Shown here: positions 1 through 64,000 of the stretch, one piece after another
Position numbering within the stretch: position 1 is the first letter of the stretch
Layout: every line of letters starts with the position of its first letter
Assembly: GCA_963825525.1 (NCBI GenBank)
Contig: CAWGTN010000002.1
Location: forward strand, 1,824,001 to 1,888,000
Direction of reading: 5' to 3'
From: an uncultured Chloroflexia bacterium
GTDB taxonomy: Bacteria; Chloroflexota; Limnocylindria; QHBO01
Length of the DNA: 64,000 nt
Notes under the pieces: generated by a model
Databases searched by the model: none
What the model was told of the DNA's origin: nothing
What the model saw: the letters and a program-made list of their open reading frames with translations, nothing else
Translations under genes and position numbers: made by a program

Positions 1-77
1 TGCCAGCCGGCCAGGAAGTCGTCGAGCCAGCCGGGCTGGCCCTCGTCCGTCGTCGTTTCAGGCGCTGTCGCCACCAT
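1..77 (-). CDS. 5' end of a gene running off the window (MVATAPETTTDEGQPGWLDDFLAGW...), possibly SnoaL/NTF2-like; third gene of the GMC operon
   Basis: ATG at 77 preceded by strong SD GAAGGAGGAG; overlaps the end of the upstream gene. Confidence 0.55.
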   Translation of the reverse strand, partial: MVATAPETTTDEGQPGWLDDFLAGW

Positions 78-609
78 GATCTCCTCCTTCCGGCTGACGC
101 TCGGTCGGCCAGTAGCGTTCTGCATAGGTCTGGGGCGCACTGCCCTGGATGACCGCGCGGGACCCGGTCGCAGGGTCGCGCCACACCGGGCCCCGGGCCA
201 CGACGGCGTCGATCAGCCCCTCCTCGAGGTACGGCGGGACGGTCCCGGTGGGCAGGTCGATGGCGAGCTGTCCGGGGTAGCCGATGAGCTCACGCACCCG
301 CCGGTCGGTGTAGTAGGCACCGACGATCGCCAGCTGGAGCGCCGCAAGGCTGTCGGGCTCGTCTCGCCCGAGAGTCTCGAGACGCCGATCGGGGTCGTCG
401 CCGAGCTCCGACCGGAGCGCGGAGGTGAGTGGCTCGGCGAGATCGGGCCGCGCGCGCAGCACGAATCCGATGCGCTCCGCGTCAACGACCACCCGCGCCG
501 ATGGCATGCCGTGAGCGTCCGGGATGAGCTTGTCCGCCACGTCGCCGAGGACGGCCATTGCTCCCTCGCCGAGGGTGCCGAGGGGATTGTCCGCGTCGCG
601 GCCGCTCAC
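58..609 (-). CDS. Gluconate 2-dehydrogenase subunit-3-like partner of GMC oxidoreductase
   Basis: ADKLIP...MPSA and GAYY...VRELIGYPG motifs; 4-nt overlap with GMC gene. Confidence 0.65.
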   Translation of the reverse strand: MSGRDADNPLGTLGEGAMAVLGDVADKLIPDAHGMPSARVVVDAERIGFVLRARPDLAEPLTSALRSELGDDPDRRLETLGRDEPDSLAALQLAIVGAYYTDRRVRELIGYPGQLAIDLPTGTVPPYLEEGLIDAVVARGPVWRDPATGSRAVIQGSAPQTYAERYWPTERQPEGGDHGGDSA

Positions 610-2216
610 GCCGGCACCTGCTGCTCGAAGCGCGTCTCGATCATGTGCTCGGCCGCGCGCAGCGCCAGCGCCACGATCGTCGAGGTCGGATTCACGCCGC
701 TCGACGTCACGAAGCAGCTTCCGTCCACCACGTACAGGTTCGGGACGTCGTGCGTGCGGTTCCAGCGGTCGAGGACCGACGTCTCGCGGTCATCGCCCAT
801 GCGCGCCGTGCCGAGCAGGTGCCAGCCGGAGTAGCGCATCAGGCGATCGACCTCGATGGTGTGGGCACCGGCCTCGAGGAGCGACTCGGTCGCGCGCTCG
901 ATGTGGAAGTCGAGCATCTTCCTGGCGTTGTCGCCCATGGCGTACTGGATGGCCGGCGCCGGGATGCCGCTCGTGTCGCTGATGGTGGATGACAGGGTCA
1001 CGCGGTTCGCCTCGTCGGGCAGGTCTTCGGCGAAGAGCCCCCAGTTCGCACCATGGCCGAGATGTGAGCGGACGTGAAGGTGGTGATCCGGACCCCAGAC
1101 CTGGGTGCCGGCCCGGCTCGGCAGGGCCGTGTTGATCGGCCCGCCCGTCGGGGCGAGGCCCCAGCGCGCTCCGCGAACGAATCCACGACGCTCGTCGGTC
1201 TCGTAGAACTCGAGCGACTCGATGAGGTCGCCGAACTGTCCCTGCCAGCTCATGAGAGGCTCGTCGAACAGGCCGGCGACGTTGGCGAACGGATGCATCA
1301 TCAGCCGCTTTCCGACGAGCCCCGACGAGTTCGCCAGTCCATCGGGATGGCGGTCATCGGCTGACAGGAGGAGCAGGCGCGCCGTCCCGATCGCGTTCGC
1401 TGCCAGGACCACGACCTTGGCGGGCTCGAAATGCTCCGCCCCGTCACGGTCGACCCACGTCGCGCCGGTGGCCAGGCCACGGGCGTTCGTCTCGATGCGT
1501 CGCACCCGTGCCCCGGTCACCAGGCGCGCCCCCTTGGCGATCGCCTTCGGCCAGTGGGTCAGGTCGGTCGATGCTTTGGCGCCCTCGTTGCAGCCCGACT
1601 GGCAGGTGCTGCGCTGGACGCACGGCCGCCGCCCGTCGTACGGCGCGGACAGGATCGAGTTGAACTCGGGCCACCAGTGCCAGCCCAGGCGGGTGTGGGC
1701 GCGGGCCACCCTGAGCCCGGCCGCGCCGATCGGCAGCGGAGGCAGCGGCGGGTCCTCGGCGTCGGGTGGATAGGCGGGATCACCGGCCAGGCCCGATACC
1801 CCGAAGTCGCGATCGGTCTGGCGGAAGTAGGGGAGGAGCTCGTCGTAGGTCAGCGGCCAGTCATCGGCAATGCCGTCGAGGGAGCGCACGCGAAAGTCGG
1901 AGGGCAGCATCCGCGGCCAGGCTCCGGCGAAGATGAGCATCGAGCCGCCGACCGCGCTGTACATGAGCGGCGAGACCGGGCTGTTCTCCTCGATCGGGTA
2001 GTCCTCGGGCAGGCCTCGAATGTTCGGGCTGGTGGCCCACTGCTTCCTGGCGGCCAGCTCCCAGTCCAGGTGCGCGCCCGGGTACTCGGCTCGGTCGTGC
2101 CAGTCGCCCTGCTCGAGGCAGACGACTCCGTAGCCCGCCTCCGCCAGCCGCCTGGCCACCACGCCGCCGGAAGCACCGGCGCCCACGATGAGAACGTCTG
2201 CTGGTTCGACGGCCAA
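606..2216 (-). CDS. GMC family oxidoreductase
   Basis: GAGASG FAD motif; C-terminal HLLGTARMG and VVDGSCF...GVNPT; SD AAAGGAG. Confidence 0.9.
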   Translation of the reverse strand: MAVEPADVLIVGAGASGGVVARRLAEAGYGVVCLEQGDWHDRAEYPGAHLDWELAARKQWATSPNIRGLPEDYPIEENSPVSPLMYSAVGGSMLIFAGAWPRMLPSDFRVRSLDGIADDWPLTYDELLPYFRQTDRDFGVSGLAGDPAYPPDAEDPPLPPLPIGAAGLRVARAHTRLGWHWWPEFNSILSAPYDGRRPCVQRSTCQSGCNEGAKASTDLTHWPKAIAKGARLVTGARVRRIETNARGLATGATWVDRDGAEHFEPAKVVVLAANAIGTARLLLLSADDRHPDGLANSSGLVGKRLMMHPFANVAGLFDEPLMSWQGQFGDLIESLEFYETDERRGFVRGARWGLAPTGGPINTALPSRAGTQVWGPDHHLHVRSHLGHGANWGLFAEDLPDEANRVTLSSTISDTSGIPAPAIQYAMGDNARKMLDFHIERATESLLEAGAHTIEVDRLMRYSGWHLLGTARMGDDRETSVLDRWNRTHDVPNLYVVDGSCFVTSSGVNPTSTIVALALRAAEHMIETRFEQQVPA

Positions 2217-2281
2217 GGCTCACTCCTTTCGCGGGGGTCGGGTGACGCGGCGGTGGCCGCGCGCGCCGGTGGTGAGCCTAC

Positions 2282-2295
2282 AGTAAACGTTTCCT
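2282..2295. promoter_or_regulatory. LacI-family-like operator AGTAAACGTTTCCT upstream of GMC operon
   Basis: 14-bp near-perfect palindrome with AAACGTTT core in an AT-rich intergenic patch. Confidence 0.5.
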
Positions 2296-2313
2296 ATGCT
2301 GCTGAAAACCCCG

Positions 2314-3471
2314 TCAATCCGCCGACGCGACCGCCACGCGCGGCAGGCGCGGCCCGAGGGTCGAGAGCACCTCGTTCGGGATGGTTCGGCGATGGCGCGC
2401 GATCTCATCCACGCCGATCCGCTCCGTGCCCTGCGCTCCCAGGAGCACGATCTCGTCTCCGGGCCCGAAGCCCGGGACGTCGGTCACATCTGCGCAGACG
2501 GAGTCCATGGAGACCCGCCCGACGAGCGGCACGCGTTGTCCACCGGCCAGCGCCGTGGATCCCGGCCATGACGCACGCGGCCATCCGTCCGCGTAGCCGA
2601 TGGCGACCGTCGCGACGCGCGATTCCCGTGCGGCCGTCCATTCGCCTCCGTATCCGAGCGAGGCGCCGCTCGGCAGGGTCTCGAGTCGCACGGGCCGAGC
2701 CTTGATCGTGAGCGCCGGCCGCAGCCGCGCGGCCGCCTCGGCACGCTCCGGGTGCACCTGGAAGCCGAGCCCGAGCTCGCCATAGAACGCAAGCCCGATG
2801 CGGACCAGGTCGTAGGCGGGTGCCGTGGCCGCCAGGAGACCCTCGCTGGCAAGCAGATGGCGGGTCGGCATCGCCCGCCCCTCGTCGGAGAGATCGGCGA
2901 GCATCGCGTCGAAACGGGCCGCCTGCTCCCCGGATACGGTGGGGTCGCGGCCGTCGGCGAGGTGCGACCAGATGCCGCTCAGCTCGACCCGATCGGCCAT
3001 GCGGATGGCCCGAACCGCCTGCCGTGCGGCGTCCGGGGCCACGCCGCCGCGGCCCATCCCGGTATCGACCTCCAGGTGCAGCCGCAGCGGTCCGCCCTTC
3101 GTGCGCGCCGCGCCCCAGGCGTCGAGCGTCCGTTCCACGGACGAGAGGCCGGACACGCAGACCGCGATGTCGGCCGCCGCCGCATCGGCCACGGCGTCAG
3201 GGGGGATCGGGTACACGACGAGAATCGGCGCGCGAATGCCGGTGGCTCGCAGGTCGAGCGCCTCCTGCAGCCCGGCGACGATGAGTTGATCGGCCCCGCC
3301 TGCCAGCGCAGCGCGTGCGCCGATCTCCAGGCCGTGACCGTAGGCATTCGCCTTGACGAGCACGCCGAGCGCGGCTGATGCGGGCGTGATGGCTCGCAGC
3401 GCGCGGGCGTTCTCCGAGAGCGCCGAGGTATCCACCTCGATCCAGGTTGGGTGCATGCGGGGATCGGCCAC
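2314..3471 (-). CDS. alr: Alanine racemase
   Basis: VKANAYGHG PLP lysine, DTGMGR, GYADG, GRVSMD motifs. Confidence 0.9.
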   Translation of the reverse strand: MADPRMHPTWIEVDTSALSENARALRAITPASAALGVLVKANAYGHGLEIGARAALAGGADQLIVAGLQEALDLRATGIRAPILVVYPIPPDAVADAAAADIAVCVSGLSSVERTLDAWGAARTKGGPLRLHLEVDTGMGRGGVAPDAARQAVRAIRMADRVELSGIWSHLADGRDPTVSGEQAARFDAMLADLSDEGRAMPTRHLLASEGLLAATAPAYDLVRIGLAFYGELGLGFQVHPERAEAAARLRPALTIKARPVRLETLPSGASLGYGGEWTAARESRVATVAIGYADGWPRASWPGSTALAGGQRVPLVGRVSMDSVCADVTDVPGFGPGDEIVLLGAQGTERIGVDEIARHRRTIPNEVLSTLGPRLPRVAVASAD

Positions 3472-3502
3472 GCGGCATTCTAGTCAGGCGGACGGTTCCG
3501 TC

Positions 3503-3535
3503 TTGACCGATTCGCCGACGATCTTCGATAATCGA
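3503..3535 (+). promoter_or_regulatory. Promoter TTGACC-N18-GATAAT overlapped by palindrome TCGATAATCGA (putative GntR operator)
   Basis: Direct sequence; same palindrome class recurs at 12535-12545. Confidence 0.55.
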
Positions 3536-3602
3536 TCATCCCAGGCCGAGCGACCGGCCTCCGTCTCTGCGACGACGACTCCCGTACTCCGGAGGGTTCC
3601 CG

Positions 3603-4415
3603 ATGACGACCACCCCGCCCACGGCAGCGGCCGACGAGCTGAGCCGGTTCCGGCTGGACGGCCGGGTGGCGGTGGTGTCCGGTGGAGCCGGTGGCATCGG
3701 CAGCCGCCTGAGCCTGGCACTCGCCGGAGCCGGCGCCCGGGTCGCCGTGCTCGGACGCTCGGCGGCGGAGGCAACCGATCTCGCCTCGGCCATCGAGGGG
3801 GTCGGATCGGAAGCTCATCTCGTCTCGGTGGACGTGACCCGCCGCGCCGACGTCAATCGGGCGATGGACGAGATCGTGGAGCGGTTCGGGCGGGTCGACA
3901 TCATCGTCAACGCGGTCGGCGGAGGAGCCGGGACAGCCCTCTATCCCGCGGAGGAGTATCCCGAGGACGAGTTCGACCGGATCATGGACCTCAACTTCCG
4001 CAGCGACCTCCTGCCGACGCAGGCCGCGGCCCGGGCCATGATCGCGGGCGGACGCGGCGGACGGGTGCTGCATATCTCGTCGGTGCGCGGGCAGCTCGGC
4101 ATCAACCAGGGCTTCTCCGCATACGTGGCGGCCAAGGGCGCGATCAACTCGCTGACGCGACAGCAGGCGACCGAGTGGGCGAAGCACGGAATCACGGTCA
4201 ACAGCATCGCCCCCACCTTCGTGGCGACGCCCCAGGTCGAGAGCCTGCTCGCCGACGAGGACTTCAAGCGCGGCCTGCTCGCCCGCATCCCGCTCGGTCG
4301 GGTGGCCGACACCGATGACCTCGTCGGCGCCGTGCTCTTCTTCTGCTCGGACGCATCGGCCTTCGTCACCGGTCAGATCCTGACCCTGGACGGTGGGCTG
4401 ACAGCGACCCAGTAG
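3603..4415 (+). CDS. SDR family oxidoreductase (gluconate 5-dehydrogenase/KduD-like)
   Basis: SGGAGGIG, YVAAK, TGQILTLDGG. Confidence 0.9.
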   Translation: MTTTPPTAAADELSRFRLDGRVAVVSGGAGGIGSRLSLALAGAGARVAVLGRSAAEATDLASAIEGVGSEAHLVSVDVTRRADVNRAMDEIVERFGRVDIIVNAVGGGAGTALYPAEEYPEDEFDRIMDLNFRSDLLPTQAAARAMIAGGRGGRVLHISSVRGQLGINQGFSAYVAAKGAINSLTRQQATEWAKHGITVNSIAPTFVATPQVESLLADEDFKRGLLARIPLGRVADTDDLVGAVLFFCSDASAFVTGQILTLDGGLTATQ

Positions 4416-4417
4416 CC

Positions 4418-5292
4418 ATGCAGCAGGTCACCCCGAACGTCCGCACGGCCACCGATATCCGCGGCTGCAACCCGAGCTACGTGACGACCGCCGACGGGGT
4501 GGTGGTGATCGACACGCCGCAGCTGCCGACGCGGGCCGTGGCCATGCGCGAGGAGGCGGAGGCGTTCGGGCCGATCCGATACGTGGTGAACACCGAGCAC
4601 CACGTCGACCACATCTTCGGCAACTACTACTTCAAGGGCGCCGGCCGGATCGTCCATCACCAGGGCGTGGCGGACAACTTCATGGTCGTCGGGCCGATCC
4701 TCGACCCATTCGCGTACGCCGCCGAGGCGATTCCCACCAACGACCCCGAGGGCGCCGGCATCTTCCCGGAGCGCGACGTCTACGAGGCCGATCCGAACCG
4801 AGGCCAGATCGTGTTCAGCGGGCGACCTTACGCTGGACGTCGGCGAGCACACGTTTCGAGCTCATCCACACGCCCGGGCACACGCCGGGCCAGGTGGCCG
4901 TCCACGTTCCCGCCGAGCGCGTGGTGTTCACCGGTGACACCGTGTTCAGCGAAGTCCAGACCTGGCTCATGGCCTCCGACATCGAGGAGTGGGTGATCGC
5001 CCTGGACCGCATCGCCGCCCTCGACGTGGACCACGTCGTGCCCGGCCACGGCCCGGTGACGACCACGGCCTACCTGGCGACCCAGAAGGCGGTCCTGCTC
5101 GAGTGGCGAGCTGCGGTGGCCGATGCGGTGGCCAGGGGCTGGTCACGCGAGGAGACGATCGCCCGGGTGAACTTTGCGGACCGCTTCCCGGTCGACATCG
5201 GGCAGGAGTACATGATGGAGTACATCCAGAAGCACAACGCCGGCGCGCTGTGGGACCGGCTCAGTGCCCCATTCCGTCGAGGCCCGAGCTGA
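4418..5292 (+). CDS. MBL-fold metallo-hydrolase (frameshifted near 4820-4860)
   Basis: NTEHHVDH motif, then PGHTPG, FTGD and VPGHG in another frame. Confidence 0.8.
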
Positions 5293-6179
5293 GCGACTAT
5301 CACCTCCACCTCCATCCACACACGCCGGTCCCCGGTGCCCCGCCGATGGGCGTCTATCCGCCGGGATACATCGACCGCTACGTCGAGGCGGCGCTGGCCC
5401 GCGGGGTGCGCGAAATCGGCTTCACCGAGCACCTGTACCGATGCGTGGAGTCGGAGCCGGCCCTCGGCCGGTGGTGGGAGCGCGACGCTGATCCGCGACT
5501 CGGAGCCGAGTTCGGTGAATGGATTGCCGGGCAGCGCACGCTCTCGCTCGAGCGTTACGTGGAGGTCGTCCTCGACGCCAAGGCGCGCGGCCTGCCCGTC
5601 AAGCTCGGACTCGAGGTGGACTTCGTCCCCGGAACCGAGCGGGCCGTGCTCGACCTGCTGTCCGGGATCCCGTTCGACTACCTGGTGGGGTCGATTCACT
5701 GGATCGGCGCCTGGAACTTCATGCGTGACTCGGCGGTGGCGGAGTTCGCTCAGCGCGGAGCCGACCGGGTATTCGCCGAGTACTTCGCCCTCGAGGCGAG
5801 CCTTGCTGCATCGGGAATGGTCGATGCGCTCGCCCACGTGGACGTCATCACCCGGCACCGCATCCGCCCGGATGGCAGCCTGGCCGATCTCTACCGGCCC
5901 GTTGTCGCGGCGGCGGTTGCCAGCGGCACGGCGGTGGAGGTGTCGAGCGCCGGGCTGCGTCACGAGGTCGGCGTGGTCTATCCCGCGCCCGAGTTCCTCT
6001 CGCTCTTCCATGAAGCGGGTGTCGGCATCACGCTCGCAAGTGACGCGCATCTCCCCGAAGACGCCGGATGGGGCCACGACGAGGTCCTTGTCGCCGCGCG
6101 CCGGGCGGGCTACCGCGAGTACCTCCGCTTCTCGGCGCGCCAGCGTCTGCCCACGCCGTTGGCGGGCGAGGACTCCTAG
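5289..6179 (+). CDS. PHP-domain phosphatase (HisJ histidinol-phosphatase family)
   Basis: DYHLH, FTEH, GLEVD, GSIH, SDAH motifs; start uncertain (CTG overlapping upstream stop). Confidence 0.8.
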   Translation: MSDYHLHLHPHTPVPGAPPMGVYPPGYIDRYVEAALARGVREIGFTEHLYRCVESEPALGRWWERDADPRLGAEFGEWIAGQRTLSLERYVEVVLDAKARGLPVKLGLEVDFVPGTERAVLDLLSGIPFDYLVGSIHWIGAWNFMRDSAVAEFAQRGADRVFAEYFALEASLAASGMVDALAHVDVITRHRIRPDGSLADLYRPVVAAAVASGTAVEVSSAGLRHEVGVVYPAPEFLSLFHEAGVGITLASDAHLPEDAGWGHDEVLVAARRAGYREYLRFSARQRLPTPLAGEDS

Positions 6180-8438
6180 CCCTCGGCGCTTCGGTCACGG
6201 ATGGCTCGCCAGATCCGTTCGGGCGTGATCGGCAGATCTCGGAGGACGACGCCGGTGGCATCGGTCACGGCCGACGCGATGGCCGGAGCGGTCGACAGCA
6301 GCCCACTCTCACCGGTGCCCTTCGACCCGTACGGGCCGGGTCCGTCCTCGTTCTCGATGAACAGCGAGGTCATCTCGAGGGGCACGTCCTTGGTGGTCGG
6401 GATGCGGTAGTCGAGCGCGCCGAGATTCGCGACCCGACCGACCTCGTCGAACACGAGGTGCTCCATGAGGGTCTGGCCGATGCCCATGATCGCGGCGCCC
6501 TCGTCCTGCATCGCCACGTGGCCCGGATTCAGTGCCTTGCCGACGTCCGACACGGTCACGTGACGCAGGAGCTCCACCTCGCCGGTCTCGGAGTCCACCG
6601 CCACCTCGGAGGCGGTGCAGCTGAACTCGTAGAAGGCCGCGTGCCCGCCGAGCGGATGCCCCGCAACGTGGGCGCCGCGTCGCTCGCCGGTGCCGATGAC
6701 CTCGCCAAGCATCGGCCCGAAAGCCCGCGTCATGATCTCGACGAAGCCGACCTCCCGGTCGCCGATGCGCAGAACGCCATTGCCGGGCTCAACCTCCTCC
6801 GGCGGCACCTGCTCCAGCTCGGCCGCCATCTCGCGCACCTTTGCCTTGACGTCCCGGCAGGCGTTCAACACGGCCGTGCCCATGAATACCGTCGAGCGGC
6901 TGGCCGAGGTCTGCATGTCGTACGGCGCGGCCGACGTGTCACCCATGACGATGTCAACCCGCTCGAGGCCGACGCCGAGCTCCTGCGCGGCGATCTGCGC
7001 CAGCACCGTCCGCGCGCCCTGGCCCATGTCGGAGGTCCCCGCCAGCACCGTGACGCTTCCGTCATGCAGCAACCGAACGATTGCATACGAGGCCCCGGTG
7101 GTCGCGGACGACTTGATTCCCAGCGCGATGCCCCGGCCCCGTCCCTTCGGGGTCGGCGTTCCCCAGCCGATGGCGTCGGCGGCGGCTCGCACGGCCTGCT
7201 CCCACTCGCCATCGGCCGGCGTGTCGCCCGCGCCGCGCACGATCGCCTCGCCACGTCGCGCCAGGTTGCGGAGCCGGATCTCCAATCGGTCCATGCCCAG
7301 CAGACGCGCACCCTCGTCCATCTGCGATTCGAAGGCCCACGCCATCTGCGGGCTTCCGAAGCCGCGCAGTGCGGTGGCCGGTGGCGTGTTCGAGAGGAGT
7401 GCGCGCACGTGGATCCGCGCGTGCGGGACGCGGTACGGCCCACAGGCCAGGTAGCTGCTCTTCGAGACCACGCGGTGGCCGATGTCCGCGTACGCCCCGA
7501 GCAGTCCGTCGCTGACGATGTCCTGGAAGGCGATGGTCCCGTCGCGCTCGAAGCCCGTGCGGATCGGCGATCTCGAAGGTGGGTGATCTGACCGCCTGGA
7601 ACGTCTCCTCCAGGGTGAGGATGAGGCGGACCGGGCGCCCGGTCCGCAGCGCCAGCAGCGCCAGCAACGGCTCGAACTTGGCGTGCTGCTTGCCGCCGAA
7701 TCCACCGCCCGGGTCGGGGGCGAAGACGCGGACGCGCGAGAGCGGCATGCCCAGCGTCTCCGCGACAAGGCGCTGGAGCACGTAGGGATGCTGGATGGAG
7801 CTCCAGATGGCCACGCCGTCGCCGTCGGGCGCGGCCATGAACCCATGGGGCTCGATCGCGAAGTGGGTGGTTGAGGCGGCGGTGTATCGGCGTTCGACCA
7901 CGTGCTCGGCGGTCGCGCCCTCCACGTCGCCCCAGCCGAATCGCCACTCGGTGAGGATGTTCGTGGCGCGGAACTCGTCGTCCGCTGCTCGCAGCTGCGG
8001 GTTTCGGACGAGCGGGGACGCGGGGTCGAGCGCCTGCGCGACGGTCAGCACCGCGGGGAGGGCCTGATGCTCGACGCGCACCAGGCGCGCCGCCTCGTCG
8101 GCGGCATCCCGCGTTTCGGCCACGACCGCCGCCACCGGCTCGCCGTGGTACGTCGTCTCGTCAACGGCAAGCAGCGGCCGGTCGGCGTAACCGGGTCCGA
8201 AGCGCGGAACAGGTTGCGGCAGCTGCTGTGCGGTGACCACGGCGATGACGCCCGGGACGCGTTCAGCGGCGGCCGTGTCGATCCGGTCAATCCTGGCTCG
8301 GGCGACGTCGAGATGCACCAGCCGCACGTGCTGGACTCCCTCGAGCGCGATATCGGCAACGTAGCGCTGCGCACCGTTGACGCGTTCGGTCCCGCCGATC
8401 CGTCGCTCCGACCTGCCGATCGGATCTGGACGCGTCAC
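6176..8438 (-). CDS. Xanthine dehydrogenase family molybdopterin-binding (large) subunit; frameshift near 7562
   Basis: GGGFGGK, ALRGFG, GQGART, SKGTGE motifs across two frames. Confidence 0.85.
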
Positions 8439-8921
8439 CGGTCGTCCTCCCGCCGACTCCGCCGCGACGCCCACGGCCTCGCAGATCTGGTTGTAGCCGC
8501 CACATCGGCACAGGTTGCCGGACAGTCCCTCGCGGATCTCCGCCGCGGTTGGACGCGGGATGCGCGCCAGCAGGTACTCGGCCGACATGACCATTCCCGG
8601 GATGCAGAACCCGCACTGGACGCCGCCGGTGGCGAGGAACGCGTCCTGGACCCGATCCAGGCGGTCGCCGTCTGCCAGTCCCTCGACAGTCGCCACGTCC
8701 CGGTCCGCGGCCTCGACCGCGAGCACGAGGCACGAGTTCACCGCGTGGCCGTCGAGCAGCACGGTGCACGCTCCACATTCACCCTCCGCACAGCATTCCT
8801 TGGTCCCCGTGAGGCCGATGTCGTCGCGCAGCATGTCGAGAAGGGTGTGGTGGACCGGGACGTCGACCTCGCGGCGCGTCCCGTTGACCCGCACGGACAT
8901 GCGCATGCGGTCGGTGGTCAC
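8435..8921 (-). CDS. Xanthine dehydrogenase family (2Fe-2S) small subunit; reads in frame into the large subunit as assembled
   Basis: CAEGECGAC...C and QCGFC...NLCRC motifs. Confidence 0.85.
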
Positions 8922-9772
8922 GCTGCGCCTCCGGCCAGGTTGGCCAGCGCGCGGTCGAGCGCGCGCCGGCTCAGCACCAGGAGCATCGCCTCGCGGTACT
9001 CGCGGCTGGCCCGCACGTTCGAGATGGGTGCCGCCTGCGACGTGAGGCGGGCGAGGATCTCCTCACGGTCGGCGGGTGCGGCGCTCAGATCCGCCAGGTC
9101 GCCGGTCTCGTCCGAGACCAGGAACGCGCGGGGGCCGACCGCGCCGTAGGCGAAGGTCGTGATGCCTGATGCGGAAACCGTGCACGCCAGGTTCACGGTT
9201 GCGAGGTCGACGCCGCGCCTCCGCGTCATGCGCCCGAACGATGATCCGCGGCGCTCGGTCGGCATCGGCAGCTCGATGGCGCTGACAATCTCGCCGGATC
9301 CGAGAACGGTCCGGCCCGGGCCGGTGAGGAACTCGTCGAGGGAGACGCGACGCGTGCCCGCAGAGCTGGTGAGCTCCACCACCGCTCCGTACACGAGCAA
9401 CGGAGGCACCGTGTCGGCAGCGGGGGAGGCGTTGCAGATGTTGCCGGCCAGCGTCGCGCGGTTCCGAATCTGGATCGAGCCCACCACGCTCGCCGCCTCG
9501 ACCAGCGCGGGAAAGTCGTGGCCGATCAGATCGTCCTCGATCAGCGAGGTGATGACCGCCGTGGCACCGATTCGCACCGATGACGCCCGCCGTTCGATGC
9601 CGGATTCCAGCTCAGCGACCCGCTTGATGTCGATGACGAGCGGTGCGTGGAACTTGCCCTTCCGCAGGCCGACGATGAGGTCAGTGCCACCGCACAGGAC
9701 GCGGGCCTGCGGCGCGTCGCGCAGCAGCTCGAACGTCTCGGCGAGCGACTCCGGTCGAGCGTAGGCGAACAT
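8918..9772 (-). CDS. Xanthine dehydrogenase family FAD-binding (medium) subunit
   Basis: GGTDL, QIRNRATLAGN, ASPAAD. Confidence 0.9.
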   Translation of the reverse strand: MFAYARPESLAETFELLRDAPQARVLCGGTDLIVGLRKGKFHAPLVIDIKRVAELESGIERRASSVRIGATAVITSLIEDDLIGHDFPALVEAASVVGSIQIRNRATLAGNICNASPAADTVPPLLVYGAVVELTSSAGTRRVSLDEFLTGPGRTVLGSGEIVSAIELPMPTERRGSSFGRMTRRRGVDLATVNLACTVSASGITTFAYGAVGPRAFLVSDETGDLADLSAAPADREEILARLTSQAAPISNVRASREYREAMLLVLSRRALDRALANLAGGAA

Positions 9773-9780
9773 CGGCGTCG

Positions 9781-10443
9781 TCAGCCCGTCTCGAGGACCT
9801 GGCTCTCGGCCTGGCGTGCATGCGTGCGCATGACGTCGGCCGCGGCATCGGGATCGCGCGCTTCCAGGGCATCGAGAATCGCGACGTGCCGCTCGGCGAG
9901 CCAGTGGAGGTCAGCGCCGGGGACCGACGCGGTGAGATAGGATCGCGCAAAGGGCTCGAGCATCGACCACATTCGCTGGAGCGTCCGGTTGCCCGATGCC
10001 GTGATGACGCAGGTGTGGAACTCGGAGTTCTGCTGTGCCTGGGCGTGCGCGTCGCCGGCATCGGCACTCGCGCGCATCGCGTCCAGCAGCTCGCGCATCC
10101 GGGTCAGTGTCTCGGGGCTGATGAGCCTGGCCGCGCTTCGGGCCGCGATCGCCTCGAGCTCGCCGCGCAGCTCCATCGCCTCGACCAGCTCCTGGGGGTC
10201 CGGTTGGCGGACCCGCGCGCCGCGGTACGGATGCATCTCCACCAGGCCCAGCGTGGCCAGATCCCGGAGTGCCTCGCGCACCGGTGCCTGGCTTGTCCCG
10301 AGCTGCCGCGCGATCCGGGTCTCGATGATCCGTGATCCCGGAGCGAGCTCTCCCTCGAGGATCCACTGCAGCATCCGGTCCTTGACCTGGGCGCTCAGGA
10401 CGCTGCGCGCGAGTGGGATCCCGGAGGAATCGAGGGCGGCCAT
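9781..10443 (-). CDS. GntR-family (FCD) transcriptional regulator
   Basis: wHTH (LGTSQAPVREAL) plus FCD domain (NSEFH...H). Confidence 0.9.
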   Translation of the reverse strand: MAALDSSGIPLARSVLSAQVKDRMLQWILEGELAPGSRIIETRIARQLGTSQAPVREALRDLATLGLVEMHPYRGARVRQPDPQELVEAMELRGELEAIAARSAARLISPETLTRMRELLDAMRASADAGDAHAQAQQNSEFHTCVITASGNRTLQRMWSMLEPFARSYLTASVPGADLHWLAERHVAILDALEARDPDAAADVMRTHARQAESQVLETG

Positions 10444-10444
10444 G

Positions 10445-10735
10445 TCAGTCCATGGTCACATACAGGGCGCGTTCACGGCGCTCCAGGCGCGGGACGGCCT
10501 CACCGCGCACGAGCCGCTCGAAGTGCTCGGTCGCGAGGTGTGCCTGGAAGCCGGCCTCGTCGTCGTACTGCTCGTACAGGAAGAAGTCGTGGGGATCCTC
10601 CGGCGATTGGTGAGTGATGAAGAGGCGACAGGCGGGCTCGGCGCGCACGAGCGGCGCAATCTCGCCGAGCAGCCGTCGGACCTCGTCCTCCTCGCCGTCC
10701 CTCGCTCGCCAGGTCGCGGCGACCACGTAGGTCAT
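10445..10735 (-). CDS. Antibiotic biosynthesis monooxygenase (ABM) family protein
   Basis: RAEPAC, FFLYEQY, HLATEHF; 96 aa. Confidence 0.85.
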   Translation of the reverse strand: MTYVVAATWRARDGEEDEVRRLLGEIAPLVRAEPACRLFITHQSPEDPHDFFLYEQYDDEAGFQAHLATEHFERLVRGEAVPRLERRERALYVTMD

Positions 10736-12498
10736 GCGCTGAACAGGTCGTTGCGAGGCTGAGCCGCAGCCTCGAGGATCTCGACCGTCCCGGTGCCACC
10801 GTCCACCCGGATCCGATCTCCGGTATTGACGCGCTCGGTTCCGTCCTGGGTGCCGACCACGGCGGGGATGCCGAACTCACGGGCCAGCACCGCCGGATGA
10901 GCGGTGAGGCCACCGGCGTTCGTCACGAGGCCGGCGATCTTCGTGAACAGCGCGACCCAGGCAGGGTTGGTCATGTGGCAGACGAGGATATCGCCGGCAC
11001 GGACCCCGTCGAACTGGTCCTCGCGCAGCACGACGCGAGCGGTGCCCTCGATGACGCCCGGTGAGCCGCCGATGCCGCTGAACTGACCGGCCACGTCGCC
11101 CTGCTTGCGATGGAACTTCTCGGGGAAGCCCCAGTTCGTCAGGTACGGGAATGCCAGCTGGCTCTCGGTGGCCGTGCCGATCCAGGCGGGTGGGCGGAAG
11201 CCGTAGGCCCTCTCGCGCTCTGCGCGCCGCTCGGCGACGATCGCGCGCGCGTCCATTCCCGCTGGATCACCCATGAATACTCGCAGCTCGTTGTAGCGCA
11301 GGAAGATCACGTCGTCGGGCTGGTCGAGGGCCCCGAGCTCGACCAGCTTGCGCCCGATGGCGATCAGCACCACCCGCAGGTGAGCATTCGCTCCCTGGTC
11401 GATGTAGAAGTGATGGTCGGGGGTCAGTGGCGCCATCCGCAGGTTGACCTCGTTGGCCGAGCGCATCTCCTCCAGCGCCTCACCCTCCAGAACCTCGAGG
11501 ATCTCGCGTGACGCCGCCTCGATGTCGTCCTTCAGGCTGCCCACCGTCGCCGGATAGTCGTAGTCGGTCTCGACGTATCCACGCACGAGCTCGATCACCG
11601 GCTCCATCTGCTCGTACACCGTCGGGAAGACGAACTCGTGGCTCCACACCGCGTGCCAGCCGAACTCCTTCTGGTACGGCTTCACGCGCTCGCCGATGAA
11701 GCTCCGACCGCGCTCTGAGCCCTCGAGTGCGGCAATGACTTCGCCGGCGCTCTCATGCTCGAATGACGATGTCAGGTCGGCGTCGGACATCACCTCCTGC
11801 TTCATCTCCCACAGGGCGCGGATCGAGTCCCAGTTGCGATCGCTCGCCGAGTTCTGGAGCCGCCCCAGGAGGGCCTCGTCGACCGTGCCGTGGGTCTTCT
11901 CCATCACGGCGCGCAGCTTGAGGGTGGCCGACAGCTGCGCGAAATTGAGCATCCAGTGGATCTTCCAGTGGCGATCGTGGATGTCGATGGCGTCCTCGAA
12001 CAGGACGGCCAGCTCCATGAGCGTCATCGAATCCTGGCGGTCGAGCACCTTCTCCAAGTAGGCGAAGTTGCCCTCCATCTCCGGGACGAGCCGATCACGC
12101 CACCAGTCCACGAAATTCTCGCCGTACACCGGCAGCACCGCGTCGAGATAGGTGCCGATCTTGTCGCTGTACTCCGGATCCAGCGGGACCCTGGCGCCGT
12201 AGCGTGCTCCGTACTCCATGGCGTCGACCCGCCAGGCGGGGTCAGCCGGCACGGCAGCCGTGAACAGGTAGCCGTTCACGTTCTTGGTGAGCCAGTCGCA
12301 GGCGAACGGAGTACCGAACCGCCGGAACATGTGATCGCAGGTCAGCCACCAGCCGCCGATCTCGTAGAACATCGGGCTCAGCGGATGCGGGCAATGGAGA
12401 TCGTCGAAGACCCAGAAGAGCGCCTGCTCCTGCTCCGACTCCCACGTGATCGGGAACTCGTCTGACCCGAGGAACTGGTCGAGGATCGGCTCGCTCAT
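10732..12498 (-). CDS. PEP-utilizing-enzyme protein: substrate-binding domain plus phospho-His swivel domain, no ATP-grasp
   Basis: C-terminal GGLTAHPAVLAREFGIPAVVG; N-terminal W..DDLHCPHP region resembling rifampicin-phosphotransferase/phenylphosphate-synthase central domains. Confidence 0.75.
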   Translation of the reverse strand: MSEPILDQFLGSDEFPITWESEQEQALFWVFDDLHCPHPLSPMFYEIGGWWLTCDHMFRRFGTPFACDWLTKNVNGYLFTAAVPADPAWRVDAMEYGARYGARVPLDPEYSDKIGTYLDAVLPVYGENFVDWWRDRLVPEMEGNFAYLEKVLDRQDSMTLMELAVLFEDAIDIHDRHWKIHWMLNFAQLSATLKLRAVMEKTHGTVDEALLGRLQNSASDRNWDSIRALWEMKQEVMSDADLTSSFEHESAGEVIAALEGSERGRSFIGERVKPYQKEFGWHAVWSHEFVFPTVYEQMEPVIELVRGYVETDYDYPATVGSLKDDIEAASREILEVLEGEALEEMRSANEVNLRMAPLTPDHHFYIDQGANAHLRVVLIAIGRKLVELGALDQPDDVIFLRYNELRVFMGDPAGMDARAIVAERRAERERAYGFRPPAWIGTATESQLAFPYLTNWGFPEKFHRKQGDVAGQFSGIGGSPGVIEGTARVVLREDQFDGVRAGDILVCHMTNPAWVALFTKIAGLVTNAGGLTAHPAVLAREFGIPAVVGTQDGTERVNTGDRIRVDGGTGTVEILEAAAQPRNDLFSA

Positions 12499-12533
12499 CG
12501 CGGCATGGCACCTCTCGTCGCTGTGCGTGAAGG

Positions 12534-12552
12534 ATCGATCATCGATGATAAT
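12534..12552. promoter_or_regulatory. Palindrome ATCGATCATCGAT next to -10 GATAAT in the divergent promoter region
   Basis: Direct sequence; matches the 3525-3535 palindrome. Confidence 0.55.
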
Positions 12553-12560
12553 GCAGCGCG

Positions 12561-14100
12561 ATGACCAGCCGCTACGTCCACGACTTCGATTCGACCCCCG
12601 ATATCGAGCCCGACGAGCTCGTTCGGCTTCTCGGCGGCAAGGGCGCCAACCTGGCGGTCATGGCCACCGAGCTTGGCCTGCCGGTGCCGCCGGGCTTCAC
12701 GATCTCGACCGAGGCGTGCGTCGCGTATCTGGGCGGCGCGTGGCCAGATGCACTTGACGATGAGCTGCGTGATCACGTCGCGCGGCTGGAGGAGCTGATC
12801 GGCCGCCGATTCGGGCACGCCGACGACCCGCTCCTGGTGAGCGTCCGCTCCGGTGCCCCGGTCTCGATGCCCGGGATGATGGACACCGTCCTGAACCTCG
12901 GGCTCAACGAGACGACCGTCCGCGGCCTTGCGGCAGCGACCGGCGATCCCGATTTCGCTGCCGACTGCCTCCGCCGATTTCACGACGGCTACCGTCAGGT
13001 GATCGGAGCTCTGGAGGCGCCGGAGGATCCGTGGCGGCAGCTCCGCGAGGCGATCGAGGCCGTGTTTCGCTCCTGGAACAGCGAGCGCGCCCAGGCGTAT
13101 CGGCGACGGGAGGGGATTCCGGACGACATCGGCACTGCGGTCACCGTGCAGGCCATGGTGTTCGGCAACCGTGGACCGGACTCGGGAACCGGCGTGCTGT
13201 TCACACGCAACCCGTCGACGGGGGAGCCGACCCTGTTCGGCGACATCATGTTCGACGCCCAGGGCGAGGACGTCGTGGCAGGCACGCATGAGCCGCAGCC
13301 GCTTGACGCGCTGGACGGTCGTCTGCCCGAGGTTGCGAAGCGAGCTTCGATCGCATGCCGATCGGCTGGAGCGGCATTACCGGGATCTGTGTGACATCGA
13401 ATTCACGATCGAGCAGGGCAGGCTGTGGCTGCTCCAGGTCCGCGCCGGCAAGCGGAGCCCGCAGGCCGCGCTGCGGATGGCGATCGACATGGCCGAGGAT
13501 GCGAGCTTCCCATTGTCACGGGAAGAGGCCGTGCGGCGGGTGGCGGCGCATCTCGCCGATCCGCCGCGGGTCTTCGTCAGCGCCGGGGATCGGCCGATCC
13601 CGATCGCGACCGGGCTGCCGGCCTCGCCGGGCGTCGGTTACGGAGCCATCGTCCTGACCTCGGACGACGCCGAGTCCGCCGCGGCCGATGGACGCACGGT
13701 GATCCTCGTCCGGAGCGAGACGTCGCCGGAGGATGTTCGCGGCATGGCCCGTTCGGAGGGGATTCTCACGGCGCGCGGGGGCCTCGCAAGCCACGCGGCG
13801 GTCGTGGCCCGCGGTTGGGGGATCCCGGCCGTGGTCGGCGCCCGTGACGTCGTGCCCGGCAATGATGGCGTCGAGATCGGCGGGCAACGGTTTGCGGCCG
13901 GAGCTGAGCTCACGATCGATGGGAGCAGCGGCGAGGTCTTCAGCGGCTCGCTGGAGGGGACGTGGGAGATGCCTCCCGAGGCGGCGACGCTGCTTGCCTG
14001 GGCCGACGAGCTTGGGGTTGAGCGTGACGCCATCCGATGCCGACGCGACTGCGGCGAAGGCCCCGACTCGCAGGCGATGCCCCAGCCGGCGAGGACGTGA
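12561..14100 (+). CDS. Truncated pyruvate,phosphate dikinase-like protein (ATP-grasp plus His swivel, no pyruvate-binding barrel); frameshift near 13340
   Basis: LLGGKGANL, VSVRSGA..SMPGMMDTVLNLG, VQAMVFGN, AQGEDVV, DIEFTIE, GGLASHAAVVAR. Confidence 0.85.
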
Positions 14101-14714
14101 CGGCCGACGACGTGCTGCGCGCACTTCTCATCAAGGGCGCAACCGAGCCCGAACAGCTCGCCGACGCTCTGCGGTCCACGGCCACGGACCTCGAGGCGGT
14201 CACGACCGAGCTCGGCGACGAGGGAGCGATCGAGCGGATCGATACGGCGCTTCGCCTGTCCACCGATGGGAAGCTTCGTGCCCGTGCGTTGATCGCCGAC
14301 GATCGGGCGGAGGTCGGCGAGGCCCGAGCCGGCGAGCTCCTGGAAGCGTTCCACGCCTTCGACGGGCGGATGAAGGAGATCGTGACCGCGTGGCAGGTGC
14401 GGGACGCGGATGGTCAGCAGACCCTCAATGATCACCAGGACGCGGAGTACGACGCACGAATCCTCGACGACCTGGCCGCGCTGCACGCCGATACCTCGTC
14501 ATGGATCGAGGCACTTGCCGTCCAGCTCGCTCGGTATGCCGGCTACCGGCAGCGGTTGACTGATGCGGTGTCACGTGCCCGGGACGGGGACCAGCGCTAC
14601 GTGGCCTCGCCGCGCGTGGACAGCTATCACGGCGTCTGGTTCGAGCTCCACGAGGACCTGATCCAGCTCGCCGGCCGGCGTCGGTCCGACGAGGCTGCCG
14701 CCGGCCGCGCCTGA
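14097..14714 (+). CDS. Winged-helix plus helical domain protein resembling the partner of mycobacterial truncated PpdK (Rv1126c-like); separate gene or fused tail
   Basis: WQ...NDHxD...SYHGVWFELHEDL motifs; GTGA overlap with upstream stop. Confidence 0.6.
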   Translation: MTADDVLRALLIKGATEPEQLADALRSTATDLEAVTTELGDEGAIERIDTALRLSTDGKLRARALIADDRAEVGEARAGELLEAFHAFDGRMKEIVTAWQVRDADGQQTLNDHQDAEYDARILDDLAALHADTSSWIEALAVQLARYAGYRQRLTDAVSRARDGDQRYVASPRVDSYHGVWFELHEDLIQLAGRRRSDEAAAGRA

Positions 14715-14715
14715 G

Positions 14716-15522
14716 TCAGCCCTCGCTGACGGACCACCCGCCGTCCACGTCGATCACCTGCCCGGTGATCATGCGCGCGCCCGGCCCCAGCAGATGGAGC
14801 GCGGTGGGCGTGACGTCCTCCACCTCGATCGGCCCGCGCGCCCGTGGCTGTTTGCGCTCGAGGAAGGCTCGTACCGCGGGGTCCTCCTGGGCTCGCCGGC
14901 TCATCGGCGTGGCGACCAGGGACGGGGCGATGGCGTTGACCCGGATGCCGTGGGTGGCGTAGGCCGAGGCCATCGAGCGGGTCAGGGCCTCGATCCCGCC
15001 CTTGCTGGCGGCGTAGGCGTGGGTGCCGAAATGCTCTGCCGATGGATGGCGGGACAGCACGCTCGACATGTTGAGGATGACGCCGCGCTCGCCGTGCGCG
15101 TCCGGCTCCTGGGTGAGCATCTGGCGCACGACGGCGCGGCAGACGAGGAAGAGGCTGGTCAGGTTGCCGCCGATGACCGCCTCCCAGCCGGCCAGCGACG
15201 CCTCGTGCACGGGACCGTCGCCGAAGCGGCGGCCGCTGATGCCCGCGACGTTGTAGGCGGCATCGATCCGGCCGAAGCGCTCGATCGCCGCCGAGACGGC
15301 CCGTTCGGCGTCATCTTCCCGGGCCAGGTCGGCGCTCTCGTACGCCACCGAACCGCCACCGGACTCGATCTCGGCCGCCAGCGAACGGACACGCTCTGGG
15401 TCCCGCGCGACGAGGAACACGCTGCCGCCCTCGTCGGCGATCGCGCGGGCGGCCGATGCGGCCATTCCCGTCGACCCGGTGACGAGGGCGACACGACCCT
15501 CGAAGCGGCCGGGATGGGTCAT
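14716..15522 (-). CDS. SDR family oxidoreductase
   Basis: TGSTGMA, YAASK, TGQVIDVDGG. Confidence 0.85.
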   Translation of the reverse strand: MTHPGRFEGRVALVTGSTGMAASAARAIADEGGSVFLVARDPERVRSLAAEIESGGGSVAYESADLAREDDAERAVSAAIERFGRIDAAYNVAGISGRRFGDGPVHEASLAGWEAVIGGNLTSLFLVCRAVVRQMLTQEPDAHGERGVILNMSSVLSRHPSAEHFGTHAYAASKGGIEALTRSMASAYATHGIRVNAIAPSLVATPMSRRAQEDPAVRAFLERKQPRARGPIEVEDVTPTALHLLGPGARMITGQVIDVDGGWSVSEG

Positions 15523-16159
15523 GACCCGGCGATCAGCCGCACGAGGTCGCGGCGTGCTGCGGCATCGGCCTTCGTGATGGCGCTCCCAACGCCCACGGCG
15601 ACGGCCCCGGCCTCGAGGTAGGCGATCGCGTTGCCGGCGTCCACGCCGCCGGTCGGGATGAGCTCCACTTCTGTCATCGGGCCTCGCACCTCACGGACCA
15701 TGGCCGGCCCCGACGGCCGAGGCGGGAAAGAGCTTGACCATGGTTGCACCTGCCGCCCACGCCGCGCCGATCTCGGTCGGGGTCATGGCGCCGGGAATGA
15801 AGGGGAGTCCCCGCCTCGGTGGATGAACGAAGCAGGTCGAGGTCGAGGAGCGGCGCCACCGCAAAGTCGGCGCCGGCCCCGCGGGCTGCGGTCAGCTGGT
15901 CGCCCGTTCGCACCGTTCCCGCGCCGACCAGGAACGGGCCGTCGTCACGTCGGCCGAGATCGGCCCGCAGCGCCGCGAGGTCCTCCGCGCCCGCCGCCGA
16001 GTCCAGGGTGACCTCGAAGATCCTGGCGCCCGCGTCGGCGAGCTCACGGGCCATGGTCAGCAGGTGCTCGCGGGGCTCGATCCGTCGAAGGACCACGACC
16101 AGCCGATGACGGCGGATGGCCTCGGCCACCGGGCTGCGCCGCAGCTCGAGGGCGGTCAT
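15519..16159 (-). CDS. eda: KDPG/KHG aldolase family protein (frameshifted)
   Basis: VVLR, FEVT, VGAGTV, then MTPTE, VKLFP and PTGGV in shifted frames. Confidence 0.75.
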
Positions 16160-17453
16160 CGGGCCAACGCCGCGGGAAGCGGATCCAGCAACGCTCCGTC
16201 GGCTTGAAGCCGGTCGCGCAGGGCGACTGGCATCCACGCTCCGTGGCGTCGTCCGCGACGCCACTGCCATGGCGGCGGCGGTCCCGGCGGCCTGCCCCAT
16301 GGCCATGCAGGTCGCCATCGAGCGGGCCGAGGCATGGGCGTCGTGCGTGGCCGAGAAGCATCTGCCCGCGACCAGCAGCCCCTCGACATCCTGCGGCAGG
16401 AGCGATCGGTACGGAATGCCATAGACGCCGGACTCGTCGACGTAGCGCCATTCGGTGTCGCCGCCGGCGTGGTGATCCTCGATCGGTGCGCCGCACAGGG
16501 CGATCTCATCGTCGAAGCGGCGCGCCTGGAGCACGTCCTCGCGGGTCAGCCGGTAGTCACCGTGCACGCGACGGCTCTCGCGGACGCCGATCGACGGGCT
16601 GGTGGCGACGACGACCGACGCCTCGAAGCCGGGGACCCGGTCGCGCAGGAAGCGGGCGTACTCGCGCACCTGGCGGCGGCCCTCGACCTCGGCGCGGGTG
16701 AGCTGCTCCGGGATCCGTGGCGTCGACGTTCGGGATGCGGGTCATGTGGATGAGCACGATCCCCTCGAAGGGAGTCCGATGCCACGACCCCTCGATGCGC
16801 GGCAGGCGGTAGTCGCCCGAATCGGCGGCCGCTCGCATGAGCTCCCAGAGCTCGGCCTTGGGGACGGCCGACGCACGCGCGACGTCCACGTTCGCGACCT
16901 TGAACAACGTCGAGAGCGACTGGACCTGCCCGGTGGCCTGCGCATTCTCGTACGGAACCCCGGCCAGGGCGCTGACATCGGCATCACCTGAGGCGTCAAC
17001 GATCGCATCGGCGCCGATGAACCGTTCGCCGCCCTTGTTCCAGATGCGGATGCCGGTGATGCGGTCACCATCCATGGTCACGCCGGTGACCCAGGTGTGG
17101 AGCAGCAGCTCAACGCCCGCATCCTCGGCCAGCTGCTCCCACAGCAGCTTGAGCGCCTCCTGGTCATACGTGACGCCCGTGCCCGCTCCGTAGGTGTTCG
17201 GCCGCTCGAAGGCCACGCCATCGCCCGTGAGGCGTTCGACCACCTCCCAGCCGATGCCGCCCACGACCCGTCGTGGATCCTCGCCGGGTGTGTAGAACGC
17301 GTAGAACGTGTCGAGCACGGCGGTCGAGGTGCCACCCATGAACCCGAGCCGGTCGACGAGCAGCGTCGAGGCGCCGGACCGAGCCGCCGCGATGGCGGCC
17401 GTCGACCCGGCCGATCCGGAGCCGACCACGGCAACGTCGTAGCGGTCCCTCAC
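16156..17453 (-). CDS. FAD-dependent oxidoreductase (FAD_oxidored family); frameshifts near 16715 and 16205
   Basis: GSGSAG, DASGDAD, GVRESRR, YGIPYRSL, AGRCFS, MAMGQAAG. Confidence 0.8.
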
Positions 17454-18406
17454 GATGCAGTCCCCGCGAGGGCGAAGGCACGGGCCGGGTTGTTGACCAG
17501 GATGCTGTCGACCGCGTCGCCGCCGATCCGACTGCGGAGGCGCGGGACGAACGTCTCCATGAGGTAGCGCAGGCCCGGGCCGCCTCCGTAGGCGCGAAGC
17601 ATCGATCGCCGGCCCATGTCGAGGCCGAGCATGATCCGATCGAGGTGACCGGCGCCGGCGACCGCCTCGATCAGGCCCAGGATCTCGCTGTCGGGCCGGT
17701 ACTTGGTGCGCCCGATGGTGTCGTACTCGAGAAACACGCCTCGTGCGGCGATCTCGGCGTGGAGCTCGGGATCGGGGTTGCGATCCATGTGGGCCAGGAT
17801 GATCCGGTCGTTCGCGAGCCCATGCCCGGTGAGGATGTCGACGATCTCGTGACCGAACGTCCCCACCTCGGCGTGGACGAGGACGGCGACTCCTGCCCGC
17901 AGCGCGCCGATCGCCGAGGCCTCGAGACGCCGACGCTCGGCATCGCTGGCGTGGTGGTACGACGCCCCGGCCTTGATGACGCCGGCCCGAGCTTCGTCCG
18001 GCATGGCATCCGGGTCGTCCCAATCGCCGGGGTGCATGCCGACTTCGAGGTCGCGCACGACCCTGTCGGCCAGCATCTCGACCGACGCCTCATGCACCCA
18101 GTGACCCGCCGGGTAGTGCGCGTCGCGGTGATAGCCGGTGGCGCCGATGATCGGCATGCCGCTGGCCGTCGAGACCGCGCGGAGGAGGTCCGGTCGTCGC
18201 CCCAGTCCGATCGGTGTGACGTCGACGATGGTCCCGATTCCACTCTCGCGGCCCTCGAGGGCCTCGGCGGTGGACAGCCCGAGATCCTCGAACTCGTCGC
18301 CGGGAAGGGCTGGAGTACGGAGAAAGAGGTGGTCGTGGGCATCCACCACGCCAAGACGGGAGACCGGCACGGCGCCGGTCACGGTCATCACCTCGGGCTC
18401 GGGCAC
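17450..18406 (-). CDS. Phosphotriesterase-family amidohydrolase (possible lactonase)
   Basis: HDHL, IVDVTPIGLGR, GVIK, VH, AHMD, GLD, NNP motifs. Confidence 0.85.
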   Translation of the reverse strand: MPEPEVMTVTGAVPVSRLGVVDAHDHLFLRTPALPGDEFEDLGLSTAEALEGRESGIGTIVDVTPIGLGRRPDLLRAVSTASGMPIIGATGYHRDAHYPAGHWVHEASVEMLADRVVRDLEVGMHPGDWDDPDAMPDEARAGVIKAGASYHHASDAERRRLEASAIGALRAGVAVLVHAEVGTFGHEIVDILTGHGLANDRIILAHMDRNPDPELHAEIAARGVFLEYDTIGRTKYRPDSEILGLIEAVAGAGHLDRIMLGLDMGRRSMLRAYGGGPGLRYLMETFVPRLRSRIGGDAVDSILVNNPARAFALAGTAS

Positions 18407-18476
18407 GTCTCAACCACTCCGCCGCTCCAGCACTGATCCCCTCGGCATGGTAGCGGCGAAGCGAGGCCCGGGCAGA

Positions 18477-18671
18477 TCAGCCCCGGTGCGTCTCGTCCTC
18501 GCTGTCGGGGTCGGCGTCGGATTCCGGGGGAATGTTCGCTTCGTCGGCGTCGGTCATCTCCGGGTCATACGCCTTCCCCTCGTCCGGCGGTGGGCTCTTG
18601 GGCTGCTCGATGCTCCGGGCATCGGTGTCGTGGTCGCTCATGCCGTTCGCCTCCCCGTGGTCGGTCATCAA
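18477..18671 (-). CDS. Small acidic hydrophilic protein
   Basis: 64 aa, D/E/P-rich; SD CAGGAGA; overlaps upstream stop. Confidence 0.55.
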   Translation of the reverse strand: MMTDHGEANGMSDHDTDARSIEQPKSPPPDEGKAYDPEMTDADEANIPPESDADPDSEDETHRG

Positions 18672-18889
18672 GAGTCTCCTGCCCGTCGCACGTCATCATC
18701 CCCTGCCTGGTCGCCCTCGCGGTGACCCTCGGGCCAGGCTCCCTCGCGCGGGGCTGGTCCCGATTCGTTGTTGGTGACCGCCACGCGCTCGGCTCCATCG
18801 TCCAGCCCTTCACGCACCTGCTCGGTGTTCTCGTCGGGGTGCTGTCCGATCCAGGCGCCGCCCTCGCGCCGCTTCGTGTCGTCCTGCAT
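18668..18889 (-). CDS. Small acidic hydrophilic protein (MQDDTKRREGGAWIG...)
   Basis: SD CAGGAGG before ATG at 18889; 73 aa. Confidence 0.6.
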   Translation of the reverse strand: MQDDTKRREGGAWIGQHPDENTEQVREGLDDGAERVAVTNNESGPAPREGAWPEGHREGDQAGDDDVRRAGDS

Positions 18890-18920
18890 CCGTTCGCCTC
18901 CTGTGTGATGGCGATCCTGT

Positions 18921-18936
18921 TGCAAGGCGCACGCCG
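18921..18936 (-). promoter_or_regulatory. Possible sigma54-type -24/-12 promoter CGGCGTGCGCCTTGCA
   Basis: GG-N10-GC spacing with TTGCA, about 30 nt upstream of the start. Confidence 0.35.
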
Positions 18937-18984
18937 AAACTGGCCACGGTCTTCCTGGGCCGAGCGCCTCGGCCCTGCGTGCGG

Positions 18985-19507
18985 CTAGGTGTTGTACGCG
19001 GACATGATCCGATCCTTGGCGCCGGTCTTGTGATCCGGGATCGGTGTCATGCGTGTCGGTGCTGCCCGGGGCGGGAACGGCGGCCGCGATGTCGACGCCG
19101 GTGTCGACCAGCAGCGCATTGACCGCGTCCACGTAGGCCCCCACCGAGGCCTCGAGGATGTTCTCGCTCACGAACGTGCCCGGATACACGGGGCCGCTCT
19201 CGTCGGCCCGGCTGCGCACGGCAACGGAGACGGAACCCTTCGTCTCGTGGCCCGGACCCTGGGCATGGACGTCGTAGGAGACCAGCGAGATGCCGTCGCC
19301 GAGGACCGGCGCGAGAGCGTCATCGACCGCTCGCATGAGCGCATCCACCGCGCCGTTGCCGTCGGCGTGCGCTCGCCAGCGATGCCCGCCACCGTGGAGC
19401 ACGAGCGAGGCACGGCTGCCGCGGTCGCTGCCGCTGGTTGCCGACCAGCGCTCGATGCTCAGGCCGGCCGCGGTGCCGGCCGTCTCGTCGGGCTGGGAAG
19501 TGGTCAT
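18985..19507 (-). CDS. Stand-alone LeuA/CimA-type allosteric (regulatory) domain protein; frameshift near 19038
   Basis: GNGAVDAL...LVSYDV...ENILEASVGAYVDAVN; SD AAGGAG; corrected C-terminus ...DRIMSAYNT*. Confidence 0.75.
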
Positions 19508-19538
19508 CGGGTTCGGTCTCCTTGCGGTCGGGCGGCGC

Positions 19539-20480
19539 TCAGATCGAGGTGAGCCAGGATGCGTAGCGCTCGTCCGTGCCACGGACCGCGGCGAAGTAGC
19601 GTTGCTGGATGTCGAGCGATGTCGGGAACTCGCCCGTGCCCACCGGACGATCGTCGACCGAGGAGATCGGCGCAACCTGCACGCCGGTCCCGGTGAGGAA
19701 GATCTCGTCCGCCAGGTACAGCTCCGAGCGGTCGATTCGCCGCTCGGCGACGTCGTGGCCCGCATCGGCCGCGATGCGCAGGATCGCTGCACGCGTGATG
19801 CCGGCCAGGACGTCATCGGTCAATGGCGGCGTGGCGATCTCGTTGCCGCGCACCACGAACAGGTTGGCGGCCGACGCCTCGGCCACGTGCCCGTCACCGG
19901 TCAGCAGGATCGCGTCGTCATAGCCGCCGGCGTGCGCGTCCTCGGCGGCGAACGCGGCGTTCACGTACGAGCCGCTGATCTTGCCGCGAGCCGGGATGGC
20001 GTTGTCACTGACGCGCTGCCAGCCCGAGACCGTGACCCGGATCCCGCCGGTCGGCAGGTAGTCGCCGAGCGGGATGGTGAAGATGCCGATCCGATCCTCC
20101 AGGCCGCTGAGCTGGACGCGGATCGACGGCGCCGACTTGTAGACCAGCGGCCGGATGTAGGCGTCGCCCTCGTGCGCATTGCGTCGCAGGAGGTCGAGCG
20201 TGATCTCGACCAGGTCGTCCGCCGACTCCGGCACGGTCGCCCGCAGCAGGCGCGCGTTGCGCAGGAGTCGCTCGTAGTGCTCGCGAGCGAAGAGGATCGC
20301 GCTGCTGCCATCGGCCTGGCGATAGGCGCGAATGCCCTCGAACACGGCCGTGCCGTAGTTGAAGGTGTGCGTCGCGATGCTGACATTCGCCTCGCCGATG
20401 GGCACCACGGCGCCCTCGAAGTACGCCCAGGCGCCCAGGCCGGCGGCCGATGCCGCGGGGCGCGGTTCGGTCGCCGTCAC
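19539..20480 (-). CDS. ilvE: Branched-chain amino acid aminotransferase
   Basis: YGTAVFEGIR, KISGSY, EASAANLF, LAGITR. Confidence 0.9.
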   Translation of the reverse strand: MTATEPRPAASAAGLGAWAYFEGAVVPIGEANVSIATHTFNYGTAVFEGIRAYRQADGSSAILFAREHYERLLRNARLLRATVPESADDLVEITLDLLRRNAHEGDAYIRPLVYKSAPSIRVQLSGLEDRIGIFTIPLGDYLPTGGIRVTVSGWQRVSDNAIPARGKISGSYVNAAFAAEDAHAGGYDDAILLTGDGHVAEASAANLFVVRGNEIATPPLTDDVLAGITRAAILRIAADAGHDVAERRIDRSELYLADEIFLTGTGVQVAPISSVDDRPVGTGEFPTSLDIQQRYFAAVRGTDERYASWLTSI

Positions 20481-22129
20481 GATGCCTCCCCGGCGGTAAG
20501 CCGATCCCGACGCAGCGCCGCGTGCGAAGAGCTGCGCTCGTCTCGACGGTTGGGACGCGCGTCGAGGCGCCAGATGGCGTACTCGAGCGAGTCGTGGAGT
20601 GCGGCCAGGCTGGCGGCAATGATGTTGGCCTCGGCGCCGGCCGTGATCCACGTTCCCGTTTCGTGGCCGGTCTCGATGATCACCCGCGTCCGTGCCTTGG
20701 TTGCCGCCTCGCCGTCGATGATGCGCACCTTGTAGTCGACGAGGTGCACGTCATCCAGCGCGGGGTAGAACGCCCCGAGCGCCTTGCGCAGCGCCAGGTC
20801 GAGTGCGTTGACCGGGCCGTTGCCGTCGGCCGCGGTGTGGAGGATCTCGCCATCGACCTCGACCTTCACGCTGGCCTCGGCCCGGGGCGACGCGCCGTTC
20901 CGTCGCTCGACGATGACCGTGTAATCCACGATCCGGAATGGCGCCACGTAGTCGTCGCGCCGTCGCCGGACGAGGAGGTCGAATGACGCGTCGGCGCCCT
21001 CGAAGCTGGCGCCCTCGGACTCGAGCTGCTTCACGAGGCGTGACAGCTCCGCCGGGTCCAGCCCCTCCGATGCCAGCTCGCCGAGCTGGCGCACGCGCCA
21101 TGCGGCGTTCGCCTTCCCGCCCAGCTCGCTGACGACGAGACGCGACGTGCCGCCGACGATCACCGGATCCACGTGCTGGTAGGCCTGCTCGACCTTTGCC
21201 GTCGCCGCTCCGTGGACGCCGCCCTTGTGGGCGAATGCGCTCGTGCCGACGTACGGCTGATGGGCATCCGGCGCGATGTTCGCCACCTCCGCCACGAAAC
21301 GCGACAGCTCGGGGAGGTGAGTGAGGTCGTCGCCGGCGGGAACGGTGGGAAGTCCCAGCTTCAGCGCCAGGTTGGCCCAGATGGTGACGAGATTCGCGTT
21401 TCCGCAGCGCTCGCCATAGCCGTTGATCGTCCCCTGGACGTGACGAGCGCCGGCCTGGACGGCGGCGAGGGAGTTTGCCACCGCCAGGCCGGCATCGTCA
21501 TGAACATGGATGCCGAGGGCCACGTCGGTGCCCAGCTCGTCTCCCACGCTCCGCGTCAGGGCGGCGACCTCATCGGTGAGGCAGCCGCCGTTGGTATCGC
21601 ACAGCACCACGGTCGTCGCGCCGGCCTCGACAGCCGCGCGCAGGGTGGCGAGGGCGTAGGCCGCATCGGCCTTGTAGCCGTCGAAGAAGTGCTCCGCGTC
21701 GTAGACCACCTCGCGGCCGGCGTCGCGGAGGAAGGCGACAGACTCGGCGACCATCGCCAGGTTCTCCTCCGCTGTGGCGCCCAGGACGTCGGTGACGTGG
21801 AGCAGCCAGCTCTTGCCGAAGATGGTGGTCACCGGCGTCTCCGCCTGGATCAGCGCTCGCAGGTTCGGGTCATCCTCGGCACGGTTCGACCGGTGTCGCG
21901 TGGAGCCGAAGGCCGACAGCTTTGCGTTGCGGAACGTCATGCCGCGGGCCGCCGCGAAGAACTCCTCGTCCTTCGGGTTCGAGCCCGGCCAGCCGCCCTC
22001 GACGTATGGGAAACCGGCCTCGTCGAGCCGTCGCGCGATCTTCAGCTTGTCGGCCAGGGACAGGACGAGGCCCTCGCGCTGCGTGCCGTCACGCAGGGTC
22101 GTGTCGTAGAGGAGGATGGGCGAGGTCAC
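20477..22129 (-). CDS. cimA: Citramalate synthase
   Basis: YDTTLRDGTQREG, EGGWPGSNPKD, GKSW, DAEHFFDG, AFAHKGGVH. Confidence 0.9.
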   Translation of the reverse strand: MTSPILLYDTTLRDGTQREGLVLSLADKLKIARRLDEAGFPYVEGGWPGSNPKDEEFFAAARGMTFRNAKLSAFGSTRHRSNRAEDDPNLRALIQAETPVTTIFGKSWLLHVTDVLGATAEENLAMVAESVAFLRDAGREVVYDAEHFFDGYKADAAYALATLRAAVEAGATTVVLCDTNGGCLTDEVAALTRSVGDELGTDVALGIHVHDDAGLAVANSLAAVQAGARHVQGTINGYGERCGNANLVTIWANLALKLGLPTVPAGDDLTHLPELSRFVAEVANIAPDAHQPYVGTSAFAHKGGVHGAATAKVEQAYQHVDPVIVGGTSRLVVSELGGKANAAWRVRQLGELASEGLDPAELSRLVKQLESEGASFEGADASFDLLVRRRRDDYVAPFRIVDYTVIVERRNGASPRAEASVKVEVDGEILHTAADGNGPVNALDLALRKALGAFYPALDDVHLVDYKVRIIDGEAATKARTRVIIETGHETGTWITAGAEANIIAASLAALHDSLEYAIWRLDARPNRRDERSSSHAALRRDRLTAGEAS

Positions 22130-23227
22130 GCGGCCACCCCGGCACCGGCCCCGATACGAGCCAGCAGGAAGGACGCGACGGCCTCGGTCCCGTCCGTACC
22201 GCCCAGGTCGGCGGTCCGCGGACCGTGCTCGATGGCCGCGTCAACGGCAGATTCGAGCAGGTCGGCGGCGCTCGGCTTGGCCCAGGCTCAGGCGCAGCAT
22301 CATCGCGGCGCTGGCGACCGTGGCCAGCGGGTTGGCGATGCCGTCCCCCGCGATGCCGGGAGCGCTGCCATGCACGGGCTCGAAGAGGCCGAACCGGCCA
22401 CCCGCGGTCGGGCGCGTGCCCAGGCTGGCCGATGCCATGAGCCCCAGCGATCCGGCAATCGCCGCCGCCTCGTCCGAGAGGATGTCGCCGAACAGGTTCT
22501 CGGTCACGATCACGTCGTAGGCGGTCGGCTGAGTCAGGATCAGGTAGGCGGTCGAGTCGACCAGCGCGTGCTCGACGGCGACCGACGGATGCCGCTCGGC
22601 AATCTCGTTGACGACCTCCCGCCACAGGCGGCTGGACGCCAGGACGTTGGCCTTGTCCACGCTCGTCAGCTTCCCGCGCCGCCCTTCCGCCAGCTCGAAT
22701 GCCAGCTCCACGATGCGCTCGATCTCGCCGCGCGTGTAGCGCAGGGTGTCGACGACCGACTCGACGCCGTCATGTGCCTCGCGCCCCTGCGGGCGTCCGA
22801 AGTAGAGGCCGCCGGTGAGCTCGCGGAGGATGAGGATGTCGGCGCCGGCTCGCACCTCCGGCCGGAGCGGCGAGGCCGATGCGAGTGCCTCGTGCGCCTG
22901 GACCGGGCGCAGATTGGCGAAGAGCTCCAGCTCGGCGCGCAGGGCAAGCAGCGCGTCCTCGGGCCGTGCCGGCGCGCCGGGATCGTCCCATTGCGGCCCG
23001 CCGACGGCACCGAGCAGCACCGCGTCCGCATCGCGGCATGCCTGCAGCGTCGCGGCCGGAAGCGCGGCGCCCGTCGCATCGATGGCGGCTCCGCCGACGA
23101 GCTGCTCGTCCCAGGTGACCGCGAAGCCGAACCCGAGGCCGGCCGCGTCCACGCAGCGCCGCGCCACGTCACAGACTTCGGGGCCGATGCCGTCGCCGGG
23201 GAGATACGCGACCCGATGATCGGTCAT
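22126..23227 (-). CDS. leuB: 3-isopropylmalate dehydrogenase (frameshift near 22270)
   Basis: GDGIGPE, RELTGGLYFG, VDKANV, NLFGDILSD, EPVHGSAP. Confidence 0.9.
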
Positions 23228-24864
23228 GGATGGCTCCCTGCCGGTGAGGGGAGTGGCTCGCCCCCGGCTCGACGCTGTCGCGCTGCCTCCATGGCATCGG
23301 CGGCGACCGGGTGCTCGGCGATGAGCTTGTTCACGGCCGCCAGGTAGGCGCGCAGCGAGGCCTCGACCACGTTGGTCGACAGGCCGTGCCCGGTGAAGAT
23401 CTGCGGCACGTCGCCATCGCCCGCCGGCGCGGAGATCTTGACCGTCGCCTCGCCCTGTGCATCCTCGCCCGAACCGACCGAGCGGAGCTGGTAGTCCACC
23501 AGCTGGGGTCGCCCGCTGATGATCTGCTCGAGGGCGTTGTCCACTGCGGAGAGCAGGGCGTCGACCGGGCCGTTGCCGCCGGCGAAGGCGCGGAACGTCT
23601 TGCCCTCGTAGAACAGCGAGACGTTGCCCGAGCTCGACTCGCCCTGCCGGCTGGCGGCCGCCCAATGCTCGAGGCCGATGAGCTGAGGAACGGGATCGGC
23701 GTGCTGCTCGGCCAGCGCCATCAGGTCGGCATCGGTCACCTGCTTCTTCTGGTCGCCGAGGGTGATCGCCTCCGCGTAGAGGAGGTCGAGCGTCTCCGGC
23801 TCGACGTGGATGCCAAGGCGTCGCAGGCGCTCGTCGAACCCGGCGCGACCCGAGAGCTTGCCGAGGGTCAGCGTCGAACCCGAGAGCCCAACCGACTCCG
23901 GCGTCATGATCTCGTAGGTCAGCGGGTTCTTCAGGAAGCCGTCCTGGTGAATGCCCGATTCGTGGGCAAAGGCGTTGGCGCCCACCACGCTCTTGTTGGG
24001 CTGGACCGCGATGCCGGTGAGGTAGCTCACCAGGCGGCTGGCGCTGGTCAGCTGCTCGGTCGTCACCCCGGTGGTCGCGCCTCGAAACTCGGTGGGACGG
24101 GTGCGAAGTGCCATCACGACTTCCTCGAGTGCCGCGTTGCCCGCCCGCTCGCCCAGGCCGTTGACGGTGACCTCGACCTGGCGTGCGCCGGCCTGGATGC
24201 CGGCCAGGGTGTTGGCCGTCGCCAGCCCCAGGTCGTTGTGGCAATGCGTGCTCACGATGGCCCGCTTCCCGACCAGCTTGACCACCTGCCGGATGACCGC
24301 GGCGTACTCCTTCGGCTCGGTGTAGCCGACGGTGTCGGGAACGTTGATGACCGATGCGCCCGATTCCACGGCCGCCTCGTACGCCTCGAGCAGGAAGGGC
24401 AGGTCGGACCGCGACGCGTCCTCGGCGCTGAACTCAACGTCATGGTCCGGGCCGACCATGCGGCGCGCCTGCTCGACGCAGGTCCGAATGCGCTCGAGCA
24501 CCTCCTCGCGCGTCGTCCGCAGCTTGTGGGTGATGTGGATGTCGCTGGTGGCGATGAACACGTGGAGCTGGCGCTTGCGGGCCGGCTCGAGGGCCGCCGC
24601 CGCGACCGTCACGTCGGCCGGGACGCAGCGTGCCAGGGCCGCTATGGCCGGCGCGTCGTCGGCCGCTCCGACCTCCTGCGAGATCCGCCGAACCGCCTCC
24701 GCCTCCCCGGGCGACGCGGCGGGGAATCCCGCCTCGATCACGTCGACGCGCGTGCGGGCAAGCTGCCGCGCAACGGTCACCTTCTCCTCGACCGTCAGCG
24801 ACGCGCCGGGCGTCTGCTCGCCGTCGCGCAGGGTGGTGTCGAAGATGCGGATGCGACGCGCCAT
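23224..24864 (-). CDS. leuA: 2-isopropylmalate synthase
   Basis: [33 protein letters not shown] plus regulatory domain. Confidence 0.95.
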
Positions 24865-25928
24865 CAGGATCCGCCCTCGCCGGACGTGGCATCGGCCGTC
24901 TCGCGTGCGTCGCCGGCCCAGCCGTCGGGTGCCTGCTTCGGGCCGATGAAGGCCATGTGGGACCGCAGCTCGGCGCCGACCTCCTCGAGCCGCGAGCCCG
25001 CGTTCTCGGCGCGCATCCGCTTGAACTCCGGCGCGCCCTTGCGGCCCTCCTCGATCCAGCGCTTCGCGAACGTCCCGTCCTGGATCTCGGTCAGGATGCG
25101 CTTCATCTCGGCCCGGGTCTCCGCGTTGACGATCCGCGGGCCGGACACGTAGTCGCCGTACTCGGCGGTGTCGCTGATCGAGTAGCGCATGTACTGCATG
25201 CCGCCCTGGTACATGAGATCGACGATGAGCTTGAGCTCGTGCATCGTCTCGAAGTACGCGAGCTCAGGCTGGTACCCCGCGTCCACCAGCGTCTCGAACC
25301 CGGCCTGGACCAGCGACGTGACGCCGCCGCACAGGACGGCCTGCTCGCCGAACAGGTCGGTCTCGGTCTCCTCGGCGAACGTCGTCTCCAGGATTCCGGC
25401 CCGTCCCGCACCGATGCCGCGCGCGTAGGCGAGCGTGCGCTGGCGAGCGGTCCCGGTCGCGTCCCGATGCACCGCGAACAGGGCGGGGACGCCACCGCCG
25501 CCCTCGTACAGGCGTCGGACGAGGTGCCCCGGGCCCTTCGGCGCGACCATGCCGACGTCGATGCCGGCGGGCGGGTCGACCTCGCCGAAGTGGATGTTGA
25601 AGCCGTGGGCGAACATCAGCAGCGCCCCGTCGGCCAGGTTCGGCTCGATCTCGCCGTGGTACACGGCCGGTGCCGCGGTATCCGGCACGAGCACCATGAC
25701 CACGCTGGCACGAGCCGTTGCGCTCCCGGCATCGGTCACCTCGAGGCCGGCCTCGCGTGCGCGCTCGGCGGACGTGGAGTCGGGTCGCAGACCGACCACC
25801 ACCCCGACGCCGGACTCGGCGAGGTTGCGGGCGTGTGCCTCGCCCTGGCTGCCGTAGCCGATGACGGCCACCGTCTGGCCGGCCAACGCCGATGGATCGA
25901 TGTCGGCGTCGTAGATGAGCTTGGTCAT
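24864..25928 (-). CDS. ilvC: Ketol-acid reductoisomerase
   Basis: [39 protein letters not shown]. Confidence 0.95.
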
Positions 25929-26496
25929 TCCGGTGTGGCTCCGTTCTCGGTATCGCTGGATGAATCCGCTGCCATGGCCACGGCACCGGCACGCACGAGG
26001 CGGCGCAGACCGTGGCCGCGAAGCGCCTCCAATGCGCGGTTGATCGCGTCGGGTTCGGCCGTCAGGCGGGCGCGCCAGGCCGATGCATGGCGGGTCAGGA
26101 TCTCGCCGCCGGCCGACGCCAGGACGCCCTCCAGCTCGCGCTTGTCGGCCGTGCCGCGCGGCGGGGTCAGCTCGACCAGGACGAGCTCGAGCTCGAGGTG
26201 CGGTGCGCTCGTCAGGTCCGTCACCTCGAGGACCTCGATGAGTCGCTCGAGCTGGGCGAGGACCTGGCGGAGGTGGCCGTCGTCCCCGCGGATGGCGATC
26301 GTCATGCGTGAGTGGCCCGGTTCGTGGGTCGTGCCCACCGTCAGCGACTCGATGTTGAAGCTCCGCGCGCGGAGCAGCCCCGCGACGCGGTTGAGCGTTC
26401 CGGGTCGGTCGACCACCAGCGCGCTGACGATGTGGCGTCGGTGGACCGCATCGGCCTCGCCGGCCGGTCGAGTCTGACGGGCAGCTGCCATGGCGC

Positions 26497-26500
<4 letters not shown>
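25925..26500 (-). CDS. ilvN: Acetolactate synthase small (regulatory) subunit
   Basis: ACT domain [12 protein letters not shown]...FNIESLTVG...SRMTI. Confidence 0.85.
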
Positions 26501-28243
<1,743 letters not shown>

Positions 28244-28262
28244 GGTTATCGGGTCCTCTGGG

Positions 28263-28301
28263 AGAAACAAGAACCCCGCCTGGCTCTCGGCCTGGCGGGG
28301 T
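28263..28301 (-). terminator. Attenuator terminator of the ilv-leu leader
   Basis: Stem ACCCCGCCAGGC/GCCAGGCGGGGT (one mismatch) followed by TCTTGTTTCT. Confidence 0.75.
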
Positions 28302-28332
28302 GGCGGTTGCGCTGTTCGGGTTGCCTGTCCGG

Positions 28333-28476
28333 CTACTCGGTCGAGCGTCCTCCATCCCGCCATCCAAGAAGGATGACGAGCCGAAGAATGCTGATGAGTA
28401 CGAGCACGCCGAGGATCCCGGACGAAGCCGGGCGCACGGTGGACTCGGCGGCGACAGTGCCGCGCTCAGTGGACAT
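28333..28476 (-). CDS. ilv operon leader peptide (47 aa, contains ILGVLVLISILRLVILL)
   Basis: 14 of 17 consecutive codons are Ile/Leu/Val; followed by antiterminator and terminator; TTGCGC-N17-TAGGGT promoter 6 nt before ATG. Confidence 0.8.
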   Translation of the reverse strand: MSTERGTVAAESTVRPASSGILGVLVLISILRLVILLGWRDGGRSTE

Positions 28477-28566
28477 GGGGCGACCCTACCAGTGCTGTCA
28501 ACCCCGCGCAATCTTCGTGCTCAGTCGCTGCGTCGCGGGCGTCCCGTGCGATGCCGCCAGCGTTCC

Positions 28567-28711
28567 TGCCAGATTCATACGAGAGCCGCACGAGCGGCGC
28601 AATTCAGCCCGATTTTCGTCATATGCCGAATGGCGTGCGCATGGATGAGCTGGCCGTGGCAGAAATCGACTCCGCGTGGCCGCCACACGCGCACCTCATC
28701 TGAATCTGGCA
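28567..28711. repeat. Long imperfect inverted repeat (foldback element)
   Basis: TGCCAGATTCATACGAG pairs with CTCATCTGAATCTGGCA; inner CGATTT/AAATCG stem. Confidence 0.6.
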
Positions 28712-28736
28712 AACATTCACCGTGCGTTCGCCACAC

Positions 28737-30461
28737 TCAGCGCTTGCGCAGCATTTCCGAAAGGCGCGCGCCCGTCGTGACGGCACCCTCCGAAGCCGAT
28801 GAGACGAGCGCCGCGTACTTCGCCAGCACGCCTCCGGGATATCGAGGTTCCGGTGCCGACCAGGCGGCCAGTCGTCGCGCCACCTCGTCGGCGTCGACCT
28901 CCAGGTCGAGCGGTCGAGCCTCGACGTCGATCGACACGGTGTCGCCCTCCTGGACGATGGCGATCGGCCCGCCCAGGGCAGCCTCCGGAGCCACGTGTCC
29001 GATCATCAGTCCGTGGGTTCCGCCGCTGAACCGCCCGTCGGTGAGCAGGGCCACGTCGCCGCCGAGGCCCTCGCCGACCAGCGCGGCGGTGACCGACAGC
29101 ATCTCCTGCATGCCGGGGCCGCCAACCGGCCCCTCGTAGCGGATGACGACGACATCGCCCGGGCCGATGCGCTGCGCGCGCACCGCGTCGTAGCAGTCCG
29201 CCTCCGAGTCGAAGACGCGCGCCGGACCGCGGAACTGCCGCATCTCGTGGCCGGCCAGCTTCACGACGCAGCCGTCGGGGGCCAGCGAGCCGCGCAGGAT
29301 GGCGAGGCCGCCCGTCGGCTTGATCGGGTGCTCGAAGGAGACCACAACCTCCTGGCCGATGGTCTCAACGGTCGCATCGGCGATCTCGGCCAGGGTCCTG
29401 CCGTCAACGTTGCGGGTCGAACCGTCCAGCCGATCACCCTTGAGCAGCTCGCGCGCGACGAGCCCGATGCCTCCAGCCTCGTGGATATCGAGCGCGGTGA
29501 ACCGCCCGCCGGGCATGAGCGAAGCAACGATCGGCGTCCGCTCGGCGATCCGGTCGAAGTCCTCCAGCTCCAGCGCAATCCCGAGCTCGTGGGCAATCCC
29601 GAGCAGATGGAGCACGCCGTTCGTCGAGCCACCGGTCGCCGCGACCGAGGCGATCGCGTTGTCGATGGCTGCACGCGTCATGATCGCGGACGGCCGAATG
29701 CCGTCGTTGACCAACTCCATCACCAGCTCCCCGCTGCGTCGCGCGGCATCCAGCTTCGCCGGATCGGTGGCCGGGATGCCGTTCAGGCCCCCCGGCGAGA
29801 TGCCCAGGAACTCGAGCGCGGTGCTCATCGTGTTGGCCGTGAACTGGCCGCCGCAGGCGCCGGGGCCGGGGCACGACAGGTCCTCGATCTCCCGCAGCTC
29901 CTCCAGCGAGATCTTCCCGGCCCGATAGGCCCCGATCGCCTCGAACACGGTCACCACCGTGGCGTCGCGCTTGCCGCGGATCACGCCCGGATTGATCGTG
30001 CCGCTGTAGAGCACGAGGCCCGGCAGGTCCAGGCGCGCCAGCGCCATTGCCGCTGCCGGGATCGTCTTGTCGCAGCCCACCACGCAGACGACACCGTCAA
30101 ACAGGTGACCGCGCGCCACGAGCTCGATCGAATCGGCGATCACCTCGCGGCTCACGAGCGAGGCCTTCATGCCCTCGGTGCCCATCGACACGCCATCGGA
30201 GACCGCGATCGTGTTGAACTCCATCGGCGTGCCGCCCGCCGCCCGGATGCCCTCCTTGACGTGCTCCGCCAGCTCGCGCTGGTTGTAGTTGCAGGGCATC
30301 GTCTCGATCCAGGTCGTGCCGACGCCGATGATCGGCTTCGACAGGTCCTCGTCGGTGAATCCGATGGCCTTGAGCATCGCGCGCGCGGCAGCGCGATCGG
30401 GGCCGTCGAGAAGCACGCGCGAGTGCTCGCGCGGGTCGTAGGGTGGGGCAGGCTCGGTCAT
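28737..30461 (-). CDS. ilvD: Dihydroxy-acid dehydratase
   Basis: [37 protein letters not shown]. Confidence 0.95.
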
Positions 30462-30496
30462 GCGCCGGACTATAGGCGCTGTGTCGAGTGGCCCGC

Positions 30497-31075
30497 TCAG
30501 CTCCGTTTTGCCAGGAACTCGAGCACGCGGCCGATCATGAGCTCGGTGGCCGCGGGGTCATGCGAGGGCAGTGAGGCGTCCGACCACAGGTGCTGGTCGC
30601 CGGGGTAGACGAACAGCTCGGCCTCGTCCGTCGCATCGGTCAGCGCCCGCGCCGCGTCGAGGTCGCCCTCGCCGGCGAAGATCGGATCGGCGTCCATGCC
30701 ATGGACCTGGACCGGCACGCCATCGGGCCACCGCTCGCCGAACTCCTCGACCGGGATGCAGGAGTCGATCAGGATCGCGCCGCGCGCGCCCTCTCGCGTC
30801 TGAGCCAGCTGCTGCGCTGCCATCACTCCCATCGAGACGCCGATGTAGACGAGGTCCGGCGGCAACGCCTCGGCCGCTGCCACGCCGCGCTCGAGGATCG
30901 TCCCGAAGCCGATCGACTTGGCGTGGGCCATTCCCTCGTCGAGAGTGGGGAACGTTCGGCCATCGAAGAGGTCGGGCGTGTGGACGGTGTGCTGCTCACT
31001 GCGGAGCCGGTCGGCGAGCGCGGACATGCCCGGGGTGAGGCCCTGGACGTGGTGGAGCAGGATGACGTCGGCCAT
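30497..31075 (-). CDS. Dienelactone hydrolase family protein
   Basis: HHVQGLT, GVSMG nucleophile elbow, YPGDQH. Confidence 0.8.
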
Positions 31076-31100
31076 GGATCGAATATCTCCGTGCGAGTAT

Positions 31101-31120
31101 TGATCGGGATTTCCCGATCA
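31101..31120. promoter_or_regulatory. Palindromic operator TGATCGGGA-TT-TCCCGATCA between divergent genes
   Basis: Perfect 9-bp arms; adjacent to an ArsR-type regulator. Confidence 0.65.
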
Positions 31121-31145
31121 TTCGAGAATGCTAGTCTGATCCATC

Positions 31146-31731
31146 ATGGCTGACAAGTCGCCGGGTCCCGACTACCGCCTGCGAGACGAGCTCGTCCTTG
31201 CATCGGCGTCCCAGGTGCAAGCCATCGGCCATCCACTGCGGACCACGATCCTCGGACTCCTCCACGAACGTGCCGCCAGCGTGACCGAGGTGGCGACCGC
31301 GGTCGGGAAGCCGAGGAGCACCGTCGCGTACCACATGGACGTCCTGCACGAGGCGGGGCTGGTCCGCGTGGTGCGCACGCGTCGCGTTCGGGCCATCGAG
31401 GAGCGGTACTTCGGCCGCACGGCGCGCATGTTCTCGGTCGGCGTCGGTCGACGGGAGCGCGGCGAGCCACTGCCGCTCGACTTCAACGACCTTGATGTCG
31501 CGGCCGATGAATCGCAGTCGGCGTACCAGGCCCATCGGCTGTGGTCGTACATCCGCCACGCCCGGATCCCACCGGAGCGCGCGGCCGAGTTCTGGGCGCG
31601 AGCCGTCGAGCTGGTGAACGAGTTCGACCGCCTGCCCCGTTCGGGCAGCGACGGCGTATGGCTTCGTTCTGGGGATCTACCCGATCCCTGACTATCCGCT
31701 GCTTCCCGACCCGGAAGAGCCCGATTCCTGA
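31146..31731 (+). CDS. ArsR-type winged-helix regulator (frameshift near 31648)
   Basis: HPLRTTIL...VAYHMDVL...GLVRVV...ERYFGRTAR; corrected tail ...YGFVLGIYP. Confidence 0.75.
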
Positions 31732-31753
31732 CCTGGCTTCGCGCCGGGGAATG

Positions 31754-32539
31754 TCACGCGACCGCCGTGGGCTGCCCGATGTGTTCGGACCAGGTTTCCA
31801 GCGGCTCCGTCCGTCCGCGCAGCTCCAGGCGCCGCGACTCCAGGACGGAGGTATCGAGCCCGGCCGCGCTTGCTGCCCGGGCGCTGATGAGGATCTCGCC
31901 GCCGGCCGCTTCCGAGCCCAGCCTGCTGGCGACATTGACGGGATCGCCGAGCGCGGTGAAGTCGCGGACCTGGTCCGTCCCACCAACGAACCCGACCCAC
32001 GCCTCGCCGGTGTGGACGCCGATCCCGACCGGCAGCGCGACCTCGCGAAGGATGGCTCGCGCCGCCTCGATCCCGACCTCGGCGTGGCGCTCGCCCACGA
32101 ACCCGGGGATGAAGAGAGCCATGATGCCGTCGCCGAGAAGCTTGTCCACGAGCCCATTCGGCTCGCGGATCGCGCGGCTCGCGACGCGGACGTATTCGTT
32201 GACGGCGGCGGAGTACTCGGCCGGTGACATCATCTCGGCCATCCCGGTCGAGCCCCGGATGTCGGCGAAGAGCGCGGTGATCTCGATCTCGGCACCGCCG
32301 GGATGCTTCTCCGACTGGCGGAAGCAGCTGTTGCACAGCTGCGGATTGGGCGGATAGCGGCCGTAGCCGAGCGCTCGCATGACGGGCCCGCCGAGGCCGC
32401 CCTGGGGAGCGAGGCACATCTTGCAGCGCGGGTCCGATGGCACGTGGCGGAAGATGCGTCGCTGACGCACGAGATCCGGGTGCTTGCCGGTCAGGATCAT
32501 CTCCCAATCGAGCGAAGATTCCCGGTGTTCGTCGGCCAT
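31754..32539 (-). CDS. Class III adenylate/guanylate cyclase with N-terminal CxxC...CxxC domain
   Basis: [35 protein letters not shown]; CKMC and CNSC. Confidence 0.85.
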
Positions 32540-32603
32540 GGTGCCACTGTATCCGAACCGTCCAGAGCGGGCGCTTGACGGATCGGCTACGGTCGCAGGA
32601 CCG

Positions 32604-34035
32604 ATGAGTGATTCGAACCCCGACTCAGCACGCCCGCGAACGATCGTCGAGAAGATCTGGGACGAGCATGTCGTTGCCGAAGGCACCGATGGAGCTCCCG
32701 ACATCCTCGGCGTCGACCTGCACCTCGTCCACGAGGTGACGAGCCCGCAGGCCTTCGACGGCCTGCGCGAGCGCGGCCTCCGTGTGCGGCGCCCGGGGCA
32801 GACCGTCGCCACCGCCGACCATTCGATCCCGACCACCGACCGCAGCCTCCCGATCGCCGATGAGATCGCCGCGGCCCAGGTGAAGCGCCTGGAGGACAAC
32901 TGCCGAGAGTTCGGCGTCCCGCTCCACGGCATCGGCTCGCCGCACCAGGGGATCGTCCATGTCATCGGCCCGGAGCTGGGCCTGACACAGCCGGGCATGA
33001 CGATCGTGTGCGGTGACTCGCATACCGCGACCCACGGGGCGTTCGGGGCGCTCGCCTTCGGCATCGGAACCACCGAGGTCGAGCACGTGCTGGCGACCCA
33101 GACGCTGCTCCAGCGCCGCCCGAAGACGTTCGAGGTCCGTGTCGACGGGGCGCTCCATCCGGGCGTGACCGCCAAGGACATCATTCTCAGCCTGCTGTCG
33201 CGGATCGGCATCGGCGGCGGGACCGGCCACGTGTTCGAGTACCGCGGCTCGGCGATCCGCGCGCTCGGCATGGAGGGTCGGATGACGATCTGCAACATGA
33301 GCATCGAGGGCGGCGCGCGGGCCGGGCTGATCGCCCCCGACGAGACGACGTTCGAGTACGTCCATGGTCGGCCCGCATGCGCCGCAGGGTGAGGCGTGGG
33401 ACGCGGCAGTCGAGGCATGGCGCCGGCTGCCGACCGACGAGGGGGCGACCTTCGACCGCAGCATCGCCTTCGATGCCGGCGAGCTGACGCCGATGGTGAC
33501 CTACGGCACGAACCCCGGCATGGGCTTCCCGATCACCGAGCGCATCCCGGACCCGGCCACCATGGCCGATGCCAACCAGCGCGCCTCCCTCGAGCACGCG
33601 CTCGAGTACATGGCGCTGACCCCCGGCGAGCCGATCCTGGGCAAGCCGATCGACGTGGTGTTCGTCGGGTCGTGCACAAACTCGCGCATCAGCGACCTGC
33701 GCGAGGCGGCCCGCATGCTCCGGGGCCGCCACGTCGCCGATGGCGTGCGGATGATGGTCGTCCCGGGCTCGACCGAGGTGAAGCGCCAGGCCGAGGCCGA
33801 GGGCCTGTCGACCGTGTTCACTGATGCGGGCGCCGAGTGGCGCGAGGCGGGGTGCTCGATGTGCATCGCGATGAACGGCGACCAGCTCAGCCCCGGCCAG
33901 TACAGCGTCAGCACCAGCAACCGCAACTTCGAGGGCCGGCAGGGCAAGGGCGGCCGCACGTTCCTGGCGTCGCCGCTGACCGCGGTCGCATCGGCGGTGA
34001 CCGGGCGGCTGTCGGATCCGAGGGCGCTGCTGTGA
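32604..34035 (+). CDS. leuC: 3-isopropylmalate dehydratase large subunit (frameshift near 33370)
   Basis: [36 protein letters not shown]. Confidence 0.93.
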
Positions 34036-34651
34036 GCGCCGTCCGCGAGCCGTTCCGCGCGGTGACATCGGCGGTCGTGCCGCTGCCGCGCAACGACATC
34101 GACACCGACCAGATCATCCCGGCGCGCTTCCTGAAGACGATCAACCGCGCCGGCCTCGGCGAGCAGCTGTTCCACGACTGGCGCTATCTCGCCGATGGCT
34201 CGCCGAACCCCGACTTCGTCATCAACCGACCCGAGATGGCCGGGCGATCCGTGCTGGTCGTGGGCGACAACTTCGGCTGCGGCTCGTCCCGCGAGCACGC
34301 GCCGTGGGCCCTCGGCGCGTGGGGCATCCGCGCGGTCATCAGCAGCAGCTTCGCCGACATCTTCCGCAACAACGCCCTGAAGAACGGGCTCCTGCCGATC
34401 GCCGTCTCCCCGGAGGAGCTCGAGCACATCGTGGCCATCGTGCGGGACGATCCGGATGCCGAGGTCACGGTCGACCTCGAGGCGCAGGAGGTGCGGCTGC
34501 CGGATGGCGGGGGCATCGGCTTCACGGTGGACTCGTTCGCGCGCCGCATGATCCTGGACGGGACCGACGAGCTCGGGTACCTGCTGGCCCAGGAGCCGGC
34601 GCTCGAGGCGTACGAGCCGCGCATCCAGCGCGCGTCTCGACCCTCGCCTGA
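34032..34651 (+). CDS. leuD: 3-isopropylmalate dehydratase small subunit (frameshift near 34617)
   Basis: [30 protein letters not shown]. Confidence 0.9.
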
Positions 34652-34677
34652 GGCCCAACCGATCCATCCGGATAGAG

Positions 34678-35509
34678 ATGCGGCCGTCGTCGAGCTGCAC
34701 GACGTCACCGTTCGGCGGCAGCGCCGCGAGATCGTGTCGCACGTCAGCTGGACCATCGGGGATGGCGAGCGCTGGGTCGTCCTCGGTCCGAACGGCGCGG
34801 GAAAGACGACGCTGGTCAGGATCCTCAGCACCTACCTCAGGCCGTCGTCGGGAACGGTTGAGGTCCTGGGCCGCCGCACGGCGCGCACGGACGTGGCGAA
34901 CTGCGGCCCAGGATCGGCTACCTGAGCCCGTCGCTGGCGACCATGGTTCCGCCCGAGCTCACGCCGCGCCAGATCGTCGACGCGGCGCAGGCCGGCGCGG
35001 TGCTGCCGTGGTACGTCGACCCGGGTCGCATCGACCGCGACCTCACGACTCGCGCCCTGGCCGACGCCGGCATGGCCGATGCGCGCGACGCACCGATCGA
35101 GACCTTCTCGTCCGGAGAGCAGCTGCGCGTCCAGCTGGCGCGTGCCCTCGTCACCGATCCGGCGCTGCTGCTCCTGGACGAGCCGATGGCCTCGCTCGAC
35201 ATCGGCGGCCGCGAGGCGCTGGTGGCGACCCTGTCGCGTGTCGCATCGGGCTCGATAGGCGCCGTCGTGGTGGTGCTGCACCGCGTCGAGGACATCCCGC
35301 CGGGCTTCACGCACGCGCTGCTCATGCATGACGCCCGCGTGCTCGCGGCTGGCCCGATCGCCGAGGTCCTGACCGACGAGTCGATGAGCTCGACGTTCGG
35401 GATGTCCCTCCAGATCAGGATCGTTGGGGATCGCCTGGCGACGATGGGGAAGAAGGCAGGGATTGAGTTGACGGGGCCCGCGCCCGCCAACGAGCCGTTG
35501 GGCCGTTAG
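34678..35509 (+). CDS. ABC transporter ATP-binding protein (frameshifted; start approximate)
   Basis: GPNGAGKTT, FSSGE, LLLLDEP, H-loop. Confidence 0.75.
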
Positions 35510-35512
35510 CAG

Positions 35513-36058
35513 GTGGGCCGTGTATATCGATACCTTCCGGCGGAGGGGTACGAGTGGATCGTTCCAGCCACCGACAGCGACTATCAAGTCCTGCGGGCAC
35601 TGGCGTGGCCTCCACCCGCATCAGCGTGGCGACCCATGGCAGTCCGGTCAGTGGGCGTTACCAGTCAGGGGGAGTTGCTCCGTCGCGCAGATCTTCCGTG
35701 GCTTACCTCAAACGTTCCCGCCTGCCGGCCAAGCGCGTGGGAGGCGTTGCGGAATCTGATAGCCGGTGACGCCGAGCCGCTTCCCCTCGTGGGTCCCTCC
35801 GGATCTGGGGAGTTTCTGGCCCTCGGCGTTCGAGTGCTCTCGGAGGCTATCGACATCGGAGCGTCGACGGTCGAGCGGTTTCATTCGGGCCGCCTCCTCG
35901 AAATCAAGGAGCCGGTGTTTGTAGCGAGCAAGATCGACGGCGCTGAGATCTTTCGGCTTGCTGAATTGCCTTCCGGCCCAACCTTTGTCTCGGAGGCATT
36001 CGTACATCTCGTCACCGATACCGGATTGTCAGGACTCTCCCTAAAGGAAGTCGTGTGA
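35513..36058 (+). CDS. Imm11/DUF1629-like immunity protein
   Basis: E.LP, D...S, IFRL, FVSEAF...GLSG pattern recognised by eye; lower GC. Confidence 0.55.
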   Translation: MGRVYRYLPAEGYEWIVPATDSDYQVLRALAWPPPASAWRPMAVRSVGVTSQGELLRRADLPWLTSNVPACRPSAWEALRNLIAGDAEPLPLVGPSGSGEFLALGVRVLSEAIDIGASTVERFHSGRLLEIKEPVFVASKIDGAEIFRLAELPSGPTFVSEAFVHLVTDTGLSGLSLKEVV

Positions 36059-36307
36059 CTTGGGGAACACCCCCGTGAGAACGGGCCGGGTGCCCCCGGG
36101 TTCGCACGCGGCCGCAGAGGCTGCACCACTACTGCGAGTAGTGGATCGCCGCGCACGCCCATCGGGCACAGGAATGGGTCATGATCTACTCGAACGCCTG
36201 CTACGCGCACGCACCGTTGGCCGAGCTCGGGGCCGCGGCGACACCGCGTCGAGCGACTCAAGGCTATTGCCCGTATGGGGTGCGCATTGGTACGTAGTCC
36301 CGCAAGC

Positions 36308-37102
36308 GTGGTAACCACCCTCCTCGACGACCGCTATGCGCCGATCACATCGTCGATAGGCTTTCTGAAGATGCCGGTGGAGGACGCGGCCGAGGCGTTG
36401 GCCGCCTGGAGACGCTCACTTGCGCCGCCCGTCTCGATCGAGCCGCTCGACCACTCACTCGAGGATGCGCTGCGCCAGCTCGATCCGCTCGAGCTCGGCA
36501 ACCGGTCGCGCGAACTGCTTGTTGCGGTGGATGGCGGCTGGACCGCCTACTTCGACTGCCTGGTCTCCGGCACAGACGCGGTGACCGCGATGGGCTTCCT
36601 GGCACAAACGAACCAGTGTGACGCTGCATCCATCACGTCGATTGCCGGCAGCAAGGGGCGGGGCGGTTCGATTAGGTTCGAGATCTACGGCCCCCAGCCC
36701 ACCGAATGGCTGAATCACGTCAGAGCCATCCAGGTTGCCGAAGACGACGGCAGGTGGCGATTCTTCGAGGCCGGACAGCCCCAGCCGTTCGAAGACCTTG
36801 ATGCCTACCGGGCGCGACGTATCAGGGACCGCCTCACGACCGACATGTTGTCCAAGTACTGCGAGGCGCTCGGATTCCGGCCATTCGAGGTGTCGGCGTA
36901 TCGAGAAGCAGTCTTGGTGCGCAGCAATCGGCCCGATGACATCGTTCTGATATCGCTCGAGGATGTCCAGAGGCGGCTGGAGTTGACGCCTAGCCCACCG
37001 GCCATGCTCAACCGTCCGGATGTGCCGGGCGGCCGGGCACTCAGGTGGACTCGAGCAGCCAGTCGATGGCTTCGAGGTAGCCGCGCCAACCCCGACCGAT
37101 GA
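36308..37102 (+). CDS. Hypothetical protein, immunity-like (LLDDRYAPITSSIGFL...WTAYFD...QPFED...Y..RRIRDR)
   Basis: Long ORF with globular composition; tail runs into the aroQ remnant; start uncertain. Confidence 0.55.
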   Translation: MVTTLLDDRYAPITSSIGFLKMPVEDAAEALAAWRRSLAPPVSIEPLDHSLEDALRQLDPLELGNRSRELLVAVDGGWTAYFDCLVSGTDAVTAMGFLAQTNQCDAASITSIAGSKGRGGSIRFEIYGPQPTEWLNHVRAIQVAEDDGRWRFFEAGQPQPFEDLDAYRARRIRDRLTTDMLSKYCEALGFRPFEVSAYREAVLVRSNRPDDIVLISLEDVQRRLELTPSPPAMLNRPDVPGGRALRWTRAASRWLRGSRANPDR

Positions 37103-37163
37103 CCTGGTGCGCGGTGGCCGGTGCCGTGGCGGAGACCCGGCGCCACGCCTCGCGGGCGGCGAT
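37041..37163 (-). pseudogene. aroQ: Duplicated 3' end of aroQ (40 codons plus stop)
   Basis: IAAREAWRRVSATAPATAHQVIGRGWRGYLEAIDWLLEST*, 35/40 identical to the product of 37777-37899. Confidence 0.9.
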
Positions 37164-37249
37164 GCCGTCAAATGCATCCGTAGACAGTCTGCGCCTCCCT
37201 CCACCCACCACGATCCGAGATCCCGGCTCAGCGGCCCTAGTATTGCTCC

Positions 37250-37723
37250 ATGAACGCCATCGTTAACGCGGCAATGGCTGGATCGATCGGCGTGTTGTCG
37301 ATAGCGATGGCGATTGCCTTCAAGAGAGGGCGGGCACGCCGACTCGCCTTCGCGTATTGGGACCCCACGATCCCCTGGTACATCCGGAATGCAGTCTTCG
37401 GGTTTGCGCCGACTGGGGTCGCCGCCCTCGCCGCGGCTGTTATTGGGCTGGCAGGAACCACGGATACGCTGACTGGAGCGTTTGTGGCCCTCCCATTCAT
37501 TCTTTCGCTGGGGCCCGTGTTCCTCCTGGTCATTTTGTGGGCACGACGCCCGCCCGACTTCCTCAAGCCGGATTGGCTACGAGCGGAAGAGGCCGTCCGC
37601 GGCGGGCAGCCATCGACAACCGGCGCAGCACGCTGGATTGACCGCACCGCACTGCTACTTGGAATAGTGGCTGCGGCAATTGTCGCGCTAGGTTTTCCGT
37701 TCCTTCTGCTCTACCGACCCTAA
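37250..37723 (+). CDS. Hypothetical membrane protein (about 4 TM helices)
   Basis: Hydrophobic segments; TAGTAT 6 nt before ATG; lower GC. Confidence 0.65.
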   Translation: MNAIVNAAMAGSIGVLSIAMAIAFKRGRARRLAFAYWDPTIPWYIRNAVFGFAPTGVAALAAAVIGLAGTTDTLTGAFVALPFILSLGPVFLLVILWARRPPDFLKPDWLRAEEAVRGGQPSTTGAARWIDRTALLLGIVAAAIVALGFPFLLLYRP

Positions 37724-37776
37724 CAATGGTGGAACGCACCACTAACTGAGCGTAAGCATCGGCGCGGGCTGATGAC

Positions 37777-38199
37777 TCAGGTCGAAGCGATGAGCCAGTC
37801 GATGGCTTCGAGGTAGCCGCGCCAGCCGCGGCCGATGACCTGGTGCGCGGTGGCGGGGGCCGTCACCGAGACCCGGCGCCAGGGCTCACGGGCGGTGATG
37901 TCGCTGATGTGGACCTCGACGGCCGGGCGACCCGATCCGCGCAGGGCGTCGTGGAGCGCATACGAGGTATGCGACAGCGCGCCGAAGTTGCAGATGACGG
38001 CGTCGTAGTCGAGCTGCTCGAGCCGATCGATGAGCGCGCCCTCGTGGTTCGATTGGAACGCATCGAGCAGGGAGCCGCGCTCCAGCGCATGGGCGCGCGC
38101 CGACTCCACGATCTCCTCGAGGGTGGTCGTACCGTAGATCTCCGGCTCGCGGCGCCCGAGCGTGCCGAGGTTCGGGCCGTTGAGGACCAGGATCTTCAT
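37777..38199 (-). CDS. aroQ: Type II 3-dehydroquinate dehydratase
   Basis: LNGPNLGTLGRREPEIYG, QSNHEG, EVHIS. Confidence 0.93.
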   Translation of the reverse strand: MKILVLNGPNLGTLGRREPEIYGTTTLEEIVESARAHALERGSLLDAFQSNHEGALIDRLEQLDYDAVICNFGALSHTSYALHDALRGSGRPAVEVHISDITAREPWRRVSVTAPATAHQVIGRGWRGYLEAIDWLIAST

Positions 38200-38203
38200 C
38201 GGC

Positions 38204-39059
38204 TCATTCTCCTCCGGCCACGCCGAACGAGCCCAGCACCCGCATCGAGCTGGTGTGCTGACGCAGCCCCGGCAGGGCCGATGCGAGTGGATCCGACGCG
38301 GCGTCGCCGGAGACCTGGACCAGGAATCGATACCGCCACGGCCCGCTGCCCGACGGCCGAGACTCGATGCGGCTGAGGTTGATCCCCGCGTCGGCGAGCG
38401 AGCCCAGCGCGCGGTACAGGTCGCCAGGCGTGTGGCCCGTCTCGAAGGTGATGAGCGTCTCCCGCGCGGCGTCCTCCGCCGGTGCGAGGGAGCCCGCGGC
38501 TTCGATCTGGCCGCCGTCATCGCGCCGAAGAACGGCGAAGCGCGTCATGTTGTGGGCGGCATCCTGGATGTCCGTCGCCGCGATCTCGAGCCCGTAGCGC
38601 TCGGCAGCGCGGGCCGATGCGATGGCCGCCGGAGCCGCGCTCGCCGCTCGCCGCCAGCTCCCGGGCCGCTCCCGCGGTGTCGGCCGCCGGGACGACATCC
38701 CAACCACGGTCGGAGAGGAAGCGCTCGCATTGCGAGAGTGCCTGCCAGTGGCTGCTCACCCTCCGGATCGCCCCGATCTCGACGCCCGGCAGGACGAGCA
38801 GCTGATGACGGATCGGCAGCAGCAGCTCACCGACCACGCGCAGCTCTCCATCGGCGAGCGCATCGAGCGCGTCGCCGACGGTGCCGGCCAGCGAGTTCTC
38901 GAGTGGCAGGACGCCGGCATCGGTCGTTCCATCCTCGACGGCGCCGCACACCGCCGAGAAGGTCGGCATCGGCATCGGCGTGGCGTCATCACCGAACCAG
39001 CCGACGACCGCCTCCTCGCCGAAGGCTCCCGGCTCGCCCTGGTAGGCCACCGTGGTCAT
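38204..39059 (-). CDS. pheA: Prephenate dehydratase (frameshift near 38630)
   Basis: AYQGEPGAF, PLENS, SHWQALSQC, NMTRF, NLSRIESRP. Confidence 0.9.
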
Positions 39060-40626
39060 GCGGCGATCGTCCGCAGCCCGAGCGTCGATCTCGGCGTCGG
39101 TGACGTCGTCCACCTCGCTCACCCGGCCGATCTCCATCGGCAGGATCCAGCGCTGGCGGCCGGCGTGGCGCTTCTTGTCGCCGAGCATGGCCGCGCGGAC
39201 GGCCGCCGGGTCGAACGTCCGGCGCAGTGCGAAGCCCAGCCCGTCGAGCAGCGAGTCAAGGCGATCCGCGAGCTGCGGATCCCCGCCACGGCCGGCGGCG
39301 ATGGCAGCCACCGCCCGCAGCCCGAGGGCGACGGCGGCGCCGTGCGAGAGCCCATAGCCGGACTCGATCTCGACGCCGTGGCCGATGGTGTGGCCCAGGT
39401 TCAGCGTGCGACGCTCGCCATCCTCGTACGGGTCGCGGTCGCACACGCCGAGCTTCAGGCGCGCGCTGCGCTCGATGATCGCGAAGCGAGCCGGCTCGTC
39501 GGTACGAAGGGCCGCCGCCCCCCGGTCCTCGATGAGCCGCCACAGCGCCGGATCGCCGATGAGCGACGACTTCACCGATTCCGCCATGCCGTCCCGGCGC
39601 TGGCCGATCGGCAGCGAGCGCAACGTCGCCACGTCCGAGATCACCGCGACCGGCGGCCAGAACGCGCCGACCGCGTTCTTCGCATCGCCAAGGTCGACCG
39701 CCACCTTGCCGCCGATGGCGCTGTCGGCCTGCGCCAGCCACGTGGTCGGCACCTGGATGAGCGGGATGCCGCGGGCATACAGCGCGGCCGCGGTCCCGGC
39801 GAGGTCGCCGATGGTTCCGCCGCCGACCGCCAGGAGGGGCACTCGAGCGCTCCACGCGATGCTTCACCAGCCACTCGAGGATGCGCTCCAGGGAACCGAT
39901 GCGTTTCGCACGCTCCCCACCCCGGATCGGGAGCATGGTTCGCGTTCCGAGCTGCCTGACGAGGCCCGGGAGCAGGTCCAGCAGCCGCCGATCCAGGACG
40001 ACCACGCCGTCCGGGACATCGTCGAGCTCCACGCCCATGACCACGCGGGCCATTGGCGCACCCATCGGGTGATGACGCGGGACTTCGGCGTCGAGCAGGC
40101 GGCGGGCCGACGTGACCCGCATACCGTTCATGACCTCGGTCGCCAGCGAATCAGGCGTTCCGCCCGCCTCGATGCGGAGGTCGGCGGCCCGATAGACGGC
40201 CGATCGACTGGCCAGGACCGCTGACGTCCGTTCGGTCGAGTACGGCTGGAGGGTGGGGCGTGCAACGCCGTCGGATCGCAGGCGCTCGTTCAGCCGTTCG
40301 GGGTCCAGGTCGAGCCATGCCACCGTGCCGTGCTGCCACAGCGCCCATCGGTTGAGGGGGTCCAGCGCGGCGCCACCGCCGGTCGAGATGATGGCGCCCG
40401 GCGTGGCGCATGCCTCGCGCACAGCCTCGGACTCCTCGACGCGGAACGCGGCCTCGCCGTGCCGTTCGATGTACGCGGGCACGGGCATGCCGATCCGTCG
40501 CTCGGCGAGCTCATCGGTGTCGAGATGGGGGACGCCCAGCCGCTGCGCCACGAGCTGGCCGACGGTCGACTTTCCGCTGCCCGGCATGCCGACCAGGACG
40601 ATGCCCGAGCGGTCCGGCTCAGACAT
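39056..40626 (-). CDS. aroKB: Bifunctional shikimate kinase / 3-dehydroquinate synthase (frameshifted)
   Basis: GMPGSGKST, GEAAFR, STGGG, then GGGTIGD, PTTWLAQADSAIGGK, LNLGHTIGH. Confidence 0.85.
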
Positions 40627-41380
40627 CGGCCCCGGGACCCAGCTCCGTCCGCAGTGCGGCTCGCATGGCATCGATGGGCGCTTCGCGCTCGGCCCAGATC
40701 GAGAAGCTGAGCGCTGCCTGACGCAGCAGCATGCCCGCGCCGCCCCGGGCTCGGGCACCGATCTCGCGGGCGTCTCGCACCAGGCGTGACGGACTCGGCC
40801 GATACACGAGGTCGAGCACGGCCATCTCGCGTCGCAGGAGCGCAGCCGGCACAGGGGTCTCGTCGGCATCGGTGCCGATCGGCGTCGCGTTGATCAGCAG
40901 ATCCGCGGTCACCAGCGCCCCGGGCAGGCTCGCCCAGCGCGAGCGGTCGAGGACCAGGATCTCGTGGCAGCCCTCGGCGCGAAGCGCATCGGCGGCGGCG
41001 CGAGAGGCGCCACCAGCACCCAGGATCACGGCTCGGCGAATTCCCGGCGGCAGCTCACCGCGCAGGGCGGCGAGGTCGGTGTTGTGGGCCACCAGCCGGT
41101 CGTCATAGCGGACGATCGTGTTCGCCGCCCCCAGGCGCTTCACCTCGGGACCGAGCTCGTCGACCAGCGCGCAGACCGCCATCTTGTATGGCTTCGTGAC
41201 GTTGGCGCCGATGCGGTCGCCGGCCCGCAGCGCGGCCACCTCATCGGCGAGCTCGTGCGGCTCGACGTCGCGCAGCTCGTAGCGGGCATCGGCCCCGATC
41301 GCGTCGAACGCGGCGTTGTGCATCGCGGGCGACGCGGAGTAGCCGATGCCCTGGCCGAGCAGGACCGCCAGCGCCGTCAC
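40619..41380 (-). CDS. aroE: Shikimate dehydrogenase
   Basis: SASPAMHN, NVTKPYK, ANT, HNTD, GAGGA, DLVY. Confidence 0.9.
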   Translation of the reverse strand: MTALAVLLGQGIGYSASPAMHNAAFDAIGADARYELRDVEPHELADEVAALRAGDRIGANVTKPYKMAVCALVDELGPEVKRLGAANTIVRYDDRLVAHNTDLAALRGELPPGIRRAVILGAGGASRAAADALRAEGCHEILVLDRSRWASLPGALVTADLLINATPIGTDADETPVPAALLRREMAVLDLVYRPSPSRLVRDAREIGARARGGAGMLLRQAALSFSIWAEREAPIDAMRAALRTELGPGADV

Positions 41381-42576
41381 GCCGTGGAGCCCGGGCCGCG
41401 CGTGCGGCGACGGCGGCGGGACACGGCGGCCCGCAGATCGCCGATCGTGTCACCACCGAAGGAGTAGAGCAGCTCGTCGGCCAGGACCAGGGCCACCATC
41501 GCCTCGCCCACGATCGCCGCGCGCGGCAGGACGGTGACGTCACTGCGCTCGATGTGCGCGCGGCCGCTCTGGCCGGTCGTCATGTCGAGTGAGGGGAGCG
41601 GGGTCCGGAGCGTGGAGACCGGCTTCTGGGCGACACGGACCACGATCGGCTCGCCATTGCTGATGCCGCCCTCGATGCCCCCGGCGCGGTTCGTCCGGCG
41701 ATCCCAGCCGGAGCCCGCAGCGTCGACCACGTCATGGACGGTGCTCCCACGACGATCGACCGTGCCGAATCCGAGCCCGATCTCCACGCCCTTCACTCCC
41801 GGGATCGCCATCGTGGCGCCGGCCAGCAGGCCGTCGAGACGCGTGTCCCACTCGGACGACGAGCCCAGGCCGATCGGGGTGCCTTCGACCACGACCACGA
41901 ACGAGCCGCCGATCGAGTCGCCGGCCTCCTTTGCCGCGTCCACCTCGGCCAGCATGGCGCGCTCCGCTTCCGGGTCCGGGCAGCGGAGCGGGGAGGGATC
42001 GGCCAGGTCGCGATCGGCCCAGCCGTCGGGAATGGCGGCCAGGACGTCATCGGCGTCGGGAAAGGCCCGGATCGGCCCGAGCTGGTCCACGAAGCTCCAG
42101 ATGCGCACGCCGCAGGTGAGGAGCAACTGGCGCGCCAGCGAGCCAGCCACGACCCGCGGGGTGGTCGACCGTGCGGAGGCCCGCTCGAGCACGTTTCGGA
42201 CGTCGTCGGTGTCGTACTTCAGGGCGCCGGCCAGGTCGATGTGCCCGGGTCTGGCACGGGTGATCGCCTTCGGGCGTCGGGCAGCCGGGATCGGCTCCAC
42301 CGACATCCGGTCCAGCCAGTTGGCCCAGTCGCGGTTCTCGATGCTGAACCCGACCGGGGAGCCGAGCGTCCGCCCGTATCGGATGCCGGCGGTCCACTGC
42401 ACGCGATCCCGCTCGATCTGCATCCGCTTCCCGCTGCCGTAGCCGTGCTGGCGCCGCCGCAGGTCAAGGTCGACACCGCGCGTGCTGACCCGCATCCCGG
42501 CCGGCAGCCCCTCGAGAATGCCGGATAGCCCGGGGCCGTGCGACTCGCCACTGGTCAGCAGGCGCAGGCGGCGCAT
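41377..42576 (-). CDS. aroC: Chorismate synthase
   Basis: GESHG, RPGH.D, ERASAR, GGIEGGISNG, ERSD. Confidence 0.95.
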   Translation of the reverse strand: MRRLRLLTSGESHGPGLSGILEGLPAGMRVSTRGVDLDLRRRQHGYGSGKRMQIERDRVQWTAGIRYGRTLGSPVGFSIENRDWANWLDRMSVEPIPAARRPKAITRARPGHIDLAGALKYDTDDVRNVLERASARSTTPRVVAGSLARQLLLTCGVRIWSFVDQLGPIRAFPDADDVLAAIPDGWADRDLADPSPLRCPDPEAERAMLAEVDAAKEAGDSIGGSFVVVVEGTPIGLGSSSEWDTRLDGLLAGATMAIPGVKGVEIGLGFGTVDRRGSTVHDVVDAAGSGWDRRTNRAGGIEGGISNGEPIVVRVAQKPVSTLRTPLPSLDMTTGQSGRAHIERSDVTVLPRAAIVGEAMVALVLADELLYSFGGDTIGDLRAAVSRRRRRTRGPGSTA

Positions 42577-43862
42577 CAGCTCGTCACCGTGGCCAGGTCG
42601 TCCCAGAACGTCGGGTACGAGACGGCGGCGCAGTCCGGGTCGTCGAGCGTGACCCCGGCCGCGATTCCGGTGACCGCCGCCACGGCGAACGCAATGGCGA
42701 TCCGATGATCGCCGTGGGTTCGGACCTCGGCCTCCGCCGGCGTGCCACGGCTCACCCGCCAGCCATTGTCCAGCTCCTCCACGTTGGCGCCGATGGCGCG
42801 CAGGCCCTCGACCACGGCGCCGATGCGATCGGTCTCCTTCACGCGCAGCTCGTCGGCGTCACGCAGCTCCGAGGGCTCCGCGACCGATGCCATGGCGATC
42901 GCCACCAGGGGCAGCTCGTCGATGAGCTCGGCCACCTGCGCGCCATGGATGGTCACCGCTTCGAGCGGCCGCCCGCCGCGAACCACGACCTCGCCGATCG
43001 GCTCCGGGCCAGCAACGTCGATGATCCGCGTCTCGATCTGCACGCCCATCCGCTGCAGCAGGCCGATGAGCGCGAGCCGGGTCGGATTGAGCCCAACGCG
43101 CTCCATGTGGATCTCGGCATCGGGGTGCAGCGCCGCCGCAACCAGCCATGCGGAGGCGGCCGATGGATCACCCGGCACCTCGAGCTCGAACGGGCGCGGT
43201 CGCGCCGGGCCGGTGAGCTCGGTGATGGCGCCCGCTCGTCGGATGGGGACGCCCATCCAGGCCAGCATGCGTTCGGTGTGGTCGCGGGTCGGCCCTGGCG
43301 TCTCGATACTGGTCTCGCCCGCCGCGCTCAGCCCCGCCAGGACACACGCGCCCAGCAGCTGGGCGCTCGCGACCGACAGCCGATGGGTGACGGCGCCCGG
43401 TGACGCACGTCCGACGATCGTGATCGGGGCATGGCCGTCGGTGGTGCTCACTTCCGCACCCGTCTGACGGAGGAGCTCGGCGACGCGCTCCATCGGCCGC
43501 GCGCGGAGCGATGCATCACCGTCGAGCGTGGCCCGCAGCGGCAGTCCGGCCAGCATGCCCGACAGCAGGCGCATGGTGGTGCCGGAGTTGCCGCAGTCGA
43601 GCGCCGCATGGCGCATCGGCCTACCGCGAACCTCCCAGCGATCCTCCGCGGCGAGCTGGATCTCGACACCCAGCTCGCGCAGGCAGCCAATGGTGCTCAG
43701 CACGTCGAGCCCGGGCGTCCGCATCGTCACCGTCGACGGGCCGCCGGAGAGCGCCGCGAAGATGAAGGCGCGGTGCGCTATCGACTTGTCGGGCGGCAGC
43801 GTCAAGGTTCCCCGAAGACGTGCCGCGGGAAGTATCGTCGGCGTGATCGATGCCGGCGTCAC
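42576..43862 (-). CDS. aroA: EPSP synthase
   Basis: [40 protein letters not shown]. Confidence 0.93.
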
Positions 43863-45202
43863 CGTGCGCTTCCGGCCGTGGCCGCTTCCGCTTCGGTCAC
43901 GGACTGGGCGTGGCGGCGCTGGACCGAGCGCGATGCGCGGAGCAGCGCGTCGAACACGAGCGTGAGCTCCACCGGCGTCATCGGGCCGGACGTGCCACCG
44001 GCGGCGCGCTCGAGAAGCGCCCGTTCCCGCCGCGGGTCGTGGCCATGCGCCCCCGGCGCGCGGCGTCGCTGGACCTCGAGAGCCAGGGCCGCCCGCTCCT
44101 GGACCATCTCGGCCAGCCGAGCGTCGAGGTCGTCGATCCGATCGCGCACGTCGTCGATTCCATCGGCCGCGGTCGAGGCGGCGGTCACCGCCTGGCTCTC
44201 CGGGGCGCGAACGAACTGGAGGCGCCGAAGCTCGTCCATCAGGCCGCCGAACTCGTCGAAGTTGAGGCTCTGGTCGCCGTCCGATCGGGCATTGGCCGGG
44301 TCCGGGTGGACCTCGATGATCAGCCCGTCCGCGCCGACTGCGGCGCCGGCCAGTGCCATCGGTCCAACGAGCGCGCGATGGCCCGTGCCGTGGCTGGGGT
44401 CGACGATGATCGGCAGGTGGGTCAGGCTCCGCAGAACGGGCACGGCTGACAGGTCGAGCGTGTTGCGCGTTGCCGTCTCGAACGTCCGGATGCCGCGCTC
44501 GCACAGGATCACGTTCGGGTTGCCGGCCGACAGGATGTACTCGGCGGCAAGCAGCCACTCCTCGATGGTCGCGCTGAGCCCACGCTTGAGCAGCACGGGG
44601 CGGCGGCTCTGGCCCACGGCCTTCAGGAGCACGAAGTTGTGCATGTTGCGCGCGCCGACCTGGAGGATGTCCACGTGCTCCTCGAAGATCGGCACGTCGG
44701 TCGAGTCGACGACCTCGCTGATGACCGGCAGACCGGTCGCCTCGCGCGCCTCGGCGAGCAGCTTGAGGGCGGGGAGACCGAGCCCCTGGAACGAGTACGG
44801 GGAGCTGCGCGGCTTGAAGGCGCCGCCGCGCAGGACGCGCGCGCCCTCGCGGGCAACGCAGCGGGCCGTTTCGAGCAGCTGGTCGCGGGACTCCACCGCG
44901 CACGGGCCGGCCATGACGACCAGCTCCTGGCCCAGCCCGATCTCCACGCCGTTGGCGCGGACCCTGGTGCGCTCACCGGGCTCCTGCATGCTCGCGAGCT
45001 TGTATGGCGAGCTGACCCGGATCACCTGGTCGACGCCCGGCAGCGTTCCGAGGTGGCTGATCCGCTCGACGTCGCCCACCACTCCGATGACGGTCCGCTC
45101 CTCGCCCTCGCTGAGGAAGGCTTCGAGGCCGTTCTCCTCGACGGTGCGTTTCACGCCGTCGATCTCTTCTCGCGTCGCCGTCGGACGCATCACCACGATC
45201 AT
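43859..45202 (-). CDS. aroF: DAHP synthase type I-beta with N-terminal ACT-like domain and C-terminal chorismate mutase domain
   Basis: MIVVM...ERTVIG; [24 protein letters not shown]; tail RDRIDDLD...ER...DPRRE...SRSVQ. Confidence 0.9.
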
Positions 45203-45262
45203 TCGGTTGCCGCCTCTCGCTTGTTGCGCCGTTGTTCCGTTGTGCCCCGGCCCGCATCGGGG

Positions 45263-45296
45263 AAACAAAAAACGCAGGAGCTTGCGCTTCCTGCGT
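45263..45296 (-). terminator. Intrinsic terminator in the aro operon leader
   Basis: ACGCAGGAAGC-GCAA-GCTCCTGCGT followed by TTTTTGTTT. Confidence 0.85.
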
Positions 45297-45349
45297 CTGC
45301 GGGCACGAGTGCCTCTGCCGGCGAGATCTACTCGCCTGCCTCGTACCCG

Positions 45350-45376
45350 CTAGCCATAAAACCACATTGCGTTCAT
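45350..45376 (-). CDS. Putative aro operon leader peptide MNAMWFYG
   Basis: ATG AAC GCA ATG TGG TTT TAT GGC TAG between promoter and terminator. Confidence 0.75.
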   Translation of the reverse strand: MNAMWFYG

Positions 45377-45386
45377 TGGTCCGCGG

Positions 45387-45415
45387 ACTGTAGGCCGCGG
45401 CGTTCCGCGTGTCAA
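45387..45415 (-). promoter_or_regulatory. Sigma70-type promoter TTGACA-N17-TACAGT
   Basis: Near-consensus boxes and spacing. Confidence 0.8.
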
Positions 45416-45467
45416 CCGGTCGGCGGGGTGCCCGGGTCGGCGGTGGGACGGCGGGCTGGTTCGGGGG

Positions 45468-45596
45468 TGGGAGTAACGGCCAGGCAGTGGCCGAAATTGC
45501 CTCGCGCCTGGGAGGTGGGGCCACGCAGGGCCGTCTTGCTTGGCTTTCGGTCCCACCCCGGAGGCCAATTTGGCCAATGAGTGGCCGTTGCTCCCA
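45468..45596. repeat. Long imperfect inverted repeat (foldback element)
   Basis: TGGGAGTAACGGCCA/TGGCCGTTGCTCCCA plus two nested stems. Confidence 0.65.
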
Positions 45597-45671
45597 ACGG
45601 GGGACGAACGCCAGCGGCAGTCCCATTCGACCTTCAATCCGGTGGCACAGCACTCGCACACGGAAGAGCGC

Positions 45672-46388
45672 TCAGCGGCCGAGGCGATCAGCATCCGCGG
45701 TGGATAGCGCCGTCCGGCCGCCGTCCACGGTCCAGACCGCCCCGGTGACGTAGCTCGCCGCCGGGCTCACCAGGAAGCCGATGACGTCGGCGACCTCATC
45801 GGCGGTCCCCATCCGACCGAGCGGCACATCGGTCCGGTGGTCGGCGGGGAGCAGACGCTCGTCGAAGTCGGTCGCGATGGCACCCGGCGCCACGACATTG
45901 ACGCGAACGCCGTCCGGCGCGCTGATGACGGCGAACGAGCGGGCCAGCCCCTCGAGCCCGGCCTTGGCGGCGGCGTAGGCTGGGGAGCGCAGCGAGCCCT
46001 CGACCGCACCCACGATGCTCCCTACCAGCACCACCGATCCCCGGGCCGAGACAAGGGCCGGCATGCACGCATTGAGCGCCTCGAAAGGAGCCGTGAGGTC
46101 CACCGCCAGGACCTCGTTCCAGTGCTCCCGGCTGTCCCACGGACCGGACGGCGGGACCCCCGCCGAGCAGACGAGCGCGTCGAGCGAACCCCCGCACGCT
46201 TCAAGTGCGCGAGACAGCACGGACGCATCGGCGGCATCGCCGGTGAGAAGCGTGAACGCTTTGAGGTCAGCGGTCTCCCGATCGATGCCCACGACCCGCC
46301 AGCCATCGGCAGCAAGGAGCTCGGCCGTTGCGCGGCCGATGCCGGCGGCGGCGCCGGTGACGATTGCGGTGCGGGATCCATCGGTCAT
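45672..46388 (-). CDS. SDR family oxidoreductase
   Basis: TGAAAGIG, YAAAK, TGAVWTVDGG. Confidence 0.85.
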   Translation of the reverse strand: MTDGSRTAIVTGAAAGIGRATAELLAADGWRVVGIDRETADLKAFTLLTGDAADASVLSRALEACGGSLDALVCSAGVPPSGPWDSREHWNEVLAVDLTAPFEALNACMPALVSARGSVVLVGSIVGAVEGSLRSPAYAAAKAGLEGLARSFAVISAPDGVRVNVVAPGAIATDFDERLLPADHRTDVPLGRMGTADEVADVIGFLVSPAASYVTGAVWTVDGGRTALSTADADRLGR

Positions 46389-46488
46389 TGCCGCGCCATG
46401 GTGACGGATCGGGTCAACCGGCGTGCTGGCGATACCTCGCCTTGACGCATGGAGCGCGACACACCTAGCATGCGGCTCCAACTTCAGA

Positions 46489-46738
46489 CGGCAACGACCG
46501 GGACGAGTAGCCGGTTGCACGGTCAGAAGAGCGAGCCGGGATGGTGGAAGCCGGCGTGACACGGCATCGGTGAATGGACCCGCGAGCCTCGCTCCGAATG
46601 GGCACGACGCCCGGTAGGCAGCGACGGGACCGGCCACCGTTACCATCGGCCTCGAACGAGCGCGGACCCGACCGGGTCCGAACCAAGGGTGGCACCGCGG
46701 AATAGAGCCTCCGTCCCTGATCCGGATGGAGGCTTTGT
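46489..46738 (+). ncRNA. T-box riboswitch, Trp specifier
   Basis: Stem I motifs (AGTAG, GGTGGAA, GAA-TGG specifier at 46575), T-box AAGGGTGGCACCGCG at 46685-46699, terminator 46704-46738; promoter TTGACG-N18-TAGCAT. Confidence 0.9.
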
Positions 46739-46760
46739 CGTACGCCACAGCAGGAACCCG

Positions 46761-48122
46761 ATGACCATCGCAACCCCGGCACGCGTCACCAGCATCGAGC
46801 TGGCCGCGGACACGCTGACTCCCGTCGCCGCCGCGCTGCGTCTCGGGTCGCGCTGCGCGTTCCTCCTCGAGAGCGTGGAGGGCGGCGCGCGCTACGGGCG
46901 CTACTCGATCGCCGGCGTCCATGGCCGGACCCTGGTGGTCCAGCCGGGCGATGGAGATCCGCTCGAGGTCCTGCGCGCCGAGCTCCCGGACGTCACCCCC
47001 TCGGTCGGCGACCCGGCCTTCCCACTCGCCTCGGGGGTCGGCTACCTCGCCTACGAGGCCACCTCCCACTGGGAGCGGCTGCCGTCGCCCTCGAGCGACC
47101 CGCTCGCCATGCCGGACGCGGTGTTCCACGTGCCGTCGTCGGTCATCGTCTTCGATCACCTTGCCCAGGTGGCCCGCGTCGCAACCCTGGACGGGCCCGG
47201 GGCCGATGAGCGCCTGGCCGATGTCGTGCGCGCGCTGGCAACGCCGGCCCAGGGCGAGGTGCCCGCGCCATTCGCTGCGGCCGTCGTGCCGGTCGAGACG
47301 GACCCGGCGGCACGGGCCGCCTACGAGCGCGGGGTGGCGCGGCTGGTTGACGAGATCCACGCCGGCGAGATGCTGCAGACCGTCCTGGCACGACGCTTCT
47401 CGGTGCCCACGGATCGCACCGCGCTCGACATCTACCGATCGCTGCGACGCGTCAACCCGTCGCCGTACCTGTACTACCTCGACCTTGCGGTGGTGTCGCC
47501 GGGCGCCGCGGTTGTCGGAGCCTCGCCCGAGCTGCTGGTCCGGGTGCGCGACGGTGATGTGGTCACTCGGCCCATTGCCGGCACCCGACGTCGCGACGAC
47601 GATCCGGCCGTCGACGCCGCGCTCGAGGCCGAGCTGCGAGTGGATCCGAAGGAGCTGGCGGAGCACGCCATGCTCGTGGACCTGGCCCGTAACGATGTCG
47701 GCCGGGTGGCGGCCGCCGGGAGCGTCGAGGTCACCATCCTTCGCGACGTCGAGCGCTACGCCCACGTCATGCACCTCGTGTCGGAGGTTCGCGGCCGATT
47801 GGCGGACCGCCTCGACGCATTCGATGCCGTCCGTTCCGTCTTCCCCGCCGGCACCGTGAGCGGTGCCCCGAAAGTGCGCGCCATGGAGGCCATCGCCGAG
47901 CTCGAAGGGGAGCGGCGCGGCCCGTACGGCGGCGCGGTCGGCTACTTCTCGCCCACCGACGTTGAATGTGCGATCACCATTCGCAGCGCCCTGATCCGCG
48001 ACGGGGTGGCGACGGTCCATGCCGGGGCCGGGATCGTGGCGGACTCGGTTCCGGATCGGGAGGCGGCCGAGGTGGCGGCCAAGGCGGCCTCGATGCTGGC
48101 GGCCATCGGCGGTCCATCGTGA
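46761..48122 (+). CDS. trpE: Anthranilate synthase component I
   Basis: FLLES, NPSPY, SPE, PIAGTR, EHAMLVDLARND, PAGTVSGAPK. Confidence 0.9.
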   Translation: MTIATPARVTSIELAADTLTPVAAALRLGSRCAFLLESVEGGARYGRYSIAGVHGRTLVVQPGDGDPLEVLRAELPDVTPSVGDPAFPLASGVGYLAYEATSHWERLPSPSSDPLAMPDAVFHVPSSVIVFDHLAQVARVATLDGPGADERLADVVRALATPAQGEVPAPFAAAVVPVETDPAARAAYERGVARLVDEIHAGEMLQTVLARRFSVPTDRTALDIYRSLRRVNPSPYLYYLDLAVVSPGAAVVGASPELLVRVRDGDVVTRPIAGTRRRDDDPAVDAALEAELRVDPKELAEHAMLVDLARNDVGRVAAAGSVEVTILRDVERYAHVMHLVSEVRGRLADRLDAFDAVRSVFPAGTVSGAPKVRAMEAIAELEGERRGPYGGAVGYFSPTDVECAITIRSALIRDGVATVHAGAGIVADSVPDREAAEVAAKAASMLAAIGGPS

Positions 48123-48704
48123 AGGTCTTCCTGCTCGATAACTACGACTCCTTCACCTACAACCTCGTCCAGCTGCTGGCCCGCATCGGCGCCGATGTCA
48201 GCGTCGCGCGCAACGACCAGGTCACCGTGGCCGAGGTGGACGAGATGGCGCCCGACGCCGTCGTCATCTCGCCGGGGCCGTCATTGCCGGAGCGGGCGGG
48301 GATCAGCGTGGAGCTCGTGCAGCGGCTCGGGCCGACAATCCCGACGCTCGGCGTGTGCCTGGGGCACCAGGCCATCGGCGTCGCGTACGGCGCGACCGTC
48401 GATTCGCGTCCCGCCGGTCCACGGCAAGGCCTGGCCGGTGCATCACGCCGGATCAGCGTCGTTCGAGGGTCTCGCCTCTCCATTCGACGCGGCCCGCTAC
48501 CACTCGCTGGCGGTGGCGCGCGACGGGCTGCCGGGCGAGCTCGAGGTCACCGCCTGGTCCGATGACGGCGTGATCATGGGAATGCGCCATCGCGTCCACC
48601 CGGTGGAGGGATTCCAGTTCCACCCCGAATCGATTCTGACCGATGACGGGGAGGCGCTGGTGGCGGGATTCCTGCGGCGGGCTGCCGGCGTGCCGGCACG
48701 CTAG
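48119..48704 (+). CDS. trpG: Anthranilate synthase component II (frameshift near 48403)
   Basis: DNYDSFTYNL, SPGP, GVCLGHQ, RYHSL, QFHPES. Confidence 0.9.
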
Positions 48705-49370
48705 ATGACGAGCGCAGAGCCCATTTCCAGCGCGATTCGCCTCCGATTCGCCGATGAGCCCGGGGCACTGGTCGAGATCGTGACCGCGATTGCCGCGGCG
48801 GGCGGACGGCTTCGGACGCTCTCGACGCCCCGCGTGGTCGACGCGGTCGCCGAGGCCGAGCTCGAGGTGATCGGGCTGGACGAGGCCGGGCTGTCGGCCG
48901 CACTGGCCGAGGTCGCCGTGATCGAGTCCCGCGAGCCGACGCGGATCCTCGACCGGGTGTTCGGCAAGCGTGTGATCGTCATCGGCGGCGGCGCGCAGGT
49001 CGCGCAGGTGGCCCTCGGCGCCGTCTCGGAGGCCGATCGCCACAACCTGCGCGGCGAGCGCATCAGCGTCGACACCATCGCGCTGGTGGGGGAGGAGGCG
49101 ATCGCCGCGGCGGTGCGCGCGGTGGCGGACCTGCCGCGGGCCCGATGCCTGGTGCTCGCCGGGGCCATCATGGGCGGCCAGATCACCGCGGCGGTCCGCG
49201 AGCTGCGCGAGCACGGCGTGCCGGTCATCGCACTGAACATGGCCGGGTCGGTGCCCGATGCGGCCGACCTCGTGGTGTCAGACCCGGTCCAGGCTGGCAC
49301 CATGGCGGTCATGGCCATCGCCGACACCGCCCAGTTCGACCTCGCCCGCCAGCGCGGCCGCCGCTACTGA
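48705..49370 (+). CDS. ACT-like plus DUF5612 domain protein (MJ1458/AF1403-like)
   Basis: [36 protein letters not shown]...[12 protein letters not shown] signature. Confidence 0.7.
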
Positions 49371-49399
49371 ACCGTGAGGCGGCTACCATCGGCCTAGAC

Positions 49400-50083
49400 A
49401 TGTGTGGTCGATTCAGCCAGGGCGAGCCGTCGCATCGGATCAGCGACTATTTCGGCGCATATCCCGACGAGGACCTGCCCGATGGGCTCTACAACGTCCC
49501 GCCGACCGAGACGATCCGGATGGTCGTCCAGCGCGATGACGAGCGTCGCCTGGTCGCCGCGCGATGGGGATTTCGACCCTTCTGGGCCGATGCCAGCGGG
49601 CCGGGCGCGAAGTCATGGATCAACGCCCGATCCGAGGCGGCGTGGGACTCGCCGGCGTTCAGTCGCTCGCTCCGAGGTCGCCGCTGCATCGTGCCCGCTG
49701 ACGCGTTCTACGAGTGGGATCGCAGCACGTCACCGCGCCAGCCCTATGCCATCGGGCCGGCCGCCGGGGACGAGATGCTGGCGCTCGCCGCCATCTTCAG
49801 CCCGATTCACGACGAGCTGCCCACCACGGCCGTGCTGACCACGGCACCCAATCGGCTGCTCGCTCCGATCCACAACCGGATGCCGGTGATCCTTGGACGG
49901 GACGCGTTCGACGCCTGGCTCGATCCGGATGCGGACCTCGGGATCATCGCGTCGCTGCTGCGTCCCGCGGATGACGATGTCCTTCGCATGTGGCCCGTGA
50001 GCACTGCGGTCAATCGGGTTGCTGCGGACGGCCCCGATCTGCTGCGGCCGGTCGAGTTGGCGCCGACGCTCGGGTTGGCCTAG
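49400..50083 (+). CDS. SOS response-associated peptidase (SRAP/YedK family)
   Basis: MCGRF, INARSE, FYEW, IHNRMPVIL. Confidence 0.9.
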   Translation: MCGRFSQGEPSHRISDYFGAYPDEDLPDGLYNVPPTETIRMVVQRDDERRLVAARWGFRPFWADASGPGAKSWINARSEAAWDSPAFSRSLRGRRCIVPADAFYEWDRSTSPRQPYAIGPAAGDEMLALAAIFSPIHDELPTTAVLTTAPNRLLAPIHNRMPVILGRDAFDAWLDPDADLGIIASLLRPADDDVLRMWPVSTAVNRVAADGPDLLRPVELAPTLGLA

Positions 50084-50086
50084 GCC

Positions 50087-50671
50087 TCAGTCGCGACGCC
50101 GGTCGCCCGCCAGCCTCCAGGCCGCCGGAAGCAGGCCCGCGGCGATCATGATCTTCAGGGCGTCGCCCATGAGGAACGGCGTCACGCCCATGCCGATCGC
50201 GGCCGGCAGGTCCACGCCAAGCGAGACGGCCAGCCAGCTGACGCCCAGGGCGTAGATCAGCAGGTTCCCAGCGACCATCAGGCCCGCAGTCCCCACAAAG
50301 GTTCGGTCGGCCCCGCGGCGCGCGAACGCCCCGACGACGACTGCCGCCACGATGAACCCGACGATGTAGCCGAACGACGCGAACTCCCACCCCGAGCGCT
50401 GCTCGCTGAACCACGGGACGCCGAGCGTGCCAGCCACGAGGTACAGGCCCATCGCCGCGCCGCCCCGCATCGGCCCGAGCGCGGCACCGGCCAACAGGAC
50501 GGTCAGCGTCTGCAGGCTCAACGGGACGGGCGTGAAGGGAAGCGGAACGGCGATCTGCGCGGCGATGCCGGTGAGCGCCGCCGCGCCCGCGATCAATGCC
50601 AGGTCGCGGACGAGGTTGCCGGGGAGCAGATCGGCCAGGACGCGGGGGCGGGCGGCTGCCTGTGCTGTCAT
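50087..50671 (-). CDS. bioY: Biotin transporter BioY
   Basis: PFTPVPLSLQT, GYIVGF, PFLMGD.LK. Confidence 0.9.
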   Translation of the reverse strand: MTAQAAARPRVLADLLPGNLVRDLALIAGAAALTGIAAQIAVPLPFTPVPLSLQTLTVLLAGAALGPMRGGAAMGLYLVAGTLGVPWFSEQRSGWEFASFGYIVGFIVAAVVVGAFARRGADRTFVGTAGLMVAGNLLIYALGVSWLAVSLGVDLPAAIGMGVTPFLMGDALKIMIAAGLLPAAWRLAGDRRRD

Positions 50672-50695
50672 GGCGCGCAGCCTAGCATCGGCGCG

Positions 50696-51719
50696 TCAGA
50701 GCGCGAGGGTCGCCGCCGCCGCGAGGGCCGAGCCGCGCGCGCCGGCCATGTCGCGGTCCGGCACGAGCACGAATTGCGCGATGGCCGCCTGCTCCTCCCG
50801 CAGCTGGGTGTGTTCGCGGACGCGGCCGAGAAACCACTCGCCGAAGTGCGGCGCCGCCTCCACCACGCCGCCGCCCACGAAGTAGACCGCCGGGTCGCTG
50901 TAGTTGGCCGCGATCGTGAAGAGCCGGCCGAGCGCGGCGGCCTGCTGGTCGAACAGGGCGAGCGCCATCTCGTCGCCGTCGACGCCGTAGCCGCGGACCG
51001 CCTTGGCGGCATCGGCCGGCGGCATGACCGCCAGGGGATGGTCGGGATACCGGCTCAGCCAGTAGGGGAGCAGGTTGCGAACGATCCCGGTCAGCGAGGC
51101 GATGCTCTCGACGTCGCCGGGGTTGCCGCAGCCGCAGATCGGCATCGGCTGGTCGTCGGCCAGGATGCCGTCCGTTGCGATCCGCACGTGCCCGAGCTCG
51201 CCGGCCATCCCGGACGCGCCCCGAACGACGTGCCCCGCCTCGATGACCCCGCCGCCGAGCCCGGTGCCGACGATGGCCGACACCGACGAGCTGGTCGAGG
51301 CGGCCGCGCCCAGCAGAACGTGATGCGCGTACAGGGCGGCCGCGTTGCCGTCATTGTTGTAGGTGACTGGCAGGCCGATGCGCTCCTCGAGCGCCGGCGC
51401 GCACGTCGTACCCCCACCATGCCGGCTGCGCGAAGTTCGTGGCGCCCTTCACGCTGATCACGCCATCCGCGCTCGCGGGGCCGGGCGTGTCGAGCCCGAC
51501 GGCCGCGACACGGTCGCGGCCGATGCCCGGTCTCGCGCAGGACGAGTTCCATGGTCTCGGCCATGGCCTCGATCGCCGATGCGGGCCCCTCGCCACGCGG
51601 CTCGGAATCTCGTACATGCGGTCGACGAGGAATCGGCCCGACGCGTCGAGGACGGTGGCGTTGTTCTTCGTCGCGCCGTTGTCGATCCCGACCACGACGC
51701 GCTCACTTGGGCTGGGCAT
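50696..51719 (-). CDS. ROK family protein (several frameshifts)
   Basis: GIDNGAT, GLDTPGP, NNDGNAAA, GTGLGGG, GELGH, CGCG. Confidence 0.8.
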
Positions 51720-51754
51720 CCCGCTCATCCTAGTGGCGCGCGCTCGGCTCGGGT

Positions 51755-51954
51755 CGCCTTCGGCCTCGATAGATGACTGGATTTCGCACGGGAGGTGCTG
51801 ACGGTGCGCGGTTCCCGCGATCTATCGAGGGGGTGGGAGCGTGAGAGGCGCGGCCACGGGCAGCTCGTGCGGCGGGGCCATCGATACATCGCGGGTTTGA
51901 CACCTGCGGCAGCTTTCCCGTGAACCTCCCTCGATATATCGAGCTCCCAAGGTG
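51755..51954. repeat. About 200-nt multi-stem foldback containing four TCGATANAT motifs
   Basis: Nested pairings CTCGATAGAT/ATATATCGAG, CACGGGA/TCCCGTG, CCCGCGATCTATCGA/TCGATACATCGCGGG. Confidence 0.65.
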
Positions 51955-51983
51955 GCACGCCACCGGCCCGCTACGATTCGATC

Positions 51984-53349
51984 ATGAGCCCCGACGTCCT
52001 GCTGACAACCCTGCGCGACATCGTCGGCGAACGACACTGCCTCGTCGACCCGTCGCTGCGAGCCTCGTACGAGACCGACTGGACGCGCCGATTCCATGGC
52101 GAGGCCGTCGCCGTGGTGAGGCCCGGCACCGTGAGCGAGGTGGCGGGCATCCTGGTCGCGTGCGGCAGGGCCGGCGTCGGGGTGGTGCCCCAGGGCGGCA
52201 ACACCGGGCTGGTCGGCGGCTCGGTGCCGCGCGGTGGCGAGGTCGTCATGAGCATGCGTCGGCTCAACCAGATCACCGATCTTGATGCCGATGCCGGTGA
52301 GATGACCGCCGGGTCGGGCGTCACCCTGGCCGACGCGCAGACCGCCGCCCGGGCTGCCGGCTGGGACGTGGGAATCGACCTCGGAGCGCGAGATTCGGCG
52401 ACGATCGGCGGCCTGGTTGCCACCAATGCGGGCGGCGTCAATGTTGTGCGCCATGGGCCGATGCGGGCGCAGATGCTGGGGTTCGAGGCGGTCCGCGCGG
52501 ACGGCACGGTCCTGGAGCGGATGCCGGGCATGCCCAAGGACAACACCGGCTACGACCTCGGTTCGCTGCTCGCAGGATCGGAGGGCACCCTGGCGGTGAT
52601 CACCCGGGTCCGACTGCGTCTCGTGCCACCTCTGCGACAGCGCGCAGTCTGCGTGCTCGGGTTCGACGACCCGAGCAGCGCCGTTGCCGCGGCCGCCGTG
52701 CTGCGCCGGACGCTGGCATCGGTCCTTGCGCTGGAGCTGTTCACGGATGCCGGCCTGGATCTCGTCATGCGCCACGCCGCGGTGGCGCCGCCCTTCACGC
52801 CGCGCACCCCGATCTACCTGCTCGTCGAAGTCGCATCCGATGATGTTGATCCGACGGAGGGCCTCCTCTCCGCCATCGGGTCACTCGGGCGCGCTGAGGG
52901 TCCCGCGGCGATCGCGAGCGACGAGGCCGGACGGCATCGGCTCTGGCAGCTTCGGGAGAGGCACACGGAGGTCATCAACGCGGAGGGCGTGCCCCACAAG
53001 CTGGACGTGTCGGTGCCGATGGCGCGCTACGCCGAGCTGGTTGCGCGGGCGCCCGAGGTCGTCCGGGCCGTTGACCCCTCGGCTCGCACGATCGTGTACG
53101 GACACGTCGGCGACGGAAATCTGCACGTGAACATCCTGGGACCTGAGGTCGACGATGCGGCGACCGATGATGCCGTCCTGGAGTTCGTGGTGAGCCTGCG
53201 AGGCAGCGTGAGCGCGGAGCATGGCATCGGCATCGCCAAGGTGGGATGGCTGGTGCGGGATCGCGGCGAGGATGCACGTCGCCGCCATGCGCGCCATCAA
53301 GGCAGCCTGGGACCCGGCCGGCATCCTCAACCCGGGCGTCCTGTTCTGA
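51984..53349 (+). CDS. FAD-binding oxidoreductase (D-lactate/D-2-hydroxyacid dehydrogenase-like); frameshift near 53277
   Basis: PQGGNTG, TIGG...TNAGG, GSEGTL, HVGDGNLH, AEHGIG, ILNPG. Confidence 0.85.
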
Positions 53350-53389
53350 CCGCGGTCGTCATCGGCGGCCGAGCGGCTAGCATCGACGC

Positions 53390-54190
53390 ATGACGAACTT
53401 CCTCGAGACGAACGGTGCTCGCATCGCCTACGACGCCACCGGCACCGGTGACCCCGTGGTGCTCATCCACGCCGGCGTGGCCAACCGAAGCATGTGGGAT
53501 GCGCAGGTCGAGGCGCTGCAGGGCGGCTACCGCGTCATCCGCCACGACACGCGCGGATTCGGCGAGACCGAGACCGATGCGGTCGCGTTCAGCAACCGCG
53601 CTGATGTGGCTGCCCTCCTCGACGAGCTGGGCGTCGACCGCGCGCACGTGGTGGGGCTCTCGCGCGGCGGAGCGATCGCCCTGGACTTCGCGCTCGAGTA
53701 CCCCGACCGGGTACGCTCGCTCACCGTGGTGGCAGGTGGAGTGAGCGGTTACGAATCGCCCGCCGAGCCGGCCCCCGAGACGTGGGAAGCGCCCGAGGCC
53801 ATGGAAGAGGCCAGGGATTGGCATGGCCTGTCCGAGTGGGAGACGGCGTACTGGGCCGATGGGCCGGGACAGCCGGTGGATCGGGTCCCCGACATCCGAC
53901 GCCAGGTGCATGAGTGGGTCCTCACGACGTATCTTGCCGAGAAGCAGGAGGGAGTGCCGCAACCGCTCGACCCGCCGGCTGCCGGCCGCCTGGCCGAGCT
54001 GCGGGTGCCACTGCTCGTGGTGCTCGGCACGCTGGATGATCCGGGCACCACCGAGTCGATGCGTCACCTGGCCGCCGCGGTTCCGGGCGCCCGCCTGGAG
54101 GAGTTCCCCACCGCGCACATGGTCAACCTGGAGGAGCCGATGCGATTCAACGCCGTGCTCCGCACGTTCCTCGACTCAACCCACGGTTGA
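53390..54190 (+). CDS. Alpha/beta fold hydrolase
   Basis: GLSRGG, GTLD, AHMVN. Confidence 0.85.
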   Translation: MTNFLETNGARIAYDATGTGDPVVLIHAGVANRSMWDAQVEALQGGYRVIRHDTRGFGETETDAVAFSNRADVAALLDELGVDRAHVVGLSRGGAIALDFALEYPDRVRSLTVVAGGVSGYESPAEPAPETWEAPEAMEEARDWHGLSEWETAYWADGPGQPVDRVPDIRRQVHEWVLTTYLAEKQEGVPQPLDPPAAGRLAELRVPLLVVLGTLDDPGTTESMRHLAAAVPGARLEEFPTAHMVNLEEPMRFNAVLRTFLDSTHG

Positions 54191-54200
54191 GCGCGCCCGG

Positions 54201-55217
54201 GTGAGCGAGCTTGACGATCTCCTCGCCGCGGCCGCGAGCGCACGCGAGGGGGGAGAGGCCTTCGCCCTCGCAACGGTGGTCTCGGTCCGCGGCTCGTCGT
54301 ATCGGCGGCCGGGAGCCCGACTCCTTGTGCCGGCGGAGGGACGCCCGGTGGGGCTCATCTCGGGTGGTTGCCTCGAGGACGAGGCGGCCCGCCTGGCGCG
54401 CGCCGCACTCCGCGACGGCGAGCCGATCCTCGTCACCGTCGACCACTCGGCCGAGGGTGACGAGCTGTGGGGCAGCGGCCTTGGATGCCGCGGCGTGATC
54501 GAGCTCCTGGCGGAGCCCCCGATCATGGCCGCCGATACGCTCGAAGCACTGCGTTCGGCGCGCGATGGGACTCCGAGCTATCTCCTCACCGAGCTCGGCG
54601 GCGATCGCCGCCGGCTGACCGAAGGCGAGGCCGTGGCGCTCGGTGAGCGGGCATCGGCGGCAGTGGCGCACGGCCGGCCGGTGCTCATCGGCGAGACGGT
54701 CCTCGACCCGATCCTTCCGCCACTGCACCTCGTCATCTGCGGGGCCGGTCCGGACGCCGCGCCCCTTGCCGCGGCCGGCAGTCGGATGGGCTGGCGAGTG
54801 AGCGTGGTCGATCCACGCCGCAGCCTGCTGCGATCCGGAGCCTTCGGCGGCGCGGAGCTGATCGACGCCGAGCCGGCAGCGGCGGCTGGAGTGGTCGACG
54901 CCGATCAATGGACGGCGGTCGTCCTCATGAGCCACGACTACCTGCGCGACACCGCGTTCCTCGAGGGGTTCCTGGCCCGCGGCGTCGGCTACCTCGGCGT
55001 GCTGGGACCGCGCGAGCGCACCGACCGCATGCTCCAGGAGCTGGGACGCGTCCTGACGGACCCCGAGCGCAGGATCGTGCATGCGCCGGCGGGCCTTGAC
55101 ATCGGGGCCGATGGAGCCGAGGAGGTCGCGACGGCGATCACGGCCGAGATCCTTTCCGTCCTGCGCGGCGGCTCCGGCGTCCCGTTGCGCGATCGGCCCG
55201 GCCCGATCCACGGATGA
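54201..55217 (+). CDS. xdhC: XdhC/CoxI family Moco insertion chaperone
   Basis: GSSYRRPGA, SGGCLE, GLGCRG, MSH, PAGLDIG. Confidence 0.85.
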   Translation: MSELDDLLAAAASAREGGEAFALATVVSVRGSSYRRPGARLLVPAEGRPVGLISGGCLEDEAARLARAALRDGEPILVTVDHSAEGDELWGSGLGCRGVIELLAEPPIMAADTLEALRSARDGTPSYLLTELGGDRRRLTEGEAVALGERASAAVAHGRPVLIGETVLDPILPPLHLVICGAGPDAAPLAAAGSRMGWRVSVVDPRRSLLRSGAFGGAELIDAEPAAAAGVVDADQWTAVVLMSHDYLRDTAFLEGFLARGVGYLGVLGPRERTDRMLQELGRVLTDPERRIVHAPAGLDIGADGAEEVATAITAEILSVLRGGSGVPLRDRPGPIHG

Positions 55218-55224
55218 GGGTCGG

Positions 55225-56244
55225 TCAGCCGCCGATGAAGCTCATCTCGACCTTCGGAAGGTCGACGGTCTCGAGGCTCCGAAGCTCGGAGTAGCGATCG
55301 TCGCGACCGGTCCAGATGCGTCGCAGCGCCTCCGCCAGCTCTCGATCGTCGGCGCCGGATCGAATGATCGCGCGCAGGTCGTGCCCCGAGGTGGCGAAGA
55401 GGCAGGTGAAGAGCTGGCCATCGGCGGAGAGGCGCGCGCGAGTGCAGTCGCCGCAGAAGGGCTCCGTCACGCTGGTGATGACGCCGATCTCCCCGCCGCC
55501 GTCCCGGTAGCGGTAGCGCTGGGCAACCTCGCCGCGGTAGTCGGACGAGACGGGCTCGAGCGGCCACCGGGCGCCGATGGCGGCCACCACCTCGGCGGCC
55601 GGAATGACATCGTCGAGCCGCCAGCCGTTCGATGCACCGACGTCCATGTACTCGATGAATCGCACCGTGGCGTCCGTCCCGCGGAAGTGCTCCGCGAGGT
55701 CCACGATGGCGTGCTGGTTGAGGCCGCGCCGGATGACGGCGTTGACCTTGATCGGGCCGAGGCCCGCCGATTCGGCCGCGGCGATCCCCTCGAGGACCCG
55801 CGACACGGGGAAGCCCACGTCGTTCATGGCCTGGAAGGTGGCGTCGTCGAGGGCGTCGAGGCTGACCGTGACGCGGTCCAGCCCGGCATCGGCCAGGGCT
55901 TGCGCGCGTTTTGCCAGCAGGGACGCGTTGGTCGTCAACGTCAGGTCGTCGATGCCGTCGATCGCCGAGAGCATTCCGACCAGCGTCTCGAGGTTCCGGC
56001 GCACCAGTGGCTCCCCACCGGTCAGCCGCACCTTTCGGACGCCGAGTGCCACCGCGGCGCGCACGACGCGTTCGATCTCCTCGAAGTCCAGGATCTCGGC
56101 CCTCGGCAGGAACGCGTGATCGCGCCCGAACACTTCCTTCGGCATGCAATAGACGCAGCGGAAGTTGCAGCGGTCGGTGACGCTGATCCGCAGATCGCGC
56201 ATCGGGCGGCCGAGGGTGTCGAGGACGGTCAACGGTTCGGGCAT
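55225..56244 (-). CDS. moaA: GTP 3',8-cyclase
   Basis: CNFRCVYC radical SAM motif, FCGDCTRARL...CLF, C-terminal IGG. Confidence 0.95.
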   Translation of the reverse strand: MPEPLTVLDTLGRPMRDLRISVTDRCNFRCVYCMPKEVFGRDHAFLPRAEILDFEEIERVVRAAVALGVRKVRLTGGEPLVRRNLETLVGMLSAIDGIDDLTLTTNASLLAKRAQALADAGLDRVTVSLDALDDATFQAMNDVGFPVSRVLEGIAAAESAGLGPIKVNAVIRRGLNQHAIVDLAEHFRGTDATVRFIEYMDVGASNGWRLDDVIPAAEVVAAIGARWPLEPVSSDYRGEVAQRYRYRDGGGEIGVITSVTEPFCGDCTRARLSADGQLFTCLFATSGHDLRAIIRSGADDRELAEALRRIWTGRDDRYSELRSLETVDLPKVEMSFIGG

Positions 56245-56287
56245 GTGCCGTCCATGGTGGCAGCGCCGGCCGATCCTGCCAATCGCG

Positions 56288-58168
56288 TCATCCCACGAAT
56301 CGCCCGAGGCCGATGGTCGCACCCAGGATGACGGCAACCGCGCCTCCAACGACCAGCGCGATCCGCGACGCGGCCAGCTCGCAGCGCGGCAGGCGCGCGC
56401 CACCCAGGCCGAGGCCCACCCCCACGGCTCCGAACAGCAGCAGCGCGGCCGCGATGACCGTGACGATATCGAGCGGCGGCTGGGCTCGGCCGTCGTCGAT
56501 CCCGGACTCGGACAACGTGAATGCGAAGCGCTGCCGGGCCATCTCCACGCCGGATTGCGCGGACAGGATCCGGACGCTCGTGTCCCAGGAGCTCGATCCG
56601 GGCAGGACGACCGCATCGGCGATCCACTCGATGGTTCCTGTCGTCGAGGCCTGCGTCGCGCCGTGCGTCCCGCCATGTGACCCGCCGGCATCGGCGGTGG
56701 TGAGTGGGACCCGAGTGCTGGAACCGGTGTCGAGTCGATCGAGACCGAGCTCCAGCGATGAAGCGGCAAGCGCATCGGTGGTGCTGACCACGATCCGGTT
56801 GAGCCCCGGGCGTCCGGGAACGAGGCTCATGCTCATGCCGGGCGCGATCGTTCCGAAGGCGTCCGGGATCGGCGCGATCCCGACACCCAGCGGCTCGTCG
56901 ACCGGCGGCGTGCTTGCGAGGGCCGCGGTCATGACCAGCACCGTCGTCGCCAGCATCAGCTCGATCGTGACGCGGTTGCGCAGGCCGTCCAGCCACATCA
57001 TCATGCGGCCGCCGTCGAGGTAGTTCAGTCCGCCGAGCGCCAGGGCACCCCCGGCGAAGCCGCCCTTCATGAGGAGGGTGCGGCCGTATTCGGTGTCGAG
57101 GTCGAGCACCACCCCGGTCTGCACGATTGCGCTGTGGATTCCGGTCAGGACAACGAGGCCGATGGAGACCAGTGCCAGAGCGGAGAAGCGCGGAACGCTG
57201 GTGCGCATGGTCGGGACCGGCCCCTCGCTGAGCATCCGCGGCCAGCGGGCCAGGATCACGAGCCCGACGATTCCGCCGATCCAGACGGCCGCGCCGGAGA
57301 CATGCACCAGCTGGCTCAGGACCGCGGCCGGGCCGGGAATGCCGGACGCATGGCCCGCCAGCACGAGGAGCACCACGCCGGCCAGGCCGGTGGCACCCGC
57401 CGCGAGACCCGCGATGCGTCCGGGCACGACGACGAGGAGCGCGACACCACCGAGCGCGGCGACCGAGGCGCGCGCGAGCTGGAGGACACCGTTGCGACTT
57501 CCGGTCAGGTACTCGGCGACCCCGCCGGCTTCGAGGCCGGACACCGTGGCCGCCACCAGGGTCGCAAGGCCCGAGAGGACCAGCGCCCCTCCGATTCCGC
57601 GGACGAGGACCTGCGGCATGGGCCCGGAGCGGACGACCACGCGATGGAAGACGCTCAGGCCGATGGCCAGGAGCAGACCGATATAGGTCAGCCAGCGACC
57701 GATGACCGCCGACGGCTCCGCAGCCTCGTGGACCACGTCGTCACCGCCGGCGGCACTGACCTCGCCCACGTCGCCGACGCCGAAGCTCAGGAACCCCTCG
57801 GCGGTATGCCCGTCGGCTGCCGACAACGTGCGCCAGGTGAGCGTGTAGATCCCCTCGCCGAGCTCGGGCGCCTCGAGCACCAGCGCGAACGGATCCTCCG
57901 GATCCACGGTTCCGACACGCGAGAGAACGGTCTCACCGTCAGGATCGGCGAGGTCGAACGACGTCACCTGCTCCTCGAGCGGCTCGCTGAAAACGAGCCG
58001 GATCTCTTCGGGCGTCTCGGGCAGGACCGCGCCTGCCCCCGGCGAGCTCGTCACCAGCTGCGCATGGGCAAGGACCCGCGTCCCCGCCGCGCCGGGCAGA
58101 GCCGGCGCGGCGAGAAGGGCGAGTACGGCAACCGCGCCGGCGAGGCGCAGCGCCCGGCACCCGGGCAT
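56288..58168 (-). CDS. CopC-CopD fusion copper uptake protein (YcnJ-like)
   Basis: Signal peptide then HAQL..SSP...DGH; membrane domain with GHA, H....AVWIGG, RFS, YG..L. Confidence 0.85.
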   Translation of the reverse strand: MPGCRALRLAGAVAVLALLAAPALPGAAGTRVLAHAQLVTSSPGAGAVLPETPEEIRLVFSEPLEEQVTSFDLADPDGETVLSRVGTVDPEDPFALVLEAPELGEGIYTLTWRTLSAADGHTAEGFLSFGVGDVGEVSAAGGDDVVHEAAEPSAVIGRWLTYIGLLLAIGLSVFHRVVVRSGPMPQVLVRGIGGALVLSGLATLVAATVSGLEAGGVAEYLTGSRNGVLQLARASVAALGGVALLVVVPGRIAGLAAGATGLAGVVLLVLAGHASGIPGPAAVLSQLVHVSGAAVWIGGIVGLVILARWPRMLSEGPVPTMRTSVPRFSALALVSIGLVVLTGIHSAIVQTGVVLDLDTEYGRTLLMKGGFAGGALALGGLNYLDGGRMMMWLDGLRNRVTIELMLATTVLVMTAALASTPPVDEPLGVGIAPIPDAFGTIAPGMSMSLVPGRPGLNRIVVSTTDALAASSLELGLDRLDTGSSTRVPLTTADAGGSHGGTHGATQASTTGTIEWIADAVVLPGSSSWDTSVRILSAQSGVEMARQRFAFTLSESGIDDGRAQPPLDIVTVIAAALLLFGAVGVGLGLGGARLPRCELAASRIALVVGGAVAVILGATIGLGRFVG

Positions 58169-58755
58169 CAGGCGCGGCGACGCGCCACGGCCAGCCCCAG
58201 GGCCATCAGGCCGGCCAGGAGCCCGGCGCCGCCGACCACGAGCGCCAGCGTTGCCGTCCCCGCCGCAGCGGCTCCGGCCTCGGCGTCCCGAGCCGTATCG
58301 CCAGCCGCAGGCAGGACGACCGGGAACTGGCCGGCGGTCGCGTCCTGCACCTCGCTGAACGTGTCCGGACCGGATGTGAACCTTTCGTCGATCGGCTCAC
58401 CGTCAATCTCGCCGAAGATGTGGAAGGTGTACGCGCCGGCGGCCGTCGGGAAGAAGACCGCCCGGTAGGCACCCGGCTCGCCGAATCGTGGCGAGATCTC
58501 GAGGTCGCGCGACTGGTCGCCGAAGGTGACTTCGGCCTCCAGCGTCTCCTCGAGTCCCTCCACCGGCTCGCCGTCATGCGTGACTCGGAGGTCGAGTCCG
58601 CTCTTCTGGCCGTTGAAGACCGGTTCGTCAAGGAACCCGACGATCATCGTGATGTCGTCGATTTCCCGGCTCTCGTGAGCCAGGGTGGAGCCGATGCTGG
58701 CGACCATCGTCAACATCGCCCCGAGGACGGCTGCGCGTCCAAGGCGTCGAAACAT
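58168..58755 (-). CDS. Exported protein with mature N-terminal His and C-terminal membrane anchor (putative Cu-binding)
   Basis: SD GAGGAG before MFRRLGR; signal peptide ending ..TLA-HE; C-terminal TM plus RRRA. Confidence 0.7.
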   Translation of the reverse strand: MFRRLGRAAVLGAMLTMVASIGSTLAHESREIDDITMIVGFLDEPVFNGQKSGLDLRVTHDGEPVEGLEETLEAEVTFGDQSRDLEISPRFGEPGAYRAVFFPTAAGAYTFHIFGEIDGEPIDERFTSGPDTFSEVQDATAGQFPVVLPAAGDTARDAEAGAAAAGTATLALVVGGAGLLAGLMALGLAVARRRA

Positions 58756-58803
58756 GTTCAGATTCTCCTCGCGGGTCGCCATGCGCGACCCGCCTGCGTT
58801 CGC

Positions 58804-59466
58804 TTACCTGGTCCTGAAGGCGAACGTCATCGGCGGTGCCCGACCCGCCACGTTGTCGGAGATGTCCGGCGCTCGACGGGGAGCGACGGGACGCCCGGGA
58901 CGTGGTACTGCCCGCGGGGCTCGGAGGCGGCTGCGTCGCAGTGCCGCCGCGATGATAGTGATGAGGTCGCGCTCGACCGCGCCGAGGGAAGCGACGACGA
59001 GCGCCGAAAGCGCCGTGAAGGCGGCCAGAACCGGGAGTGCGAGCGGATATTCCGGTCCGATCAGCGCTCCGAGCGCCGGGATGTGGCCGTGGGCAATCGC
59101 GTGTTCGAGGTTCTCCTGCACCACGAACCCGATGGTCACGACGACGAAGAGCCGTGACCAGGTCGCGACGAACCGGATGCGATGCGCCCCGTGGCCGGCA
59201 CGCGGGGCCCCCCGGGCGCGCCGTGCCAGCCGCACGATGTTGAGCATCCAGCGCCCGACCGCGATGGCCCCGACCACGGCGATCAGCGTGCTGGCCGCTG
59301 CCCAATATCCATGGCCGGCGCCGCGCAATGCGTGGGTCAGGGATTCGCCCGGCCCGAGCTGCGCCATGAAGATCGCATCGTGGCTGGCGAGCAGGACGAC
59401 GCCCGCGAGCGCCCAGAAGGCGATGCGCGGCGAGATGCGGGCGGCGATCCGTGTGGTGAATCCCAT
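58804..59466 (-). CDS. His-rich multi-pass membrane protein with C-terminal RAPP motif
   Basis: About 4 TM helices; SHD, GHGYW, QENLEHAIAHGH; ends ...VAGRAPPMTFAFRTR; start uncertain (59466-59496). Confidence 0.7.
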   Translation of the reverse strand: MGFTTRIAARISPRIAFWALAGVVLLASHDAIFMAQLGPGESLTHALRGAGHGYWAAASTLIAVVGAIAVGRWMLNIVRLARRARGAPRAGHGAHRIRFVATWSRLFVVVTIGFVVQENLEHAIAHGHIPALGALIGPEYPLALPVLAAFTALSALVVASLGAVERDLITIIAAALRRSRLRAPRAVPRPGRPVAPRRAPDISDNVAGRAPPMTFAFRTR

Positions 59467-59517
59467 GAATCTCATACGGTAGCCGGAACGCTTCATACGT
59501 CCGGACCGCCGATCAAG

Positions 59518-60942
59518 TCAGGCCGACTCGCCGTGACCGTGGGGATGTTCGACCATCCGCATTCGCAACGCGGGGAGGGGCCGCGGGTCCGGATCGGGCT
59601 CGTACTCGTCGGTCCCCTCCGCCACCGCGTACGTCCACGCCGGCCCGTCGTCGGAAATGGCACGCAGCCCATCGACGAAGGCGTCGATATCCGATCGGTT
59701 CGCGCCCAGGCCCAGGCTCATGCGGGCGGCGCCGGGCAGTCGCTCGTGATGACCGGCTCGCGTCTCGTCGAGCAGCCGGTTCGCCTCCGCGTCACTCACG
59801 CGGAGGAGCCGCATCATGAGCGGGTGGGCACAGAAGCATCCATGACGGATCCCGATCCCGTGCTCGGCCGACAGCACGGCCGCCAGGAGGTCGTATGGGA
59901 CGCCACGCAGGTTGAACGTGGCGAGTCCGACGCGGGGATGATCGGCATCCCAGATCCGATAGTGCTCGAAGCCATCGATCTCGCCGAGGCGGCCGAGCGC
60001 GTAGGCAAGGAGCTCCGCTTCCTCCGCGTGGACGCGATCCATTCCCGCCTGGGCGAGAGTGTCGCAGGCGACGCCCAGTGCAACCGCTCCGATGACGTTC
60101 GGCGAGCCGGCCTCCTGGCGGTCCGGCAGCTCCGCCCAGACGGTCTCATCGGTCGTCACCAGCTTCACCGCTCCTCCGCCCCGGAGGAACGGATCTCCCG
60201 CCGAGAGCCAGTCGCGTTCCCCGATGAGCGCACCGGCGCCGTACGGCGCATAGAGCTTGTGGCCGGACAGGGCCAGGTAATCGATGCCGTCACCGGCCAT
60301 GTCGATCGGCGCGTGTGGGGCGAGCTGGGCCGCATCCACGAGGAGACGAGCTCCGTGCTCATGGGCAACGCCTGCAATCTCGGCGAGCGGCCAGATCTCC
60401 CCCGTGACGTTCGACGCCCCCGTGATCGCGACGAGGTGCGGATCCTCGCAGTGCGGCAGGTCGCGCAGGGTGGCCGCCAGGATCTCGAGCATCTCGGCAG
60501 GCGATTCCGGTACCGGCAGGTAGCGAACGCCCATGCGCTTCCATGGCAGCAGGTTGGCGTGATGCTCGCCGGCGAAGCAGACCACGTGCGTCCCCTCCGG
60601 CAGGATGCCCGCCATGAGGTTGATCGAGTCGGTCGTGTTGCGGGTGATGATCACCGCGTCGTCGTCGCGCGCATTCACGAAGCGATGGATCGACTCGCGC
60701 GCTCCCTCGTAGGCGGCCGTCGACGCGCGTGACTTGAACCCCGCTCCGCGATGGACGCTGGAGTACCAGCCCAACAGCTCCTCGACGGCGTCATGGACGA
60801 CCTGGAGAGCAGGGGCCGATGCCCCGTAGTCCAGGTTGACGTAGCGCCTCGTCCCGCCGGTGACGAGAGGCACCTCGACATCGGCGCCGACCAGGCGCAC
60901 GAGGTCACTTCCGTGGATCGATGGCTCTCGGGTGGCCGTCAT
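59518..60942 (-). CDS. Class V PLP aminotransferase / cysteine desulfurase-like
   Basis: NLDYGAS, SSVHRG, EHHANLLPW, DAAQ, SGHKLYAP, RHGCFCAHP. Confidence 0.85.
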   Translation of the reverse strand: MTATREPSIHGSDLVRLVGADVEVPLVTGGTRRYVNLDYGASAPALQVVHDAVEELLGWYSSVHRGAGFKSRASTAAYEGARESIHRFVNARDDDAVIITRNTTDSINLMAGILPEGTHVVCFAGEHHANLLPWKRMGVRYLPVPESPAEMLEILAATLRDLPHCEDPHLVAITGASNVTGEIWPLAEIAGVAHEHGARLLVDAAQLAPHAPIDMAGDGIDYLALSGHKLYAPYGAGALIGERDWLSAGDPFLRGGGAVKLVTTDETVWAELPDRQEAGSPNVIGAVALGVACDTLAQAGMDRVHAEEAELLAYALGRLGEIDGFEHYRIWDADHPRVGLATFNLRGVPYDLLAAVLSAEHGIGIRHGCFCAHPLMMRLLRVSDAEANRLLDETRAGHHERLPGAARMSLGLGANRSDIDAFVDGLRAISDDGPAWTYAVAEGTDEYEPDPDPRPLPALRMRMVEHPHGHGESA

Positions 60943-60964
60943 CACCTTCATCCTACCCCCGACG

Positions 60965-61705
60965 TCAGGGGAAGAAGGCAAGCTTTGCAGCCGCCAGCAC
61001 CAGGACCAACGCCAGCGCCCGACGCAGGTTCAGGATCGTGAACCTGGTCGATCCGAGTCGAGAGCCGATGAGCCCGCCGCCAACGACCCCGGCGATCCAC
61101 ACCGGAATCTCCGGAGGGAGCGCCACCCCACCGCGCAGCAGCCCGGCGATCCCGGCCACCGAGTTCACCAGGATGAAGGCTCCCGACAGACCGGCCGCGG
61201 CCCGCGTCCCGGTCCAGCCCGTGAGGACGAGAAGCGGGGTCAGGAAGATGCCGCCGCCCGTCCCGCTCAGGCCGGCGAGGAGGCCGATTCCAGCACCGCT
61301 CGCAATGCCCGCCGCCATGGGAACGCCGGATGGCGTGGTGTCGTCGTCAGGGGAGGGCGAGGTTGCCAGCCGCACGGCGCCCGCCAGCAGCACGAGCGCC
61401 ACGAGCGGCCGATACAGCTCGCCGGGCAGGTGAATCATCCCGCCCAGGAATGCCATCGGCACGGACCCCATCGCGAGGGGCACCAGCTGGCGCCACGGGA
61501 GGTGTCCTGCCCGATGAAAGCGGACGATGACGATCGTCGCCACGAACAGGTTGAGGACCAGCGCCGTGGGGCGCATCGTCTCTGGCAGGACGCCGACCAG
61601 CGCCATCGCGGCCAGGTATGCCGATGCGCCGGCGTGGCCGACGCTCGAGTACAGCAGCGCCGCGGCGAAGAAGAGCGCCGCCAGCAGCAGCGCATCGGGG
61701 CTCAT
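60965..61705 (-). CDS. TauE/SafE (TSUP) family transporter
   Basis: YSSVGHAGAS, GLSGTGGGIFLTP; multi-TM. Confidence 0.85.
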   Translation of the reverse strand: MSPDALLLAALFFAAALLYSSVGHAGASAYLAAMALVGVLPETMRPTALVLNLFVATIVIVRFHRAGHLPWRQLVPLAMGSVPMAFLGGMIHLPGELYRPLVALVLLAGAVRLATSPSPDDDTTPSGVPMAAGIASGAGIGLLAGLSGTGGGIFLTPLLVLTGWTGTRAAAGLSGAFILVNSVAGIAGLLRGGVALPPEIPVWIAGVVGGGLIGSRLGSTRFTILNLRRALALVLVLAAAKLAFFP

Positions 61706-61725
61706 GGCCCCATGCTACGGGCTGG

Positions 61726-62958
61726 TCAGGGCTGCCAGATGGTGGTGTCGGGCCGGAAGATGACCCACGCGAACCAGAAGGGCTGGTCGTTGACCACCGG
61801 GTCAAGCCGCGTGCCCGCCATCGGCCCATCGATGGCCACGCCACCCGTGTTCCAGGTCGAGCCGGTTGCCGTGTCCGTCATGCGAGCGTCGCCGGCGGGC
61901 TCGAATTCGAGGGTTTCACCGTCGGGTCCCGTGCGCGAGTACACGACGGCCGAGCCGACCAGGTCGCCGCCGGCCACCGTGGCCTCACCGAGCCCGGATG
62001 AGGTGCCGGGCGCCCACAGGATCACGATCGGCTCACCGCCGACCTCATCGTTGACGAGTCCCACCTCGGCCAGGTCGGGCAACGGATAGGCGACCTCCTC
62101 CTCACCGAGCACGATGCCCACGATGCGGACCTTCGGATTGAGCCTGCCATCAAGGAGGGTCGTGTCCTGGAGGAGGAACGGGGTCGAATCGGCCCGGTCG
62201 TAGCCGCCATAGGGGTTTCGTCCGTAGTCTCGGCTGTGCCCGGTGTCGCGGGTGAGTACCTGGCCGTCGGGATGCAGGTCCTTGAACTGGGCCCAGCTGA
62301 CCAGCTGTGAGGGAAGAAACGCCAGCGCCGTGCCGCTGTACTCACCGACGATGCCGCGACCGGTCGCCTGCTGCCACCACGACTCGGTCTGCCGGTCGTA
62401 CATCACCAGGTCGGAGTGGCGAAGATTGCCGCTCACACCGAAGTCGAGCAGCCGGCCGTCGACCGTGCGGTCGAACGCGATGGCCGTGTGGCAGAGAGGG
62501 CAGAACGTGACCGCCAGCGAGGTCTCGCCGATCGTGTCGTTCACGATCTCGTGCCACATGAGGATCTGGATGGGGTAGGCGCGCCATTCCTCGTCGACGC
62601 CGACCATGATCACCGGCTCCTGGTCCTCGAGGAAGTCGACGGCGGAAACCTTGGCGAACTGCGGATCGTCGATGGCCGGAATGCCGTCCTTGCCCGGGCC
62701 ACCGCTGAGGAACTCGTTGAGCGGGACGTCATGACGGCTGAAGTCGGTCCCCCAGCCGGCCATGCTGACGCTCAGCCGATCTCCCGGACCCGGCGCGTCG
62801 GTGGGTGCGTCGGTGGCGTTCGACGTGGCGTCTGTGCCCGGTTCACTCTCCGGCACGGAAGCCCCACCTCCGCTCGGCGTCACGCTGCTGGTGCACGCGG
62901 CGAGCAGGAGCCCTCCTGCCAACATCGCGGTGATCGATCGTCGGTTCGGCCAGTTCAT
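61726..62958 (-). CDS. DUF3179 family lipoprotein
   Basis: Lipobox LAAC; GGPGKDGIPAID, HEIVND, FCPLC, FGVSG.L, YDRQTESWW, FWFAW. Confidence 0.8.
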   Translation of the reverse strand: MNWPNRRSITAMLAGGLLLAACTSSVTPSGGGASVPESEPGTDATSNATDAPTDAPGPGDRLSVSMAGWGTDFSRHDVPLNEFLSGGPGKDGIPAIDDPQFAKVSAVDFLEDQEPVIMVGVDEEWRAYPIQILMWHEIVNDTIGETSLAVTFCPLCHTAIAFDRTVDGRLLDFGVSGNLRHSDLVMYDRQTESWWQQATGRGIVGEYSGTALAFLPSQLVSWAQFKDLHPDGQVLTRDTGHSRDYGRNPYGGYDRADSTPFLLQDTTLLDGRLNPKVRIVGIVLGEEEVAYPLPDLAEVGLVNDEVGGEPIVILWAPGTSSGLGEATVAGGDLVGSAVVYSRTGPDGETLEFEPAGDARMTDTATGSTWNTGGVAIDGPMAGTRLDPVVNDQPFWFAWVIFRPDTTIWQP

Positions 62959-63040
62959 TCGATAAGCATCCTCGCTCGACCGTGCCCTCGCCGTAACGGG
63001 GATCACATCCGTGACGCGGGGTCAGCACGATGCTGGACGC

Positions 63041-63307
63041 ATGCAACTCATGAAACAGATCCTCGGCTCAACGGACACGTGCGAGCACCTTCCGGACAGC
63101 CCGCCGACCGCCCTTGCCAACGAGTGCCAGGAATGCGGCAGCGGCTTCAACATTCGACTCTGCGGCACGTGCGGTCACGTCGGCTGCTGCGACTCCCAGT
63201 CGGGGCACGCCCGAATCCACGCCAACGAGACCGGTCACCCGATCATCTACGCCGATCCCAAAGGCGGCGGCTTCGTCTGGTGCTACTCCCACAACCGCTA
63301 CCTGTAG
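63041..63307 (+). CDS. UBP-type zinc finger protein
   Basis: CEH, CQEC, LCGTCGHVGCCDS, HA..H, WCY. Confidence 0.85.
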   Translation: MQLMKQILGSTDTCEHLPDSPPTALANECQECGSGFNIRLCGTCGHVGCCDSQSGHARIHANETGHPIIYADPKGGGFVWCYSHNRYL

Positions 63308-63312
63308 GCGCC

Positions 63313-64000
63313 TCAACCGGCCTCGAGCTCGCGATGGGCGTTCATGAAGGCCGTGCCCATCACGCGCGCCACCGTCGGAAAGGCGTGGATCGTGTCCGCC
63401 AGGACGGCCAGCGGCGTCCGGAGCTTCACCGCCAGGACGGCTTCGTGGATCGTCTCGCTGACGCCGGGTCCTGCCAGGAACACGCCGACCAGTACCTTGG
63501 CGGCCCGATCCACGACGATCGTGCAGTGGCCCGATGCTTCGGCGGTGTACCCCCTGGCCGACGTTCCCAGGTCCACGCTGAACTCGACCGCGTCGATCCC
63601 GAGCTCCTTCGCTTCGTCGAGCTTCAGGCCGACGGATGACGCCTCGGGATCGGTATAGATCGCGCGGGGGATCGCTGTGTGATCGGGGGTGACGTCGTCG
63701 CCGAGCGCCAGCTGCGCCGCGAGCTCGCCCTGGTAGTGGGCAAGGTGCGTGTGCATCTCCGGACCGCCCGCGTCGCCGATGAGGTAGACGTTCTCCGCGA
63801 TCCGCAGCTTCTCGTCGGGCGTCACGCGCCCCTTCTCCGGCGTCACACCGATGGAACCCAGGTTGAGCGCGTCGAGCGGCACGTCGCGACCGACGGCAAG
63901 CATGATCTCGTGGCCCTCGACGGTTGATCCGTCCGACAGCGTGACGACATGGGCGCCGTCGGAGCCTGCTGCGGCATCGACGCGCTCGGCGCGGACCCCG
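63313..64000 (-). CDS. Pyridine nucleotide-disulfide oxidoreductase (partial; C-terminal half)
   Basis: AVGR, IGD, HTHLAHYQG, YTDPE, IHAFPT dimerisation domain. Confidence 0.85.
   Translation of the reverse strand, partial: GVRAERVDAAAGSDGAHVVTLSDGSTVEGHEIMLAVGRDVPLDALNLGSIGVTPEKGRVTPDEKLRIAENVYLIGDAGGPEMHTHLAHYQGELAAQLALGDDVTPDHTAIPRAIYTDPEASSVGLKLDEAKELGIDAVEFSVDLGTSARGYTAEASGHCTIVVDRAAKVLVGVFLAGPGVSETIHEAVLAVKLRTPLAVLADTIHAFPTVARVMGTAFMNAHRELEAG

Follow-up and report, generated by a model that had tools for sequence, protein, structure and literature searches.

The window analysed here, a stretch of 64,000 nucleotides of contig CAWGTN010000002.1 from an uncultured Chloroflexia bacterium, contains two divergent sets of genes. 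On the minus strand, the gene of a 588-aa protein heads an operon that continues with genes for an ABM-family protein, a GntR/FCD regulator and an XDH-family Mo hydroxylase; the gene of a PPDK-like protein lies on the plus strand. The features discussed below are the following.

3507-6179, plus strand: peripheral convergent unit of SDR (3507-4415), metallo-beta-lactamase-fold (MBL, about 4418-5289, found by tblastn) and PHP (about 5290-6179) genes, the others assigned by Pfam
6176-8921, minus strand: [2Fe-2S] subunit (about 8450-8921) and molybdopterin subunit (about 6176-8440) of the Mo hydroxylase; Fer2, Fer2_2, Ald_Xan_dh_C and MoCoBD_1/2
8918-9772, minus strand: FAD-binding subunit of the XDH-family Mo hydroxylase, 284 aa; Pfam FAD_binding_5 and CO_deh_flav_C
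9781-10443, minus strand: GntR/FCD transcription regulator; Pfam GntR and FCD
10445-10735, minus strand: ABM-family protein of 96 aa, encoded by the second gene of the operon; Pfam ABM, E 1.5e-17
10732-12498, minus strand: 588-aa protein, predicted to be the acceptor subunit of a split dikinase for small molecules; RPH/HpeH-type substrate-binding domain and C-terminal swivel domain
12534-12552, no strand: palindromic operator-like motif with the core ATCGAT-N-ATCGAT, in the 62-nt divergent intergenic region
12561-14714, plus strand: one gene for a fusion protein of about 718 aa, made up of a barrel-less PPDK of the VadK type and an Rv1126c-like module; orthologs are in one frame
12561-13600, plus strand: PPDK-type ATP-grasp (nucleotide-binding) domain of this partner; Pfam PPDK_N
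13699-13932, plus strand: swivel (PEP-utilizers) domain of the partner; Pfam PF00391, E 3.2e-22
14106-14711, plus strand: Rv1126c-like C-terminal module, 202 aa; MarR-type winged helix (residues 1 to about 70) and four-helix bundle

The only Pfam match of the 588-aa protein is the PEP-utilizers swivel domain at residues 500-570; the same search found neither a PPDK_N or other ATP-grasp domain nor a PEP-binding domain. The catalytic His534 (codon 10897-10899) lies within the motif [TS]xxGGxxxH, which is kept in 79 of 79 orthologs. The NCBIfam model NF006153 aligns to residues 21-576, and the RedH, PigC and RPH models cover the protein from about residue 195 or 375 to its end, all four scoring below their cut-offs. 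The best PDB sequence match, found by a profile search, is to the RPH chains 5FBS/5HV1 (residues about 375-579, E 8e-33), and an HpeH-like protein of a Rhizobium hpe-type cluster aligns over residues 28-575 (26% identity, E 8e-40). The RPH-type substrate domain is strongly conserved among the orthologs. From these matches we predict that the protein serves as the acceptor half of a small-molecule dikinase of the RPH/HpeH type.

The first ORF of the divergent partner scores 310 bits with TIGR01828 and 322 bits with NF004531 (PRK05878, short PPDK). Its catalytic histidine is found in the motif GGLASH (codon 13792-13794), and the swivel histidine motif is present in 46 of 50 orthologs, the remaining four being fragments. 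The orthologs are single-frame proteins of 700-765 aa. The model of a full-length ortholog (pLDDT 87.8) has canonical PPDK, 1KBL, as its best PDB match (E 1.5e-41, 540 columns, 42% identity, rmsd 3.0 A); the resemblance covers the first 490 or so residues, whereas the PEP/pyruvate TIM barrel of PPDK is absent and the Rv1126c-like module stands in its place. The barrel was found in neither of the two proteins. The source genome (91.8% complete) has only two PPDK_N genes, that of the partner and a second one with an open frame of 1015 aa, which is taken to be the housekeeping PPDK; the partner is thus the only other candidate ATP-grasp protein in this genome.

A disordered linker connects the swivel domain of the partner to its C-terminal module, for which all Pfam and NCBIfam families scored below cut-off. 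In the AlphaFold2 model of the module (pLDDT 94.5) the winged helix superimposes on MarR chains (Z 10-12, rmsd about 1 A over 66-70 residues), and the helical bundle matches generic four-helix bundles only. The tail is 36% identical (E 2e-31) to a 201-aa Mycobacterium protein, whose gene overlaps the end of a gene for a 491-aa truncated PPDK by 4 nt and is translationally coupled to it; synteny and the wording of the available part of PMC13400623 suggest that this protein is the ortholog of Rv1126c. According to the same part of that paper, VadK (Rv1127c) of Mycobacterium tuberculosis autophosphorylates on a histidine, has Rv1126c as its operon partner and is described as a regulatory histidine kinase. 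VadK and the protein studied here share a PPDK-derived ATP-grasp domain, a catalytic histidine, the lack of a PEP/pyruvate barrel and the match to NF004531. They differ in that VadK and Rv1126c are separate proteins with methylcitrate-cycle genes nearby (as far as the available text of the paper goes), while here the two are fused and lie in a Mo-hydroxylase/dikinase cluster. An unrooted tree of 20 rows, which cannot decide which two groups are sisters, shows three separate groups, one of fused forms, one of split forms from actinobacteria and one of true PPDKs.

These results agree with the earlier note in that it had described a swivel protein without an ATP-grasp domain and a divergent, barrel-less PPDK-like protein with an ATP-grasp domain and a histidine, resembling the truncated mycobacterial PpdK, now VadK. 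The likeness to the mycobacterial protein goes further, the tail being the partner module of VadK. The winged helix that the note had placed after the PPDK-like protein is borne out by the structural model, but the separate ORFs that it had assumed are one gene read in three frames, and "His-rich" overstates a tail with three invariant histidines.

The genes of the operon occupy 6176-12498 on one strand, with the acceptor gene at their head, as had been proposed, and overlapping the ABM gene by 4 nt. The FeS and Mo subunits are here a fused, frameshifted ORF pair. All NCBIfam equivalogs of the Mo subunit are below cut-off, the best being XdhA with 272 bits, and the alpha subunit of 4-hydroxybenzoyl-CoA reductase (4-HBCR) reaches 266 bits. 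Among 80 related loci, which are relatives at 67-83% identity and not independent samples, the FAD subunit was found in 67, GntR/FCD in 61 and ABM in 17. Other genes differ between the loci (TAL in 44, cyclase in 16, transketolase in 15/13) and so do not point to one substrate. The SDR-MBL-PHP unit recurs in one related locus (L021) but does not belong to the conserved core: PHP is present in 9 and MBL in 21 of the 80 loci, and the PHP gene of the window lies on the strand opposite to the acceptor operon. The suggestion that the PHP phosphatase removes the phosphate therefore finds no support.

The co-occurrence across genomes that had been proposed as a check was analyzed in the 41 loci flanked by at least 9.9 kb on both sides. 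The Mo hydroxylase was present in all 41, and all three parts of the fused partner accompany the acceptor in 40 of them. In the 80 loci three gene orders were seen: the partner is divergent and adjacent in 16, downstream on the same strand in 31 and upstream on the opposite strand in 13; it was not seen in 20 loci, 19 of which are cut contigs. Acceptor, partner and Mo hydroxylase thus stay linked through rearrangements. More distantly, an uncharacterised cluster on the megaplasmid of Thermomicrobium roseum DSM 5159 (NC_011961.1, TRD_RS09580-09660) resembles the one in the window (acceptor 49%, GntR 44%, ABM 39%, Mo subunit 37%, FeS subunit 46% and FAD subunit 28% identity), and its ABM gene also adjoins the acceptor gene. 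Its ATP-grasp partner, unlike the fused one here, is a plain 323-aa PPDK_N protein; the Rv1126c-like module was not found in the cluster, a 205-aa neighbour being unrelated, and there are additional genes for an ABC transporter, a Tm-1-like/MarK-family protein, a PEP-hydrolase-like protein, a cyclase and an FAA hydrolase. A homologue of this ATP-grasp protein adjoins a 67%-identical acceptor in one Acidimicrobiia locus (L096), where the acceptor has an in-frame stop and the contig is of low coverage. The same acceptor is thus paired with a classical ATP-grasp-only subunit in two lineages. On a plasmid of M. branderi the trio is found without a Mo enzyme, as adjacent genes for a truncated PPDK (522 aa), an Rv1126c-like protein (200 aa) and a PEP-utilizing enzyme lacking an ATP-grasp domain (543 aa).

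The 16-nt form of the palindrome between the divergent genes occurs once in the 2.58-Mb genome. The palindrome is present in the shared intergenic region of 13 of 16 divergent-type loci and at most 500 nt upstream of the acceptor gene in 32 of the 80 loci; it matches 72 times in the 1.33 Mb of these loci and never in 20 shuffles. We presume that it is a site of the GntR/FCD regulator.

Taken together, we read the divergent genes as the two halves of a predicted ATP-dependent dikinase of the RPH/phenylphosphate-synthase type that works with the Mo hydroxylase of the operon, and assign this reading a probability of about 0.55. The most likely function of such a dikinase is the phosphorylation of a hydroxylated (hetero)aromatic compound handled by the Mo enzyme. 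The ATP-grasp domain of the fused protein would transfer the beta-phosphate of ATP to a swivel histidine, and the phosphate would reach His534 of the acceptor either directly or via the partner's own histidine; the second of these two routes is the relay suggested in the earlier note. The acceptor would then phosphorylate an aromatic or N-heteroaromatic compound at a hydroxyl or oxo group, and the phosphate ester may make the ring a better target of nucleophilic Mo-OH attack or trap the compound in the cell. The tail would form an integral part of the VadK-type kinase. The GntR/FCD repressor may govern both transcription units via the palindrome in their shared promoter region.

The analogy with phenylphosphate synthase, RPH and PigC/RedH, drawn earlier, holds at the level of sequence. 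The characterised two-component dikinases HpeHI (Rhodococcus rhodochrous GD02), CreHI (Corynebacterium glutamicum) and PpsAB (Thauera aromatica) (PMC12167813) share with the pair described here the RPH-type substrate domain, the swivel histidine in T/SxxGGxxxH, ATP binding on a separate protein and a location in a catabolic cluster; the downstream enzyme is a carboxylase in these systems, as opposed to a Mo hydroxylase here. With RPH (5FBS, 5HV1) the pair shares the three stations of ATP-grasp, swivel histidine and substrate domain, but RPH is a single polypeptide acting on an antibiotic, while here the ATP-grasp domain is on a second protein and of the PPDK type. The precedent for a dikinase working with a Mo hydroxylase is 3hpd of Ensifer adhaerens HP1, which, in the available part of the preprint (bioRxiv 10.1101/2020.01.08.898148), comprises HpdA1-A4, orf9 ("pyruvate-phosphate dikinase") and orf10 ("PEP-utilizing protein mobile subunit"); both kinase genes are needed for the hydroxylase reaction, from 3-hydroxypyridine to 2,5-dihydroxypyridine, by a mechanism left unexplained there. 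Both clusters have an XDH-family Mo hydroxylase beside a PEP-utilizing protein, a PPDK-like protein and a GntR regulator, orf9 and orf10 being compared by their published descriptions; a separate SRPBCC subunit and maleamate-pathway genes, which are features of 3hpd, were seen neither in the window nor in the annotated related loci. Given these precedents, to speak of a new pathway, as the earlier note did, is too strong; its statement that the substrate cannot be read from the sequence stands.

Several observations count against the split dikinase. The acceptor shares no more than 26% identity with the HpeH-like protein, as compared with about 45% among HpeH, CreH and PpsA (PMC12167813). The known partners are ATP-grasp proteins of about 340 aa resembling PEP synthase (PMC12167813), whereas the partner here has about 720 aa, an ATP-grasp domain of the PPDK type and, in addition, its own swivel histidine and the Rv1126c-like module, both of which a plain HpeI-type subunit can do without. 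The cluster lacks a conserved phosphatase. Finally, the closest characterised relative of the partner, VadK, is described as regulatory and not as a catalytic subunit.

The last point leads to an unlikely alternative that still has to be weighed, namely that the fused protein is a VadK-like regulatory histidine kinase which autophosphorylates and, through phosphotransfer or binding, controls proteins of the pathway (the acceptor, the Mo enzyme or the regulator); the winged helix in its tail would sense a ligand or bind DNA, and the acceptor would be a relay or a target and would not act as a small-molecule kinase supplied by this ATP-grasp domain. The architecture together with the partner module matches VadK plus Rv1126c, the tail has a MarR-type winged helix, and VadK was proposed, in the available text of PMC13400623, to regulate methylcitrate-cycle enzymes by interaction. 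In addition, the module family occurs without a truncated PPDK within 1.5 kb in 11 of 23 actinobacterial loci, and in two module loci there is none within 10 kb. However, the acceptor, which keeps its RPH-type substrate domain, needs an ATP-grasp domain, and the genome otherwise offers the housekeeping PPDK only. That its place is taken in T. roseum and L096 by a plain ATP-grasp subunit favours a catalytic role of the partner, and the cluster already has a dedicated GntR regulator.

It is improbable that the split dikinase serves a reductive or otherwise non-hydroxylating chemistry, in which the phosphate ester lets the Mo enzyme remove or replace an oxygen function in the manner of 4-HBCR, or that the dikinase phosphorylates what the Mo enzyme produces instead of its substrate. 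The close scores of the Mo subunit with XdhA and the 4-HBCR alpha subunit, both far below cut-off, are compatible with this. 4-HBCR has an extra iron-sulfur insertion, whereas the FAD subunit here contains just the two Pfam domains of CoxM/XdhB-type subunits. The order of steps is unsettled even in 3hpd, where no intermediate was detected, yet this sole genetic precedent is a hydroxylation (bioRxiv 10.1101/2020.01.08.898148, available part).

The partner is read in three frames in the window (frame 3 for 12561-13337, frame 1 for 13324-14022 and again frame 3 for 14106-14711), and the three parts are in one frame in 47 of 54 related loci. We compared the window with contigs of related strains from four public runs. 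The extra base at 13340/13341 is absent from the contigs of all three runs that cover it; contigs of two runs have one base fewer at 14022/14024 and at 14065/14066, and a third run has 74 letters in place of 76 in the region 14022-14066. The three extra bases make up one whole codon, so that the tail is back in frame. At the frame change of the Mo subunit near 7565, two of the four runs have one base fewer and the other two cover the site without a difference; one-base differences were also seen at 8449 and 8926. Further genes of the window are similarly broken (FAD_oxidored, 15674-18023; LeuA-like genes, 18668-22129). Assembly errors are the most likely explanation of the frameshifts. That the partner and Mo subunit genes are true pseudogenes, and the cluster is inactive in this genome, could be argued from the three frame changes in the one and the single change in the other, the reading at 7565 agreeing with two of the four runs; this is quite improbable, since every difference is a single extra base in the window relative to independent contigs, the partner regains its frame, other genes of the window are affected likewise and all seven out-of-frame loci bear the MFD isolate label. 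Finally, it is scarcely credible that the fused gene is adjacent by chance and that the acceptor obtains its phosphate from the housekeeping PPDK or from PEP via a PTS-like route, considering the linkage in 40 of 41 loci and in three gene orders, the same trio on the Mycobacterium plasmid, the shared operator-like motif and the acceptor without a PEP-binding domain.

The pairing of a dikinase with a Mo hydroxylase is essential in one pyridine-degrading bacterium, where, as far as the available account goes, it is still unexplained. What is unusual here, in a soil bacterium of the Chloroflexota, is that the ATP-binding partner unites in one protein relatives of a mycobacterial kinase and of the small protein that accompanies it.

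The acceptor, a 588-aa protein, has the PEP-utilizers swivel PF00391 (residues 500-570, E 9e-25) as its sole Pfam domain and no PPDK_N match, so the earlier note was right to describe a phospho-His swivel without an ATP-grasp. It was also right that this gene heads the ABM-GntR-XDH operon: it shares 4 nt with the ABM gene, and genes for a GntR/FCD protein and for FAD, FeS and Mo subunits follow on the same strand. Among NCBIfam equivalogs, none names the Mo enzyme. The features discussed here are:

10732-12498 (-), acceptor, with catalytic motif TNAGGLTAH (His534)
12534-12549, ATCGATCATCGATGAT, in the 62-nt divergent intergenic region
12561-14714 (+), divergent partner, about 718 aa
13792-13794 (+), codon of the partner swivel His, in 'GGLASH'
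17450-18406 (-), phosphotriesterase-family (PTE) gene near the cluster

The T/SxxGGxxxH motif, given for HpeH as catalytic in passages of PMC12167813, is kept in 79/79 acceptor orthologs. The NCBIfam model of 'PRK08296' proteins (NF006153) matches the acceptor end to end (21-576), and the RedH, PigC, RPH (rifampin phosphotransferase) and PEP-synthase-like models match from residue ~155-375 to the end, RedH and PigC starting at about residue 195; all these matches are below cut-off. RPH chains are the best acceptor matches in the PDB; the single sequence aligns over residues 375-576, and a profile reaches E 8e-33. These comparisons support homology over the whole length and a predicted RPH-type substrate-binding domain preceding the swivel. 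The characterised HpeH, CreH and PpsA share about 45% pairwise identity. The acceptor was compared with a single HpeH-like protein, itself uncharacterised, from an hpe-type cluster on a Rhizobium plasmid, and has 26% identity to it (BLASTP over 28-575, E 8e-40). That cluster was also considered as one of the 3hpd type (3-hydroxypyridine, Ensifer adhaerens HP1) and rejected, its biotin carboxylase genes marking it as hpe-type. A complex of the acceptor, ATP and partner residues 1-345, modelled from alignments of the L028 orthologs and without controls, gave ipSAE values of 0.00/0.00 (mark 0.32), which weigh neither for nor against a complex.

Near full-length acceptor orthologs are scattered: within the genus, 4 of the 36 other genomes have one, and in two sister families the figures are 5/11 and 0/11. 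Such a patchy distribution is typical of an accessory catabolic trait. When one genome was scanned for each species, 595 related stretches were confirmed, the best 80 of which (67-83% identity; L020-L099) were kept; they come from related genomes and the counts are not independent. The co-occurrence proposed as a check in the earlier note was borne out: 41 loci are flanked by 9.9 kb or more on each side, and of these all 41 contain the Mo hydroxylase and 40 contain all three parts of the fused partner gene, the exception (L075) having the tail only. The gene order varies among the 80 loci: the fused gene is divergent and adjacent, as in the window, in 16, downstream on the same strand in 31, and upstream on the other strand in 13. 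Twenty loci are without it, and 19 of these are cut contigs. That the genes stay linked through such rearrangement is good support for a joint function. In soil Chloroflexota the cluster is widespread.

For the partner, the ATP-grasp, swivel histidine and winged-helix tail of the earlier description were recovered, while the division of the locus into separate ORFs did not hold, since relatives have a single gene. In the window, three plus-strand ORFs in two frames encode a PPDK_N grasp, a swivel (PF00391) and a 225-aa tail. Aligned to the window, an intact ortholog runs through frame 3 (12561-13337), frame 1 (13324-14022) and again frame 3 (14106-14711). All three parts are in a single reading frame in 47 of 54 related loci, with proteins of 700-765 aa. 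The seven out-of-frame loci all bear the isolate label 'MFD', as do most of the Mb-scale contigs listed; we infer that 'MFD' assemblies are long-read.

Frame changes are found in many genes of the window, which bears on how the partner is read. The window (G000:C2:1824001-1888000) has 70% G+C and lies in a genome of 2.58 Mb in four contigs (91.8% complete); in public data, the genes of the window are closest to MAGs that bear the label Candidatus Limnocylindria or Limnocylindrales (Chloroflexota). Mid-gene frame changes are numerous in 6100-22200, including the Mo subunit (near 7565) and the PPDK-like gene. The FeS and Mo subunits read as a single ORF, the FAD_oxidored gene is broken over 15674-18023 (one piece at 15674-16669, the other at 16557-18023, and a KDPG-aldolase fragment joined to the gene), and two LeuA-like pieces lie within 18668-22129 (18668-19816 and 20477-22129).

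Contigs from four public runs (four studies) were compared with the window over 6100-14800, and single-base differences were found at seven places in 8.7 kb. At 13340/13341 the contigs of all three covering runs have one base fewer; at 14022/14024 and 14065/14066 two runs have one base fewer each, and the third has 74 letters for 76. The three extra window bases in the partner gene return the reading to the first frame. At 7565 a base is missing in two runs, while two covering runs are without that difference, and additional one-base differences in related contigs are at 8449 and 8926. The frameshifts are probably assembly errors, and the assembly probably carries many indel errors. Decay specific to this strain is a minor alternative, against which stands the spread of frame changes over genes other than the partner. 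The public contigs are 90-99% alike and so come mostly from other strains.

The partner grasp scores 310 bits with TIGR01828, which is covered only to model position 526 of 865, and the two pieces of the partner score 322 and 179 bits with NF004531. The catalytic His is invariant (H415 in a 23-sequence alignment). Canonical PPDK has a C-terminal TIM barrel, whereas the partner ends in a winged helix and a helical bundle, and no Pfam match to the PEP/pyruvate TIM barrel was found in the partner or in annotated relatives. In a model of a full-length ortholog (pLDDT 87.8, pTM 0.65), a disordered linker (494-511) precedes the tail, and the first ~490 residues match PPDK 1KBL (E 1.5e-41, 42% identity) much more strongly than HpeI 9GOJ (E 2.7e-6). 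The genome has only two PPDK_N genes: besides the partner there is one within an open frame of 1015 aa, which is taken to be the housekeeping PPDK. In an unrooted tree of 20 rows, the fused proteins (97/94), the split actinobacterial ones (100/99) and true PPDKs (95/95) form three separate groups. The fused gene of a Streptosporangiaceae MAG (G063; L183/L298), which also has a true 895-aa PPDK, lies inside the fused clade of Chloroflexota; this nesting suggests transfer of the whole cluster between phyla.

The last 202 residues of the partner match no Pfam or NCBIfam family above cut-off. An AlphaFold2 model of the tail (24 sequences, pLDDT 94.5) consists of a MarR-type winged helix (residues 1-70; Z 10-12, rmsd ~1 A over 66-70 residues) and a four-helix bundle. 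Foldseek found no match to the whole module (best E 0.039, winged helix only), and all VIA-align matches of the bundle were generic four-helix bundles (p130Cas, GIT1 FAT, vinculin tail; Z 10-11.7, sub-threshold for helical bundles).

A protein homology search with the tail found mostly fragments of the fused protein. The Atlas shows stand-alone relatives of ~204 aa in Actinomycetota, and 32 of 301 sampled Actinomycetota genomes have a tail match. In 23 loci (L184-L206; 22 non-fused and the fused L196), a truncated PPDK directly adjoins in 10 (either order or divergent, L196 counted), a swivel protein adjoins in two, and neither is found within 1.5 kb in 11. Three unpublished genomes (G006, G034 and G131) enter only a synteny comparison and one row of this count, and none of the conclusions depends on them. 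In two actinobacterial loci a truncated PPDK (491 or 480 aa) overlaps a 201-aa gene by 4 nt. The 201-aa protein is similar to the window tail (36% identity, E 2e-31), has close relatives in named Mycobacterium records, and was equated with Rv1126c by synteny and by passages of PMC13400623. The same passages describe Rv1126c as 'operonic partner' to Rv1127c (VadK), a truncated PPDK, and report that co-expression raised solubility and that 2 M NaCl served to part the two. Homology of the tail to an Rv1126c-type partner makes the window gene a VadK-type kinase fused with its partner module. A profile search with the tail found 1832 representative proteins at E <= 0.001 (408 at E <= 1e-30), including stand-alone forms of ~200 aa and C-terminally fused forms of ~700-800 aa. 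No account of the function of Rv1126c was found in the literature searched. Another architecture of the module is seen on Rhodococcus opacus B4 pROB02 (L301, NC_012521.1 126128-142406), where a 793-aa 'PEP-utilizing enzyme' resembles the second half of the module at its end; after its gene come a tyrosine-phosphatase-like gene and two kinase-like genes.

Three loci with other arrangements give further support to a partnership. On the megaplasmid of Thermomicrobium roseum DSM 5159 (L100, NC_011961.1 45300-74952), a 49% identical acceptor is accompanied by GntR, ABM, FAD, Mo and FeS genes and by a 323-aa ATP-grasp-only protein, a classical partner of the HpeI/PpsB type. An Acidimicrobiia MAG (L096) has a homologue of this grasp (50% identity) beside a 67%-identical acceptor, which contains an in-frame stop on a low-coverage contig. 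On Mycobacterium branderi pJCM12687 (L300, NZ_AP022607.1 728553-747137), a 522-aa truncated PPDK, a 200-aa Rv1126c-like 'MarR family' protein and a 543-aa ATP-grasp-less PEP-utilizing enzyme adjoin, with SDR, VOC and Zn-ADH genes around and no Mo enzyme nearby. Taken together, these loci show an acceptor that was retained through a change of its ATP-grasp partner, and a VadK-type trio that also stands alone. The T. roseum cluster further contains an ABC transporter, a Tm-1-like/MarK-family protein, a PEP-hydrolase-like protein, a cyclase and an FAA hydrolase. A 205-aa T. roseum neighbour was tried as a hidden Rv1126c-like protein and rejected (BLASTP E 6.3, hhalign probability 0.2%, weak DUF4202).

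Other genes belong to the surroundings of the cluster. The PHP protein, which the earlier note made the pathway phosphatase, lies in a convergent SDR-MBL-PHP unit and occurs in nine of the 80 loci, outside the core; ABM (17/80) is likewise outside. In 52/80 loci the FAD subunit gene is separated from the acceptor or GntR gene by a gene for a 305-338-aa protein with no Pfam match (for example, L050:11803-12720 and L042:12421-13437); tblastn at E <= 1e-5 found no such protein in the genome of the window. A 338-aa hypothetical protein beside the M. branderi trio was considered as its counterpart and rejected (E 0.18). A transaldolase-family protein is present in 44/80 loci, its copy in our genome lying 155 kb away. 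SDR (30), MBL (21), Zn-ADH (18), cyclase (16), transketolase halves (15 and 13) and aldehyde dehydrogenase (13) are among the other commonest families. UPF0261, in passages of PMC12624787 the family of the aromatic kinase MarK, is represented in some relatives and in T. roseum, and no UPF0261/MarK-like kinase was found in our genome. The PTE gene occurs in 7/80 loci, upstream of the fused gene and in the same genus-level arrangement.

The 16-nt ATCGATCATCGATGAT occurs once in the genome. The motif at 12534-12552 has the palindromic core ATCGAT-N-ATCGAT, which is present in the shared intergenic region of 13 of the 16 divergent-type loci; 32/80 loci have it upstream of the acceptor gene at no more than 500 nt. 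A count over the 80 loci (1.33 Mb) gave 72 occurrences, versus 0 in 20 shuffles. In these loci the motif sits in AT-rich islands upstream of cluster operons. In T. roseum, near-matches (for which no statistics were calculated) precede the ABC-transporter operon and the GntR gene. The motif is a candidate operator to which the GntR/FCD protein may bind. Scanning 12380-12700 for sigma-70 promoters and terminators gave no hit.

We predict that the fused protein and the acceptor form a split dikinase, with a probability of roughly 55%. The fused protein would give the ATP-grasp and a swivel histidine would bear the beta-phosphate; the acceptor would phosphorylate a hydroxylated aromatic or N-heteroaromatic compound made or used by the Mo hydroxylase. 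The partner's own histidine may be a relay station, as the earlier note proposed, or may have some other role. In a phosphate ester, the hydroxyl would change from an electron-donating to a withdrawing group, presumably favouring nucleophilic attack by Mo-OH.

Small-molecule dikinases with two components have been established, according to passages of PMC12167813. Their HpeI/CreI/PpsB partner is ~340 aa long, ATP-grasp only and PEP-synthase-like, a type shared by the T. roseum and L096 clusters, whereas the window partner of ~718 aa joins a PPDK-type grasp, a swivel and an Rv1126c-like module. As in 3hpd, XDH-family hydroxylase genes adjoin genes of a PEP-utilizing and a PPDK-like protein; in contrast, the separate SRPBCC subunit (HpdA3) and the maleamate-pathway genes of 3hpd are found neither in the window operon nor among the commonest cluster families. 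For 3-hydroxypyridine, passages of a preprint (bioRxiv 10.1101/2020.01.08.898148) report from genetics that the Mo hydroxylase requires the dikinase pair, and leave the mechanism open; our search found nothing on the 3hpd mechanism newer than this 2020 preprint, and no paper uniting a molybdenum hydroxylase, a PEP-utilizing enzyme and pyruvate phosphate dikinase. A VadK/Rv1126c-type fusion in place of the dikinase ATP-grasp subunit is not described in the literature searched.

The fusion and the recurrence of an ATP-grasp-less acceptor as its neighbour suggest that VadK-type kinases and their small partner protein feed phosphate to a second phosphohistidine protein. A stronger version, which we consider speculative and rather doubtful, is a relay of three stations in which phosphate would pass from ATP to the fusion His, then to His534 and finally to the small molecule; the product would be the true substrate of the Mo hydroxylase, VadK/Rv1126c modules would be donors generally, and the tail would be a working part. 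The main alternative, which we regard as improbable, is that the fused protein is a regulatory kinase like VadK, described in 2026 (PMC13400623). It resembles VadK in its PPDK grasp and central His domain, the kept catalytic His, the absent barrel and the attached Rv1126c-family module; VadK is linked to the methylcitrate cycle, genes of which are absent among the families annotated in the window and related loci. The split dikinase is preferred.

The cluster makes two questions testable in material that is not pathogenic: why a Mo hydroxylase requires an ATP-dependent dikinase, and what role VadK-type barrel-less PPDKs and their small partner protein play. T. roseum, a cultured thermophile, has a remote form of the cluster and offers a tractable model for the system. 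If the relay is true, hydroxylation of otherwise unreactive hydroxylated (hetero)aromatics would be gated by phosphorylation, and a phosphate ester as the substrate of the hydroxylase would be a new activation logic in the aerobic degradation of hydroxylated aromatics and N-heterocycles.

Follow-up and report, generated by a model that had tools for sequence, protein, structure and literature searches.

The stretch of DNA analysed here, 64,000 nt in length and called the window below, belongs to a metagenome-assembled genome of four contigs and carries on its minus strand an operon of the shikimate pathway that begins with aroF and continues with aroA, aroC, aroE, aroK-aroB, pheA and aroQ (Table 1). 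A sigma-70-type promoter is followed by a very short open reading frame (ORF) encoding the peptide MNAMWFYG, by a helix termed P1 that encloses a smaller hairpin, P2, and by an intrinsic terminator. The promoter, the eight-codon ORF with its Trp-Phe-Tyr core, the hairpin pairing 45340-45350 with 45299-45309, the terminator and the aro operon behind them were all located on the minus strand exactly where the original prediction had placed them. The distance from the terminator to the ATG of aroF is only about 60 nt, which leaves no room for a separate aroF promoter, so the operon depends on transcription reading through the terminator.

Table 1 Positions of the leader elements and operon genes within the window
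Feature	Position	Strand	Description or basis
Sigma-70-type promoter	45387..45415	minus	TTGACA (45415-45410), 17-nt spacer, TACAGT (45392-45387); 10/12 matches to consensus
Leader ORF MNAMWFYG with TAG stop	45350..45376	minus	Sequence reading
P1, 5' arm	45340..45350	minus	GCGGGUACGAG; opens with the G of the leader stop codon
P1, 3' arm	45299..45309	minus	CUCGUGCCCGC; fold
P2, hairpin within P1	45320..45336	minus	6 bp, GGCGAG-UAGAU-CUCGCC; fold
Intrinsic terminator	45263..45298	minus	Stem 45298-45270 with GCAA loop and one bulged A; U6 at 45272-45267, then G UUU
aroF, first gene of the operon	43859..45202	minus	Pfam: ferredoxin-like domain, DAHP synthase I, chorismate mutase II
aroA, aroC, aroE, aroK-aroB, pheA, aroQ	37777..43858	minus	Pfam

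Composition of the leader

Two promoter-like sites were found in a 2.2-kb region around the leader, against 0.1 ± 0.3 in 50 shuffled versions. The leader ORF consists of the codons ATG (45376-45374) AAC GCA ATG TGG TTT TAT GGC TAG (45352-45350), the aromatic ones being Trp at 45364-62, Phe at 45361-59 and Tyr at 45358-56. Its start codon lies 10 nt 3' of the -10 hexamer and has no Shine-Dalgarno sequence, which suggests that the mRNA is leaderless or nearly so. In the predicted fold, P1 is a helix of 11 bp joining G45350-G45340 with C45309-C45299, and the G of the stop codon takes part in its first pair. The terminator begins 0-1 nt past P1 and has a stability of about -18.8 kcal/mol. For the 180-nt leader as a whole, the minimum free energy is -77.1 kcal/mol (z = -3.07), and none of 200 shuffled sequences was as stable.

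The scan for consensus terminators missed the terminator of the leader because its stem carries a bulged A, and a separate scan for hairpins with U-tracts lists it. This second scan returned 43 terminator-like sites, the leader terminator among them, on both strands of the whole 2.58-Mb genome, so that canonical intrinsic terminators appear to be rare in this organism and the one in the leader stands out. A strict genome scan for other leader-peptide attenuators (promoter, ATG-initiated ORF and terminator in succession) returned only the MNAMWFYG element. VVLVVIGR, the one candidate of a looser scan, was rejected as a leader peptide, being the C-terminus of a gene that is followed by the structured leader of greA. 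This greA leader lies outside the window (contig C1, about 109050-109200, plus strand) and consists of a structured stretch of ~110 nt that ends in a U-tract terminator directly before greA, with no leader peptide; a promoter-like site (TTGACT...TACAAT) precedes it.

As read from its sequence, the leader is a candidate ribosome-read aromatic leader peptide of the attenuator kind, i.e., a short ORF of end-product codons and a terminator before a structural gene: an ORF rich in such codons lies between promoter and gene, and an intrinsic terminator lies between this ORF and aroF. The proposal that a leader-peptide attenuator precedes the whole shikimate operon is thus supported. In public metatranscriptomes, nine runs each contained a small share of the 64,000-nt stretch. 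Assembled contigs of four RNA libraries span the leader from 45244/45272 to 45352/45367, though contigs give neither the ends, the strand nor the level of an RNA, and DNA may have been present in the libraries. Two contigs from two different studies stop at 45272, where the U-tract begins, with the same reservation that contig ends are not RNA ends.

Several features of the neighbouring genes were also recorded. The AroF protein of the window has three parts, namely an N-terminal ferredoxin-like regulatory domain, the DAHP synthase I domain and a C-terminal chorismate mutase II domain; in other families of the class, the AroF match stops near residue 330-350 and the chorismate mutase part is found as a separate weak match kilobases away. 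The aroB and pheA genes are each divided over two frames (at about 39840-39850 and about 38635-38645, respectively, minus strand), with the DHQ synthase and prephenate dehydratase profiles running on across the ORFs, and these splits are either assembly indels or genuine frameshifts. On the plus strand, a T-box leader (46485-46721) adjoins trpE (46689-48122); its score of 79.1 bits (E about 1e-16) is under the Rfam gathering score of 93, and the UGG that follows the conserved GAA in the alignment was taken as the Trp specifier. With a T-box before trpE, the trp branch has its own tRNA sensor beside the leader of the common pathway.

Conservation of the leader in Candidatus Limnocylindria

The class Candidatus Limnocylindria (Chloroflexota) was searched, in a sample of 151 genomes, with a covariance model of the leader built from 30 copies; 63 of the genomes contained the leader, each of them once. 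By family, the leader was present in 16 of 50 genomes of f1, 41 of 44 of f3 and five of six of f4, and in none of the 49 genomes of f2 or the single genome of f5. At the f2 locus that was read (L028), no leader was found upstream of aroF. The stop codon of the preceding ORF overlaps the aroF start there, and this arrangement implies that the f2 aroF operon is controlled further upstream or by other means. The comparisons below use 76 copies from 76 genomes. Since these loci were picked for holding a model match, the occurrence of such a match in 76/76 holds by construction. Three of the copies (L012, L053 and L075) are from genomes flagged as unpublished, as are two of the 63 genomes above, and every statement made below for all 76 copies holds for the other 73 as well; none of the conclusions depends solely on the flagged genomes.

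In every copy with downstream DNA read, the element stands directly before aroF. This constant position, together with the lack of room for a promoter of aroF itself, argues against an independent small RNA or small-protein gene that has its own terminator and is unrelated to aroF control. Such a gene might be suspected from the single Rfam match on the element, a full-length one to the family RF02502 (Atu_C8, a small RNA of Rhizobiales), with 34.4 bits and an E value of 1e-4 over 1.7 kb; but this match is under the gathering score of 50, no match was obtained at E <= 1 in the genome-wide search, and the same model gives sub-threshold matches in 9 of 14 control genomes. The full-text literature search on Atu_C8 returned nothing relevant, and we regard an independent gene as extremely improbable. 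None of the Rfam leader families matched the leader, even at E <= 10.

The reading frame of the leader is well preserved. All 20 loci of the same genus with at least 450 nt upstream of aroF read M-x-x-x-W-F-Y-(G/V)-stop (three further AroF loci ended early at contig ends); codons 2-4 vary freely in these leaders, W-F-Y is fixed, and TAT and TAC alternate. At six f3 loci, the leaders comprise 11-12 codons and are rich in F/Y (MERIFFFYRYPA and MTRFYWFTDPA are examples), and their UGA stop lies within the 5' arm of P1. An aromatic-rich ORF of 8-12 codons was found in all 76 copies of the class, so the conservation of the micro-ORF that the original prediction had proposed to check is borne out within the genus and beyond it. 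The lengths are 8 (24 copies), 9 (6), 11 (27) and 12 codons (19), which means that the ORF varies by whole codons and the start remains in frame with the conserved stop. The start is ATG in 71 copies and GTG in five, and the peptide occurs in 64 different versions. Over the same spans, the ORF frame contains 263 aromatic codons and the two alternative frames 77 and 24. Trp occurs in 39, Phe in 72 and Tyr in 75 of the 76 leader peptides, all three occur together in 35, and at least three aromatic residues are present in 69. A -35/-10 pair precedes 75 of the 76 copies, its -10 hexamer being 6-14 nt (mode 10) from the start codon, and the base 3' of the leader stop codon is C in 59.

Two further observations concern the codons themselves. 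Phe is encoded by TTT in 67 and by TTC in 56 cases, though the genomes are GC-rich, and TTT stands at a nearly fixed spot just before P1 in most copies. An AUG that overlaps the stop codon (AUGA) in f3 leaders was considered as a reinitiation signal and rejected as not universal, being absent in L100-L102, L105 and L106.

The helices are conserved together with the frame. In the alignment of the 76 copies, pairing is intact in 97.6% of the 1271 cells that make up P1 plus the terminator core, and seven pairs change on both sides. The covariation score was not reached in any of 500 shuffles and was far lower in every slid register; RNAalifold recovered the same helices and, in part, P2. Covariation of the stem, the second check proposed at the outset, was thus obtained as compensatory changes in P1 and the terminator, although the P1 signal comes mostly from one deep family split and so represents few independent events. 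Within the genus, compensatory changes in the P2 stem were seen in L007, L019 and L020. The P1/P2 domain has a median stability of -35.75 kcal/mol, with at least five pairs inside P1 in 76/76 copies, and the terminator one of -17.75 kcal/mol (range -13.9 to -22.4); U-rich tracts of 8-10 nt follow the terminator in 72 of 76.

The spacing of these elements is nearly fixed. Between P1 and the terminator, 0-4 nt are left unpaired in all 76 copies and 0-1 nt in 56 of them, in agreement with the earlier remark that the hairpin abuts the terminator and does not clearly overlap it. The distance from the end of the last core aromatic codon to P1 is 2-5 nt in 68 copies and 9-11 nt in the other eight; the stop codon begins 2 nt upstream of P1 in 30 copies and 7-11 nt within its 5' arm in 46. 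Near-invariant across the class are CGUGCC in the 3' arm of P1 and GCAG/CUGC in the core of the terminator, and the P2 loops vary (UAGAU, CAGAG, CAGCG, UGAU).

A conserved helix-in-helix domain located right before a terminator is also what a tug-of-war riboswitch would look like, and P1/P2 might on this ground be taken for a riboswitch or a protein-binding element, with the aromatic mini-ORF being incidental. This explanation is very unlikely. The loops and junctions of P1/P2 are variable, so no conserved pocket is evident, and no Rfam family reaches its threshold; the ORF is kept in 76/76 copies with respect to frame, length class and aromatic core, with a threefold in-frame excess of aromatic codons.

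Search for an antiterminator and possible read-outs of the leader

In its textbook form, leader-peptide attenuation is defined by hairpins that exclude one another. When ribosome positions at W, F, Y, G or the stop codon were masked in the leader, the terminator folded in every state. A duplex scan of the 76 copies gave the best upstream partner of the terminator 5' arm a median of -7.45 kcal/mol, with no common position. The same duplex test recovered, as a positive control, a conserved partner of ~ -11 kcal/mol located 1-10 nt past the stop codon in three leaders of Acidobacteriota (L127, L140 and L186). On these predictions, the Limnocylindria leaders truly lack a classical antiterminator overlapping the terminator, and the sharing of nucleotides between antiterminator and terminator that belongs to the definition of leader-peptide attenuators was not found in them.

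An overlapping antiterminator might still have been overlooked, if it involved weak or non-canonical pairing or a pseudoknot. In some truncated folds (five sequences were informative), weak pairing is seen between the aromatic codons, which are rich in pyrimidines, and the purine-rich terminator 5' arm; but a stalled ribosome would cover this pairing, which gives it the wrong logic. In the genus, the P2/P1 junction can mimic the terminator 5' arm and pair with the 3' arm at -11 to -17 kcal/mol; but it is absent in f3 and varies without compensation (AGAGG, GAAGG, GCAGG, ACAGG), the terminator 3' arm being invariant with no matching change. Pairing of the P2 loop with the terminator over 4 bp was a further weak candidate and was likewise rejected, for wrong logic or missing covariation. 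Given that the terminator wins in all masked folds, a classical attenuator of this hidden type is considered improbable.

The interpretation that we put forward is built on the directly observed anatomy, conservation, P1 and terminator covariation and fixed geometry of the leader, and on the absence of an overlapping antiterminator. We are evenly divided as to whether the leader is a ribosome-read attenuator of the aroF shikimate operon in which the read-out occurs by abutment rather than by overlap. We infer translation of the ORF, a signal given by ribosome stalling and suppression of the terminator by P1 in its folded state. Transcription would begin a few bases 5' of the ATG, and a ribosome would load on the near-leaderless ORF of, in the window, eight codons. 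With charged Trp-, Phe- and Tyr-tRNAs in ample supply, it would reach the stop codon and keep P1 open, since the stop lies at the foot of P1 here and inside the P1 5' arm in other families. With P1 open, the RNA upstream of the terminator would be loose, the hairpin would close fully in the polymerase, and transcription would end. If any of the aromatic codons were read slowly, the ribosome would wait just 5' of P1 and the P1/P2 domain would fold; ending 0-4 nt before the terminator stem, the folded domain would compete for room in the exit channel and stop the base of the terminator from closing, and the polymerase would continue into aroF.

A ribosome opens mRNA structure up to about 11 nt from the first base in its P site, and a C after the stop codon slows release in E. 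coli. A ribosome at an aromatic codon would consequently spare P1, and one at the stop codon would open the 5' arm and might linger there.

The suppression of a terminator by P1 is proposed by analogy with tug-of-war riboswitches, in which, according to the part of the preprint available to us, a structure abutting the terminator suppresses it and longer spacers restore termination (Bushhouse, Fu and Lucks, bioRxiv 2026, 10.64898/2026.06.17.733018). The natural ZTP riboswitches of this kind are described in that part as having spacers shorter than 5 nt and terminator stabilities below -15 kcal/mol. The leaders agree with both rules by their spacers of 0-4 nt and the median stability of their terminators, and for this reason a ribosome-operated tug-of-war is proposed. 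In this more specific form, i.e., a natural ribosome-run tug-of-war attenuator in which an overlap-free helix has its effect solely by adjoining the terminator at the RNA exit channel, the interpretation is held more tentatively and somewhat short of an even balance.

Several considerations stand against reading by abutment. The plain-hairpin controls in the available part of the preprint worked only on weak terminators, a plain upstream hairpin having little effect on stable ones (10.64898/2026.06.17.733018), and the leader terminators belong to the stable class, so that P1/P2 alone may not suffice. The ribosome must also hold the P1 5' arm until the polymerase has moved ~70-85 nt further, and no pause signal was found in the leader. 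Moreover, an untranslated leader would be constitutively ON, unlike classical attenuators, and the small number of independent events behind the P1 covariation weakens this part of the evidence.

The first and third of these objections would be avoided if the stalled ribosome itself were the block and P1 served as a rigid bridge from the mRNA entry of the ribosome to the terminator, folded P1 alone being insufficient. The feet of P1 lie at the ribosome entry and 0-4 nt from the terminator, so that closure of the terminator would require the ribosome and the polymerase to be in one place at once. The geometry fits, with aromatic codons 2-5 nt before P1 in 68/76 copies and a spacer of 0-4 nt in 76/76; the ribosome would supply the extra bulk that is needed if a simple hairpin barely affects strong terminators, as indicated in the accessible text of the preprint (10.64898/2026.06.17.733018); and the usual default, termination if the leader is untranslated, is kept. 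A ribosome at the first aromatic codon would be 8-16 nt from P1, though, and its contact with the helix would be looser. We know of no precedent for such a block, which is counted against it, and overall it is judged unlikely.

Alternatively, the ribosome may act as the sensor and the read-out may be of another kind, with a ribosome parked at the 5' end shielding read-through transcripts from 5' decay, or with a protein that distinguishes P1 in single-stranded form from folded P1. The position of the ORF at the extreme 5' end of the transcript is consistent with the former, and CGUGCC and GCAG/CUGC are near-invariant in the whole class beyond what pairing demands. But 5' protection explains neither the spacer of 0-4 nt nor the passage of the polymerase through a terminator of ~ -18 kcal/mol, and we attach little probability to this group of explanations.

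It is of interest that the sensor is kept class-wide, its helix standing in a constant register with the ORF and the stop codon, and that an overlapping antiterminator is missing; the switch probably works in an unusual way. If the abutment model is true, steric antitermination would extend beyond ligand-binding aptamers, overlap-free attenuation would be a general design of leader peptides, and attenuator searches that require overlapping folds would miss a whole class. It would also explain why eight codons, with one per aromatic amino acid, are sufficient. The leader would then be a compact part of 120 nt that could make any terminator responsive to the supply of aromatic amino acids. For the uncultured Limnocylindria, the model means that the entire common aromatic pathway would be controlled from one point, with the trp operon having its own T-box.

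Relation to known leaders and riboswitches

No publication on the Limnocylindria aroF leader was found in the literature searched, nor any on an overlap-free architecture in leader peptides. Enterobacterial trpL and pheL have runs of codons for a single amino acid in an ORF led by a Shine-Dalgarno sequence, and mutually exclusive 1:2, 2:3 and 3:4 pairings. The leader of the window shares with them (Rfam Trp_leader and Phe_leader) a promoter-proximal ORF of end-product codons followed by an intrinsic terminator, and differs in having one codon each for Trp, Phe and Tyr, no Shine-Dalgarno sequence and no exclusive pairings.

The aroR-aroF leader-peptide attenuator of Corynebacterium glutamicum was reportedly described by Neshat et al. 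in 2014. In the passages available from later sources, aroR is a leader ORF with Phe-Tyr-Phe located before aroF, at which stalling raises transcription of the operon (PMC11802643, PMC7356990; predicted in PMC4046766). The leader described here resembles it in the short mixed-aromatic ORF directly before the DAHP synthase gene aroF. The likeness to aroR, which belongs to another phylum, is one of description. As far as aroR is described in those passages, the leader of the window is unlike it in its eight codons, its near-leaderless start, the additional Trp codon, the control of the whole common pathway and the lack of an overlapping antiterminator. The hypothetical sensing of Trp, Phe and Tyr by one codon each, as in an OR gate, has to be considered in the light of aroR: according to the passage of a review, Phe limitation affected transcription there and Tyr availability was without effect.

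A further motif, uORFC-13-1, has been noted upstream of aroF in Acholeplasma (PMC8632094). As described in the portion of that source at hand, it belongs to low-GC Mollicutes and differs in having a ribosome-binding site, with only Phe being noted; here too the comparison is by description.

With respect to the tug-of-war riboswitches, the leader shares, on the evidence of the available text of the preprint, a stable structure with no nucleotides in common with the terminator (P1 and the terminator occupy separate alignment columns), a distance to it of less than 5 nt (in 76/76 copies) and a terminator below about -15 kcal/mol. In this last respect, the median is below the limit of about -15 to -16 kcal/mol, and a few copies are weaker than -15. 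The difference concerns the operator: a ligand stabilises the aptamer of the riboswitches, and in the leader of the window a ribosome would remove or spare the helix. Leader peptides have no mention in the part of the preprint available to us (10.64898/2026.06.17.733018).

Leaders rich in W/F/Y, of 17-25 codons and with terminators, were also encountered before aroF of the same type in other lineages, namely L127, L140 and L186 (Acidobacteriota), L116 (Calditrichota), L142 (Rokubacteria), L122 and L167. In the three Acidobacteriota leaders, an antiterminator strand, AGAGUGGCGUUG or CGAGUGGCGUUG, located 1-10 nt past the stop codon pairs with the terminator 5' arm, and these leaders thus show the classical overlap that the Limnocylindria leaders are without.

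The original prediction had also stated that no described example was known. In view of C. glutamicum aroR (PMC4046766, PMC11802643), the Acholeplasma aroF motif (PMC8632094), as far as the available parts of these sources describe them, and the mixed W/F/Y leaders of other phyla, this statement fails: mixed aromatic leaders before aroF are already known, and the Limnocylindria leader is not the first example. What is new in it, compared with these systems, is its extreme economy (eight codons, one each for Trp, Phe and Tyr, and leaderless), its conservation throughout the class and its overlap-free architecture.

Follow-up and report, generated by a model that had tools for sequence, protein, structure and literature searches.

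Copper homeostasis is usually described at the transcriptional level. Nascent-chain copper sensors, namely CruR, CutF and the RAPP proteins of Streptomyces, have been known for just three to four years, and how they sense copper and couple it to expression still awaits a solution. As described by Roy et al. (mBio 2022, PMC9426467), CruR of Bordetella pertussis, an exported 145-aa protein of DUF2946 that has a signal peptide and CxxC, heads a copper-acquisition operon and carries RAPP three residues from its end. This RAPP is needed for downstream expression, and when copper, perceived by the nascent chain, relieves the arrest the copper-import operon is shut off, the output being Rho-dependent termination in a 162-bp spacer. 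CutF of Rhodobacter capsulatus, also of DUF2946, is described by Ozturk et al. (mBio 2023; bioRxiv 2025) as a nascent-chain sensor of copper across the membrane. In this case copper induces the stall, which is at a PPP-type motif and involves EF-P, and what is regulated is a detoxifying multicopper oxidase. Fujiwara et al. (EMBO J, December 2025, PMC12992588) reported RAPP/RGPP membrane proteins whose genes precede those of YcnI, PCu(A)C or copper resistance. In that report seven S. lividans RAPP/RGPP tails arrest translation in vitro and in vivo, one of them from a 4-TM His protein located before a metal gene, and the arrest of SLIV_18480 in vitro and in B. subtilis is abolished by an Arg-to-Ala change, with conserved histidines of this protein being proposed as a copper site. 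The monitoring substrates ApdA, ApdP, ApcA and SecM have an N-terminal localization signal, an arrest site near the C-terminus and a position upstream of the regulated gene, as geneA described below would have. They serve, however, to monitor SecDF, YidC or SecA, and these short proteins contain just one signal or TM segment and lack metal-ligand motifs.

The locus that we describe here lies in the window, that is, the whole stretch of 64,000 nucleotides that was analysed, and comprises geneA, geneB and copCD on the minus strand. Judged by the published description of SLIV_18480, this protein and geneA are alike in having less than 300 aa, four predicted TM segments, RAPP near the C-terminus and a metal-homeostasis gene next on the same strand. 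They differ in the position of the Arg, which is 273 in SLIV_18480 and 219 in geneA, and in that SLIV_18480 has conserved Cys40 and Cys127 and a Met whereas geneA is free of Cys. Since a 4-TM, His-based RAPP protein was thus published in 2025, the contrast drawn in the sequence-only reading, that CruR uses CxxC and the present protein is new, was overstated. With CruR geneA would share the regulatory logic, but geneA is a 4-TM, Cys-free protein and is followed by a structured spacer of 48 nt. It would likewise share with CutF the sensing of copper across the membrane by a nascent chain. The lineage of geneA is Limnocylindria (Chloroflexota) and, unlike for the RAPP proteins found upstream of YcnI, geneB is not Pfam YcnI. 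Motif strings of the geneA family were not found among the uORF entries listed in the accessible part of Fujiwara 2025 (PMC12992588). Membership of geneA in DUF2946, the family of CruR and CutF, was considered and rejected because it has no Pfam match and no Cys; geneA itself did not match DUF2946, and the 25 families listed, out of 28 that were matched by 105 family members, do not include it either.

All the sequence features described in the sequence-only reading were found where it had placed them, on the minus strand. In the list of open reading frames geneA extends from 59496 to 58804 (-) and encodes 230 aa, with the TAA stop at 58806..58804, and it has alternative in-frame starts at 59475 and 59466. 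The latter, which is the end coordinate of the sequence-only reading, is the third in-frame ATG (M11) and gives 220 aa. The four predicted TM helices and the motifs SHD, GHGYW and ENLEHAIAHGH are present. In the AlphaFold2 model (pLDDT 84.4, pTM 0.73) the helices span residues 23-47, 65-93, 105-136 and 153-191 and the tail, 192-230, is unstructured; the charged loops fit an N-in/C-in topology. In alignments A1 and A2, S38-H39-D40 (59377..59385) lies in TM1, G61-H62-G-Y-W65 (59302..59316) at the outer end of TM2 and E128-N-L-E131-H-A-I-A-H-G-H138 (59083..59115) at the outer end of TM3, and E149-Y-P151 (59044..59052), placed by A2 and a spacing count, is at the entry of TM4. There follows an R/P-rich linker of variable sequence (about residues 177-218, 58843..58968), with low pLDDT from about residue 192, and then RAPP, residues 219-222, with the codons CGG GCA CCG CCG at 58842..58831. 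RAPP is eight codons before the stop, as the earlier reading had it, and the tail, MTFAFRTR and TAA (58804..58830), varies among homologues. No Pfam family was found for geneA at E <= 0.1 and no NCBIfam family, and a Foldseek comparison of the model with the PDB gave nothing at E <= 0.001. A fold search of the Atlas returned unnamed clusters only, a few members of which are labelled Actinomycetota or Vulcanimicrobiota, and this is a lead only. It was also observed that geneA begins 19 nt after a class-V aminotransferase gene and that this linkage is kept in 11 of 15 loci.

RAPP/RGPP arrest peptides are recognised by a small size (<300 aa) together with an N-terminal localization signal or TM segments, by Arg-Ala/Gly-Pro-Pro close to the C-terminus that is conserved while the following residues vary, and by a same-strand gene shortly after the stop. 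The model predicts the first of these for geneA, the comparison of sequences shows the second, and the third is the case. Two homologue searches with geneA gave 204 and 350 matches. R[AG]PP was found 1-20 residues from the C-terminus in 244 of 269 homologues, with 120/120 from the first search and 124/149 further representatives having it in the last 25 residues, and most of the 25 homologues without it are shorter than 180 aa or match part of the query only. Alignment A1 comprises 105 diverse members with 26-74% identity. R219, P221, P222, H39, H62 and E131 are invariant in it; conservation is at least 90% at A220, W65, E128 and N129, and the tail flanking RAPP has no consensus. In the set of closer homologues H132, H136 and H138 do not vary either. 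Because A1 has no conserved stretch of 7-10 columns, related loci were gathered with the closer alignment A2, in which the mean column identity of the TM domain is 58%. This strong conservation suggests that the finished geneA protein may do a job of its own. The distance from EYP of TM4 to the Arg of RAPP is 67-75 aa in 157 of 158 homologues. The family is present in 115 of 401 genomes of class Limnocylindria, and in its own genome only one ORF besides geneA combines a hydrophobic segment with R[AG]PP at the C-terminus; a search of genome contigs with the single geneA protein returned one locus only.

Downstream, geneB (58168..58755, -) begins 48 nt past the geneA stop on the same strand, and the spacer is 36-205 nt in 75 related loci with a called geneB start. 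Its exported product of 195 aa comprises a signal peptide and a beta-sandwich and is anchored by a TM segment at the C-terminus; an invariant His is predicted to be the first mature residue. An ATG at 58782, in the loop of the hairpin next to the geneB ribosome-binding site, was rejected as the geneB start, since all homologues favour the ATG at 58755 (MFRRLGR..., SD 9 nt upstream). The geneB fold is matched best by CrdA, a copper protein (Z 12.2; 99 residues at an rmsd of 2.0), followed by matches to CopC (Z 9.2), P19/FtrA (Z 9.0) and also DUF4426, and geneB is thus predicted to be an exported N-terminal-His beta-sandwich protein with a CrdA/CopC-like fold. YcnI (DUF1775) was rejected for geneB, as none of 30 geneB homologues gave this Pfam match at E <= 1, and YcnI is absent among the structural matches listed. 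The geneB stop overlaps the start of copCD (ATGA), a 626-aa fusion at 56288..58168 (-) with CopC and CopD matches in both Pfam (PF04234, 9.9e-19, 68.6 bits; PF05425, 1.1e-09, 39.1 bits; both above the cut-offs) and NCBIfam, which marks it as a putative copper transporter of the CopC-CopD (YcnJ-like) type with both domains in one polypeptide. In related loci geneA is followed by a geneB-like exported His protein, SCO1 or CopC, and in third position 35 of 40 loci have CopC or CopC-CopD and 3 of 40 have PCu(A)C. The genes downstream of geneA encode exported copper proteins at every locus examined. A promoter scan of 56000-60200 gave 0 promoter-like sites, and the single terminator-like site in the same range, which lies within geneB, is no more than chance would give. 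Conservation of the terminal RAPP/RGPP and of the His motifs (H39 and H62) and a position before copper genes, on which the sequence-only reading had proposed to be checked, were thus all borne out among homologues, and the comparative evidence supports its interpretation in part.

The RNA between RAPP and geneB contains two hairpins and both had been noticed earlier. H1 (58795..58829, -) crosses the geneA stop codon and its core is CGUUCGC (58826-58820) paired with GCGAACG (58803-58797); a stem of at least 4 bp crosses the stop codon in 60 of 71 related loci with differing sequences. H2 (58771..58793, -) is a 9-bp hairpin of GCGGGUCGC (58793-58785) and GCGACCCGC (58779-58771) with the loop GCAUG and a pair probability of 0.98, and it lies directly 5' of the Shine-Dalgarno sequence GAGGAG of geneB (58765..58770, -), which is identified by sequence and is conserved as (A)CGAGGAG in alignment A4. 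After the stop codon a hairpin of at least 5 bp is found in 70 of 71 related loci. The 60-nt segment with the two hairpins has z = -3.5 against dinucleotide shuffles and, like the conserved R[AG]PP, exceeds what chance would give, but for a wider stretch of 111 nt in the window z is only -1.15. Across related loci the segment from RAPP to the SD folds better than shuffles, with a mean z of -2.2 and 36 of 71 loci below -2. RNAalifold gave no consensus pairs on a MAFFT alignment of 42 spacers, and hairpins were scored per sequence instead. The alternative pairing proposed in the sequence-only reading fared less well. It is true that GCGGGUCG (58848-58841) and CGACCCGC (58778-58771) are perfect complements and that in a constrained fold this pairing costs only 2.6 kcal/mol relative to the MFE, but the ensemble probability is 0.017, and in the two closest loci with DNA the complementarity, judged by eye, is lost. 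The pairing is thus possible but marginal, and the specific RNA switch between CGACCCGC and GCGGGTCG of the arrest codons is unsupported.

At the level of codons the family has a bias at the motif. CCU, which is rare, is enriched fivefold at the two arrest Pro codons, where it makes up 56 of 164 codons compared to 74 of 908 of the other geneA Pro codons, and an anti-SD tetramer, CUCC or CCUC, lies within 21 nt of the Ala codon in 64 of 82 loci compared to 23% of control windows; these codon and motif statistics come from related, non-independent sequences and their significance is overstated. The arrest codons of the window, GCA CCG CCG, have no anti-SD and the window is among the 18 of 82 such loci, and when its RAPP segment is ranked by pairing with the SD region it comes at the 87th percentile. 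Across the family the SD is predicted to pair with the footprint of the stalled ribosome (P > 0.5) in only 22 of 72 loci, the window not being one of them, whereas in 12 of 72 loci, which include the window, its partner is the next 30 nt upstream of that footprint. The predicted accessibility of the SD in the window barely shifts when a stalled ribosome is placed, from 0.32 to 0.40 in a 150-nt context and from 0.68 to 0.72 in a 111-nt context.

From these observations it is probable that geneA is a RAPP-type arrest peptide within a polytopic membrane sensor that controls the copper-acquisition genes geneB and copCD. By analogy with its published relatives the RAPP of geneA would arrest translation, and the P- and A-site assignment of RAPP, borrowed from ApdA/ApdP and CruR, may apply to it. 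For copper binding, force-dependent release, polarity and coupling to geneB we infer the following course of events. During arrest TM4, which is about 45-70 residues back, would be just out of the exit tunnel and would have to insert and pack against TM1-3. The candidate ligands are H39, H62, E128, E131, H132, H136, H138 and E149 on the extracytoplasmic side, where, from charge-based topology reasoning, the conserved His and Glu residues would all lie. Copper at this candidate site would close the helix bundle, which would pull on the nascent chain and release the arrest, and when there is no copper the ribosome would remain stalled. A ribosome stalled at the arrest codons would cover them together with the 5' strand of H1 and would keep the ribosome-binding site of geneB available, and it may also hold Rho, whose gene is present, off the RNA. 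As the stall would keep this site available when copper is absent, we propose that the copper-uptake genes are made at copper scarcity. Several observations count against this switch: the lack of the anti-SD and the nearly constant SD accessibility in the window, the few loci in which the SD pairs with the footprint, the weak z of the 111-nt stretch, the lack of consensus pairs in RNAalifold, the strong conservation of the TM domain, and the position of geneA, which by its sequence context is not at the 5' end of a transcript unit. A more specific form of the proposal is possible, although we hold it tentatively and think it rather doubtful. In this form the Ala-Pro-Pro codons, with their fivefold CCU, would double as the arrest module and as the anti-SD strand that closes a three-way junction of anti-SD, H1, H2 and SD, so that the arrested ribosome would sit on the mask of the geneB ribosome-binding site, and the readout would be by a Cys-free extracytoplasmic His/Glu copper site that closes the four-helix bundle and pulls at a fixed distance of about 70 residues.

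Polarity could be the opposite, as in CutF, with outside copper inducing or prolonging the stall and turning geneB and copCD on as a copper defence, and this we regard as unlikely. According to the Rhodobacter report (bioRxiv 10.1101/2025.02.05.636593), copper-induced stalling in CutF melts a stem-loop over the cutO ribosome-binding site. In agreement with a role in defence the Pfam name of CopD is 'copper resistance protein D' and CrdA, the best fold match of geneB, is titled copper resistance determinant. The variant downstream gene sets of the family, however, in which SCO1 + PCu(A)C and CopC are seen, argue against it. SCO1 together with PCu(A)C, and likewise CopC, are copper-delivery systems that are needed at low copper, and the CopC-CopD fusion YcnJ of Bacillus is induced, together with YcnI, by copper limitation, which also speaks against a defence. 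Moreover, folding induced by a metal would be expected to add pulling force and thus to release the arrest and not to strengthen it.

The fixed spacing from TM4 to RAPP is what a sensor of membrane-insertion force would need, and the classical RAPP peptides all monitor localization machinery, so the stall could be real and have nothing to do with copper, being a fixed pause for the insertion of TM4 or a monitor of Sec/YidC insertion capacity comparable to ApdA and MifM. This is distinctly improbable, because sec or yidC is never found downstream, the genes there being copper genes at all loci examined, and because, apart from the tail, invariance is confined to His and Glu residues, which topology reasoning places on the outer face. 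That the C-terminal GRAPP is a docking or processing signal at the protein level, and geneA a plain membrane subunit of copper uptake with no regulatory stalling, would agree with the high conservation of the TM domain and with the finding that the window mRNA has no clear stall-dependent switch. We consider it very improbable, however, because, according to published work, bacterial proteomes, those of Chloroflexota among them, strongly avoid RAPP (median bias 0.095) and RGPP (0.03), and both motifs arrest translation in varied contexts. Moreover, what follows the motif differs between homologues in both sequence and length (1-20 residues), and the CCU enrichment and the anti-SD at the motif are features at the level of RNA that would be superfluous for a docking site.

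Taken together, geneA is most likely a translational copper switch of the kind published from 2022 to 2025 for CruR, CutF and the Streptomyces RAPP proteins, and such membrane RAPP proteins are now seen before copper genes in a soil lineage of Chloroflexi, where geneB is a putative copper protein that is unrecognised by any family model. If the reading in which the Ala-Pro-Pro codons have a double duty is true, the locus would be a compact transducer from metal to translation across the membrane that is fully encoded in cis and is mechanistically distinct from the Rho-based CruR. The geneA family is a large natural data set, with hundreds of diverse sequences in about a third of the sampled Limnocylindria genomes. 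It offers a clean set of candidate ligands, from which Cys is absent and in which two His and one Glu are invariant, and a fixed spacing from TM4 to the arrest site, a conserved RNA architecture and a codon bias that is open to synonymous mutation.

In the window, geneA encodes a membrane protein of 230 aa (58804..59496, minus strand) and lies in an operon-like row of four genes on the minus strand. The row begins with a class-V aminotransferase (PF00266; 59518-60981), which ends 19 nt before geneA, and continues with geneB, which encodes an exported His protein of 195 aa (58168..58755), and with a CopC-CopD fusion of 626 aa (56288..58168), whose ATG overlaps the geneB stop codon as ATGA. On the same strand MoaA (radical SAM and Mob_synth_C; 55225-56250) follows copCD after a short gap. 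A long ORF starting at 56775 was rejected as an over-extension overlapping copCD. The aminotransferase of the window has a His-rich C-terminal tail (...VEHPHGHGESA), and in 11 of 15 related loci tested (drawn from L016-L061) the gene just before geneA, in the same orientation, also encodes a class-V aminotransferase.

No family match to geneA was found in Pfam or NCBIfam. The features that the sequence-only reading had described were confirmed at the locus, namely four predicted transmembrane helices (TM), no cysteine at all, the motifs SHD (38-40), GHGYW (61-65) and ENLEHAIAHGH (128-138), RAPP at residues 219-222 (58831..58842, minus strand) followed by eight residues and TAA, and the hairpins downstream. 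When homologues were collected by a word-indexed search, the best 120 of 204 matches all had R[AG]PP in their last 25 residues (RAPP in 108 and RGPP in 12), with 4-9 residues following the motif. An exhaustive search (E <= 0.001, best 150 of 350 matches) added 149 further representatives, of which 124 had R[AG]PP, followed by 1-20 residues; the 25 exceptions were mostly shorter than 180 aa or partial query matches. In one family member (P0248) RPPP replaces RAPP, and such variants would escape motif searches limited to RAPP/RGPP. Across 105 members with 26-74% identity to the query, no columns but H39, H62, E131, R219, P221 and P222 are invariant, and conservation of at least 90% is seen at A220, E128, N129, W65, G48, G141, L90 and L178. 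The alignment of these members gave no other consensus in the tail around the motif. The distance from EYP, at the entry of TM4, to the Arg of the motif was 67-75 residues in 157 of the 158 sequences with both motifs and 69-70 residues in 115 of them.

An AlphaFold2 model of geneA made with 105 homologues (pLDDT 84.4, pTM 0.73) has long helices at 23-47, 65-93, 105-136 and 153-191 and an unstructured tail at 192-230. By the positive-inside rule topology follows the charge distribution; in geneA the TM2-TM3 loop and the C-terminal tail are Arg-rich, and the loops with the His/Glu motifs lack Lys and contain few Arg residues. Reading the sequence by eye under this rule suggests an N-in/C-in topology in which the conserved polar residues would all face outward, and the putative ligand residues may cluster in space. 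A six-frame scan of the same genome gave 57 ORFs (60-320 aa) with R[AG]PP at most 15 residues from the stop, and a hydrophobic 19-mer is present in only two of these, geneA and a 142-aa ORF on another contig (C3, L098 3765-4193, minus strand). In the latter the motif, GGRAPP, lies 11 residues before the stop and the hydrophobic segment is N-terminal; this ORF may encode a second arrest peptide or may be spurious. About 120 nt after it there is a same-strand 145-aa ORF that looks cytoplasmic.

The surroundings of geneA were examined in the DNA of 96 loci (15 from genomes of the phylum, one Limnocylindria MAG contig and 80 metagenome contigs), 85 of which have a complete geneA 3' end. In every locus with enough DNA following, geneA is succeeded after 36-205 nt by a gene in the same orientation. 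This gene is of the geneB type (a signal peptide, then AH[EGVQ]..., and a C-terminal anchor, 195-243 aa), or SCO1/SenC (L077-L079; Pfam 1e-36 to 7e-42), or CopC (L095 and, by eye, also L005-L008 and L013); L076 and L080 were judged by eye to have an SCO1-type look. Of 40 third-gene ORFs scanned, 35 are CopC or CopC-CopD and three, after SCO1, are PCu(A)C; the two ORFs without a family are probably mis-called frames. The proposed position upstream of copper genes is upheld. GeneB was assigned no Pfam family and had only weak YtkA and Filamin matches, in 6 and 9 of 30 members, respectively. Its His27, the predicted first mature residue, is invariant, and its model is a beta-sandwich (pLDDT 80, core >90) with H. 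pylori CrdA as the closest fold (Z 12.2, rmsd 2.0 A, 99/108 residues), followed by DUF4426 (Z 11.2), CopC (Z 9.2) and P19/FtrA/HftA (Z 9.0).

The family profile matched at least 115 of 401 genomes of the class, a lower bound given the stricter first look used, in a tally that includes six genomes flagged unpublished. Matches were present in 56 of 177 high-quality genomes, in 32 of 65 genera, and in 33 of 51 genomes of the window's own genus, its own genome not counted. Of 401 genomes sampled evenly across the phylum, 12 were matched, all in the same class except for one weak match. One genome of the class, G124, has four geneA paralogues (L006, L013, L014 and L015), each before a different exported protein, by eye two CopC-like, one thioredoxin/SCO1-like lipoprotein and one 507-aa protein of no evident type; two other genomes of the class have three profile matches each.

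In the mRNA of the window the RAPP codons are followed by a hairpin spanning the stop codon (H1), a second hairpin (H2), GAGGAG, 9 nt and AUG. In H1, CGUUCGC (codons T-F-A) pairs with GCGAACG just past the stop, and H2 has 9 bp with a pair probability of 0.98. The segment from RAPP to the SD is more stable than its dinucleotide shuffles, with a mean z of -2.2 and with 36 of 71 unique loci below -2 and 56 below -1. A stem of at least 4 bp crosses the stop codon in 60 of these loci and a hairpin of at least 5 bp lies wholly past it in 70. By eye, stems are kept while their arms vary between loci (GUUCG/CGAAC, GGAUGCU/AGCAUCC, GAUGCUUC/GAAGCAUC, GCGUGCUCA/UGAGCACGC). RNAalifold on a MAFFT alignment found no consensus structure, which we attribute to misalignment of hairpins of variable length. 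The 5' arm of the stop-codon hairpin, GUUCG/CGAAC, overlaps the semi-conserved Phe-Ala/Val that follows RAPP (R-x-F-[AV]) in the window (58807-58830) and in related loci, and the 'conserved' residues of the tail may therefore reflect constraint on the RNA instead of on the protein.

Across the family there is a signal that the arrest site may mask the SD, and the window itself lacks it. Because the sequences are related, independence is overstated in the codon, tetramer and pairing statistics that follow. Of 164 Pro codons at the arrest site, 56 are CCU, vs 74 of 908 Pro codons elsewhere in geneA (odds ratio 5.8; 46/142 vs 94/1449 in an earlier count). A CUCC/CCUC tetramer occurs within 21 nt counted from the Ala codon at 64 of the 82 loci, compared with 23% of 7620 control windows. 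When geneA windows are ranked by their duplex energy with the SD region, the RAPP window falls in the best tenth at 25% of 71 loci and in the best quarter at 56%. The SD pairs with the footprint of the stalled ribosome (probability >0.5) in 22 of 72 loci, as the closing helix of a junction holding H1 and H2. In the window the arrest codons are GCA CCG CCG, the RAPP window is at the 87th percentile for pairing with the SD region, and any pairing predicted for the SD is with UCUCC, 16-20 nt before the Arg codon; a modelled stalled ribosome raised SD accessibility only slightly, from 0.32 to 0.40 (150-nt context) or from 0.68 to 0.72 (111-nt context). The earlier proposal that GCGGGUCG at the arrest codons competes for the SD-proximal arm of H2 is chemically feasible (-41.5 vs -44.1 kcal/mol) but has an ensemble probability of 0.017, and by eye the complementarity is not preserved in L016 or L002. 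The earlier interpretation, a His-based sensor with RAPP arrest gating copper genes, is largely borne out in kind, but its RNA detail is not supported. Since a Rho gene is present in the genome, the coupling of geneA to geneB may also have a CruR-like anti-termination component.

Related systems are described in the portions of the literature used here. In CruR, downstream expression needs RAPP, and copper, sensed via CxxC, lifts the arrest and lets Rho terminate (PMC9426467). In CutF (DUF2946) copper induces stalling, and the stall opens a stem-loop that covers the ribosome-binding site of cutO (bioRxiv 10.1101/2025.02.05.636593). Fujiwara et al. (2025) report that RAPP/RGPP is depleted from proteomes, clusters close to the C-terminus in small proteins that are secreted or membrane-bound, and is enriched upstream of YcnI-family (280 RAPP vs 91 AAPP in the supplement), PCu(A)C, TonB-receptor, PepSY and thioredoxin genes, and that seven S. 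lividans RAPP/RGPP proteins arrest in vitro and in vivo (PMC12992588). One of the seven, SLIV_18480, has four TM segments, lies upstream of a metal-related gene, and has three conserved His and a Met as a predicted copper site (PMC12992588). The concept of a RAPP-type copper-sensing membrane arrest protein is thus already published, and motif strings of the geneA family were not found in portions of the supplementary uORF lists of that work (PMC12992588).

By analogy with these proteins the geneA tail quite probably arrests translation, and we lean, less firmly, towards the arrest and copper switch as a whole, its polarity excepted. CruR-like logic would be carried out by a polytopic sensor: the ribosome would arrest at Pro221/Pro222 during insertion of TM4, and copper at the outer His/Glu site would close the bundle, pull on the chain and release the arrest. 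At low copper the stall would persist, the geneB ribosome-binding site would stay open and/or Rho would be kept off, and copper-acquisition proteins would be made. Copper binding by geneA, force-dependent release, polarity and coupling in the window locus are steps that we infer; as to polarity, relief by copper is clearly favoured over induction by copper. The motif, its conservation and spacing, the synteny, the hairpins, the codon bias and, in most relatives, the anti-SD sequence are features of the family as observed, and geneA is an unannotated member of a recently described arrest class. To this class the family brings three testable features, a fixed 70-residue spacing, the overlap of rare codons and anti-SD sequence with the arrest codons, and a stop-codon hairpin accompanied by a second hairpin.
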